Positions 1-64,000 of a stretch of DNA of 64,000 nt are shown here, in pieces. The notes under the pieces are model-generated. The model was not told the DNA's origin. It searched no databases and saw only the letters and a list, made by a program, of their open reading frames with translations. Where the stretch lies: the NCBI GenBank assembly GCA_051362555.1, contig CM120645.1, positions 21,886,001 to 21,950,000 of the forward strand, given 5' to 3'. Within the stretch, counting starts at the first letter, position 1, and each line of letters opens with the position of its first letter. The position numbers and the translations under genes were made by a program. Origin of the DNA: Lingula anatina (taxonomy: Eukaryota; Animalia; Brachiopoda).

Positions 1-673
1 AAAGTCTGCATTTTCCACTTTTTTTATAGTCTCCATTGTTCACAGTCTCTAATGTTCACATTCTTCTCCTTTACTCCTGAAAGGAACTGAAAATACTAAA
101 AATATGCATATTGAAACAGTCCATGCTAGCCTGCATGTAGATCAAATAAAATGTCACTGCTTGTAATGTAAGCACAGAAAAAAAAACGCTAGCTTACATG
201 CAGTATTTTATGCATAATTATTTCTCACAGAATCTCTTGGGTGTTTTTATTATTCTCCCACTCCTAGTCATTTTCCCAGAATCTGATTTTTCTTGTTTGA
301 TGGTCTCTGGATCTGCACATATATTACTTCTGTCAACCTCTGGTTGGAATTTTGTACTTGTTTCCAAACACTGGTTGTTTGGTACTTTGAGAATATGTCT
401 CCTATTTCTGCGAAACTCACTACCGTGATCACACTCTACATGGTATGAATTTGGTGCATATTCTCTTATTACTGTTGCTGGTTTACTGAATCCTGTTTTT
501 TTCCTGAAACATGACCCGATCTCCTGACTAGTGCAGGGAGTGGTCTTGCTGCTTTGTCATGAGAGTTTTTCTGTTGTAGTCATTTTTCTGACAGACGGTA
601 TGTGATCAATTCTTGGCCTGGCTATTTTTCTGTAGCAGTGTCTCACTCATAGGAATGTTAGTTTTGGTGCGCC

Positions 674-1954
674 TCAATAACATACGTTGTGCCGGGTACC
701 GAGTACAGGATCCTTAACATTTCTGCTATTGAGCAAGCACAAATACGGGTCACCTACTTCCCGGGCTGTTTTCTCGAGTAATCCTTTCGCTGCCTGCACG
801 GCTCTCTCTGCCAATCCGTTACTGGATGGGAAATGTTGACTACACGTCACTTGACTGAATTTCCAGGAATTGCTGAATTTCTTAAACTTTGTGGAACTGT
901 ACTGAGGTCCATTGTCTGAAATAACAATGTCTGGTATGCCGAATCTCGCAATATGAGATTTAAGCTTTCTTATTATTGTCATGCTTGCTGTACTGTTACC
1001 TAAAGTGTTAATCTCGTACCAGTTAGTGTAAGAGTCTACAGTTACCATGTAGTTTATGCCTCTCCACTCAAACAAATCTGTGGCTATTATAGACCACGGC
1101 CTTGTAGGTACAACATATGACATCAGCGGCCTCTTCTTCATGGAAAGACATATAGCACAGTTCTCCACTACGTTATCTATGTCTTTCAGCATACTTGGCC
1201 AATACATGTCTTTAGCCCTTGCTCTTGCTGCTTGACATCCTATGTGTCCTTCATGCACTTTCGATACATATTGCTGCTGTAGAGCCACTGGTACAATTAT
1301 TTTGCTTCCTTTCAACACTATTCCATTATCGTAAATGATCTCATCACGGAACGGAAGGTATGGCCTCAGGTCTGCATTACAGCCTTTTTCATTCTTCGGC
1401 CATCCATTTCTCATCGTGTTGCACAACTTCTGTAGCACAGTATCACTGGCTGTTGCTGCTTTTAGCTCTTCCAGTCTGTAGTCAGTGGCTGGTATGATTG
1501 AGAGAACGTCCACATCAGTATCCTCAATCTCACTGCTGGTTTCATTAATGTAGGCTCTGGACAGTGTATCTGCTACGATTAAGTCCTTGTCTTTATTGTA
1601 CGTCAAGTTAATTCTGTATGGTTGTAACTGTAAAAACATACGCTGCAATCTTGCTGGTGCAGTTGCCAATGGTTTCTTCCATATCGAGATAAGTGGCTGG
1701 TGATCAGTCTCGACCGTGATTTCTTTGCCATATATGTAGCCTCTAAACTTTGCGCATGCAAAGACGACTGCTATTAATTCTTTTTCTATCTGCGCAAAAC
1801 GCTTTCCCGTATCTGTCATCGCTCTGGATGCATATGCCACTGGTTTCCCATTCTGTAGACATGTAGCTCTTATGCCTGCTTGTGAAGCGTCACAGTTCAA
1901 CGTGACCTCTTTGGATACATCGTAGTATGCTAGGCATGCATCTTCGCTGATCAC
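674..1954 (-). pseudogene. Gypsy pol fragment: RNase H + integrase
   Basis: RNase H motifs CDAS..G, AYASR, QIEKELIA and TDHQPL; integrase zinc finger H-x3-H...C-x2-C; core motifs ATDLF, SDNGPQY and SNGLAERAV. A stop at about 1994 separates it from the RT. Confidence 0.9.
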
Positions 1955-1993
1955 CTGCTTGATTGCTTCAAATGCTGTATTGTGGGTATTCTC

Positions 1994-2563
1994 CTAGACA
2001 AATGAATTATCCTTACGCAACATATCATTCAGCGGAGCGCACTTCTCACTGAGCTGTGGCATAAACTTTGACAAATATTTGATCATGCCAAGAAAACGTA
2101 ACAAGTCCGACTTGTCATTGGGTTTAGGCATTTCTTTGATTGCCCTCACTTTCTCAGGATCAGGTTTAAGACCATCCGCTGTGAATGTGTGACCGACGTA
2201 GCTGACTCTTCTCATCTTGTACTTGCACTTGGATTTGTTCAGCTTTATGTTGATTTCTTTCAACTTCTGAAGCACTGACTTTAAGTTATCGTCGTGCTCC
2301 TCTTCTGTCGCACCGCATACCAAAATGTCATCCATTATTAGCTTGCATGGTAGACCTGTCATGAGATTCTGATACACCTCTGAAGCCGAGCTGATTCCAA
2401 TTGGAAGTCTGAGGTATCTGTAGTGACCGAATGGTGTCCCAAACGTCGTTAAGTATGAGGATTCTTCCTCCAGGGGTATACAGTAGAATGCTTGCTTCGC
2501 ATCTAACACAGTGAGGTATTGTGCATCGGGTATGTCTGTAATGACTTCTTCTACTGTTCTCAT
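1994..2563 (-). pseudogene. Gypsy pol fragment: reverse transcriptase
   Basis: LDAKQAFY, TTFGTPFGHYRYLRLPIG, IMDDIL (YxDD equivalent), YVGH and FLGM motifs. Confidence 0.9.
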
Positions 2564-3073
2564 TGTACCTTGGACGCTTTATTGCCTTGTAAAGATCGCC
2601 TGGATCGATGCATATGTCACCTGATGCATATGTCACCTGTGGTTTTCTTCTTTGTTACCACCATCGCTGACATCCAGTCCGTTGGCTTTGTAACTTTAGC
2701 TATAATGCCTTGGCTTTCCATTCTCTGCATTTCTTGTCGTACCTCATCTTTGACAGCTACCAGTAGATTTCTCACACGTCTGACTACAGGAGGCACTTGG
2801 GGGTCAACTGTTATTATTTACTTCACAGGTAACTTGCCCAAACTGCCATCAAAAATCTCAGGGTACTCTGCGAACATATCTGGTGTTGTGTCTACACTGT
2901 ATACACTCTGAGCGAACTGTAATATAACTTCAGCTCCATGCTGTCTTTCAGTCCCAACAGCGTTTGAACGTTGGCATCAATCACATTAAATTTAATGTGG
3001 TGTGTTCCCCCACTGTAAACACAAGGTAAAATTGCGCTTCCTAGAGGGGTCACAACATATCCCGTGAAGCCAA

Positions 3074-3517
3074 TTAATCTGCTCTTGTCACTGCAGTGTT
3101 GGTATTTTCTGATTCTCTGAGCCTATTGAAATTTTCTAAACTCATAACATTGCGCCTGGCTCCAGTGTCGACTTTTACTTCCATGTCAGCATTATGCACC
3201 TGTAACTTTACATGTATGTCTTTCATTTGGGTGTGCGAATGCCTCGCTGTGTCAATAATGAATGAATCTTCGACATCATAGTTTGTGTTGACTTCTCTGG
3301 TTCTTTGCTGGGTTGTTTGCTTACTTTTCTTTGGTTGACTAGCTCTGCAGACAACTTGAAAATGGTTCGGTTTCCCGCATCTATGGCACGTTTTACAGTA
3401 TGCTGGACATTTTGCCTTAGCCTGACTAGTTTTACACTTACTGCATTTTGTTGTTTCTAGCTGCTTATGGTGCGTCTTTTGCGGTTTTGACTTTCTAACA
3501 ATCCTATCTCTTAACAT
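3074..3517 (-). pseudogene. Gypsy gag zinc knuckles and aspartic protease fragment
   Basis: MLRDRIV, C..C.......CPA...CHRCGKPNHFQVVC, and the protease motif VDTGA. Confidence 0.8.
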
Positions 3518-4089
3518 GTCATCTAACTGGTCATAGTCACAAGTCCGCTAGAAAAGTTTGAAACCTCTCACCTTCGTGTTGGATCCTCATGTTGAATTTG
3601 TATCTTTCCAGTATAACATTTCTCCTAGGGTTGTATATCTCATTGAATTTAGCTTTCAATACTTCTGGATCTTCATTTCATTTTCATGAAATGTGAAAGA
3701 CTCATACTTAGCGATAACTTCACTGCCAGCCAAATTTAGGAGAATGTAAGCTTTCTCCTTGTTTTCTCGTTGTAGCATGCATGGATGTAGATGTCATACT
3801 CTCGGACGAAAGTTATCCAATTTTGCTCAAGGTTCCCTTCAAATTTATGACAGCGGTACTGGCTTTCAGAGACCTTCTGCCATTTTCCTTTGTCCTTTAT
3901 TTACTCGGAATTGTCCTACAAAGAAGTTTAAAATCTCGGTTCTGACACCTTGTACGATTGTGAAGACACAAACAGACGACCATGTGTTACCGAACTACTT
4001 TAATGACCGATTTCCCTACGCGGGATGCTTAGGCATGAGTGATGGGGCTAGTGCTACTGCACTATGCATGCAGATAGTTCCATTTACAA

Positions 4090-4443
4090 TGACGCCATCG
4101 CCACACGCTTGTATACACCACAATGATAAAACTTTGCCTAACACTGAAACGGAAAGGACGGTAAGGGGAGATTGGGTCCCCCTTGGACATGTCATGACTC
4201 CTCTTTCTTCAATCGTCCTCGTCAGGGGGACCCAATCTCCCCTTACCATCCCTTTCCGTTTCATACTTTGGGGGTCCCCCTGACGAGGAAGATTGAAGCA
4301 AGGGGAGTCATGACATGTCCAGGCATGTCCCCTTTTTTCTCAAAAAATGCAAAAAGCTGGTCAGCAAACAAATACAACCGTCCATTCAGTGCTATTCAAA
4401 ATGTCACCATTGTGGTGTATAGAAACGTGTGGCGATGGTGTCA
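4090..4443. mobile_element. MITE-like element with 36-bp inverted ends and nested internal inverted repeats
   Basis: 4090-4125 TGACGCCATCGCCACACGCTTGTATACACCACAATG is the reverse complement of 4408-4443 with 3 mismatches. Internal inverted pairs are 4145-4183/4224-4263 and 4183-4233/4272-4323. No TSD was identified. Confidence 0.6.
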
Positions 4444-4655
4444 CCTTCCACTTTAGCTGCTACGTGAAGTAGAAACCACAATACATTTTTGTTCTTCGTG
4501 TCAGTCTATTCTACAAAGGTCTCCTCATTCTTTATTCATATAAATTCATATAAATATCAATTACCAACATTACAAATAATATATTTTCATTTCTGTTCAT
4601 TTTACCCATGTTAAGTCTACTGAACATTTAATATGGATTTTAGACTATAAATAAA

Positions 4656-4693
<38 letters not shown>

Positions 4694-7147
4694 TTTCTGT
4701 AACGAGTTCTGCATCTACTTGCTGTTAATGATTTTATATTCTATTCTACTGCAACTAAATTAAACTTATCGGTCATAGTAAAATGATTTATGTGAGATGA
4801 TGCAAATGAGGAAAGTCATGGTAGTGATCAAAGGTTTGTGGGGTACAGTACTTCGTTTGTTAAAAAATAAAATTCGTAAGAAATAATAAATTGTGCAATT
4901 CAAATTTGTGTTTTGTAAAAGGCAAAAGACAAAAATTCACTTTTTGTATGAATTCATATTTTAAACTTTATTTTTCTAAACATTTCAGTTTTCATAATTC
5001 ATAAGATTTACAATTCAAAATTCACTTTTTTTTTGTAAAATGTATACTGATAATCAAAGAACAGGGGACATCACAATTATAGTCGAAGGTCGAGATTCAG
5101 TGTTTCTAATAATGAAATAAATGTTGATCAAAACTTCTACACATGGCGTGAGATATGAATCACCTGTCACCCCAATTTTGTTATAATGAAAATGTAGCGT
5201 TTTACCGCATTCATAGTCGGGAAAGAAGATGTGTAGGCCTAACAGAGTCATTCAAAGGAGCCACTGAGGGTAGACAGAGCAGGGGACACTGTGGTCGCAT
5301 ATCCTACTCGTTGTATTACGTGTGAGCAGAATAAAATTCCTTTGGCAGAAAAAAATAAATATTGTTGTTGTAAAGTATATTGTGACAAGTAGATGCTGTC
5401 CATAAAACCCAACCTATGGTGCAGTTGACAGTGACTGAATTGCACAGTTTTATAAGTATGTTCTTATTAAACATATACATATTGAAATAAATAACCATAA
5501 ACTGATTTATTGATGCAAATGAACGATCAATTGATTAGTAAAAATAATGCATTGTGTCAGTGTCACTAAGATGTTATGAAATTGTAAAATTCCCGTGTTC
5601 TACCTTGTCAATAAACAACTTTCGCCATTCATTATTGTTAAACAGCAGTATACCAGTTGACTGCTTTGTCCGTTCAAATACAGTATTCATTTCACCTCCA
5701 CACTAAATACTTTTGATATGTGCAAATCCACTTGTCAGACGCGTGTGTACCAGACACCCAGACGTGTCTGATTATTTCTATGCAAGGACGGGAATTTTTT
5801 AATAATTCCAAAATATTCTACTTGTTACATAGCGTTTTCCCACAGACAAAGAGAGAGTATTCCAGAACAGTAAAACAGATATTATGTCTTAAGAATATTC
5901 CAGCTTCGTGACTCAGCGTTTTCGTACAATGTGCGTGTTTTACGCTAATCAGATAATTATATAATACAAGCGGTACAAATACTTATGTGAGCCATAAATG
6001 ATATTGTTTAATTTGCGTACAATGTTTTGAAATAATACGATAGTTAAAGATAAAGCTTCATAACCTAATGGTTGTGATAATTTCACCATTTGAAACGATA
6101 CAAAGGATCGAAACTAATGCAGTTAATTGTTCAGAAAGTCGTGTTTGAAGACATTAAAAAACAATTCGTTTTAACTGATGAGGTGACAGGTCTATTAACA
6201 CCACTGTGCAATAGAAATGTAGTGAAAAACTATCAACAAATATATGAAAATATATGTAAAACAGCAATCAATCGATTAATAATGATTTCAATTTTGAAGA
6301 ATGTTTTTTAGTCATTTAATAATAATAGGTTTGAACTAAACAGTATTTGAATGAGGTACTGAATTTCAATCGTGAACGCCAAAGTGTTATTTGATGATCA
6401 AAAAGGCAACGGAATTTCAACAAAGCAACGGAATTTAAAAAAAAATCAGAATTGCAATTTTCCCTGCAGGTATTTTAAATAACACGTGTGTTGCCAATTT
6501 CATGCGTTAAAACTAAATTATGCGGTATCACTGCGATCCCGAATTCTACGTTTTTGGCTGCAGGCGGCAAAACCAACAGAATACTTAGTTTAAACTTGTA
6601 ACGAAGTTTCCCAATTCATTCTGATATCCTGTGAGGTTTGTGGGATTTGGTCAAGAGGGGGGGTGAGGGCAGACAGTATTGCATAATAACTGGAGGTCAG
6701 TCCAATAATTACTCGTTTGTTAAGACCATGTTATTTCATTAAATTTATTGATTTATAGATCACCTTTACCGAACAATTGGATCTTTGTCATTTTCTGTCT
6801 TGAATTGCAGTTTATGGCAATTACCACGGCTTTAAGGCAATATATTGCTGTCCTGTTATTAAGCAGAAAATATGAACAGCTCCGATAACTACATTAAATC
6901 TCGTTCTGGTGAAGGGATCATACACAGATAAAAATTCAAAGTAAAGTTTGGTTCTTTTTGAAGAAATACAGCTCTCCACTGCATCTCGTTTCTGTTTACA
7001 ATACATCGCAATCAGACCGTCATATTTTTTCGTCTCGATTCAGTATGAAAACGGTCTCAACTCCCTGGTGAAAGATACAGCCGAGCTGTCCCTGAAAACT
7101 AGTAAGAAAAAAACAAAAACAAAAACAAATCGCTGCCAATCAAAGTA

Positions 7148-8691
7148 CAGACTTGACATTTAATATGGAATATTTCAGTTTCGAGGGTATGCCTAGGTAA
7201 AAATGCGTTCTTTTTACTCTGATCTCAAATAAGATATGTGAATGGAGAAGTGTGTAGTCAGGTGTGTCGCTACCAATTAACTGATACCAGGTTTGTTACA
7301 ATTGTGCTGCTGAATTATGGAATAGGGGCCTATGCTGTGATTTCATTGGGTAGTGCTCTTTTGGGCAGGTCAAAGCTTGGCTTTCGCAAAGCATGGTTCT
7401 GTCAAAAAAGTATCCATATATCGGCAACTACTGCATAGAACATTTTGAAATTTTGAATGCAAGTGGTCGTTTTGCAGTGTGTAAAATGAGCTATGCAATG
7501 CTTTACAATTTTGTTAATCTGTGTCAGAATGGCGCGAAAAAAGACAGACATTGCCAGACAGATAATTGCGCCAAACGAAACGGTCCGCACAGTTTTATAA
7601 AGTAATGCCCAGACTGATGTACCTACACAGAGGACACACCCAATGTATTGAAATCTTACCACCAGTCCGTTCAAAATGAGGGGTAAATTGCCACCAAAAC
7701 GCATTTTTCAAGGCCCTTAGTGAACACCAAACTGGTTTTAGCAAGTTAGAATGTCAGACGACCTCCGAGGAACCCACTGTAAATAGCAAAACATCGTTGT
7801 ATGTTTCTCTAATGAATCGGAGACCTTGACCGTTTCTAAGTTGAACACTGAAACCTCGTGGCTTTTTTTATTGAGGTCATATTTCACCCGTACCGCTCAA
7901 CTAGTCACAACAGAGTTTACAGACATCCAGAAGAGTCCACTATTTGGGGTGAATACAACATTGGTGCCAAAACACCAAAGGTAGTCATCGACAAAAACCT
8001 GAACCAAATTAAATAAAGGAATAATCTGGGAACCACTTGACTATCATTTGATAGGGGGCAACTTAGGAACAATTTTAGGTTTCATGGTGAGATTGCCGGT
8101 TCACAAAGAGCACTTTCAATAGCAGATTACTTACAGAACCAAGGGAATGAGCAGCTACCTTGGTCATCAAAATCGCCATATTTGAACCACATAGACAATA
8201 TGTGGGTAAGCGATTACTCGCCAGATCAATGGCCTACATGTCCTACGACAAAACTAGACCAAATTGGACAGATTTTGACCGAAGCCTGGAATGATCTGTA
8301 AAAACCTATCCCAAGGAATGCCTTGCCACTTGCGAGCGCTGGTAGCAGCCAGAAGAGGTCAGGCGTAACAGCGACCGTTACTTGTGACTAGACACTGGCA
8401 TGAGGGTCCTGTGGAGCGTGTAGCTCTTTTTACAGACAATAATTTGGAAAATATGGAGATCCAAAATATCTATTATAATGTCGTATGACATAGAATAGGC
8501 ATTGTGTTTTTGTTTGCTTCTCTGGCGAATTCCATTAATGAACTGATGTCACAATGACATCAAAGAGATAATTAAAAGTTATTAAAACACGATTTTAATC
8601 CTTATTTTCATTTATCAGTCAGCAAAATAGGAAAAAAAACTGATGAAAATTTATTTGGAATTTTTTTTTTCCATATTAAATGTCAAGTCTG
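7148..8691 (+). mobile_element. Decayed Tc1/mariner DNA transposon
   Basis: Perfect 23-bp TIRs CAGACTTGACATTTAATATGGAA (7148-7170 / 8669-8691) flanked by TA on both sides. A transposase remnant WSSKSPYLNHIDNMW at 8161-8205 matches the Tc1 motif WPxxSPDLNPIENxW, and there is an FSNES-like remnant near 7804. Confidence 0.88.
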
Positions 8692-9498
8692 TAGTTCCCT
8701 TTTGCTTCACCCTAAGATGTTGACTGCTTATTACTTGATGATAGACTAATGCGTGCCAGCATGCAAAAATCGGGGTAGCTCTATGGAACGTCTCGCATTG
8801 CAGTTTCTTTCCTATGCTATTTCCAAGCTTCCTTACCCTTTGTGTAATTTTAATTGGAATGTGAAACGGTATATCTGATCACTTTCGACTTCACTTTTAT
8901 TTTTGCTATTCGGGTATTTATCGCAGAATGATGAAATATAACATAGCATTTATGAAGACAATAGGTGTTACTTCGACCACATATACTATATAAGGTTACC
9001 CGTCTTAGTTTCATACCCTTCGAGGCTTTCCAATTAGTTTGGAATCACGACGTTATCCTATTTCTACCGCAATTTAAATGTCTGCTGAACAGTTAGCCAT
9101 GGCCGCGTAACAAAGCCTCCATGAGATGCGTGCCGTCAAATCCAAGCACCTTTTCAGATAAATGGTGAAAACTAGCGGCACATTTAACACTTACAATGCA
9201 ACGTAAACGGTATATGAAAGGCACTTGGTAATAAATTGGCAGGATGAGTTTCATTTTTTTACAGTCCTGTTCGTTGGCAATATGTTATGCGATAATACTT
9301 AAAGGTACACTCCATGGTTTGAACCCCCCCCCCCCCCCCAAATGTTCATTTTTGCCATCCACAACTTCTTATAAAACCTTACATACAACTTAAAACGGTT
9401 TAACACCCTTTCTCTGGAGCGTACTTGATGCTGAATACATCCATCGGAGCTTATGAAGATGGTAGCTGGTTATAATGACTGACCTTTTTAAATTCGAT

Positions 9499-9868
9499 AA
9501 GAAAAGCACTCCGAGAGCGCAGACCTCCGCCAAGCCAGCAATTTTTTATTATTATTGATTATTGAACCGGATCACCACCTAAAACTAATCAACTTTTCCT
9601 AGGCCCACTTCTGATAGTTCCTGAAAACTTCATGAAAATCGGTCTATAATTTTTTTAGTTATGTTGATGATTGATTTTTGATTATTGATTGATTATTGAT
9701 CCGGTTCACCACCAAAATTAATAATCTCTTCCTTGGCCCACTTCTAACAGTTCCTGAAAATTTCATCAAAATCGGTCTATAACTTTTTGAGTCATGTTGA
9801 TGACAGACAGACAAACAAACAAACAGACAAACAGGGGTGAAAACATAACCTCCTTGGCGGAGGTAAAA
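9499..9868 (-). mobile_element. Non-autonomous Helentron-like (HINE/DINE-type) element
   Basis: Sub-terminal inverted repeat ACCTCCGCCAAG (9523-9534) / CTTGGCGGAGGT (9853-9864), short terminal hairpin GCACTCCGAGAGCGC (9506-9520), (GACA/AACA)n microsatellite at about 9802-9833, and an internal tandem pair of about 130-140-bp units. Confidence 0.7.
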
Positions 9869-9976
9869 ATGAAAAAAAAAAAAAAAAGGTTATACCAGTA
9901 TGTAATTAAAATCAAAATTTTGCTATTTCATACAAAAGTCTACTACTTGTCTTATTAAAGAAACCAAACAGCTCGG

Positions 9977-10350
9977 TCAGTGTGACAGGAATGGAAGCCT
10001 GAGATCCCATGTGATTAGTACAGGTTAGTGTTTGGCTGTAGTATTGGGTATGCAACCCAGATTGCCGTCCTGGGCTCCGTATCTCGAAAGGTTCGCTATG
10101 TTGCGCACGTACGTTAGTGTCTCGATTCCATAACCGATTCTATTTCGAGATACGGGGCCATGGAATCGAGACACTTGCGCACGTGCGCAACATAGCGAAC
10201 CTTTCGAGATACGGAGCCCTGACCTTTTCCAACCGCGCCACGGATCACTTTTACCTGAACAGATACTACACGGCATGGGGCGAATGTCACCTGTACAAGA
10301 TAACGGAACAGATTACGGTTTTTAGCGGACTACACTACCCGTCACACTGA
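9977..10350. mobile_element. Putative MITE with a central 60-bp-arm palindrome
   Basis: Ends TCAGTGTGACAGG / CCCGTCACACTGA; near-perfect internal inverted repeat 10072-10131 / 10160-10219. No TSD was seen. Confidence 0.55.
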
Positions 10351-12675
10351 TGTCAATGGGGCCATTCTGAATAGAAGATCCTAGGTTCAACTGATCCAGG
10401 GATCAAATATGGCGGACCCTACTTGAAAGGAAGACCGTTTAATCCTGTAATGGTCTCTCCGTCTCTCATACGCCTATTATATTATTATATTATTATATTA
10501 TCTATTATACTAGTGTAGACCTGATAAATCCAAATCTAGAATAGGGCCACTCCCGTTTATCAGAACGCCACACAATCATCAAACTAGAAAATCATCCTTT
10601 TGTCATAACGTGCAAGATTATAAATATCTATAGTCGGGCTTAAATGTACCTGCACAAATGCAATTGCAGAAATAGTGCCTCTCGATCTGAATCATGTCGG
10701 CGACACGCAGATATTGTAATAATTGTGAGACTGTTTTATACAGAATTCAATAACTGTTGATTTGTTTAATTGCCGCAGTGAAAAGTAGTACTACTACGCA
10801 AGTTTTCGGCCTATACGTACATGTAATTATAAAGCTGGGCAAATCAGGATTATGCAAACACAAAATTTTAGCTGGAATAAAAGGGTCACTTTTACTATGG
10901 AATAATTAACCCAGACACCAATGGGCACCGACTACCGGTATATCAGCGGGGTCTCTACACTCATACAAGGCACCGGTTATATTGTGTTGGGTGTACGAAG
11001 ACTTGAACACTTGACAGTTCCAATTTTACAAGCACATTTGCAGGACTTTAAAAATACACCTGATGACATACAATTATTTTTATATTTATTTGTCCTCTTT
11101 TTTTTGTTACTTTTCAAAGCAGAAATATTTTTTTTTCTTTTAGAATATTAAAACTGTATCACTATATCACGATTATGATTTCTTAATCATTTTACGAAAT
11201 TACTTTTAAGGGTCTCTTTCCAATATGTGATATGAATTAAAGCATCTAGGAAATGTTAAAATATGCGGTTATGTTTGAGGAAAATAAATATAAGCAAAAT
11301 TCGTCTTTGGGGAGCACAGTACATAAACATTGCTTAAAAAAATAAGCCGTACGTTATTTTGAACTCCCCCCCCCCAATCCCGACCAGTAGTAAAGACGAT
11401 GCCACAATCAGACGTTTCCACGTTCTCCCACTAAGTTCTCCAATCAGAAATTTAAATGAACAAATTCGAGACATGAAAAAATTCTGTCTTCTTAAAAAAG
11501 TTGAACTCGAAACCTATAATTCGATCAGTATTCGTTTCCTTATCTGATTTTTGTATTTTCAGGTTTTCAAGGGAAAACAGAGAAAGTTTTAAGACATAAT
11601 TTGTCCTACTTTAAAATTTGCTACCAGTATATAAGCGTTCATACTGTTACACAAATATCTTCAACTGTATTTTCCTTTTAAATTATCAATTCTAAGAAAA
11701 CCCGAAGAGGAAATTCATCTATGCTAATAAAACCATTTGGAGTGAAAAAATAAATCAAACAAAGCTGTCCTGAAACCATCATAATGATTTTATTTCTGTT
11801 ATTTCTATTTCCAGATACAAAAATGAACATCCTCTGAATAATATTTTAAAGGAAATGCAGTTTAACTTCTTTAAAAACTTAATTTTTTTTGGGGAAAAAA
11901 GTCCAATCAATTTGGTTCACTTGCCAACTTAATGGGTAATAAGAAACAGTTAATATGAAAATATTTTCAAACACTAAGAACTTCGTCTGAAAGTTTCATA
12001 GGCCTGCCTTAGAGCTATAGGTCTATAGCTCTCGTGAAAAACAAGGCCTAGGATTAAACCATAGCCATTTTTAACTTGAGACATACATGTAAAAACACAA
12101 CGGTGATGACATCAATGGTTATGCCCTTTTTACATGTGATGGTACAGACTGTTTGGACCAATCAAAATTAATCTGGTTAACTGGCCATGTGGAGGGGAGT
12201 ATTTACTAGATGATCCACTTAATTACGTTAAGGCAGGTGTTGTCAGTCTCTCAAAATGACATAAAAATACAAAAGTGTACCACACAATGTGAAAAGTTCT
12301 ATGATCCCTTATAATATTCACACCCTTAAGTCACAGGGCACAATATTAAAGACAGAGAGTGAACAAAACACCATCCCAACAGGTTTTAGGTTTATACCCT
12401 ATATTACATTAATTGTTATATAATATGAAGGAAGGATACATATTTCTGTATTATACTTATAAGAAAAATGTGCATTTGGACTAGCCTAAGGACAGAAAAA
12501 AAAACATATTGTCTGTCCTAGGTTTGAAACAGTAAAAGATTGCCTTGAATGTTCACAGAATGTCATGATTATTATAATAATTTTGAAATTTGTCCCAATT
12601 AACAGATTTAGCATCAACTGTATAGGAAAAGCTATGGTGGACTGCCTTTGCTTTTTCTAAACCCCTCCCCCCACA

Positions 12676-12746
12676 AAAATAAAATAAAATAAAATAAAAT
12701 AAAATAAAATAAAATAAAATAAAATAAAATAAAATAAAATAAAATA
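12676..12746. repeat. (AAAAT)n microsatellite
   Basis: Read directly from the sequence. Confidence 0.95.
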
Positions 12747-13516
12747 CCAGGGCTGTCTACAATCAATCAGAGTAGCAGAAAATCAAAAAGGCACACATTT
12801 TAAGTCCTAATGCTGCTTCTGCCACAGTGCTCCCAACTAGGGCAATAGGTACTGCTTACTTGGAGAATGCCTCTTCCGTTTAGTGCATGGAACATTAAGT
12901 TTCAATTCACCTAGCTACATGTATCAGTACCAGTCATAAAATGGTGGTGATTATGTATACCAAGATATCCCACACCACTAGAGTACCAATTTTAAAATAT
13001 CTTATATTGTACATGCACAACTGATGCTACAGGGGTAAATACTTGTTTAAAAATTGTGGCCCTGACCAGTGAAGTAAGTGTTCAATACTGTATATCACAG
13101 TAATATATAATCACATAAGTATCTGCTTAGATCATTCAATTTATATATCATATAGATATTTACTAATGTACTGGTATACTTATAGACACAACATATTGTC
13201 CAGTATGACATGATGCAAATTAGCTGGAACTTACTCAGAAACATTGTTCCTTGCTTTAACAGCAATGTAGAATGGATATTATAACAATACAGGCCTGTTG
13301 TCCCACAACTTTGGAAATTTGAGAAATTGAAAAAAAAAAAAAAACATTATAATTAAAAAGTGTTATTACCTATATGACTAAAATTTGGGAATACCCTGCA
13401 TAACAAATATTTGTCAATAAGACAAGTAAATGCAATTCTTGATTACTGTTGGAAATGCTGTATTATAATAACAAGACAAATGTGGAGGAATGATGACATA
13501 GGCACCTGTATATTTA

Positions 13517-14600
13517 TCACTTATAATTCATGTCAACCACAGTGCCTATGAAATTATCCATCTCAACAAAATCAGAAATGACAACATTGACGGTGGTCAG
13601 CCCACACCGCTTGGTGCACAGCCACTGATGGAGAGGTCCACACACTCTCTTGGCCACAGCATTTCTCAAATCCCCACACAGATTGGTGACCACTGTGGAG
13701 CTATCAGGTGTTAGGATGCCCTGCGTGACGTAAAAAGCACACGGGGAGCGTCCATGCCGGTAGTTCTGCTCTAAGAAGGTGATAAACTTGTTGATATCCA
13801 TTGTGTCTGGCCATGGAGACGGTATGGTGCATCCTGGCCACAGGTTTAGATGGTTTGTGACTATGTCATGATGATAAAACACCAGCACCTGAAGTCCATT
13901 CTCCCACAACATGTCCAGTGTCACGCTGTCCGTGTCCAGAAGTGGACAGAGTTTAGGACCAAAGATGTGCTGTATGAGAGATATACACTGTATGTGGTTC
14001 TCCTCATCCATGCTATAAAAGTGATTGAAGTCTAGTAGGACAATTTCTTTAGAGTGGTTGTCCAGAAACTGTGAGATGTCTTGTAGTTCCATCTCCATTT
14101 TTCTCCCGTACAGACCATGAACTGCATGAAGTTCTTGTGTGTCTTTTTTTAAAGTGACTCTTATATCAAAATATCTGAAATAAAATTGATACCAAATTAA
14201 AAGTTACTGTGGATGAATGTGCACATTTCAATTATGAGTATGGATAATTGTGTACTAATAAATAGCTGGTCATTTTGCTTTTTAAATTCTCTTTTAATCT
14301 GCATGGATGAGGGAAAAAGTGTTTAAATAATAGTTCTGATACTTAAGTGCATGAGATAAACTGTTAAGCATTATATATATATATATATATCTTTAAAAAT
14401 CCACATGGGAAAGAAAAATATTCCAAGATTCAATTAGAGGACAATCCCCCCCCCTTCCAAGGAAAGAAAATATACTCCTTTTGAATTAGCTATTTGAGGC
14501 ATTTTATACATTTCTCGAATATTTTACCAAATATAAGCAAAGTGACAGATAATGAAAAAAAAATTAAGTATTGGCTGTTAATCATAAGATTTAGGAGAGA

Positions 14601-14632
<32 letters not shown>

Positions 14633-15992
14633 ATCCTGAGATTCACATACCAGTACACTAATAACATCCACTAGTATTTTCAAGGTAATTCAGGCAATGC
14701 CTTACACATTTCTGGGAGAAATTATAAGTTCATGACGTTTGATTATACAGAATAATTACCATACCTTATCCCAGCCTTGAGCTGTTCCACTGTGTTAAGG
14801 CTCTGTGTTTTACTCCACTTGGCTATGATGGCCTTGGCAGTCCCAGGAAATAACTGCACCAGGGTCTTGACAAAAGGTAGGTTATCTGGGCCAATATCTC
14901 CTGTAACATCAAGACCCCAGCTAAAAGAATCATGTGTTCCTGAAGAAATAAAGAATAATTTTTTTTTTAATTTTCCAATAATATTAGGGAGCACAGATGA
15001 AAGTTGGTGGCACAAGTTGTTCAGCTTCAAGAACAGCCATAAAAACTGTTGCCAAAGTATCAGATTTCAACCTGTTATTACATTGTTTGCTGTATCTCAA
15101 CTAAGGCATCAGGAACAAGCATACATTGACACATTATTGAGAACAGGTGTAACTTCCTCTGTAGAATTGTTTTGTTGATCAAGGAAAGGTGGGAAGCGAA
15201 TTTTTTTCTGAAAAAAATCAGCAAAATTTGGCAAATATGCCACATAGCAAAACAAGGACTAAGATTTTTAACCAGCATCTGCATGTACCAGTGTAATTTT
15301 TGGGGAAATTTGGGCAAATATTTTTTAGTAATCTTTTGTTACCCCTCCCCCCCTTCTTGTACCCGCTTTAGACAATTTTAAAAGGTCATGTTCTCCTGCA
15401 ATAACACTGAAAGATACAATGTATCAATTTGTATTTCACCTCATAATGCACGCACTTGTGTCCCAAAATTTTATCACTTTGCCTAATTCACAAACATATC
15501 AGTTGCTTGGTAAAATCCTAGAATGAAAATTAAATTGGGTGTTCATGCGTAGCTCCTCTACTTCTTATGTGAGAAATTTCAAGTTTCTGTGATATTATTC
15601 AGGGAGTGAAAATCAAGTGGGGCAAGTTATGTTTTACTTTTGAAAGTGGCGCCTGAAAAAAAATTCAGACACGGTGTCACGAAAACTTAGATAACTTTTG
15701 ACCTAAATGAGGTAGATTAAATTTTTAATGGTTGATTATTCATACTTAAATATGTGACTATTTCTAGAAACTGGCCAAATTACAAGAAAAAAAAATCATG
15801 TGACGTGTGAACCCAAATCATATAAAATGATTTTACAAAAATGACTTCAAATTACCATAATTTCTCAATCGTCGTGAATACATTATTTCACAACTTACCG
15901 GGGATGGCAATGCTATTTAAGGATGAGGAATGTAAAGACTCTGGCAACCCTCCCATCCAATTTGCCATGTCTTTTCCACTGGGATAAGACAT
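13517..15992 (-). CDS. PLCXD: PI-PLC X domain-containing protein (PLCXD2/3-like), 3 exons, 308 aa
   Basis: Exons 15992-15899, 14939-14765 and 14174-13517 have GT-AG junctions with consistent phases and total 927 nt. The protein reads MSYPSGKDMANWMGGLPESLH..IAIPG|THDSFS...TQSLNTVEQLKAGIR|YFDIR..HGLYG..FLDNHSKEIVLLDFNHFY...FYVTQGILTP...NVVISDFV, which are the PLCXD family motifs. Confidence 0.95.
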
Positions 15993-16029
15993 TCTCAAAT
16001 TTGCAGGTGCAGTCTACTAGCTGGTTGTG

Positions 16030-16165
16030 AATGAAGGCGGAAGCTGTATTTTTTTGGTCCTCCAAATACAGAAAACTTCCAGGAAGTAGTCATTTTCTGG
16101 AAGAGCAAATGGCCAAAAAAATCAACACCTCACTTTGATTTACTTCGTTGAGAAATAGTGTAAGT
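16030..16165. promoter_or_regulatory. Putative bidirectional promoter and non-coding first exon between PLCXD and the PDZ-Roco gene
   Basis: GGCGGAAG (16036-16043) and palindromic ACTTCCAGGAAGT (16075-16087) ETS/STAT-like motifs. A plus-strand donor GTAAGT at 16160 could splice to the acceptor TTTTCAG ending at 17813. Confidence 0.45.
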
Positions 16166-16522
16166 GCTTTAATTTTACTTAATGTATTTTGTTTATTTAT
16201 GCTATTTGTTAGGTGTGGAGGGTGTAAACGTTTCAGGAAGCAAATAAATTCAGCATGAATCTGCGCGTTGCTTGGCGATATAGAAATGATTCCAAAAACA
16301 GATTCTGTCTCAATACGATTTTGTTATGTTAATTGCATTTATGAACAGCACTTATATGCAACTATACTGTTAGATATCTAAAGTGTGAAAATGACTGCTG
16401 AACAGCCTCTAGACAGAACAGAAATGTAGAATTTTAGATACCCTTAGGCTTAATTAAGTAGTGATACATGAACATGTGTTTGATATATTGCCCACACACA
16501 GGTAACAGGAGGGTATGACTAT

Positions 16523-16736
16523 GACCCCATTCCCAAAGATTAGATCGATCCAACTAGATCGACCTATCTCCCTGGGGGTTCACGCTAAATAGCTGTCAGC
16601 CTAGCAGGCACGAAAGTTAATTACCCCCTTACAGCTTGTAGTAGGTGGGACAGACATTTAAGTCGGATTTTCTGAAAGTAATCTAGTGAGACTCCCCACG
16701 GGGATAGATCGATCTAAAATTTATGGGAATGCGCCC
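16523..16736. mobile_element. PIF/Harbinger-type MITE, copy 1
   Basis: Ends GACCCCATTCCCAAA / TATGGGAATGCGCCC flanked by TAT/TAT; high similarity to 20471-20685 in inverted orientation. Confidence 0.75.
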
Positions 16737-16812
16737 TATAATGCGCAATACAGCAACACAGGGCAAAATACTAGAATAAAACTAGTCCAGTCGCGAATGA
16801 ACACAGGAAACG

Positions 16813-16815
<3 letters not shown>

Positions 16816-16879
<64 letters not shown>

Positions 16880-16886
16880 ATATATA
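16816..16886. repeat. (TA)n microsatellite
   Basis: Read directly; similar tracts lie at 19248-19321 and 40487-40538. Confidence 0.95.
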
Positions 16887-17842
16887 ACAAGCGTGAGTGT
16901 GGAACACAGTCCGGAGCATTTGTACACAATTAAAATTAATAAATAAATAAATAAACAAGAGACATGCAATAACCCCAACTTTGAGTTTCACGGGCATACC
17001 CAGAATGTATGCCCGATCGTCAGGAGGTTTATTTGGAAAATGTTAAAATATTTAGAAGCTTACATTTTCATTAATTTAATGGATTAAGCCCAGTTTCTCT
17101 TAAATTTCCATTATTGACTCACTGTCTTGTTTTCCAGTAGTGGCAGAAAGACTGCTTTTAAAATAAGTTTCAAGTTGGCTAAAACAAGAAAAAATTCCTT
17201 GCTCTACCCCTGTAAAAATTAAGTATTTTCAGAACCCATTAGCAATATTTCTTGATGTATTAACAGCCCATAACACAAAAGTATTCAGACAGGTATTTTA
17301 ATGTCACTGGTCAGTGCTTTCCCCAGTGGCCTCTTTATAGTGTCATTGTCTTAACTGAAGGCAAAATGTTTCAGATGAAAATGTTAATGTTCTTCTGTTA
17401 ATGTCTGTGGTAATGTGTAGGGACATTTCATGTCTGCTATAAGGTTATAAATCCTGTTGTCTGTAACCGCAGTGTCTGTGGCAAAAATTGCTCACTTGCA
17501 AAAGTCAGAAGAAGATGTAGAAGACAGGAAAAGGTTCAATCTTTGACTTTTAGACCTTCTGTACGTACTTGGCTGATCAGGTAAAAGTCAGACTTTTACA
17601 TGTGCCCTTGCTTCTAGTTATCAAACAGGCAAAATCAAAGGGCGCATTCAGATTCACATGTTGTACAAGCTGGGTCGGCCCAACTCTACAGAGAATATTT
17701 GATAGAATGCAGTCATTGGAATCAGATTAATCAGCAGTCGATAGTGACCCATGTTGAGGTTACTCATTCCAAACTGCCCCCAAGTTCAATAAAATAATTT
17801 TATATATTTTCAGAGCTAAAGAAGTGCATCACACATAATGTG

Positions 17843-19244
17843 ATGTCCCAGCCTCTGACAGACATCCAGCATTCTGAGATTTTATCCTGGATCCAACGCA
17901 ATCCTGATGCAGTGAAATGGAGTCTGCCATATTCCGTGACTTTGACCCCAGCAGAGGGAGCCCACAGAGGCTCACTGGGTATCAAGGTGGTCACCTTTAA
18001 GGTAAGAATATTATTGAATTTTTTTTTTTTTTGCATTTACTTGGACATATAAACCCCCCCCTTCCCCTTTTCTTGGCAATTTCAGGATTTTATGAAGGCC
18101 CATGTACTTTCATCTCTGAAATTTAGCTTTTTGTGATCATAACATACATAGTGACATTCATTTAATGTGTAGAATTAGACCAGAAGAATTTAAGTCATAA
18201 TCTAGAAGTTAATTGTTGTTCACACATGAAGCTTGTTTCTTTATTTAGGCCTAATGGGGTCCTGAAACTCTTACAGTTTTAGCAAAGTTGCTCAAAGGGT
18301 TAGCTGGGACGACATATAAAAATACCCAAAATGACCACTGATTTTCGTAGAAGAATACATTTCACATTACATAAATAGCATTGATAAAAATCAATGAAAT
18401 TGCTTAAAGTTATTTTCAGTAGGTTTTTTTTAAATTAAGTTTGATTAAAGCTGATAGCACTGTGTTCCAGGAGCTTTTGGCTATTGTCAGGGGCGGATTT
18501 AGGCCGTCTTCTGGGTCTTCTGGAAGACGGTCAGCTTTTTAAGTTTACACTGACGGGTATCTAATATTTTCTTTCGGAAGACGGTCAAAAATTGAAGACG
18601 AATTAACAAAGATAATTTGGAAGACTGTCAGAAAATATCTCTGGATCCGCCCCTGATTGTCCATATATTTGGTCACTCTTTTATGAAGGAAACTGGAGAA
18701 TTTTTTCTTCCTGGATGTCTACTAGTACATAATGGATTACCCTAGGATTTATAAACATGTATTTGGTATCCCAGATGAAATCCTTTTTTTTTTTTCATAC
18801 TATTGGAATTTTTGTTATTTCACTGTTAGTGTGTAAACACTTTATTCCAGAAGGTTGTTTTTTTTTTGTGTGTGTGTGTGTCATTTTGTAAAAGTGTTAT
18901 TTATCGCTGCATACACCCAGTTTGACACAGGACTTCCTTGTTTTTTGTAAGCTGCAGTCGCAGTTGTCATGATTTCAATTGATATGCAAACACCTTGATG
19001 TGGCCTGATCAATGTGTCATTTTGTATAGATTTAGATCTGTTTTTGATGTCCATGTCATTCTGAAAGGTACTCTGTCCAGGGGCTATCTGCCAAAATGAA
19101 TTTTCCTTTAAAAATTGTTCCTACTCTCAATCAGGCCATTGCTTGGCCAGTCCCTGCACTTGAATTCAATGATTCATTCCATTTTTTTAAAATAAATTTT
19201 ATTTAGTTCTGAATGACTTGACAGTCTTTGACAGTCATTAGGAT

Positions 19245-19324
<80 letters not shown>

Positions 19325-21571
19325 TTCTTGACTTTTAACGGAAAAGGTTTCATTTTCACTCCATTATGCAAGAAAATGGTGTATTGTTTTGTATTGCGGC
19401 CTTGTGTTATGTATATAGATGTTGCAAGCTGTCATGGCTACCTGAGAAGGCTGAGAAGATAAAAATGACACTAGCAATGCTTCAGATAAAAATTGAAAGG
19501 GATTTTATCGTCTTAAAGTTCTGAATTGTGAAACATAAGAATTAAGATTTTCAGGATCTATATATAACTGTGGGGAATTTTTTAATGCATGCAGAATACC
19601 TTTAAGTGTTATTTTTTTATTAAAATCTATAAATAGAATCTATGTAATGCACATCTTCCATTGTATAAAAGGAAAGATCATAAATTCAAAAAATTGTATT
19701 TGCCAAAAAATATTACTGTATTTATTCCAGCTATTACTGCGCACTAGTATGTGACCCCCTCCTTAAATAAAGATATTTATAGTGGGATTTCCTCCACTGA
19801 ATCATTATTCAGAAAGTCTTAACAATAATTATGACTCAGAACTATTTAAATGTTGTAGAGACCAATTAAATTCATTGTACAGGGTACATTGTGGTCTAAC
19901 TCAGGTGGAAGGTTGGAAGCATCTTTTTATTTAAGAAGGACTTATAGCTGGAGTTATTTAAACTTAGAAAATCACCTAGCTTCATGAACTTAAAGGGTAA
20001 GTGGTAGATATTATTCAATACTAAAACAGAATATTATTATCATTGGACATCAATGTATTTTAAAGATATATATGTCAGTCAAGCGGTTTAATGATCTCCG
20101 TTTGCCAGCGGCTAGTAGTTATAATATTTTTGTAAATTACAAGTACTGTAAAGCCACTAGCTTGTTTTATTCACTGCTTCTACATGTGTGTAGCTTTAGT
20201 TTCTGTGATCATTAAAAACTGTTTTGCACATGGCAGATTTTATGGACAGTCTTATGTACGCTTTGAATATCTAAACACTGTAATCACACTCACTGAATTT
20301 TAATTATATAATCAGCCACTGTTGAAAATCTTCCTACCAGCCTGTAGAAGAAATGGAATTCATCAGACGTAGCCTATATTGCCATTGGGCTTTTGCCATT
20401 GTGTGATATCATCCACTGCTCTTGGACCCCATTCCCATAGAACTAGATTGGTCTAGCAGTATAGACCTTAGGCTCTATTCCCATAGATTTTAGATAGATC
20501 TATCCCCGCGGGGAGTCTCACTAGATTACTTTCAGATAATCCGACTTAAATGTCCGTCCCGCCTACTACAAGCTGTAAGGGGGTAATTAACTTTCGTGTC
20601 CGCCCGGCTGACAGCTATTTAGCGTGAACCCCCAGGGAGTTAGGTCGATCTAAAGTAGGTCGATCTAATCTATGGAAATGGGGTGTTAGAGTCGTGTATT
20701 ACTGATTATTGGGTCAGTCGAGTGTAGACCTGGCTTAAAGTTGTCTAAGATTGTCAATCAAGAGCATGGAAATAATTGTTAGGTGGGATCTTAAAAACTG
20801 AGCACCTGCCACTTTAGTGCATACATGTCCTAACATTGTCAGTGGTCTTGAAAAATGGGAATTCATGCTTTAGAAATCCTCTAAATGTCGGTTGCAGTTA
20901 TGAAAAAAAGATGAATCATTGCACAATTGTATTTGGGTCATTTCAACTGAGTTGTTAGGTGCAATCTACAGTACTTCCTGGTTTTTACACTTACATATGA
21001 TCTTTATAATTGCAGCACATACCATACTATAAAACTTGAAATGGGCATTTCAGGTTGTATACAATTGAAAATTGCAAATGACAACAATTTACAGCCTCTC
21101 AAAAACTTTTCTTTTTTCTGCATTTGGTCAACAGCTACATTATTTAAAAACAAGTTGATTGAAAATAAATGTGCATAATTTTACACCTTCAAGCAATGTA
21201 ACACACCTTCATATAATTTGCCCTGTATTTCTTGGTATTCTCTGCTAAAAGTGCCAAAATAAACAATTTCTTATCTTACCAAGCTGTTTAAAAATCTGCT
21301 TCTTCTTGGCACTCACGTGTCAGCTTCCAAGTACCTTCAGCTAAAAATGATCAGCAAGCTTAACTTCCTATACCACTTGATGTCACATTGACTTCAGGCA
21401 TCCGGTTTTGGGGGAAGATATTCCTCATACTAACTTTCAGTACTCAGATGGCATGTATTCTTGTTAAATAATGCTGTCACCCTTGAAAAATCTGACAATA
21501 GCCCTGTGTGTGTACAACTTGTCCTGTCTGATCTGAATGTCATATGGTAAAAGAAGCATATTGTATACATG

Positions 21572-21618
<47 letters not shown>

Positions 21619-21797
21619 GTGTGTATGTGTGTGTATGTGTGTGTGTGACACTGTGTGTGTGTGTTGGGAGGGGAGGGGGGGATAAGTGGAAATCTGCCAA
21701 AAAAAAACAAAAAACAAAAGTGATAGACCAATTATTTAAACACCCTAAAACTGCTCAGTTTTACATTTAAAACCACAAAAGATACTAAAAAACTGGT

Positions 21798-21836
<39 letters not shown>

Positions 21837-24800
21837 CAATAAAAGTATTATAGTAGTAGGTACTAGTATAACAGAGACATGCCTCTCCATCAACCAACAG
21901 AAAGGTCAATAATTACTAACAGCAACACAATGCAAATGGAAAGAATCCATTATAACCAGATCAATGTGAAAGCCTTGATATAGTGATTAAGCTGCTCACA
22001 CTGCACAGTGCACTGTATATTTGTATTGAGCTTTTTGATAGCCAGCGATGCTGTAATTACCATACAGCATTTAGTCGTAGGAGTGATGGATTGGGGATGG
22101 ACAGGACAGAATCAGTGCTTGGAAAATTCAAGGTACCTTTTCTTATATTAATTACTGGTGGTTTAGTATTTTTTAGACAAAAATACAGTGGGACAAGTAC
22201 ACTGTATAATGCTTGCATGTATTTTATAGTTCAATGAGGGAAGTATAGATTCAAGGTATGATTTATACTGACAGAGGTGATTCTGAACCAAGTTAGGTCA
22301 TAACAACTCTACCAGATGGCTGGCTAACTTAAAGATCTCTATGGACAGTTTCACAAAAGAGCTGTAGTCAAAAGTTGGCCTTAGGTTAATGACCAAATAA
22401 TTTAAGCTTACATGCAGTGAATACAAGGTGTAATCTACATTGAAGTTGGATAGATACAGTAAGTGTTTGTCTACTACCGTAGAGAAGCAACTGTATGTTT
22501 CGTAGATTAATTGACCACTACTTGTTTTGGCCAAACAGATCCAGAACTCCCAATATAGGTGCATTATCTCTACTTTTAAGATTTATTCCTCTGTTGATGT
22601 GAAATCCAACGTAATTTTCAATCTTGGAGTTTTATTTTATGAAATCTCTCTCATCTCCCTCTCTTCGCTATGTCTCACTTTCTCTCTGTCTTTTCCCTCT
22701 CTCTGTTCTCTCTCTCTCTCTCTCACTTTCTCTCTCTCTCTCTCTCTCCCCCCTCCCAAGATGATATACTTCACTTGAGAATCCACCTGTCTAGACATTG
22801 TCTTGGAATATCATTAATTGTTAGCAGCTGGGTGGTAAACATTGCACATTATACAGATTAAAAAACAATTCTTACAAGTCATGTTAAAAATATACAAAAA
22901 CAATGTAGATTTCTCCTAAGGCTAATCAATCACTTGAAGGTTTCAGCCTACAAATCAGTTCCACTGGAATCAATGGGTCATTTGGTGTAAGTATGAACTG
23001 GGCTCATTTTATCATGATCTGATTGACTCATCATTCCAACATATGAAAAGGCTATTGGAATATGCTCTGTGAATCATATGAAACTCATGGCCTCTCTGTG
23101 TATTTTCTAGAGCACTTTTCGCCCCAAGGAGACTTATACAGTCATTCGAAGGATTGACCCTTGGTGCGACATCAGAGGCACAATTTCGCTGGACGTTGGA
23201 GATCGGATTTTGATCGTCAACAAAGAACCAGTAACAAACATGTCTATACAGAGCGTTGTCACGACTATCAAGAATTCTGTCATGTCTGGATTCCGAAGGG
23301 TTTCTCTGAGTTTGAGTAAACCCGAAGGTTTCTTACCACTGGACTCAACGGAACCGGAGGATATGAGAGTAAGGCCGTCGAATTCCTACGGCTCATTGGC
23401 CTCGGACAAGGTACCCTGTGCTTCAGTTAATATGGACTCTAGAGACTATGGATTTCAGCAGAGGGTCAGTGATTTGGACAGTGATGCTAGTTTGTCACTG
23501 TCCAGTTTGTCCTTTGACAAGGGTCAGGTGAATACGCTGACCAGTGCTAGTACGAGTAGTAGTAGCAGCTCTAGTTATTGGAGTCCAGATAGCGCTTCTG
23601 GGTATGAGAAACTGAGGTCACAGTCACTTGATCAATTGGACACTGACTCCCCAGAAAAGAGCAAAGATGGTAAAGATCAAAACGGAGATGTGCAAAATGA
23701 CAACAGGGTCATTAAAGATGGCACCAGTTCCACGTACAATAATGACACTCTCAGACCAGCAAACATACACTTGGCGCCATCTATTTCATCGTCCTTCTCT
23801 ACCTCGACCTCCAGTCACTCAGCTACATACTTTGGCTACACCGAGAAGTCACGCCAGGACTCCACGTTATCTCTGGATACAAGCAGCGGTGTTGTCAGCC
23901 CCAACAGCCTCCAGGGACAAGACAGCTTATACAGCATTGAGACAGTATTCAATTCTGCTGACTCATCCACTTCCTCTGGGAGCGAGGAGAGCACTAAGAC
24001 GACAGCTAATAAGGTAATGGTGTGTATTGCAACACATTATAATTTTTGACGTGAAAGTGGAATTGAAATCGTTTGCTCATTCATGTTTGTTGCTGTATGT
24101 TTTGCATTAACAGCAATCATTTTAAGTAACATCCAGTATTTCTGATCATGACATGCAAAAATCTTTATTTTAGGAGTGATCAATAAAATGCTGGCAGTGG
24201 CCTAGTCATCTGCTTATTTGGTTGATAAAATTTTATTTTTAGAAATTAGATATATATTCATACATATGTATCTTATAAAAATAAACATTTTGGCCCCACC
24301 TTTCATTATTAGTAGGTTGATTTTTCACAAAAGATATGATGTCGCCCTCCCTTTAGGATACTCCAACCAGGACATGAGAAGAATTAACTGCATTATCACC
24401 AAATTGGAGGCATTTCACAAGAAAATGTTTTTATATATTGCATATTTTCCTGTGACTTATCCCTAAAACTGGTTCGTCATGTTTTTCCTGTATAAGCCTC
24501 AGAGGTATATGTCTTACAGATTTATTCGGTAATTCAGATATATGTAAAAACTTAAAATTGGGACTCTAAAATAAAAAGCATGTTTGTGAATGTTTATGTT
24601 TTGATCACATTGTCTGTAGGTTTCATTGCCATAGCCAGTGCCATCCAAGACATCTATTCAGAAACACCCAAATTGTATTTTTTATTATAATATTATTATT
24701 TTATTTTAAATATTTGACTGGCTTTCTGTGGGAAAAATTAAGGCATGTTTCTTTCAAAAATTAACATGATCAGTTTTTCAAAATTATTTTATTTAATTAT

Positions 24801-27800
24801 TTATTTTTCTTTTTTTTTTTTTTGTCTCTTTTTTTTTTTTTTTTTTTGTCAACTTTTGGCGATAAGTGACAAGCGATATTTTTGTTTTACTTCAATTTCA
24901 AATTAGTGATTTTTTATGGGGGACGGGGGGTTAGAAAGCAGGTTTTCTTTGGAAAATCAGTATGTCATTGATTGCATTATATTTCACAAAAAAAAAAAAA
25001 AAAAAAAAAAAATCATTACCTTTTTTTTTTTTCATATAGTTTGGTGATGTTCACCCCACAAGTGGCAAACTGTAATTATAGTTTTGCTTCAATTCTGCTG
25101 ATTGGATTTGATTTACTTCTTAAAAAGGCAGATTTCCTGCTAAAACAAAGTTTTTTTTTTCTTTTTTGCCAAGACGTCTATTCCTGGTTGATGTCTATAT
25201 AATATTTGCCATTACGTTGCATAACAACTGAGTTTCTGTAGTGCTAATTAACTGTGTTAATTGGTCTGTGTATAGTGTCCAGATGTTTGCCCTACCTGCG
25301 GCTCTGAGCTGAAACCAACAGAAGAAGACAAAGTGGACCTTGCTTCCCTCACTTTGGAAAATCCTTTGAAAATTGTGTGGGATGATAAGCCAAGGGTAGT
25401 GAACCTGAAGAAAACCTCGGGGCCCACCTCAGGCAAGTTGGGGTTCACTTTCAAGACCAAGCTAGTCAAGGTAAGAACAGTATTTTTTTAAGCAAATATA
25501 TTTGGGTTGAAGGCTTCCACAATTTTGACTTCAATATAATAGGAATGGGATTCTAAGCTTTCAGTTGTTGATTTAAACAATTTACTTTTTTTTTGTAAAA
25601 TACATTGAGTTTTCTTTTGTGTTTTGAGTAAATGACCCTACAAAGTTATTTCCCAGTTAGGATAAAAAAATGAAACAAAAAAAGGATCTGTAGTAAGATC
25701 AATATTCTTGCTCTCTTGATCCTTTTATGGTTTACATGATATATGTATATTATAAGCATCTTTTAACCAAATCTCCATATTGAATTTCACAGGACAAGAA
25801 TAGCAACAGGACAATAGAAGTCTATGCCCTGGTGGAGACAGTACAAGAAGGTGGGGCCGCCGCGGGACTGCTCCAGCGCGGAGACTGCATACTCTCTGTG
25901 AATGGAGAGGCTATCAGCTGCTCCAGCCAAGAGGTAGTTTTTCTGTCTATGTGAGGATATATTTGTTAAGAATATTTTTAATGGTAAATGGAATATAAGT
26001 CAGTTGCCATGTTCATACTTGCAGAATATTAATCGGTGGGCTAGCTGTAATACAGTCAGGGTTTTTTTTTTTTTTTTTTTTTGTATAACATTTTCATTGT
26101 ATGTTTATGAATGTCCTTGTTTTTCAAGCATTTTTCTGCCATTTTCTCTATACATTTGCAGCGCTGCCTTAATTTTGAATTTTTTTAATTATCATTTTTG
26201 AAATAATTAATAATTTCTTTATGAACGATCACACCTCATGAATGTGTTAAACTATGATATATATTCAAATGCACTTTTTTTAAAGTCATCAAATTTATAT
26301 TATATTTTGCAAGGAATAGTAATACATATAAATTATTTCATGATATGTATTTTTAACTTCTAATGAATCAACTAATAGACTAAGTCTATATTTTATGTTT
26401 TAGGACATGAGTGGCATCCATCATGTTCAACGCATCAAAAAACTTACAGAATCGGGTGATGACGACAATGTCAAACTGGTAATACAAAGACCAGCAAGGG
26501 TCAAGGTCACCAAGAGAGGCCATGGGTCAAAGGAGAGGGGTCAAAGGTCAAAAGAGTCAACCCCTGAGAGGGACAGAGGTTGTACTTACACTGGTCAGTC
26601 TTCTAATCATTTAAACTGCAGGGCCAGTTCGCTGACCGCGAGAGGAGTAGGTGGGCCTGGGCAGTTAGAAAGTCCCACTGCTGTAAGTTCGGGAAGTTAT
26701 GAACTGGAAAGTTTAGAGAGCAGTTTGCACAGTGAAGAAGGAAGGTGTAGTGAATTCTGGACTGATAATATGATGCCACAGTCAAGAAAAGGTTTAATGA
26801 ATTCCCCTCGTCCCAGAAAGGAAGCAATTCTGACAAAGGGGAGGTTGGTAAAGATTCACAGAAGACAGAGATCAGACCCATTACGATTCTTCACTTCTTG
26901 CAGTTTTTACAGCAAAGGCAGACGACAAACAGTCTCAGAGACGAGCAGCATTTATTCAGTCAAACGTAAGGATAGTTCAACAAAAACAAAATTATTTATC
27001 AAGAAAGTGATCACCAAGGCGATCAGAGATGACATGGAGATATCTCCACACTTAAGATTAATCGTGTGTGGAAATCCTAGCGATTCCGTGGCCAGAATGG
27101 TGCTAGGGGTGAACAGAGATGTGGCACCCAGTGTGAGGCACCAGCTCTACAATCAGTACGATATCGCCATTCCACGGAGCGGGGCACCACTGCGCATGCA
27201 TTGCATGTCAGAAGACACGACAAAAGAGTTTGACAATCAGTACCTTGCAGCGCACATGGCTGAAAAGTTAGAGCAGCGTCCAGCTATTGCTGACCACCTT
27301 GCTATAATTGGACAGAAGCTAACACACTTGAAGTGGGTAGAAAGGGGTATCCCTGTAAAAAATATCGGACAATGTCTTTTGGAGGAGAAGCCAAAGCTTG
27401 TGGCTCACGTGAAAGTGATGTCAATGAAACAAGACAGTAGGTTAGCCAGGCTGACTTCCCACATAGTATTCTGTAAGCATGCTCTGTATCTGCTGACATT
27501 CTGTGTTGAGAAGTATGTGAAAAATCCAGAGGATGTACTGTGCAGTTTGCAGAATGATCTCGTCAAAATAAGAACATATGCAGGATCAGTGGTGCCTGTA
27601 TTTCTTGTAGCCACCGTCAGCAAAGATACCAGCATATCCAAGGACTTGCTCCTTAAAATGGGGAGTAACCTTGAACAGCATTTCAGAAGGGCGTTTTACA
27701 GTCACCTGGTCTACAACAAGGAAAGCGATCTACCATTGTTCACACTGTGCGACAATACAGAACAGAGCCCCTCCGCCATCTTGTCCGACATATCACAACT

Positions 27801-30800
27801 GCGAGATAGGATCTTCACCCTGTGTATCGCCCAGCCATTTATGAAAGTGAAATATCCTCTGGGTGCTGTTGTGGTCAGAAATAGCCTGTATTCCGAGGGT
27901 GGAGAACTTGTGCGGACTTTAAACCAGTTACAGTCTGCAGTGAAGGACGTGTGGCAGAAATGTACAGAAAAAGATTTCCAAATGGTACTGGAATATCTGC
28001 ACAACTCAGGAGACATTATTGTGAAAAGTGAGTCATTATCATTATCTATGACCTTAGATCTAGATTTTTTTTTCTTTTTTTTTATTTTTTTGTACTCTCG
28101 CATGTACTGGCAGTAATGTACAGTAGAAACAAATGCCAATTTCATCATAATATGTTAACTGCAAGATTATCAATATCATAGCTATTTACAAAAAGTTGGC
28201 AATCTATCAGAATGGAAGAGTGCAGAAAATTGTAAAGCTTCTTGCCACGAGTGAATGTTTTGAGTCATCCAGTAGAATAAATTTATGGTAAAACTTACGT
28301 TGGCAAGTGACTGATGTTGCAGTCGCAATCTGAGACCGTTCACTATGTAAAGACCAGGATAGACATGAAACTTGCTGTCAAGCACATTTTTGCCATTTGT
28401 GCCTGCAGTTATGTATAATAAAATATAATTCTTACATACAAGTTCAGCAACTCAAAAACCCATGATGAACATTAATTTTATTTTCAGACTTCTATCCCAC
28501 ACCTCTTTGCCATAGTCCTATATTGGACATGTTTGTCCTCATCAATCAGCATCAACTCGTCCCCATTATCGACAAGCTGCTGACGATTCCACCCAAGAGC
28601 GAGCAGTCTCCCCAGCTGCGTAAAACGTGGCAGCAACTTGATAACACTGGGATTGTTCCAGGGGAATTTCTGCACAAGGCAATTTTCTGCAACTCAGCAG
28701 ATTTTTCAGAGCATTTGGCATTTCTTGAACTGATGCATTTTATTTTTGGAACCACCGAGCTGTCAACTTCAGGTGCAAAGCAGAAGATGTATTGTATACC
28801 CGCACACCTAGCTCAGTTTGCAGAACCCCATCTTCCAGCCAGCCACGAATTCCAGGAAATATACCTGGATTTCAATGGCCATCTACCTCAACCGGTCTTC
28901 TTGGTACTTCTCCTGCACTTTAGGGAAGCTTGTTTGAAAGGTCAAGGCTACTGCAAAGGTCAAGTTCAAGGTCTTCCTCAAGGTCAAGGTTGCATCCAGA
29001 GCGTGGTGTCTGGGATGTTTATTGGAGGTGGCTTCCAGTACAGCATACATTTTGACAGGCTGTATAGTTTAGCCAGGATATTTGTCAGGTAAATGAATGT
29101 GTTAATTGTGTTACTGTTAAAAGGGCAGACGGAATTGATAACTTAATTTACTAAGCCAGTCCCTATTTTTTTTGTTCGTGCATTGGTCTAATGGAATATA
29201 CATGTATAGAATTCAACTTTTTTATAGATGCTCTAAATACAATACATTTCAGTGAAGAAGAAATGCAGTAATCATGGTTTTGGTGTAATTGAATATAGTG
29301 GAATCCATAACACTTGGACTTAAATAGATGATACAGATGATGCCCAAATTATGCATTTCATAAGTGTGTTTGTGTATATATATATATATAAATGTAAATT
29401 ATATTTTATTATTATTAATTCAAATTAGGCCAACAATGAAGACGGTACAGCTTCCAGACTTCCTTGATTATCTGAGGAAACTTCTGTGTGACTTCACCTC
29501 CTTGCACCCTGTGGTGGATCTCAGCTTCCAGTGTGGTCCTCTCTGCCCTGCAGCAGAGTGTAGCATGAAGACCCACAGTGATGCCCCTCATGTTCTGGAC
29601 ATTTTCCACCAGTCAGAAGTTCCTATTTTCTGTGGTGCGGAGCAGGTGGACTGCCATAAAGATGTGAAGATGTGGCTGCGCGGGAGTGAAGTTCTTGGCA
29701 TGTCTTTGGCTGTAAGTGATAAGTTTTGTTAATTTGAGATTAATTGGAGGAGAGTTTTTAATGACTCAGAGTTTAAAAGCAGGCAATTTCAGCTCTTTTA
29801 AAACCATATGAAGTTGATCAGCTGTGCAGTTCTTATGTGGAGTGATTATGGTGTTATACACTGTAGGGCCCTTTGCTGAGAGGGTTAACTCCCATACCAG
29901 AAATACAAGTAAATTACTGACAAATAAATATGATATGATAATAAGTTTATTTTAATGTTTATTCCCAATAATATATTTACCTGACGTCAGTATTTCAGCA
30001 CCCTGAGCTTCAGAGATAACTTGACACTAACCTCTTCACTATAGCCTATCTTCATCGTGTCAAGTTACCTCTGACCACATTCGATTGCCCCCGCAGCCCG
30101 CCAATCAAATTTAAAGCCTGCACTCAATGACTCATTGAACGATCTAGCCAATGAACGCTAACGAGTCAAAGCGCGCTTTGTTCAAATCCGGACCAATCAA
30201 AGATAAGGCTGAATATCAGGGACTTGCCGTAACCTGTGGGCAGCACGCAAAATACATCATCCCTCAGTAGATAATGATGCAGGGCCTCAAACTGCTCTGG
30301 TTTCAATTCCGATATACTCATATTTTGCAAAGAATCAAGAGATAACTTAACACATTATTTTACGTAGTCACTCGTAGGAGCACGACATGCTTTCTTTGTG
30401 TACGGTTATGCACTCGGAACTACTCGGATGTCTCCGCACTCGACAATAACTTTGTTGTTAGTATGAGCTTGCGGAATCAGCCGAGGATTACTGATTGACG
30501 GTCAACCAATCAGCGTTTTCACCAAACTTTGGTGAAAAATTTTGAAACTTGGATTCGATTGGCTTATATAAACTAGGTCAAACTATTTTCGTCAGAGGTA
30601 ACTTGACACGATGAAGATAGGCTATTGTGAAGAGGTTAGTGTCAGGTTATCTCTGAAGCTCAGGGTGTATTTCAGTTGCTGTGATTTTAATACACTTCTT
30701 TTCTTTTTCTTCTTCTTTTCTTCTTCTTGTTCCTATTATTATTGTATTTATTGTTATTTTTAACAATTAGAATATATATAATTGTATATTCAGAGCCCAG

Positions 30801-31811
30801 CCAGCCTGGTCAGCACGACCCCCTTTGGAAAGAAGGTGGTCACCCTGGACACCAGGATCCGAGACATGCCTTATGACCTGTGGTCAGTGATATGTAATAG
30901 GTTAAGGGTCCCTGTCCTGGGTGATAGAGACTGGAAAGGAGTGGCAGGTAAGTATGGGGGGGGGAGGGGGGGGGCACAGCTACCATATCACAGGGCCCTA
31001 GATCTGTATTGCTATAAGGGAGACTTGTTATGAGTCCTTGTAATGGGAATAGTCCAAGATACCACCTTATAGGGCCCTAGATCTGTATTACTATAACTTT
31101 GACCTTGTTTGATAATGCTGGATATGGGAACAGTCCAAGATACCACCTTATAGGGCCCTAGATCTGTATTACTATAACTTAGACCTTGTTTGATAATGCT
31201 GGGTATGGGAACAGTCCAAGATACCACCTTATAGTGCCCTAGATCTGTATTACTATAACTTTGACCTTGTTTGATAATGCTGGGTAAGGGCACAGTCCAA
31301 GGTGCATTCAGAACAGATGATCCGAGGACTAAATATGGCTGACCACACTAAAAAGCAAGCTGTCCTAATTCCCTCCACACACACACCATGAAACGGATTA
31401 AATCTCATTTCCGAGTTTTTATTGCATACATTGTACATTAAAGCCTGCTTATCTCATTTATCTATCTATAAAACTGTTCCCTTTTTTATTAGTTTTTATG
31501 TAACCTCCTAATGAATAAATTTAAATATCAAATGACAGACATGAAGTTTTCTCCAGTCAGATAATTACAGAGTACATCAATATTCTCTTTTAGGTGAACT
31601 TGGCAAAACTCCAATGGAAGTCTCATTGTACGAGCAGCAGCGTGATCCGTGCCGCATGCTCCTCACCGACTGGGGCAATACTACCCATGACACTGTTCAG
31701 AATCTTATTGATATCCTTCAGCTGCCACAGATGGAGAGATATGATGTGGTGGAAGACATATTTGGAATTATTAATGGACAGGAAAAAGCAGGCATGAGTG
31801 TGAAGAAATGA
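17843..31811 (+). CDS. Multidomain protein: PDZ - Ser-rich linker - PDZ - degenerate ROC/COR (Roco-like) - C-terminal death domain; 9 coding exons, about 1425 aa
   Basis: Exons 17843-18001, 23111-24013, 25276-25470, 25793-25933, 26404-28027, 28488-29088, 29429-29711, 30794-30947 and 31594-31811 are all GT-AG and phase-compatible (4278 nt, no internal stop). PDZ1: GSLGIKV...LDVGDRILIVN. PDZ2: GKLGFTF...VQEGGAAAGLLQRGDCILSVNG. ROC/COR-like: HALYLLTF, PVFLVAT, LEYLHNSGDI, YCIPAHL, FNGHLPQPVF. Death-like: DWKGVAGELG...LLTDW...TVQNLIDILQ..MERYDVV. Confidence 0.88.
18488..18655. mobile_element. MITE, CAGGGGCGGAT family, copy 1, 5-bp TSD
   Basis: TIR CAGGGGCGGAT / ATCCGCCCCTG flanked by ATTGT on both sides (18483-18487, 18656-18660); homologous to 45615-45784. 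Confidence 0.85.
20471..20685. mobile_element. PIF/Harbinger-type MITE, copy 2
   Basis: TTA TSD (20468-20470 / 20686-20688); ends GGCTCTATTCCCATAG / CTATGGAAATGGGGTG; inverted copy of 16523-16736. A further TIR-like end lies at about 20425. Confidence 0.8.
21575..21664. repeat. Interrupted (TG)n microsatellite
   Basis: Read directly from the sequence. Confidence 0.95.
29999..30667. mobile_element. Non-autonomous DNA transposon with 77-bp TIRs and an 8-bp TSD, intronic
   Basis: TIR 29999-30075 (CACCCTGAGCTTCAGAGATAAC...) versus 30591-30667 with about 2 mismatches; TSD TATTTCAG at 29991-29998 and 30668-30675. Confidence 0.92.
30981..31300. repeat. Minisatellite, about 81-bp unit, about 4 copies, in the last intron of the PDZ-Roco gene
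   Basis: The marker AG(G/T)GCCCTAGATCTGTATT recurs at 30992, 31071, 31152 and 31233. Confidence 0.92.
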
Positions 31812-32309
31812 GGTTTTTAAAAGATTGTTGAAACCAGTCGCTTTTTTTTTCTTTTTTTTTTTTTTGTCAGAATGACCTGACAAAGATCAAGTGATTTGAT
31901 CAGGATTTTGGCAATTAACTAAAGACAGAAAAATGTTGAAGTTATCTGAAACTGCCAAAATACACCCATTGATATTACAGAATAAACTGATATTAAGACA
32001 CCTGAAAGCACTTATCATGTCAAGCAATGCAGTATTCTGTACCACACAAGTTTGAGTGGTACTAACATGTAATTCTGCAATGAGAAGGGGGGGTGTACTC
32101 TGTTTTTACAAGACCCAATTTATCAATTAAACTGGTGTAGTTGAGTGCCAGGTGATTTTTATAATAATAGTCAGTATATTAAGTTGCCAAAGTCTCAAGC
32201 AGAAACAGTCCAGAAATTCATGTCTCTGGATGTGAAAAGGCCCTAATATTTGCAATATTATGTGACTGTGCAAAAAGTGTGCATGTTAATTGCATATTTG
32301 TGTACACAG

Positions 32310-32456
32310 CAGGTCTGTAGCCAGCGACGACCTTTTAATTAGCCAGAAAAGGTGGCCTTTGGGTAAAGTGTTATCTAAGTATATGAAGGTTTCATGGTAA
32401 AAGGTCCGCTTTTTCAGAAAAAGAACCCCCTTTTGAAATTGCTGGCTATGGGCCTG
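32310..32456. mobile_element. Short MITE, CAGGCCCGTAGCCAG family, copy 1
   Basis: Ends CAGGTCTGTAGCCAGC / GCTGGCTATGGGCCTG; the right part matches 56275-56340 in reverse complement. Confidence 0.7.
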
Positions 32457-35400
32457 ATATAGGAAAGATGTTACCCTGTCAGAATTACTGCTGAAAGAGG
32501 CATTTATGGAATGAAGGCAGATAGAGCTAATCTGACACTCTTTAGATTAGTGCAGTAACAGTTACATCAGCATTTTTTTTTTTTTTTTTTAGACCTAAAT
32601 GGATGGATTGGTGCATTTAATATTTAGCATTGAAATATCTCATTGTGTAGCTTAATCTGTTTTGGTGTTAAATTAACCCAGCATGATGTTGGTAGATTGT
32701 GAAATGACTGTATGCACTGATTGTTTGGAGAAAATAAGGCTTTAGATGTGACAGTCAAAAGAATAAAAAAGCATTTTGCTATTGGATGAAACTGCCCTTT
32801 GATGTTTCAGCTGAAAAAAAAGATGAAATATATGGTGTAAGACTTTTAAGTGAGTTAAATGTTTTGGCTTACAATTTTGATTTGTTTGGAAAAGTCTTTA
32901 TATGTAATATGTATATAATATATAGTACATACATTTTGGAGCTACGCATTAGTATTCAGTGTTAGCTTAGTACGTACATTGTGTTAAAAATGAATGTTTT
33001 GGTTCTTCTTATTGTGATATATGTTATAAATGCATTTAATGTGAGATTTAACTTACATGTAGTATGTGTATGATAAAAGACAGAAAAGTAATGAGATTTT
33101 GAAAGCAATCACAAATGGCAAGTCTGCAATAAGAACTGAGGGAGGATAAGTTCACTGTTGTTGTTGTTGTTGCATAAAAATCATGAAAGTTTACCATATC
33201 ATGATTTCTTTCAGATATTTGCATGATGCTATATGTACATTTTGTATGTATGTTCTAATGATTAATGTAATTGTCTATTAAGTATTCTAGAATTATCCAC
33301 GATCAAGATTTTGTATGATTTTTTTAAAAACTTGGACTGTTCCCATAATTGTACAAATTTTTTCAGCCATGTTTCAGTCCATCCTGCATTTTTTCTTTCA
33401 AAGTCAAATGTTCCTGGATGCTTTCATTTTCATGATTTTGTTTTTGTAGTAAGTCGAATAGAGGTTCTACTTCTCTGAGGCGGCTTTAAGTTTTAGCTGT
33501 TACTGTAATTGATTTTCTCATTTAAACTATAATGAGACTGCAATGCCCAATTTTTCTTTATTTTGGTATGTGTATATATATAAACATCCACAGTGCCATA
33601 TGACTGTCCTTTTGAAAGAAGATAAATTTGTATTTTTGTTGACATATTTTTTGTTGTTCTCCCACCCCTTTCCCACTCAAGTAGGATTTTGTTTTCTGCA
33701 TATGCCTGACTTTAAAAGCAGGGTTTTCTTTAAGTTTTTAAAAAATGTCTAACGAGGCAAACTTTTTCGGTTTATATCATTTTAAAAAAGTGATTTTTGT
33801 CATATTCAGGGTTTGTAGTTATGCTTTTCTTAAATTTTCTTGATTTCACAATAAATTGATTTCAGTTATAATAGTTTTTTATTTTATTATATGAAGCACC
33901 TTTGGGTTAATTTAATTGTGAATTTGATATTGAAATATTATTAAAGGTGATACTACTGACAGCAACTGTTGTTTAAAGAAAAAGTGAGTGTGGTTTCACA
34001 GTAAGGCATACAAACAACTTCCAATAGAAACTATATGAATTGACTCAAATGAAGTCGGCGTGCCAAGGGATGTACTGAATTTATCACTTGATCAGCCGTA
34101 AAAGAGCTTCAAAACTGAACCGTCTTGAAAATTTTGGTTGTAAATTGACCTACTTATCTGACCAACATGTACTTGTCTACCCCAGTTTTTTTTTTTTTCC
34201 AGCAAGGAAAGTAAGCAGACAATACCTGTTCAAATATCATTTTGCCTGATAATAAAATAATTAGTGATATCCTGATATTTGGGACAGAAAACAGTACAAA
34301 AATGTTTAAGTTTCAGTATAATTGTGATTCAGACATAATTTTCGTCTCACTGAATAGTGTAACCGATTTTAATTGTTTTTAACTACTAAATCACACTTTT
34401 GGAACTCGTCAGGGGAAAATAAGATTTATTAATTGTCCTTAAAACCCAAGAACTAAAAGAAATTATATTTACAACTGGAAATTAAAGATCTTGCCATTGG
34501 ATTGTCTTGTAATATGCACCTCTATTAAAGAAACTTATAGGATTTAAAAATATAAATTTAAACAAATTTTAACAAATTAAAAAAAAATAGTTTTACTCTC
34601 CATACCTTATCTATGTAAGTCTAATATAATGAGAGCCATTTAAAATTTTAAAAGAAACAATTTCCACCAAATTCCACTTTCAATTAATGTTTTTCTCCTT
34701 ATGCTAATCTGGTAATATTTATATTAAAACACATTAACGTACGTTGTTTGAATACAATAATAACAATAATAACCCATAGCACAGAATACGACTTTGGAAC
34801 ATAATCTGACTTCCACAAATAGAACATCTTTGGCATGAAAAGCTATTATAATATGATGTTTGTCCTATATTATTCCCACTGTGGTTAGAATGCAACATTT
34901 TATATCCAGCACAATTCATCCAAAGTTCTGTGATCCATTTATTACATATAACCCACATTTAAACATAAATAAATTAAATGATCTGTGAACAACTACGTAA
35001 CAGTAGCTTTTAGTAGACACATATACTGAAGGACACAGTGTACTATGAAAGAAAATATCTTTTTGTTTACTGGACTGCATCCAGCCATTTTAAGGGAAAG
35101 TTGCACAAAAAATCCATCTTAACTGTAAGGTTATACCTATAAAAAAATGTACTTAGCTGTCTTGTTTTGTTGTAATGTAACTTTGGGCCATCAACTCGTA
35201 CATTTTCAACAGTTTTGGTGCATAAGTTAGCATAAACAATGATTTAAAGCTTTTCTTGACAATGCCTTGAATAAACAAATATTGTTAGAAACACTGTCAA
35301 CATGGTACAATGCAAACATTCATGCAACAGAACAACTTCCAACAACAAGACTTTGGATATTACATACTAATAAACAACATAATACATAAAAAATAATTAA

Positions 35401-37080
35401 CAAAAACACTGTATGGGTCAAGATGAAATCCCACTTTCAAAAATGCCTTAGGTGTATAAACAGGTTTGAAATAATATCCGGGTTTCACGGACCTGCCTAT
35501 AATTTATCCAAACTGGATCCTAGCTGCCATGCTGTCTGAGAATAGAACAGGGAACTAATTGATACGCGAATCAAATATGGTGCACCCACTTGAATGCTTG
35601 TTGTGTAATCTCTGTGGGGAATCTATTCAGTGTCTAAACAGGAATTTTAAAAGCAAAAGACTTTTTAGTGGGTGATCATATTTGAACCTCAGATCTGTTA
35701 GTTCACTGCTCCCAATGTACATGCTAAATGTACATCTTGGCCCAATGAGAACCAACTTCCTGATGTTTTTCATTTTATATTTCCTAAAATGTTAATATAA
35801 TCTAATCCCTTTATTAATAAGTGAGTCAGGTTCTTATAAGTTACAATTGTACAATGTAGATAATGGTAATTACATGAAATTATTATAAACAGTTATAAGT
35901 GAAAGCAATGGCTGTGCACCACCCTCTGATTAAAATGAAATCCAAAACAATCAAAAACCAACTATTAGTAAGCAAACTTTAAGTTATAACTATATGTACA
36001 TCTCCATGGATAATTAATATGACAGTCATGAAGGTGAAAATATCATATCTGAAGTAAAGCAAATTTCGAAACCATTTCTCTATCAATATAATGTAATGGG
36101 AAGTTAAGTTATCATTACAGTTTCAAATTTACTGGTGTCAATAATTTTTTTGTCTGTTAAGTATATCATACCACTAGAAACTTGTCGAGTAGAAAATTGG
36201 GCAGTATGAAGTACAAATAAAACCTGAAAATTATGTACAACTGTTTCCTTAAATTGAAAATCATGAAAATTCATAGTAATAAGCATATATTACCCATCAA
36301 TATTTATACCTCAATTCCATGCATTTCTTCATGCAGAATATTATTCTTGAGCAAAAGTTTAATTAGAGACATATCAAACGCCCTTGATAGCAGTTTCAGT
36401 ATAATTGGGACATACCTATATATGCAAGTAACCATAAGTCCTTATTCTGGGAACTTTTCATTTACTAATATATTTGCATTCGTCTAATACTCATAACAAT
36501 CAAACTGATGTCAATTTTTATCTCACACAACACTGCCAATCTCACTGTAACTTTTTGTCCACCCTCAAAATTTTATAATAATTACATCTCACAAAGCAAC
36601 CACTCCTTAGTAATGAAGTTTTGATTTCAAATGTCTCCTCCAACCTGTCTTTTATATCACACGACATTAAAAAATTATTCACTGTAGACTTCTGTAATGA
36701 AAACTTTTTACCCTAAATATCCTTTTTTCTCCTAATCACATTCTTAAGTCCAACACAATATAACTGCTAACACATTTGAATATGCTTCTTTGTTTCAGTT
36801 AAAGTTTCCCCCTCTGTTGAAATCTTTTCTGAGACAACTATGGTATTAGTGTAATGAAACTGAGAGTCTGCATGACATTAACAGGTCAAAATCTAGGACG
36901 GGACAAATCAATGGGTGACATACCCTGTATCACATAGGAATCTAATACATGACAACTGCTAGAACATTAAAAATGCAATGCAAACATCAACTGATTTTAA
37001 ATTGCCACAACTGGCACAACCGACACACTGTCACACCTGACCGGTTGTCACAACTAACGCATTCCAAACGCACACCACCC

Positions 37081-40000
37081 CTACAGCCTTCTGTCTCTAG
37101 AATTTAGACTTGATACCCTGTATTTGGACAGGAGCACTGGAATCATAGCACAGGCCAGAATACTGAACCCAAACCAGGGTCGGTACCTTATCCAGCCCAG
37201 GGCAATCACTGTGATAGACAGGCTCATGGAAATCGTCATGTTTAAGGTGCACATGCCCAGTCCGACCAGTTCTCGTACAATGGGGATCCAGTCCACTAGA
37301 AATGGAAATGAGAAAATAATATCTCACTTATTAATTGGTGCCTGGGATCTATTTCACAAAAGAAATCTGGCCCAAAATTTCATACTTGTCTAAACTTTCA
37401 GACTCAAATTCTTTTACCCGAGTGAATCTAGTAATAGTTCAATTAAATTATATACATAATATATTCTTGAATACATAATTTTTTTGCCTGTTTATGACAT
37501 GAAAGACATCAATGTCTTATTAAGATTATCATAAAAAATATCAATATTTAATATAAACTTTAAGACAAATTCTTTTATCCAAGTTAAATCAGAACAATTA
37601 AATTATGTCAATAATGTATTCTTGAATACATTATATTGCCCATTTATAACATGGAAGACATCAATTAACTATTACGATAATAAATATTAATTTATAAAAT
37701 TTATTAAATCTTGAACTGAAGTGGAACAGATTTTTGATGTCAAAGTATAGACAACCAATATCTGTCCTGCAATTCTTTTGTGAAATCAGCCCCTGGGTGG
37801 GAAAACATTTAAGTCATCAGGACACCTTACTGTAAATAGTCTACAATGCAAACTGTGGCCAGTAATTGAATAAATATTTCATTCCAAAATTTTACTTCTT
37901 CAGCTCATACATGCACCAGGCAAGGGTCCAGTGTTATTCACAGATAGATTCATAGATTTACACAGTGTCAACTTAATTCACTATTTTAACATTTGACAAA
38001 GTGAACAACAAATTACTGATTCTTACCAAAATCACATTTTAAATTTTCTAACTCTTGTTCATTCATTACAGTAACTGTAATTAATATGAATTTTTTAAAA
38101 CTTAATTATTATTAATGAAACAATAAAAATCATCAGTGGTCACAGAGACAGATGCATATCAGTTCATCTTACCTAATGTGTTTATAATACTGGTGGATAA
38201 TCCAAATCCCACAAACATGACAAACCATCCTGCCAGCCTCAGTAGCCAGGTGAAGATGTTATTCTGGGCATGTTCTTTTTCAAATATTTCCTAGAAAAAA
38301 ATTATTAAAATTCACTAAATCTTCATTGACAAGTAATACAGTAACTGTAAAGCTCATTTTGGTAATAATCAATCTAAAAACATAATTTTCCATTATCACA
38401 ACAATTAAGTAAAGTTAAAATGAGAATTTGAGCAAGTCCCTTACTTTATATTTGCTAAAAATTGTTATCCTATGTTTAAAGTTTTTTAATCTAATTACAA
38501 TTTTCTTGTGGTCTAATTGACAATGATGTACCTCCCTATCTTCAGTCAGTCTACTGAGAATACAGGTGGAACTTTTCTCAGTCTTGTTAAATAACCTGCA
38601 CTTGAATAATCCAAATTAAAGTAATCTGCATGGAAGATTACATGACTGAGAACAGTTCTACTTGTTTCTTCAACAGACCGACTGAAGTCGCCAAGAGCTA
38701 GGGACATGCAATGTCATCAATTACAATAAGAAGTAAAAGATTTTAAGACTTAATTCAATATGCAAAATACAACAGTTGTACATGTAGATAACTTACCTAC
38801 AAAGTATTATCTTTAGCCAAGATTATTTATATAATGTTACAATTCGGATAAATAATTTTTCTACCTGTATTACATTTCCAAATCACAAACATAATTAAGA
38901 TCGAACATACCCCAAAAATTGAATCTCAAACCAAATCAAATGACTGCAATTTTTTACATTCAATTTGGTACTGCAATATAACCTTAAACCAAATCAAATG
39001 ACTGCAATTTTTTACATTCTGATTCAATTTGGTACTGCAATATAACCTTTATGTGCCGAATTAAATTAAATTGCTATTATTATATATTTGTTACCATGCT
39101 GATATCAATATTCACAACACTTGTATAGAATGGGTGGTGGCCTATTTATATTCACCTGTGTGTAAGGATTATGTGATGATATCATTTCTTCACGTAAGGA
39201 CTCATTAATATAATTATATGCAGCATATGTGTGTTCCCATGCACCCAGGCCCCATACATACATATATATTAAGTCTTACCTCTGCAGTGAGTTCTCCTAG
39301 ATATAGAATCTCCAACACATCACCAGCCTCTGTCTGATATTTTGTCAATTGGCTGCCCTGTTGCCTAGCAACAATACTAACCTAGAAAATGAGACATCAG
39401 ATTTTAGTACATCTTTGAGACTTGCGTATGTGATATCCTTAAAAATAAAGGCTTTGTGTAATTAATAAAATCACAATGCACACTAAGTATTATATACCAC
39501 AATGTTACACCTACCATGTCAGGAGCTCTGGCACTGTCTCCACTGCTTACCCCAGCATACTCAAATGTCACCTTTATGTCACCAATCTGATAAATGGATA
39601 TATATTTTAAAGTGTATAACAAGAAATGAAAAATCTGTGAAAATTGGCAAATTAGTTCACAAGCAGATTTCTCACTTGATTCATGGAGATTCCTGAACAA
39701 ATTAAACAATTTGCACAACTGATAATTTTGAAGTGTAAACTAATTTTGATTTTTTATTTATTTATTTATCTATTTATTTATTATTATTTTTAAATTACAC
39801 TAAGGTCTGAACACAGCTTGTCCAAGTCACAAACTTTTGAAAGGGACTACCAGTGGAAAAAACTGACCTGTGGATTGAAGGGGTCATGGGCATGATAAAA
39901 TACTCCATCAACAAGCTTTACGCTCCCATCTGGTGGAGGATGTTGTGGTTTTAATTGCTTGTAATTGGTAATTTTACTCTTCAGATCTGAAAGATGAAAA

Positions 40001-40483
40001 TACAGGTTAATTCTCAAGTTAAATGGGAAAGATCTTAATCAGCATTTTTTTTTCTTCAAATTGCTATGAATAAAACTGACATGATTTTTTCTTCCAACAA
40101 AAAATGGTGAAAATTAGGTAACATTTGCCCATGCAGTGCATAAGAAACAACATAGATCTTCGGGAGTGTTTCCATAAACCCATCATACTAGCTGGATCAA
40201 TCTAACTGTAGGAATTCTAACTTACTTGCATTCAGTGTACTGGCACACCTACTCAAGCTGCAAGGGGGGTTATTAACGATATTCATCACTCCCTAGTTAC
40301 TGAAAGGGGCGTGCAAGACAATTCAGCTGATTACACAAATCGATCTAGTTAGTAACTTAAAGACGGCGAACAAAGTCTTATTGGTTGCAAGCCTTTTAAT
40401 GTCTGGCTCTGAGTGGTATCTATGCTTTGAAAATAAGTCTCAGTTCTGAATTTTTTTCACAGCTTTGAAAAAGCAAGGAAATG

Positions 40484-40538
<55 letters not shown>

Positions 40539-43500
40539 TTACTTTCTGACAAATAAAAATTCCCGACCTGTGCATCCTCTGCTATAAATACATTTGGTTT
40601 TACTGCCATGGAGCTGCAAGTGTTCAAAGTACGAAACATAAGTTTAAAAATACACCTTATTATATTTAAAGCAATATTGACAAGCAATAATTTTCATGAT
40701 GTTTGTAATCATCATGTATTAAAACTTGTTGAAATTTGATAAAAAAAATCAGACTTAACAAAATAGTATTTTTTTCATTTTTTAGTGCATGATTATTGTG
40801 AAATTCACAACATAAAGAGACGATCTTACTTTGGGTTATGGTGTCTTGTTGGGTTATCAAAAGAGCTACTTTGAATGACTTCTGATTTCCACTCTTTAGC
40901 TGAATTCAAAGATTGTTCATCAATTAAAAGGAATAAAACCTTTAAGATAACTTAACTGACATCCAGGCAAATACATGATAATCATATCTTTAGTCTAGTA
41001 TTTAAACACTAGACTACAAGAAGAAAAGGCTTTAAAGTTTTTGTCACATTTCTGGAGATTAAATGTTTCCTAATATTCAATTACAAGTTATTTGTATAAG
41101 TAAGGAGTATACCCCTATCCAGTACAGTGATTGTCAGATGAGTTTCAGAAATAAAGAAAACCAAAACTAAAATCAATAATCTCAAACATTAAACTTTTAA
41201 AAGTGGGACAAGTAAATTAATTATATAAAGACAGCCAGTCTTACAAATTATTTATTTTTCAAAAACTTACAGTAAGAATAAGTGACTTCTTCTCTGGTCT
41301 TATCTCCTTCATTCACTTCCCTGAAATTAAAATAACAAAACATTACAGACACTAATTCATGATATTTTTGTTCATTTGTTCATCCATACCAGGTCCTAGT
41401 GCTACTTGTATTGACAAGCTACCATTTCGCTACACAGGAACCTATGACAGGCACGTTTATAGGTTTAACCAATTGCACTTGGCTACAGTCAATGCCGAGT
41501 TGGATCAATCTACGTAGCAAGACCAATAGTTTCACTGAGAATAAGACTTTAGACTAAAATGTGTTCATCCAAACTGAAAATAATTTGTTATTAAAATAAA
41601 AAACCCAAACAGATATATAATAACTAATAAAATTGAAATTAAAAAGCGTACTAGGCAATATCTGTACGTATTTGACAAACATTGCATGTACAGTAACACC
41701 ATAGTGAGAAAAGTGATCACATGTTCATTGCGCATGCACATGGATGTGCGTGCATGCAAGAGTGTGCTTACCTCCTGTGTTCATGTTCCACCCACTGATA
41801 CATCTCTACGTGTCTTTTCAACTTTACTGCACGCACAGATACTCCATATGCAGAATCACTCAAAACCTAGTAGTACATAGGAATATGCATATGTTACAAG
41901 CCATGCATATACTGGTAGATTACCTTAATTAGTTTTAACAATGTATTTAATACACAGAGACTGTATACAATACATACCTGTAATTACTGTAACTGTGTGA
42001 TTAAAATAAAGAGTTAGTGGATAAAAATCAAATTAAATATGATTCATGCCCATATATGCTGAAGTTTAAAATTTTGTATTGATTTAAAATTGAAATAAGA
42101 CACCTATTTACAGAAAATAATAATAATAATATTTACAATGTGATTTCTGCAGAGGTGGACTTAACATTAAATGGCATAGTTTTCTGTACCCCTCTATTCT
42201 GACTGGTCTTAATAACATGTGATTATGCTACATGGGATATATCTCCCTTACACACGCCCCAACTTGCAAATCAAAATCAAGACAGCTAACTGTCAATGTT
42301 GTGTGTAGCCAGGACTCGAGGAGCTCTGTATATGTGGCTTTCTGATAGGACAAAAAAAAACAAAAAAAAAAAAACAAAAACAGGCAATTGTTAAAGTCTT
42401 CTTAAAAGTCATCAATCTCCCAAAATGGACCCTGGGGAAGATTTTCAAGTTTACATTAATGGGTTTCTATTTTCTTTCTGTTAGAAGACAGTCAAAAATG
42501 GAGTATGGATCAACAAACATAAGATAATTTGGAAGATTGTCAGAAAATATATCTCTGGATCCAAAAAGCTGTGCCACTCAATATAAAATGGGCTTTATCC
42601 TATGCGCATACCTTTCCTGTCTTAAGAGGCCCAGTTAGGTGCACCAGCTTTCCATTATTCTGATCAAATGCAACATGGATAGTACCCAGCGAAACCACTC
42701 GATCCAGTCCTTCCTCCAGAGATCTGGCCGTCGTGACTGCTCGCCCCTGAAAATTTGAATTTAAAAAAACAATTAAATAAAAACTAAATATTAACTTAAT
42801 AAGAGGATTATATATTGAACATACATGACAGAAAATTGGGTAATAGTTTTTTTTTTTTTTATTATTATGGTGTGGAAACAAATATGCACTGATGTTCATG
42901 GGTTTATTTCTATACCTTCTTTACATGCATTTGTGATAATTACTAATTATTTTTATAACAGACTGGTACCACTCTTAGCTAGTATCTATTAACTTTATAC
43001 ATTTACACAGATCCTGTAAGTCCATCAAACATAATTTTATAGATTTTTAGCATTGACTAAATATATTATCTGCTTTTTAATGTAATTGATTTTCATTCAG
43101 ATCCCTAATCAATTAGGAATTTTAAGCAACATCTGCTTGTAACATCATTATTAGAAGTCAAGTCACGATATATGGATAAAGTGACTTCATTAAAGATTTT
43201 CCCTACACCGTAAAGACACAACAAGGATATACTAGTAATTCAGGAGTTTCTATCCATTAGTTCCTCTTAATATGACAATCTTCATATTGATTCCACGATA
43301 TCTCATTATAACATCATTTTCACTTCTAATAGCTAGCACTAGCTTCAGATTTCAACATGCTAATAGATCAATGCAGTAATATAAACCTGTTTGATTTAGT
43401 GACAAATGCATTCCTTATTTTTCGTTTTATTTTATTTAATTGTCAGCAGGCCAAATTCATCTGAGATCGAAATCCAAATGGCAGGTAGGGTCAATAATAA

Positions 43501-45438
43501 AAGCCATCAGAAAAAAACAATTCTCTGCACGTCTCTCAATGTAAAAAAAAATAAATAAATAAGAGACCTTGCACCATTCAGTATGCTCGCGTACATCTCC
43601 CTTACCTCATTCCACCAAAGCAGACAAACTGCAACAATTATCACAGCAATTCCAACTAATATTGCCACTAAACTTCGCCCTATCCTCTCACAGAAGTTAG
43701 GGTTGTTTCTATACGAAACCCTGGTGTGGCTGTCTCCGCCTAGATCCATATTGTGCATTCCTGGATGATGTGGGAACTGAAAATTAACAGAAAGTTGAAG
43801 ATTATAAGACACAAAGACGCTACAATATTTACTGTACTTACATGTAATATGTTAGAATACAAATTATATTGTAATTATATATATACTTGTAGCTAGACCA
43901 TGCCTGTTGCCAGCATATGAAAAGTTTCTTTCTCTGGAAAAGTGGACATATTACAGCTAAAATTGATCCAACTTGAAAGAAGACATAAAACCGAGATATA
44001 ATTTTGACCGACAAGGAGAACCTTTTCAGGTTGAAAGCTAGGCAGTGTCATCAAATGAAAAAAAAAGTGTAGGCAGTATCTGTAAGTATTTGACAAACAT
44101 TGTATGTTACATTGTATCATGTCTTCATAATGCATGAACATGCCCCCCCCCCCCCAACCCTCACTATCTTGAGTCCATTTTTGGCATGTACCTATTTTGG
44201 CATGACACATGGAAGTGGTGGAAACCCATATACATGTCATGTCAATATGATTCATGCATAAATAAAGACCCAAATTCCTGTAATATATGCCCTTGCTGAC
44301 CTTTAAATTAAATTCTTAATTTCTTCCAATAAGTATATAATTTTATATATAATTTTACTGTCGACAGTGGTGGTTATTTTCTATCCTGGAAGTATATGTA
44401 TAGATATTAGTCCTACAGGTAGTATATATATATATATTATAATGAAGTTAAACTGGTGATGTGTAGTATAAATTTAGATTAAGCTGCACTTACTGATCTC
44501 TACTATATGTGCATGTACTACACAAGTACTAGTACTTACAGTGCAGTAACACGTACAAACTGGAATTGCCAGATCGAGGAAAGAATTAAGTTTAAACTTA
44601 AGCTTATCCAGAGAAATGTTATATAATGCTGTTTAACAGAAATGTGCCACTTACAAGTACTACAGGGACCCTGACACTTGAAAAAAATTGCACTGCCTTC
44701 AGGTACAGTCACTATGCCCATGAACAAAACAGAGGAGGTATTTGTATAGGGTCGTGGGAGGGGGGCTGGGGGTAAGGGGCTGAAGAAACCCAAAATGATG
44801 CAGTACAGTATTTTTCGACTATTTTCATAAATATTATTAAGTAATACAAGTACAGGAACTACAGTGTACGTGGTGTGCCAAACAGTCTGTATATCCTATT
44901 GAAATACCTGTAGTTTGAAAAACCTACTTTGATGCCACCCCCTCCCCCCCCTCCCAAACACAATCTCCATTGTAGAGGACTACTGTACATGTAGTATACT
45001 TAAGTCGTTAAGTATACCCAAGCTTTTAGATACACATACCAATCAAGATGACGCGAGCTACAAGATTTGAAGTTAAAGTATGTACTTCCATTGGCTTGTA
45101 AACATGTACATGTATGTCAGCGGCTCACAAAATCCTAAGATTACATTTGATCTTTTCTGAACAATTTACACCCGTGTTAAGAAATAAGTTGAAAATAAAT
45201 AAGCAAATCATGCTTGTGCTGCACACCAGTAAATAATAAATATGGCAGCAATATTGAAAGTGATCGAATCAGACCAATTTCGTTCACGTACTATACAGTA
45301 CCTGTTTTTGTACAACTCTTACCGATAGACTGACCGATTTCTCTTCTTAGAGACTATGGCTGATGCGTAGCTTTTAAGTAAGACAGTAAGTACACGTGTG
45401 CCTACGCTAATGGGAATACTCACGTCACGTCTATACAT
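37081..45438 (-). CDS. TMEM43: Transmembrane protein 43 (LUMA), 12 exons, 410 aa
   Basis: Exons 45438-45424, 43776-43606, 42746-42612, 41866-41772, 41320-41271, 40899-40830, 40613-40543, 39986-39868, 39586-39515, 39381-39280, 38290-38173 and 37295-37081 total 1233 nt with consistent phases. Motifs [83 protein letters not shown] and GWIRYRP all align with human TMEM43 as I recall it. The 15-nt first exon is the least certain. Confidence 0.96.
37345..37792. mobile_element. Harbinger-like MITE in the last TMEM43 intron
   Basis: Ends GGATCTATTTCACAAAAGAA / TTCTTTTGTGAAATCAGCCC flanked by CTG/CTG, with an internal degenerate duplication (about 37409-37515 versus 37571-37665). Confidence 0.6.
38928..39049. 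repeat. Tandem duplication of about 58-64 bp
   Basis: AAACCAAATCAAATGACTGCAATTTTTTACATTC...GGTACTGCAATATAACCTT occurs twice in succession. Confidence 0.85.
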
Positions 45439-45614
45439 GGTTTTAGATGAGGCCAGCCGTAAATCCTGATCTCGTTTGATATCACAAAGTGACCCAATTT
45501 CGTGCTGCAATCTGATTGGTTACTGAAAGGGGGGTTTCCCTGCGCGTAGTGTTTCACGAGATGCTCATGAGAGCTGGAGAGGCAGGACAGTTATTGTGCA
45601 GTTTTCAAACTTGT

Positions 45615-45784
45615 CAGGGGCGGATTAAGGCCGTCTTCTGGGTCTTCCGGAAAACGGTCAGATTTTCAAGTTTACATTGACGGGTATCTAATTTTTATCT
45701 GTCGAAAGACGGTCAAAATGGAGGATGGATCCACAAAGATAATTTGGAAGACTGTCAGAAAATAGCTAGATGTATCCGCCCCTG
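45615..45784. mobile_element. MITE, CAGGGGCGGAT family, copy 2, 5-bp TSD
   Basis: Same TIRs and body as 18488-18655, flanked by CTTGT/CTTGT. A truncated third copy lies at about 42440-42562. Confidence 0.85.
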
Positions 45785-45931
45785 CTTGTCGTTCAGTTGC
45801 AACACACATGCGCGGGGAAAGGCAGGCTTAACCATAATTAAGTCAATATTGAAATAAACTGCAAATGAAAAAAATACAAAAATACGCGTTCTCTATATGC
45901 TTAATTCTGTTCCAATCTTTTTTAAACACTA

Positions 45932-46322
45932 AGTGATAGATACAATAGGGCCTACGAGTCGCCGAGCTGTACGTGAAATATTACGAGTGTATTGGCGAGC
46001 CGCAGGCGAGACAATACACGAGTAATTTTCACGTACAGCTCGGCGACGGGTGTTGTATCTGGCTTAAACCACGGCCTCTGATTGGCTAAGTACTACACTA
46101 GTAGTGCAAGAGACCGTGGAACGCACTCGTACATGACGTGCTTGTATGTCGAATACAGCACGGCCGAGTCTTTTGTTCTACGCGCTAGCCGTGGTTTAAA
46201 TCATCTACGTTAGCTGTGACCTAGTGATAGCCTATAATTGGTTCTCTGAATACTTCTACGTTGACTCTCGTGACTACTAAGTACTTGCACATCCCTTGAC
46301 AACTTATCTTCTATCACGTGAC
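45932..46322. mobile_element. Palindrome-rich, CpG-rich non-autonomous element (possibly Crypton-like)
   Basis: Hairpin 45958-46047 with loop GCGAGCCGCAGGCGAG; second inverted repeat TTAAACCACGGC (46064-46075) / GCCGTGGTTTAA (46188-46199); outer GTGATAGA / TCTATCAC. The family assignment is inference. Confidence 0.5.
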
Positions 46323-46332
46323 CTTTTACTAT

Positions 46333-46505
46333 GAATCAGAATCAGAAGTTTATTGACTATCGCCCTACATCCGGGCATGATCAAATACAAATACAAGAAG
46401 TAATCCGCAGAGTGATTACCATATACAGTTTGATATACATTATATAATGTCTAGACTAAAGCAGGGAAAGTACATGTACTACTCAATAAAGATCAATATA
46501 GGGAT

Positions 46506-46540
<35 letters not shown>

Positions 46541-49500
46541 GATTCAACTAGAATAGGCTACACTAAACCTTATATTAAACTAACTATTATTTAGGGGGAT
46601 ATGAAAACTGCATCATCAGTTAATCTAGGTTTTATTCAGCATGGATGCAATTTTCATATCCCTAGCTTTAAAACAATCATAAAGAAAATTAGTTGTGCAT
46701 TTTGCAATATCAAAATCATTACATTGCAGTACAGTAATAAAAAGGTCACTGATGGACTCAGGGGCTGCACTGCCCAGTATATCTTTAACCTGGTTAAGGA
46801 ATATGGCTCTTAGTGGAGCATAAGAGGGGCATATCATCATAAAATGGAACTCATCTTCAACTGACCCCATGTTGCACACCGTGCATAGCCTTTTCTCTAT
46901 GGGTATTTTAGGATTCATGTGTCTCCCCTTTTCAATTGCCAAATTGTGGGCACTTATCCTGAATTTGCAAAGGAATGTAGATTTGGGTTTGTGGATTAAC
47001 TGTGTGTATATTTCTCTTTTAAAATCTTTTTTGAAGGTACTGTAGGTACGTAATTTTTTGCCCTCCGTGTTCAGGGATGCTAGGTGAGATTTAAAGGCCG
47101 AACTATAAGAGATTTGGATAAGCGGTTTTATTATGGAAGAGAGTGCGGTCATGGATATTTTAAAAGGGTCCTCCCAAATGTCAGGGCGTCCAATGAGCGC
47201 CAGTGTATTTTTAATGCCGGTTGACCAGGTTGAGGTGTTAAGTCTGTTTAAATTTTCATTTTCATGAAGTGCATGAGTAACTAAGGAGGTGGTGTCATGG
47301 TGCTTTTTATATTGGAGGCTGTGCCAGTATTTGAGGGCCAGTGTGTGGGCAGTGGTCAGTATTGGGAAGCTGCCCAGTTCTCCGCGGACAGCATGTGAGG
47401 GAGATTTTCGGTTAACGCCTAGGATAGTTTTGCAGGCCTTGAGATGTAAGGTTTCAATGGAAAGTTTGTCACAAATTAGGAAGTAGCTGTCTTTACTTGA
47501 GTTTTTGACAAAGTATGGTGCCCAAACTTCAGAGCCATAGGTAAGAATGGGAGCTATGAGTGAGTCAAAAAGTTTCATGGAAATGGGCACTGGGCTGGTG
47601 AATAATTTATTGCGGATTTTGAAAAATGCTTTCCCCCCTTTTGATTTGAGTATTTCAAGGGATTTGGTGAAACTTCCGGATGGAGTAAAGACAAGTCCTA
47701 AATAGCAGTATTCACTACAGATTTCTAGAGGTATATCGCCAAACTTGAAAATTTGTTTCTGGATTTTGTGGCCAGATTTATTGAATATCATGACTTTTGT
47801 TTTAGTGATGTTCACTAGTAGCTTCCATTTTTTGCAGTAGGCCTGAAGTTGATTTATTGCGGTTTGTAAACCTGCACTGCTTTCCGACATAATTACTAGA
47901 TCGTCTGCATATAATAGGCAATTTAATTTTTGATTATTCAGAGACACTGGGTCACATCTGTCGTTAAAAATTGAGGGCAGGTCACTTATGAAGAGATTAA
48001 AGAGGAGTGGACTGAGATTACAGCCTTGCTTAACACCAACAGAGGACGAGAGACTATTTGTTATGCTATTTCTGCATTTGACGGCAAAACGCACAGATGA
48101 GTACATATTACGAAGGGTTCTTAGAAAGTTCCCATTGATGCCTGCCCTTGTCAGTTTGTAGAACAGGGCGTTTCGCCACACGGTATCGAAAGCAGAGGAA
48201 AAGTCAACAAAGCAAACAAAGAGGTTGGATTTAGAGGCCCTTTTAACATATTTGTCTATGAGGGTTTTTAATACTAAAATATGGTCACTGGTGCGGCTTC
48301 CTTTTTTAAAACCAATTTGATTTGGGGGTATGATATTGTGTTTTTCTACATATGTTGTGAGTCTGTTGTTCAGGATTAGACAGAATAGTTTACAGATATT
48401 GCTAGTGACAGCAATTCCTCTATAGTTATTTGGATCTGTTTTGTCACCCTTTTTGTGTATAACTGTTAGAAAGCTTGTTCTCCAAAGTGTAGGGAATGTT
48501 CCATTTGTGAGAATGTGGTTGAAGAGAATACACAGGGGGGCTGCCAGTCTGTGAATACCCTCTTTGATCATTTCATTAGGTATGCCATCTGGGCCAGAGG
48601 ATTTATTATTCTTAAGTTTTGTAGAAGCCTTTTTTATTTCATTTACAGTAAGTCGGTAGTCAAGTTCATTGAAAGTACCGTTTTTAATACCATTAAAGAA
48701 TTCATTAATTAGGGATTCAAATTTGGGGTCCTCATGTTGTAGACTTCTATTCATGAGATTATTAAAATGTTCCCACCATAAATGGGGTGGTATAGGGTTA
48801 CAGTTACTTTTTTTTTCATTCTCACATAGCTGGTCATAGAGGTTCCAAAATGTTTTGGGGTCAGAATTCTCGAGGGTTTCAATTTTGTGGAAAATGTGGT
48901 TACGAAAGTCGTTTCTTTTTTTATTTAGTAGTTTTGAGTATTGTTTTTTTTGCCTATTGTATTCTTGTATGAGTTGTTGATTTTGGGGATTTTTTCGAAT
49001 TTGTCTACTTAGAGATTTGAGTGATTTGGATACTTCCTTGCAGTTGGTGTCAAACCATTTTTTATTCATTTTACGTTTTTTAGCTTTCTTATTATTGTTC
49101 TTTTTAGTGAAACCTGCTTTAGAGGCCAGATTAGTAAGGAGTGTATAGAAGTTGTTGGTGAGTTGGTCAATGTCCATGTCCTTATTAAGTGAATATGAAG
49201 ATATGAATTTATTTATTTCTGTCTGGCTATCTGGAGTTTCTAGTGAGGCTGACCAAATTTGTTTTATGATATTTGACCATTGATAGTTGCTGGGGAGGTC
49301 ATGTGTTTGGTCTTGTGGCAGACTGTGGTCGGGGTAGTGGCACATACCAGTTTTTAGTGAGCAGGAAATCATGCAGTGGATGGACAGTGGAGTTAGAGAG
49401 TGTACCCTGAAATATTCCAGGTTACACAATATAGAACTATTACACAGTAGATAATCAATCACACTTGGGCTTCCCCTATGGCTGAAACAGGTAAAATTAC

Positions 49501-49935
49501 CTTGAGAGTCACCTAGGACTCTTCCATTTGCAATTCTAAGACCACTGCTTTGACATAATTCTAATAGACTCTTACCATGAGCATCAATTTTGTGCTGATC
49601 GAGATTTTTTCTAGTTAAAGCTGAGTCTGAGATATAATCTGAGCCCACATTAATGTGCAAGTCACTGTTATCATGCACTATATAGTCCGGTTCAGTGCCA
49701 GTTTTCGCATTAAAATCTCCTAGTATAACACAACTACCTAAGGATGACAGTTTAACAATATCAGTTTCAATAAGTGAAAAAATATCCTCTCTAGTAGAGC
49801 TAAAGTTTGTACCTACAGGGCTAATATAAACATTACATATATACAGATCTTGTTCTAAACCAAAGAAATGTTTACAGAGTTTGAACCACATAAATTCAGA
49901 GCAGGTGATCTTGAGGAAGGTTACTCCTTGTAAAA
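46333..49935 (-). mobile_element. 5'-truncated non-LTR retrotransposon (CR1/L2 group, e.g. Crack/Daphne-like)
   Basis: The long ORF2 begins inside the endonuclease. The 3' UTR ends in AATAAA followed by a (TTCTGA)n-type tail at about 46333-46354, and no clear TSD is present, as is typical for the L2 group. Confidence 0.9.
46625..49891 (-). CDS. LINE ORF2: partial apurinic endonuclease, reverse transcriptase and C-terminal Cys/His motif (1088 aa, uninterrupted)
   Basis: Endonuclease motifs LGDFNA, SVIDY and SIHC; RT motifs SSGPDGI, NYRGI, QIGFKKG, FVDFSSAFD, GVKQGCNLSPLLF, YADD and YLG; C-terminal RISAHNLAIEKGR..C..C...EDEFHF...C. Confidence 0.93.
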   Translation of the reverse strand: MWFKLCKHFFGLEQDLYICNVYISPVGTNFSSTREDIFSLIETDIVKLSSLGSCVILGDFNAKTGTEPDYIVHDNSDLHINVGSDYISDSALTRKNLDQHKIDAHGKSLLELCQSSGLRIANGRVLGDSQGNFTCFSHRGSPSVIDYLLCNSSILCNLEYFRVHSLTPLSIHCMISCSLKTGMCHYPDHSLPQDQTHDLPSNYQWSNIIKQIWSASLETPDSQTEINKFISSYSLNKDMDIDQLTNNFYTLLTNLASKAGFTKKNNNKKAKKRKMNKKWFDTNCKEVSKSLKSLSRQIRKNPQNQQLIQEYNRQKKQYSKLLNKKRNDFRNHIFHKIETLENSDPKTFWNLYDQLCENEKKSNCNPIPPHLWWEHFNNLMNRSLQHEDPKFESLINEFFNGIKNGTFNELDYRLTVNEIKKASTKLKNNKSSGPDGIPNEMIKEGIHRLAAPLCILFNHILTNGTFPTLWRTSFLTVIHKKGDKTDPNNYRGIAVTSNICKLFCLILNNRLTTYVEKHNIIPPNQIGFKKGSRTSDHILVLKTLIDKYVKRASKSNLFVCFVDFSSAFDTVWRNALFYKLTRAGINGNFLRTLRNMYSSVRFAVKCRNSITNSLSSSVGVKQGCNLSPLLFNLFISDLPSIFNDRCDPVSLNNQKLNCLLYADDLVIMSESSAGLQTAINQLQAYCKKWKLLVNITKTKVMIFNKSGHKIQKQIFKFGDIPLEICSEYCYLGLVFTPSGSFTKSLEILKSKGGKAFFKIRNKLFTSPVPISMKLFDSLIAPILTYGSEVWAPYFVKNSSKDSYFLICDKLSIETLHLKACKTILGVNRKSPSHAVRGELGSFPILTTAHTLALKYWHSLQYKKHHDTTSLVTHALHENENLNRLNTSTWSTGIKNTLALIGRPDIWEDPFKISMTALSSIIKPLIQISYSSAFKSHLASLNTEGKKLRTYSTFKKDFKREIYTQLIHKPKSTFLCKFRISAHNLAIEKGRHMNPKIPIEKRLCTVCNMGSVEDEFHFMMICPSYAPLRAIFLNQVKDILGSAAPESISDLFITVLQCNDFDIAKCTTNFLYDCFKARDMKIASMLNKT

Positions 49936-50246
49936 TCTGTTCGCACCAATTTCGAGCACTAGACGGTGGAACGACTGAGACTAGTGGCTTGTGTTGGTAA
50001 GTTAGTTGCTTTGGTATTTCCTTTCCTTCTGATTATACTTTCCACTACTCTTATTCATTTTTTTCTTTCAGCCTCAGATTACACAGTCATCTAGTTTATC
50101 CTCCGTCTTAGTCAATGGGGCTATCAGTTTTTTTCACCACTGGGTGGCGCGCGTGTTTTAGTTGGGGTACTTTTGCGCATGCGCGTACTTTCTCGTGTGT
50201 TTGCAGTTTCATTTTTAATCTGACGCTGTAAATATCGCTCTAAATA

Positions 50247-51555
50247 ATGCCAGGATACTGTCGTGTTCCGGAATGTACATCGTCAACAGCAGGTCATTCT
50301 TTTCCGAAAGACACAAAGCTGAGTTACCAGTGGAGAGTTGCCATCAGGAGGGTTGATTCTTCATCAAAAACACTATGGAAACCAAAGGCACATGACAAAG
50401 TCTGTTTCCTCCACTTTCGTGAGGAAGATTACACTTCTACGTAAGTTGTAGGCCTACTTGCTGTTGTAGCTTTTAGTATTAATAATGAGTTTGTCAACTT
50501 ATTCATTAGGTCTTTGTTATCGATGTTTAAATAATTGTGTCGTTTAACGTGCTTAGAATGTTAATTTTTAAGACATTCTTCACCTAACATTATGTAGCGA
50601 TTTGGGGGAGAAAACACTCTACCGACTAAGCTACCGAGCCCGGGTCAACCCCGACCAGCCACTACAATTATTTCTTCGTTTTTATGTGATAATACATAAG
50701 GTTTTTTAAAGGCCACGTTTTCAAATTAGGACAACTTGATTTTTATTGTATTAATAATCGTTATGTGCACTCCTTTTGCAGATGAGAGAAAAAGACTGAA
50801 GCCAGGAACGATACCATCCATATTTCCATTTAATAATTCGCAAAGTATCAGATCCGATGAAGTGGAGGTAAATATAACGCATGATATAATAACAGATTTA
50901 TAAATAAAATGTTTCTTTTTATTTGTATAATTATCTGTCTTAATACTAAAAATACTAGAGACGGACTAAAGGGGACAAGAGGCAGTCAGATCTGCGTCAT
51001 TTCTGTCATCTACACAGATTTTATGTGTTAATTAACAATGTATTTTTCTTTGTGTAATTTATTAACTTATGTATTTATTTTTTGTTGTATCCTATATAGG
51101 ATGAGTCTCAAGCAGATGAAGCAGTGGCAGAAAAACATGAAGACTGCACTGGTGAGAGCCAAAAAGAAAGTACAGCTTCCTAGTGTGATATCACTTCACC
51201 ATCAGACACAAGAGAAAGCATCATGCTGCACCAGAAAAATGCAAAGGCTGTCCAGTATCAAACTGGATTTAGTCATATTGAACATTTCATGTTGTTTTTC
51301 AATGGCCTTGGGCCAGCAGCTCACCACTTGAATTTCAAATGTTTCTCACCAGGGCCAATGTTTTTTGATCATTATGAAACTGAGACAAGCCTTTGACGAT
51401 TATTTAGCTCTCTGTTTCAAGCTATCGGTAACAACGGTGTCAGAAATAATAAGCACATGGATCAACTTTGTTTTTCCAACTCAGTGAAATGAACATTTGG
51501 CCAGAACGTGACATTGTTGACGACTATATGTCTGTAAATTTTAAGAAATATGGAG
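50247..51555 (+). pseudogene. THAP-domain and HTH transposase remnant (no DDE core seen)
   Basis: THAP C2CH: MPGYCRVPEC...HSFPKD...W...VCFLHF, continued after an intron at about 50782 by KRLKPGTIPSIF. Later frameshifted pieces GLGPAAHHL, MKLRQ..., VSEIISTWINF and NIWPER are typical of the HTH preceding DDE_Tnp_4. Confidence 0.75.
50605..50643 (-). mobile_element. Short tRNA-derived (SINE head-like) fragment
   Basis: Minus strand reads GGCTCGGTAGCTTAGTCGGTAGAGTG, a tRNA D-arm/A-box; no T-arm or B-box follows. Confidence 0.35.
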
Positions 51556-51897
51556 TATTGATTTCATGGGTAAACAACAGTGACTGGCATAATTTGTCCA
51601 TGTCTTGTCTTTCGGTTGCATTCAAAATATCACCAAACCTAAAAATGATAAAATTAAATTAGTGAGATAGGTTTTTTTACTGTTCTTTTCAATTTGTATT
51701 CCAAATGCAAAATGAAATTGTACATTCATAGGATTAAATGTTGACCTTCAAACCATGATATATCATCTCACAACTTGTATTTCTGTATTATAATGCAACT
51801 ACAGGTATATATAGTAGCTCAAGCTAGGACATGATATTGATACAAGACATTTGAACAAGAAAAAAAAAAGCAAACTTATTTTCGTTTGCACACCTAC

Positions 51898-52607
51898 CTC
51901 GATGCTGTTATTCTCCATGATCTTTCTTCATGCCACACTCGACTTTTACTTTGGCCTCTAGTTCTGTTTTCAAGTTCTGACACTTCCTTCTCTGTGACCT
52001 ACCAACATCAATGCAATTATGAGGGAGTGAAAAAAACAATGATGCTAACAAAACGATGCTAACATTCTTGGCAAACACTGTTTTGATTGTCTACCTCATC
52101 TACACTTAGTTATGTCAACTGTCATTGACATAAAACACGCATCAACCCTTGTTTCTCCTTTACAAATTTGTGTTGACACAAGTCATGTGTTAAATGTCGG
52201 ACCTGGTACACGAAACTCGATTACCGAAACGAACGGTCCTTTATCGACTAGGAGTGCCTACAATAAACATATTTTAAACATAAATACCTTCATTATATTC
52301 TCGGAATATGGAAATACGCAATGACAATATCATTATCTTGAAATATAGTAATAAATTAGGCATGTTAGTAGTGCGGAACTAGCCGCCGCTTACACCTGGC
52401 TTTTGACAGGGAGCTCACACAGAAACCCATATTTACGGGAAGATTCGAGCGCGAAACCTTCAATATTAATGATACAATTGACACATTTATAAGTAAACAC
52501 ACTAACCTTTCTACCAAATCCTGTTTCTTTCCTCTAGTGGAGGCTCCTCTTTCAACTAGTGTAAGTTTTAACTTCGCCGCCGTTTGCTTCCCATACTCTA
52601 AAGCCAT
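51898..52607 (-). pseudogene. SAP-domain / YqaJ-like exonuclease remnant
   Basis: SAP-like LKLTLVERGASTRGKKQDLVERL followed by a GT donor. Exon 51998-51898 encodes ELENRTRGQSKSRVWHEERSWRITAS, the N-terminal motif of YqaJ/lambda-type exonucleases. Confidence 0.75.
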
Positions 52608-55600
52608 TTCTACACGGACGCGAAAACGAGGCTATCTTCAATAACCACTATTACCCCAGCGCCCTCTTTAGGACAAACGGCTCCGCGTATAGCCCCATTA
52701 TAACCCCCTCTAGGAAATTGGGGTATATACAGTCATAAGATTATGTATGTGTGCATTTATTCCATCTAACGTAAGAAGATTAGATACAATTATAACGTCA
52801 GAAAATACAATAGAGGGAGTGTGATAATGATAGGGTCGCTAAACGATTTTGACGGAATATAGTGACTAGCCTTATCCTCTTGTCGCCTGGGTAGGCACGC
52901 CCCCTTAGAGTATTTATGTAAACAAAAGGTCTTCCATAGAGAACTATCCTTTTGTTCAACAGCTTCGCGCGTGCAGCGGATTATGTATATAGTGACGCTA
53001 TACAGTTAAATGCAGTTAAATCTGTGAAAGCTGTTACTTAATTTATTCTGCTGTGTCGGACGTTGTGGGCCAGCCCAATGGTTCATTCACTCATTCTTTT
53101 CTGAAGATTGGTGATGCATATTTCGAATGCTTAATTATTTGCCCTCCTTCTTACAAGAGAAAGGAAAAGGGGAGAGAAACGGAGACAGTGTCAAATAAAA
53201 AGGGTAAAGAGTAATATAATACATTAATTAAAGGGACTCGCGGTGGAAGAAACGATAGACTGTTTTGCATCAAGGTATGCAATTATAATCCCACATGGCC
53301 ATCGCATATACGGCCGTAGTTTAAATACATTACTCATAGTTGTATTTAATTACGTTATTTTGCTGACTAGACATACATTTTAAAGATGGTCTTTCAGGAA
53401 ATCGTTTTGTTTGAAATAACACACACGACAGAGGTAAAATCACATATAAATTTATTTTGAAATAAAATGTTTCGCTAGATCTTGTTAACACTCAGCGAAA
53501 TGCACCTAGTGATCATATTCAATGTGCCATCATTTAATTGCTTTCTCGGTTTCATTAATTGACGATAATAATTGCAGTAAGCAAGAAGGAGGAAATGCTG
53601 AAGACAAAACAATGCCGTGGGTATGTGTGACTTTCTCCCTTAACATTTTCTATGATGCTGTCAAAGAAAAAGGAACCGAGATAGCGATCATTTAAACCGC
53701 TGCTGTTTACAGGTAGACTTATTCGTTTACCATTTAAATGCCCCCCTCCCCCAACAGACCCAACTTGAGGAATGCCACTGTAGCTACAGTACACTGTATA
53801 TCAAACTTTGGTCCAAATTATGAAATGTTTAAGAAACACAAAACGATAATTTGAGGGTATTTTTTCATTCAAGACAAAATTCAATAACTATGATGTGTGA
53901 CAAAAGAGACTTTACAAAGCTTTACGTGTACTTAGATATATTCCAGTAACATATGGAGATAGGCTAGCGACGTAATTGTAACCTCAACAGGCAGTGGACT
54001 TCTTTGCGTTAAAAACAAATTCATTTCGAAATCAAAAGAGCATTTTTTTGGGGGGGCGCGTGGGTGGGGGGGGGGTAAATAGTAACTCATTCCGTAATCC
54101 TTCCTGCGCATTTATTTAATCGTATCAAAACGTTTGATACACAATGTTCACTAGTGTCATAATTTTGGCGATGTATTAAAACCATAATTGTACAAAGTAG
54201 GTTAGCATAAGTCAGGCAACAACCAGTGTGAAGAACAACTCCCTTTTTAAGTGAGGCAAGACAACCTATTCAAACTGATTATAACCTTGATAAAGACACA
54301 AGGTAAAGGAGTTATGTAAACTAGCGGGTGAAAACACATTCTTTGTCACTGTTACAAGACAATGGAGGCGACCAAGTGGGGTAATTACAATATACCCCTG
54401 TACAGTCAAAGAGAAATTAGTTATGAAAGCTTACATCGGGTCAGCCCTTAATTTGCTTGTCCGAAAGAAAGAGATAGATGTCGCAACGCGAATCCTTTTA
54501 TTAACCCTTCATGAGTTTGTGTAAAGTGTGAAAGACAGGCAACGATCTCGAGTCGCTGTTGATATTGTTCGCAATTAATATTGGAGTATACCGCCTACAT
54601 GTAAACATCAGACAAGGCGTTGAGATCGATAAAAGTGGAGGTTTATCTGAAAAATTAGATGCCATTTTTGTGAAATGACTTATTAAGTGATGTGCATGTA
54701 CCGAACATGTTTAAATTCTTGATTTTTATTATTTGAAACATCTTCATACACGGCCTCATATTTATATTTCTCTCAGGCCATACTCATTTTATTGTATAAC
54801 ATGGGACTCTAAAGCACAGGACATTGTGAAAGTTAATTGGCTACAGAGACTTGTTATCCTTTATGCAGTTTTATAGCGTGGATGAACTAGAAACAGGCTT
54901 TTCTTAGCTTTACTTAATTTACAAAAATTTAAACAAAATCAATCTGCAAGGCTTGCTTTGACTTGATGTTAACCTAACACTGGTTTTAAAAGGAGTAATA
55001 TAAATATGTTGGATGGATTAAATCACCGACACCGTTCTATTTTAACTTAACGTGGTCATATACACAGTAACACAGATAATTTTTATAAGTTGTCTGTCGT
55101 TCAGCAGGCATTATAGGCGAGTAGCCAAACAGTGACGATGATCAATCCAAGTAAAATCTAGGCAAGTATTGTTTACAAAATAGATCATGATGAATAAACC
55201 TACGCTTTAATAAATTACCACCACACGGTTCTGTTTTTGTCACTTAAAAGCTTTCGTTTAAAGACGCTCAATGATATCAAAAATGATTCGACGCTTTAAA
55301 AATGGACCGGTTCAAGGGGCATTTTTTGTTTCAGCTAGGGACTTCAGGTAGAGGATTCAGTGTAGGTGTTTCCTCGGATGATAACAGCATCACACCCTAG
55401 GTCTAAGCGAGTTGACTAGAAGCTTTTTGTCCAAGCTTCCTATTCCTACTACTAAACTAATAACTCTAAACCACAAAGTTTTGTGCGGTAAAAATATTTA
55501 AACTAAATGAGGTGCATTGACAGAGGCACAAGTACAATCCAACGCCAATGTGCAACAGGGGAAAGTCTGACAGTGTATTACATAATATATGAAAGTGCGG

Positions 55601-56274
55601 TCAACATTAACAGTGTAAGACATCAGTTAAAGAGGAGGGGGTCTTACTATCTTTTGTTAAACGCGACTGTTATTATCTCTCGAACAACTTGACGTTTCAT
55701 GCACAATCATCATCGAAAGCCTTATATCAATATGCTGCATGCGCAGTCGATTTTTATCAAAATAAAAAGTGTGTTTCATACAAGCAAAATCTAACTTTCC
55801 TTTATAACTGTTACTGAACAGCGAAGAGTTACATAAACCCAGTTATAAAATTACAAATGTAATTATGAGGCTAATTTCTCTTATGTGGAATAAAATATTT
55901 TGTTGGCTTTCAAATGATAGGACACTCACTTTAATCTTAAAAGAAGTTAGTTAATGTGCTCGTTCCCCTAACGCGCGTGCCAAAAGTTCTCATCAAATAA
56001 CCAGATACACACCTGTCTATACTGGTAACTAGTGAAAATCTATCTGTGGCCTTTGATAATGGGTAGACACTCACCGCCTTAGTTGCGACAATGATTATTT
56101 CTTCACAGCGATTTATTCATTTAATTATTAAATCATAATATATTTATTAAATTATTTGAAATAATTTACTCTTTTTTAATGATTTATACCATCTAATTTT
56201 TATCTTTTTTATTTGATTCTTAATGTCATCTAATTATTTACTTAATTCTTTAAATAATTTATTTATTTATTTAT

Positions 56275-56443
56275 CAAGCCCGTAGCCAGCAATTTCAAAG
56301 GGGGGGGGGGTCTTTTTCTGAAAAAGTGGACATTTTACCGAAAAATCCCCATGTATTTATGTCAAATTTTACCCAGAGTGGACCTTTTTTCAGCAAAAGG
56401 GAGTTCTTTCGAACCTCTTGAACTCCCCCTGGCTGCGGGCCTG
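56275..56443. mobile_element. Short MITE, CAGGCCCGTAGCCAG family, copy 2, inserted in a (TTTA)n tract
   Basis: Ends CAAGCCCGTAGCCAG / CTGGCTGCGGGCCTG with ATTT microsatellite on both sides. Confidence 0.75.
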
Positions 56444-56444
56444 T

Positions 56445-56483
<39 letters not shown>

Positions 56484-58722
56484 TTAAGATTTTCTATTAT
56501 TATTCTTTTACGGATTCGCTCTATTATTTTATATAAAATGTAACTTAATGTAGTAATTGAGGCAACGCTTGTTTTAATAATGTTTCTTTCTTTGTTATTT
56601 CTAAACAGTAATCTATTTTTACACAGGTCGCGATGATGAAAATTTGTGTACGGAGCATCTTTAAACTTTTTGAGACGGGTGATTTGTTGATCATGCTGAT
56701 GTACGACATGCATGTTTATCAAATTCAATTTTTGACCACAGAACACTTCATATTGAATTAAATAGCTGATACTAAATTAAACTAGCAGTTATCTTGCAAC
56801 ACTTAAAACATGATCAGCTGCGCGTGCCAAGCTAGTGAACATAAGGATAGGTGGCCACGGGAGTGGCACGCGTTAGCATGGGTTCTAGCATCTTAAAGCT
56901 ATAATCCTATTGTCACAACAAACAATGGGCACCTTCTGGCTGATGCATCCTGCTGTTAATTACACCTAGTCACAGCGGATTGTCGCGCTCGCGCTGGACC
57001 ACAGAAACAGGCGTCATGGGGTTCACTCGCCTAAGGTATTGTGTGTTATTACGCCTAAACTATTGTGTTTTTGCGTTCGAATTTTGAAGGGATTAGACGG
57101 CTTTCCATTGTTTGTCCGCCCCCTTCTATTCACAGGATAGGGATTAAAACATTCTGACGCTTTTAAAACGTCGTACAACGGAAACATAATTATTATTTCT
57201 ACTGTACGAGTTAGCTCTGTGTAAATCTATATAGGCCTACATGTTATTTGTCATTAATGTGTAGTACGTAAGACTAGTGTTTCTTAATTTAACAAAAACA
57301 TGTTAAATTGTCAGTATAATTGTCAGTATAATTATTTATTTATTTTTGACTGTATTGTAAATATCGCTGTACATCTCTTTTAGGGTTTTTATTTTATACT
57401 ATTTTGGTTTGGAAGTCAGAATAAAGTAAACTTTGAAGCAGCCACCTGGGTTTAGTTAATTATTCCCGGTAACATATTTGAAGGGCTAAATCATTTTATT
57501 GCCGAATAGGTCTACACGTACAAATATAAATAGCGAGTGTTTTTTCCCTTTCGCTCACCTACATCTCGATTCTGTTACTGTATGGGTTTCATTCGTAAAA
57601 GATTTCAAAATGGTTGTTCAGAGTCTAGGCCCTACATACATGTATACTAATTAACTTAAAAATGCGTTTTAAAGTGCAACTCTAATGATATTGTCACCCT
57701 TCACCCAAAACTTCTCATTTACTGCCTTACATACATTCTTTTGGGTAACAGATAAATCTTCAGTGTTCAGTGACTAAATTAATTAAATTTTACACGTATG
57801 TCATCTTACGCGTGACTTAATAATTACGATTTTGGGGCAAATTTTAAAAAATCGGTCTCTCAGTTTTTTCTTTTACCTGAGCACCTACGATCACCGTTTC
57901 AACGCCCATTTGATGACACCTATTAGTACTCCAAAACCCTGCCAGTTATTTTTCTTTAAAGTCTTAATTAGTTCGGAATTATCGTTGATAAAGCATACTA
58001 ATGTCTTTGTTTCATGAAAACCATTATTTAGGGGCTCATGACTCAATAACAGTAGTATTTAAAGCAAAATGACGGCACGGGATTGTAGCCTATGCACACC
58101 TGGTCAACTCTACCAATTTCCTTGATAAAATCTTGTTCAAGGATGAAGTATAAGCCTCCTACTGATTGCTATCTCACCTCAACGTAGAAAGGTGTTAAAG
58201 TTTTGAGTTGCCTATTTATGCTTTTACATTGCAAAGAAAAATATCTTCGCCGATATTTTATATTTTTGAGGGTTTTTCCAGTTTTAAACCAGAAAGATAG
58301 AGGCATTATTGAATAATAAGATGCAGGAAAACTCATTTTCGGTATCTGGATGAAAATAAAGGGTCACAATACCCTTAAATCTAACTATAACAGAACTTTA
58401 CCGGAACGAGAGCGAATGCTTTCGCTGCGGTAATCGCAGAAAAGCGTTACAGAAAAATCGCTTTGCCAATTTCATTAAATTTTCATAATCCTTTCTATTG
58501 CATAGGAAACATGCCCATTTCCTCGGCAGTTGAAGGAAAATTGCTTTTCCCCTCTTTCATGTTCCTAATGGTCGCCACACGTATTCAGTAACAATGTGGT
58601 AAGCGCACGGCAGCTGCATTACTCTGAACTTAATTTCAACAAGTATTCTGTAAGCGACATCGTCACACAAGAGTCAGGATATACGTACAAATTGTAGCTA
58701 ATTAATACCTGAGCTGTCACGC

Positions 58723-58731
58723 CTATATAAA
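58723..58731 (+). promoter_or_regulatory. Candidate TATA box of the Pax gene
   Basis: CTATATAAA about 120 bp upstream of the candidate ATG at 58844. Confidence 0.4.
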
Positions 58732-59317
58732 CCCAACCGAATTTTCTAACTCCAAGATGACTGGGAATTTGTGTCGGGTGGTAAGTTTAACCTGGCTTTG
58801 GTATCGGCGTTAACATATGTTGTGCTTAACAAGAGTGAAATCAATGGCAAGCATTCCGAATACAGTTATGTACGTTTTCTGCTGAATCCTTTCACCATCT
58901 TTGTTATTTTATTAAGAATTGTTTTCTATGTATGAAATTATCACACATGTAGTGGTCTCAGCCTATAAGTGTACGTTGATTCTTAACATTTCCATTCAAC
59001 CTGGTACACAGTATAACTTAAAATATACAAACAATTCAGAGGCCATGGTGAATTTTTTTCGTATTTAAGCAACACATACATGTACATTGCGTCCATTTAT
59101 TTCATTTTATTTTTAAGTAGCCTACATTGGTATTTTTTTCTTACAAGTGCTTGATTTTATGTAAAGTCTGTTGAACATTTTAAATGGCTTTGGATTCATA
59201 TAAATAAATAAGTGAATAAATAAATAAATAAATATAAATAAATAAATAAGTAAATAGTATATTATTACTTTTTTCAAATTTTAATTTAATATTAAAATAT
59301 TTCAATTTCATCTCTAG

Positions 59318-59538
59318 GCCAAACAGGTGTGAACCAGCTGGGCGGTGTTTTCGTCAACGGACGCCCCCTGCCGGACCAGGTGAGAATGAGGATTGTGGAA
59401 CTCGCCATGCTGGGGGTACGGCCCTGCGATATTTCACGTTACTTGCTGGTGTCACATGGTTGTGTTAGCAAGATACTGACGAGAATCTTCGAGACTGGAT
59501 CGACACGGCCCGGTTTTGCGGGAGGGAACAGACCAAAG
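59318..59538 (+). CDS. Paired-domain exon (PAI subdomain) of a Pox neuro-like Pax gene; possibly a pseudogene
   Basis: [66 protein letters not shown], bounded by CTAG| and |GTAGGT. GQxGVNQLGG, LLVSHGC and KILTR are Poxn-type residues. Confidence 0.88.
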
Positions 59539-59887
59539 GTAGGTCGAAAGATTGAGCTGATAGTTTTTAAGCCTACTAATTCCGTTGTTTACATCAACTT
59601 GAATGACTTCTTTGAGCTAATTTAACAGACATAAACTTCAGGTATTAAATGGAATTTACCGTTATCTATCCGTTCTAAGCTATCGCCTAATGAGAGAAGA
59701 ATCTTATCAACTGTGTGATGTCATATAAGATAAAAGTGATTTTCTTCTTCTATTTCTTACCTCAATATTAGCTGTTGATTAAAGAAAATCACTTCACTCT
59801 TAATAAGCATTATGTTCACACACGCGCTTCTGTGTGTTCCAAATAGTGATACATGTACAAGTACAGGTTATACATGATTTGTTTCAG

Positions 59888-60602
59888 CTTCATTCACTTA
59901 ATTCACACTGGGTCTCTGCTCGGCAAAAGGCACTACCCTTCAACTACAACATTAACGCCATACAAAAACGACGCACCTGTAATAAAACGTGCGTCGCTTG
60001 TAATTAATAAAGGAAATAACATTGCGTCGAATACAAGACAAGGAGGGGACTTGGGATCAAACCAAATGCACATATCACGAGAATTTAAGTCTGACATCAC
60101 AACGGCGAATGCAGGTACTTCAGGCCCGCCTGCGTTCTTCAGAGTTTCCAATGTTATTGAACGGAAGCTTTTTCGAAATACATCATCTGCGCCTCTTCAT
60201 AGGTCAACGCCATGCGAAGTAGCGTTTGTGTCGACAAAAATGCATCAAACTTACACGAATAATGACATGAGCGACGCCGTTCCATATCCACAAATTAGAA
60301 ACGTTTATCAGGCCGCAAATACAACTTTCGAAAAACTTTCTGCTCAACATTGTAATGACACAGAAAGATTGAAAACGATTGTTTTGACAAAACTCCAGAA
60401 GCATGGTGACATTCACAATGAGAGAGAAGAAGACTCTGAAAACACTATAAATAAAATGAGTAGAGATAATGACGAGAAAAATGACGCCATTGTCGCAACG
60501 GATGTCAAAGGAACGATTGATTCTAAAAAGCATCACATTCCCACTACTTCAGTAGACTTAACGCTGGATCTGGTTCCACACGGACGCCCAATAAAACAGT
60601 GA
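59888..60602 (+). CDS. Probable terminal exon of the Pax gene (low-complexity C-terminal region)
   Basis: Acceptor TTTCAG at 59887 opens a reading frame of about 237 codons. It has no recognisable domain and is not in frame with the paired exon if spliced directly. Confidence 0.45.
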
Positions 60603-63600
60603 ATCAAGAACTTTGCCAGATCATATAAATGTAGAATTACAAAGCCCGTTTCTAGTTGGCACACAAGAACCTTGTTCCTCTCAAATATTAACAATTAATG
60701 CCAGCGATATCGGTGAGCGATTTTGCAAAAGTAAACAGAAAAGACGAAAGGGCCGCTGCCAGATTGTCTCATAGCATTGAAAGCATTTTCGGTAGAAACA
60801 GGCCAAATCGGCCTACTCGGGACGCTATAGTGATAGAAATGCTGACTTAGTCAAATTCTAATCGCTCTTTTTAAATAAGGCGGCATATCCTCTCGGTTTT
60901 TATAAAATTTGGAGTAGGAGCATTTTATTCTACATATACATGTAACCATGTTCCCTGTATATTATTTTTCTTATACATTGTAAATAATGAAAATGGCGGG
61001 AGATAAAGGAATAGAGACCGGTAAGATGTGGCCTTTCAAGTTTTATACTAATACTGATTCATTTCTCTCCCCCTTTCTCTCTCTCCCTCATTCCATACTT
61101 GTACATTAATTGCTCTTTCTCTCTCTCTCGCTCTCTCTCCCTTACACACACACGTCTGCAAATGCATGACCTTTAGGTTCGTGTCTTTGAAAAAAATTAT
61201 CATTGTTCCATAAAGATAAAGAACATAAAGTAAACACTAAATCTTTTCGATGAGCAAAAATATCAAACATTTAGATACATAATTTTATAAGTACAATATT
61301 AATTCTTTGTAGCATTTGTGGTGCCTTTACTGCATAGAATATAACTATATGGTAGTATGTTTTTAATTTTGTTTGTACCATCCGATGGGAATTATTCTGA
61401 TTTAATGACTTTGAAAATTCCGAATACATTTGTAACCTTGGTTGGTTACCAATTTTATGAGAACGGCAGATTGAACACTCGGAACAACTTCAGTTGTAGA
61501 TCATGAAGATCTTTATTCTTCCCACTCGGGCTACAGGCTGGCACGCAGGCAGAGACAGTCGCTACGATCCGCCTGGGTCTCTCTCTCTGTATCTGAGAGG
61601 CCCAGAATTTATAGGGAATTGCACTGATTTCTGCGTGCCCAAAAACTATTAGTAAACGTATATGATTTAAAATGAAGACCAATAAAACTAAATACAGGGA
61701 CTAAGTTATTTGTTATAGTAGCTCTGAACATGGATTTATTCTCCGGGTAGGAAGGTTACATATCGCTCGGACCTGGGATTGGCCTCAACTGAAATTTACC
61801 CAGGTGTAGTGACTGTTTTTGGTGGAAGAGATCAAAAGAGCGAAATGACTATAATGAGGCCAAAGTATTTCTACAATTTTAGAGTCGTCACCGGGTTTCC
61901 CTTTTTGTCATCTGAAAGGGGTGCATCTTCAATTACTTAAATTAATTACTCTACCGAGATTTTGGTTTCAAATTTTGGTTTCTCTTCCGAGATTGAAAAT
62001 GTCATTTAAAGGCAGAGACAAATTGTATAACGCTACCGTATTATACAATATTTGTAAAAATCACAATTTAATTTAACGAAAAGATCGAATGCATGTAATA
62101 ACTGTATAATGGGCAGATGCAGATCATCTGTAAAACTCATCTTTTTCAATTTACAATAATTGTTCATTAAATGAAACAGGACCTTCAATGATTAGGGCAT
62201 GCATAGTGGGGAATACCACAGTTTATTTTGCCCTGAATTGCATGTGTTTACTTACGTTTTCAGACCTTAACCTTGATTCAAATTAGGTTTTTAATTGATG
62301 ATGGGTCTGCATGATTGCCCAAAGTTCAACTCAGATGAACTTTGTTTAACAATGCTGTTATGAATTAAGTGTAAATAGTGCAGTTTAAGGTAGAGATTGA
62401 TGGTAAAAAGTGCTTTATGATACAGAATGATTGTTACCTATTACAAAAATTGCAATTAATTATTATCAAATTCAATGTGTATGTGTGTGAGGGTGTGATA
62501 AATATATTTAGAAAAAATTTTAATGATATTCTGTTGAAAACTCTTTTAATTTTTTCTAGGCTTGAATAGGACCAGGATTAATCCTTTTGCCATTCTCGTA
62601 ACAAAATTATCGTAACAAAAGCACCCATCATTTCCAAATGCTGTGTGGCAGTGAGCACCATCACAACCTCTGTGATACTTCTGTGGGATGAAAAATATAT
62701 TCTTGAGTTGGGCTGTCCCTAATATTAATAGTCATTGGTTATCAGTTTATAGAAATGCAGTTTATGAAATCATTTTAGGTTTTAACCACATAAAATTAGT
62801 TAAAAGTGTAGGGTATGTGCCAAAATCTACTTATTAAAAATAAAACAAGATTATTCAAATGCAAATAGGGATTGGTACCAGGTATCAGTGAAAGAAAACC
62901 TGCCAACTCTGGAAATTTTTTTAAAATAATATTATTTGTAAAAGTTGAAGTGGTCCACTTTATGACAGGGAATTGTGTGTTAGTTGGTGAAGTATATAAA
63001 TGTGTACCAGTCAAGTAAGGCAGCATTCAATTATCACCTACTGGGTAATCAATTTACAATGTAATGTAAAATAACGATTTTTGCACAGTTTTAAAGATTT
63101 TAATTAAAATGGATGTAAAAAATATTGACATTTTCTGTTGGTGATACCATGTTTCAGATGTTCTACAAGTATTTCAAATGTAAAAAGGAAATAATATAAC
63201 AATGTGATTAAATAAAAATTGTCTTTCATTTGTTATTTTTTCATATTTCAGTGAAAGGAATACCCTCATCAATTGGTTTCATGAAATGAAAATGGTTTAT
63301 TTACAACAAAAAAACGTCACAAGTTTTTATATAAGCATCCTGGTAAGTGCCATAAAAATCATTTTCATTGTCTCCACTTACTAGTTTCTCTTTATAAGAA
63401 ACACTAAAATACGTAAAACTAAAACGAGGCTGAAGTGTTCGAGATAGCACAAAGTCAAAGCGAGGCTAATATACGGATACTGTTAGGGCGAGTTTTCAGG
63501 CTTACATGGCTGTGAATTGATCTGTGCCATTCCTAGGCTGAGGCAAAATTCTTTACATGCTTAAATTGACAGAAAGCTGAATAAATTTGCCACAACTTAA

Positions 63601-63716
63601 CTGGTAATTCAAAGTTGGACGGAGGCCTCTATCGATGCAAAGTTCAGAGTTAAATATGAATTTCCGTATTTGCATTGGTAAATTTTCGATTTTAAACTCA
63701 TTTCTAACACTAAATA

Positions 63717-63718
<2 letters not shown>

Positions 63719-63763
<45 letters not shown>

Positions 63764-63823
63764 GCGGTGTTTAGTATCGGTAGTGTAACAAAGAGAGAGA
63801 GAGAGAGGCAGAGAGAGAGAGAG
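63719..63823. repeat. (CT)n tract followed by an interrupted (GA)n tract
   Basis: Read directly: CT repeat at 63719-63762 and GA repeat at about 63793-63823. Confidence 0.9.
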
Positions 63824-64000
63824 CACTAAATGATTTGAGGATACATTTGCAGGCTCACTTGACTACATTATGTACAAAATATATACAGATAAACATTCAT
63901 ATATGTTTACTTATTTTAGGCGTGTAACATGCTTAGGAGCTAAACGTGTTTAGCGTCTTACACATCCATAGAGATAAGTATTGTATCAACAATACAATGT

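What the first reader, a model, noticed from the sequence alone, without database searches (positions are those of the whole stretch)
17843..31811. Roco-like gene with an unusual PDZ-PDZ-ROC/COR-death domain architecture
Seen: nine phase-compatible exons join into one ORF of about 1425 aa, with two PDZ folds each split across exons, a ROC-COR-like block and a terminal death domain. The ORF track shows these only as disconnected fragments. Known: vertebrate Roco proteins (LRRK1/2, MFHAS1, DAPK1) carry LRR, ankyrin or kinase modules, and invertebrates have lineage-specific Roco expansions; I do not recall a characterised Roco with tandem PDZ domains. Inference: a kinase-less scaffold that binds receptor or channel C-termini through PDZ, dimerises through COR and signals through a death domain resembling MyD88/IRAK/UNC5 types. 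It could be an undescribed immune or cell-death adaptor.
Basis: partly seen in the sequence, partly recalled or inferred. Interest (0 to 1): 0.85.

Follow-up and report, generated by a model that had tools for sequence, protein, structure and literature searches.

The report
GTPase-dead Roco adaptor with PDZ domains
A real, spliced brachiopod gene encodes a protein predicted to fold like the Roc-COR core of the Parkinson's protein LRRK2, but it and its starfish, sea-urchin and feather-star counterparts lack the GTP-binding motifs, so it likely works as a switch-less scaffold that would link membrane proteins (through PDZ domains) to death-domain signalling, a family we found no paper describing.

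Summary
Nine GT-AG exons (17843-31811, +) give a 1425-aa ORF that matches Lingula anatina RefSeq LOC106168013 at 1405 of 1427 positions. RNA reads show 5 of 8 junctions. Both PDZ domains and the death domain are supported. Pfam finds no Roc or COR, but an AlphaFold model matches LRRK1, LRRK2 and bacterial Roco Roc-COR (E 1e-13, Z 20.7). The P-loop has no GK[ST] and looks about three residues shorter, and DxxG is gone, in 0 of 16 aligned relatives retained. The same PDZ-pseudoRoc-COR-death layout occurs in starfish, sea urchins and crinoids, with one PDZ; two PDZs were seen only in Lingula. The scan noted this architecture before in a sponge (e1-9849925, not tested here). Best reading: an old, undescribed, nucleotide-independent Roco-derived adaptor. 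Partners, COR dimerisation and any immune or cell-death role are untested. Nine literature searches found no description. New variant of a known kind; interest 0.62.

The parts
17843..18001 (+). Exon 1 coding part (aa 1-53): start codon and first half of PDZ1 with the family's PDxxxW extension and GSLGI loop; a splice acceptor ends at 17813
   Evidence: junction to exon 2 supported by the RefSeq model only
23111..24013 (+). Exon 2 (aa 54-354): second half of PDZ1 (to about 23326), then a serine-rich linker
25276..25470 (+). Exon 3 (aa 355-419): CPDVCPTC motif and first part of PDZ2 with GKLGF loop
   Evidence: (e2-e3 joint)
25793..25933 (+). Exon 4 (aa 420-466): PDZ2 core
   Evidence: Pfam PDZ_6 E 2e-7; e4-e5 joint
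26404..28027 (+). Exon 5 (aa 467-1008): end of PDZ2 (to about 26493), basic linker, whole pseudo-Roc domain (about 27025-27831) and start of COR-A
27070..27090 (+). Remnant of G1/P-loop (GNPSDSV): no GK[ST]; strand beta1 runs into helix alpha1 through a two-residue turn in the model
27421..27435 (+). Remnant of G3 (SMKQD in place of DFAG)
27610..27618 (+). Remnant of G4 (ATV in place of GTH)
28488..29088 (+). Exon 6 (aa 1008-1208): rest of COR-A and most of COR-B
   Evidence: (e5-e6, e6-e7 joints)
29429..29711 (+). Exon 7 (aa 1208-1302): end of COR-B with invariant C1247, C1252, H1262, C1276 (about 29544-29633), a possible zinc site
   Evidence: metal binding inferred
30794..30947 (+). Exon 8 (aa 1303-1354): first part of the death domain
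   Evidence: (e8-e9 joint)
31594..31811 (+). Exon 9 (aa 1354-1425 and stop): rest of the death domain
   Evidence: Pfam Death E 1e-7

Best explanation
This nine-exon Lingula gene encodes a PDZ-PDZ-Roc/COR-death-domain protein whose Roc domain lacks the GTP-binding motifs, and it likely acts as a nucleotide-independent adaptor that would dock on membrane-protein tails through PDZ and would recruit death-domain partners through its C-terminus. Shown: the gene structure, splicing at 5 junctions, the domains, and the loss of G1, G3 and G4 in all aligned relatives. Predicted: the Roc-COR fold, with helix alpha1 starting where the phosphate loop should be, as in the p190RhoGAP pseudo-GTPase. Inferred: (1) no GTP binding; (2) the pseudo-Roc/COR unit is kept as a rigid platform and probably pairs through COR-B, as solved Roco proteins do; (3) clustering at a receptor through PDZ, not GTP loading, would bring the death domains together and nucleate a p75NTR-, IRAK- or MyD88-type assembly; (4) the family arose from a kinase-less Roc-COR-death ancestor like amphioxus P0016, gained a PDZ and lost the switch before brachiopods and echinoderms split; Lingula's lineage later carried a second copy of the PDZ module.
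For: Fold: the model of P0001 662-1427 (pLDDT 76, pTM 0.74) has LRRK1, C. tepidum Roco and LRRK2 as its top 31 listed Foldseek rows (best E 1.3e-13). VIA-align gives Z 20.7, rmsd 6.3, 476 aligned to LRRK1 and Z 20.4, rmsd 3.9, 306 aligned to M. barkeri RocCOR. A starfish orthologue folded from a family-only alignment, with no active Roc rows, gives the same hits (best E 9e-16). Atlas features 0.95 to Roc/COR-A clusters. Family profile against active Roc P0017: probability 98.1, E 7.6e-14. Motif loss: 0 of 16 family rows have GxxxxGK[ST] or a DFxG-type G3 in the Roc span; 7 of 7 active-type proteins have DFAG and 3 of 7 have the P-loop (the others start after it or lack it in the model). G4 GTH is in 6 of 6 active rows and 0 of 10 family rows. 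Conservation: a profile built without Lingula scores P0001 at 277 bits and active Rocs at 63-108. The 14 pseudo rows form one side of a branch against 5 active rows, 100/100. Selection: 11 of 18 listed read variants in Roc-COR are synonymous against 0.218 expected (p 3.6e-4). Death domain: Z 13.4 to IRAK4, 13.2 to p75NTR, 13.0 to MyD88.
Against: No biochemical or partner data. Pseudo-GTPases with degraded motifs can still bind or hydrolyse nucleotide (Rnd, RGK; PMC5593906 passages), and a G5-like DNT may survive in Lingula. The tree has only 5 outgroup rows, no root, no DAPK1, LRRK or MFHAS1, and long branches. Named members are only Lingula and echinoderms; no mollusc, annelid, arthropod or chordate name appeared among 18 hits. 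Unnamed P0012 and P0015 score only 59 and 50 bits, no better than active Rocs, so their membership is less sure. The variant test used the 28 exonic rows among the 40 shown of 166 and did not model transition bias. PDZ1 is divergent and below Pfam's cut-off alone.
Confidence: 0.6

Rival explanations
1. It is a pseudoenzyme regulator: it pairs through COR with an active Roc-COR(-death) paralogue and tunes or localises that partner's GTP cycle, with the PDZ acting as the address tag.
For: [quoted passage not shown] Active Roc-COR-death proteins with a similar COR-B end exist in invertebrates (P0016). The Roc-COR interface residues, such as YP and LHxxGxI, are among the few near-invariant columns.
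Against: No binding data or prediction. The family is far from the active Rocs sampled (branch 1.83 changes per column). Paralogues in the same genome could not be listed, because no genome is held.
Confidence: 0.2
2. The Roc still binds a nucleotide or other small ligand in an atypical way and acts as a slow or permanently 'on' switch.
For: The first glycine of G1 is kept in 15 of 16 rows, the G4 threonine in several rows and a G5-like DN in Lingula. Class ii and iii pseudo-GTPases exist.
Against: No lysine, Ser/Thr or DxxG at the canonical places in any row. The loop between beta1 and alpha1 is 2 residues in the Lingula model and 3 in the starfish model. No substitute residue is invariant in G1 or G3.
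Confidence: 0.1
3. The Lingula and echinoderm proteins are separate, convergent PDZ fusions to decayed Roco genes, each part of a lineage-specific immune expansion.
For: Invertebrates shuffle Roc-COR with TIR, death, LRR and caspase domains (Aplysia, PMC9334734 passages; Owenia ROC-caspase, PMC11463336 passages). The distribution seen is patchy, and degenerate sequences can group by long-branch attraction.
Against: They share the same shortened G1 spacing (15 of 16 rows), the KIRTYA motif, the PDxxxW extension before the PDZ, the C/C/H/C site and domain order. The echinoderm-based profile prefers P0001 by more than 160 bits over any active Roc tested.
Confidence: 0.07
4. The ORF is a gene-model artefact that fuses neighbouring genes, or a decaying pseudogene.
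For: Three of eight junctions lack read support here, and short reads cannot show one full transcript.
Against: The end of PDZ2 and the whole pseudo-Roc lie in one exon. Two RefSeq models have the same 1427-aa product. Echinoderm proteins carry the same order in one chain. Variants are mostly synonymous.
Confidence: 0.03

Closest known systems
DAPK1 (C-terminal half: Roc-COR-death domain)
   Same: Roc-COR followed by a C-terminal death domain, no LRR (PMC6337361 passages).
   Different: No kinase or ankyrin repeats; PDZ domains instead. DAPK1's Roc binds GTP (title of a cited paper seen; otherwise recalled), whereas the motifs are lost here. DAPK1 was not in my tree.
Kinase-less invertebrate Roc-COR-death proteins (amphioxus P0016; mollusc clusters in the Atlas; Aplysia ROCO-TIR and ROCO-MyD88-like proteins)
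   Same: Nearest sequence relatives with an intact G3; P0016 aligns over Roc, COR-A and COR-B, including the CP...H end. Atlas cluster with Roc 92%, Death 63%, COR-A 62% at 0.92.
   Different: They keep DFAG and GTH; no PDZ was seen on P0016.
LRRK1, LRRK2 and C. tepidum / M. barkeri Roco (solved Roc-COR structures)
   Same: Best structural matches over the whole Roc-COR.
   Different: 9-14% identity; no LRR, kinase or WD40; G motifs lost.
Class i pseudo-GTPases (p190RhoGAP pG1/pG2, CENP-M, dynein light intermediate chain)
   Same: G-domain fold with degraded G motifs; in pG1 helix alpha1 occludes the phosphate site (PMC5593906 passages), as the models suggest here.
   Different: Unrelated origin and domain context; lack of binding is measured for pG1 and only inferred here.
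Death domains of p75NTR, IRAK4, MyD88, NRADD, UNC5B
   Same: Closest solved death domains by profile (E 2.6e-10 to 1e-3) and structure (Z 13.0-13.4).
   Different: 21-26% identity and near-tied scores, so no partner or pathway can be assigned.

Membership tests
Roco GTPases | Roc domain followed directly by COR (tandem fold) | tested here: met
   Foldseek and VIA-align on two models; Atlas; hhalign. Pfam Roc and COR are not hit on P0001; COR-A is hit only under the cut-off in 5 relatives.
Roco GTPases | G1 P-loop GxxxxGK[ST] | tested here: not met
   0 of 16 family rows, plus 0 of 5 further full-length proteins
Roco GTPases | G3 switch II DxxG, the most conserved Roco region (PMC6337361) | tested here: not met
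   0 of 16 family rows against 7 of 7 active-type proteins
Roco GTPases | G4 (GTH in the active relatives) | tested here: not met
   0 of 10 family rows against 6 of 6 active rows
Roco GTPases | G2 and G5 motifs | tested here: inconclusive
   G2 is variable in Rocos and could not be placed; G5 may be partly kept in Lingula and is broken by insertions in most relatives
Roco GTPases | GTP binding and hydrolysis | not testable with these tools
   needs purified protein
Roco GTPases | Dimerisation through C-terminal COR | not tested
DAPK1 group | C-terminal death domain after Roc-COR | tested here: met
DAPK1 group | N-terminal kinase domain before Roc-COR | tested here: not met
   no kinase family on P0001 at E 10
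LRRK / MFHAS1 groups | LRR before Roc-COR (and kinase after it in LRRK) | tested here: not met
Pseudo-GTPases (Stiegler and Boggon definition) | [quoted passage not shown] | tested here: met
   definition from PMC5593906 passages
Pseudo-GTPases, class i | No nucleotide binding | not testable with these tools
   inferred from motif loss and the short beta1-alpha1 turn
PDZ domains | PDZ fold with carboxylate-binding loop, in both copies | tested here: met
   PDZ2 above Pfam cut-off; PDZ1 by Atlas and family profile; loops GSLGI and GKLGF read from the sequence; peptide binding not tested

The most novel reading that the evidence does not exclude
An ancient animal family of natural pseudo-Rocos, present from sponges (if the earlier scan note holds) to brachiopods and echinoderms and lost or unrecognisable in model animals, uses a GTPase-dead Roc-COR as a permanent platform that couples PDZ-bound receptors to death-domain assemblies. 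It would be a natural control for what Roc-COR does without nucleotide.
Probability: 0.45. Interest if true: 0.78.

Novelty: new variant of a known kind. Interest (0 to 1): 0.62.

Why it matters
Whether Roc-COR works as a classical switch, a dimerisation-activated G protein or a GTP sensor is still debated for LRRK2 and DAPK1 (PMC6337361 passages). A family that has kept Roc-COR, but not its nucleotide motifs, since before protostomes and deuterostomes split suggests a nucleotide-independent structural role. It offers a natural 'switch-off' construct for structure and dimerisation tests. It also adds a PDZ-to-death-domain adaptor that is invisible to Pfam and is labelled 'uncharacterized' or 'PDZ domain-containing' in databases, and it can be tested in sea urchin and starfish embryos.

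Tried and rejected
Pfam on the exons and on P0001 gave no Roc or COR. phmmer of exon 5 against PDB sequences gave only weak NrdR hits (best E 0.039), rejected as chance. The family profile against PDB sequences hit only death and PDZ domains. P0005, one of the 18 hits, is a repeat protein and was dropped before all alignments. Word-index searches were insensitive: one search found only P0001, one search found 5 proteins and missed most of its own alignment rows, and one search found none for P0012, so absence from other phyla is not shown. No whole genome is held, so copy number and paralogues were not counted. DNA for relatives was not obtained: the alignment was too divergent for pattern search and P0012 found nothing in metagenome contigs. 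No RNA holder was listed by the index; the reads came from runs with the same species label. Look-ups of earlier findings by sequence and by genome showed nothing. No second family copy lies in the window. A recent duplication of the PDZ was rejected: PDZ1 and PDZ2 are 29% identical, no closer than each is to echinoderm PDZs (23-33%). Literature: searches (2 papers; 0; 25 of 74 listed, none holding both 'Roco' and 'pseudoGTPase'; 1 listed; 0 for six locus ids; 1; 3; 4 listed of 6; 13) gave no description of this family. The library lacks most subscription journals, and I opened no supplementary files, where architecture lists (for example of PMC8195603 or PMC7159879) might hold it.
Full report
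1. Observation. I placed splice sites from the sequence. Nine exons with AG/GT ends at all 8 introns join into 1425 codons plus a stop, with no internal stop. A search with exon 5 returned RefSeq LOC106168013 of Lingula anatina (P0001, 1427 aa), which matches the joined ORF at 1405 of 1427 columns, with no gap at any junction. The window is therefore Lingula or a very close relative. RNA reads from 4 runs with the same species label list 5 of the 7 junctions inside the laid stretch: e2-e3, e4-e5, e5-e6, e6-e7 and e8-e9. Junctions e3-e4 and e7-e8 are not listed, depth is low, and e1-e2 was not tested with reads. The end of PDZ2 and the whole Roc-like domain lie in one exon, so they cannot belong to separate transcripts.

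2. Domains. Pfam finds two PDZ stretches and a death domain on P0001, but no Roc, COR, kinase, LRR or ankyrin at E 10. PDZ1 is divergent. It is supported by Atlas features (0.93) and by a profile made from 9 echinoderm PDZ modules (30.4 bits; best of 200 shuffles 2.8). Both Lingula PDZs carry the PDxxxW-type extension seen before the single echinoderm PDZ, so both come from the same module. They are only 29% identical, so the duplication is old, and they lie about 250 residues apart. The central region is Roc-COR. The AlphaFold model of P0001 662-1427 (23 rows, 5 of them active Rocs; pLDDT 76) matches LRRK1, C. tepidum Roco and LRRK2 first (best E 1.3e-13; Z 20.7, rmsd 6.3, 476 aligned). To remove bias from the active rows I folded the starfish orthologue P0007 from a 20-row family-only alignment; it gave the same top hits (best E 9e-16). 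Atlas features (0.95) and hhalign to active Roc P0017 (probability 98.1) agree. The death domain is nearest to p75NTR, IRAK4 and MyD88, with near-tied scores.

3. The Roc is a pseudo-GTPase. In 0 of 16 aligned family rows is there a GxxxxGK[ST] or a DFxG-type G3 in the Roc span; these rows include near-duplicate pairs, so they stand for about 12-13 independent sequences. All 7 active-type proteins checked have DFAG and 3 of 7 have the P-loop. By eye, 15 of 16 rows keep the first glycine and are about three residues shorter before helix alpha1 than the two active P-loops printed beside them. In the models the turn between beta1 and alpha1 is 2 residues (Lingula) and 3 residues (starfish). G4 GTH is in 6 of 6 active rows and 0 of 10 family rows; G5 is unclear. 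PMC6337361 (passages) names G1-G5 as the nucleotide motifs of Roc and calls the DxxG region the most conserved part of Rocos. PMC5593906 (passages) defines pseudo-GTPases as a G fold lacking such motifs, and shows that some still bind nucleotide. Loss of binding here is therefore inferred, not measured.

4. A conserved family. HMMER over 1.84 billion representatives gave 18 hits at E 0.001 or better: P0001 itself, one repeat protein (dropped), 4 proteins with a Pfam Roc hit, and 12 with the degenerate Roc. Named relatives are all echinoderms: Acanthaster, Asterias, Patiria, Anneissia, Antedon, Diadema, Lytechinus and Strongylocentrotus, labelled uncharacterized or PDZ domain-containing. Of 9 longer relatives scanned, 7 have a Pfam PDZ hit (one stretch each) and 8 a death hit at E 0.01; weak COR-A hits, under the cut-off, appear in 4 of them and in fragment P0002. 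A Roc-COR profile built without Lingula scores P0001 at 277 bits, active Rocs at 63-108, and the unnamed fragments P0012 and P0015 at 59 and 50, so those two are less sure members. In a 19-row tree the 14 pseudo rows lie on one side of a branch (100/100). The outgroup is only 5 rows, there is no root, DAPK1, LRRK and MFHAS1 are absent, and three branches are long. Invariant positions include C, C, H and C at the end of COR-B in 9 of 9 full-length rows, a possible zinc site. Among read variants, 11 of 18 in Roc-COR are synonymous against 0.218 expected (p 3.6e-4), and 2 of 6 in the linker; only 28 exonic rows of the 40 shown out of 166 were used, and transition bias was not modelled. An earlier scan note reports the same PDZ-pseudoRoc-COR-death layout in a sponge (e1-9849925), and another a pseudo-Roc fused to a protease in a diatom (e1-7564060). 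I had reached the pseudo-GTPase reading before seeing them and could test neither; they are leads for a wider range, not support.

5. How it likely works. The best reading (0.6) is a nucleotide-independent adaptor. PDZ domains would bind membrane-protein tails, the pseudoRoc-COR would serve as a platform that probably pairs through COR-B, and clustering would let the death domains nucleate a signalling assembly. Rivals are a pseudoenzyme regulator of active Roco paralogues (0.2), atypical nucleotide binding (0.1), convergent lineage-specific fusions (0.07) and a model artefact (0.03). An immune role is plausible, because Aplysia has ROCO domains in TLR-like and MyD88-like proteins (PMC9334734 passages), but the closest death domains include neuronal receptors, and nothing here chooses a pathway.

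6. Comparison and membership. It works like, and descends from, kinase-less Roc-COR-death proteins such as amphioxus P0016, and resembles the C-terminal half of DAPK1. It is not filed as a Roco GTPase, because G1, G3 and G4 were tested and not met. It is not a DAPK1 or LRRK member (no kinase, no LRR). It meets the sequence-and-fold definition of a pseudo-GTPase.

7. Novelty. Nine searches of the open library found no description of a PDZ-bearing or GTPase-dead animal Roco. I read passages of PMC8195603, PMC6337361, PMC9334734, PMC11463336, PMC5593906 and bioRxiv 10.1101/2022.11.22.517582; all others were seen as search listings only, and no supplements were opened. Subscription papers on Roco evolution and on Lingula immunity were not searchable. 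Verdict: real gene, new variant of a known kind. The conserved dead switch is the interesting part, more than the two PDZs. Interest 0.62.

Noticed in passing
window 29999-30667 (intron 7): MITE-like element: 92-nt terminal inverted repeats, 91% complementary, 485 nt apart; deep RNA coverage with loose ends, probably from other copies.
   Followed up: partly
window 30992-31301 (intron 8): 81-bp tandem repeat, 3.9 copies, 90% matches.
   Followed up: no
window 28027 (end of exon 5); P0002, P0003, P0006, P0009, P0011, P0012, P0015, P0017, P0018, P0026, P0046, P0049: Exon 5 ends nine residues after the His of the COR-A HxxGxI motif. In 12 of 12 fragment-like relatives checked, active and pseudo alike, a Gly follows at that place and the protein stops 2-42 residues later, as read-through into a shared intron would give. 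Inferred; DNA not seen.
   Followed up: partly
window 25276-25299: CPDVCPTC just before PDZ2 gives weak zinc-ribbon Pfam hits (E 0.01-0.03); starfish orthologues have a CxxC at a similar place.
   Followed up: no
P0019 (LOC106163420): A second RefSeq locus encodes a near-identical 1427-aa protein on another contig: a haplotype copy or a recent duplicate.
   Followed up: no
window 218-3547, - strand: Pieces of an LTR retrotransposon pol: RT, RNase H and integrase hits, in separate ORFs.
   Followed up: partly
window 46625-50032, - strand: Uninterrupted 1135-aa LINE-type ORF with endonuclease and reverse transcriptase.
   Followed up: partly
window 13517-14203, - strand: 228-aa exon-like ORF of an upstream gene facing away from this one. 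It recalls a PI-PLC X-domain protein (recalled label; Pfam and PDB searches gave nothing).
   Followed up: partly
window 43507-43851, - strand: Exon-like ORF with one hydrophobic stretch that recalls the TMEM43 N-terminus (recalled label; only an unrelated weak Pfam hit).
   Followed up: no
window 59850-60602, + strand: 250-aa open frame with no Pfam hit.
   Followed up: no
window 31812-33000: Low read depth continues past the stop, with AATAAA at 31981 and 32762; a short repeat near 32408-32456 draws many foreign reads.
   Followed up: no
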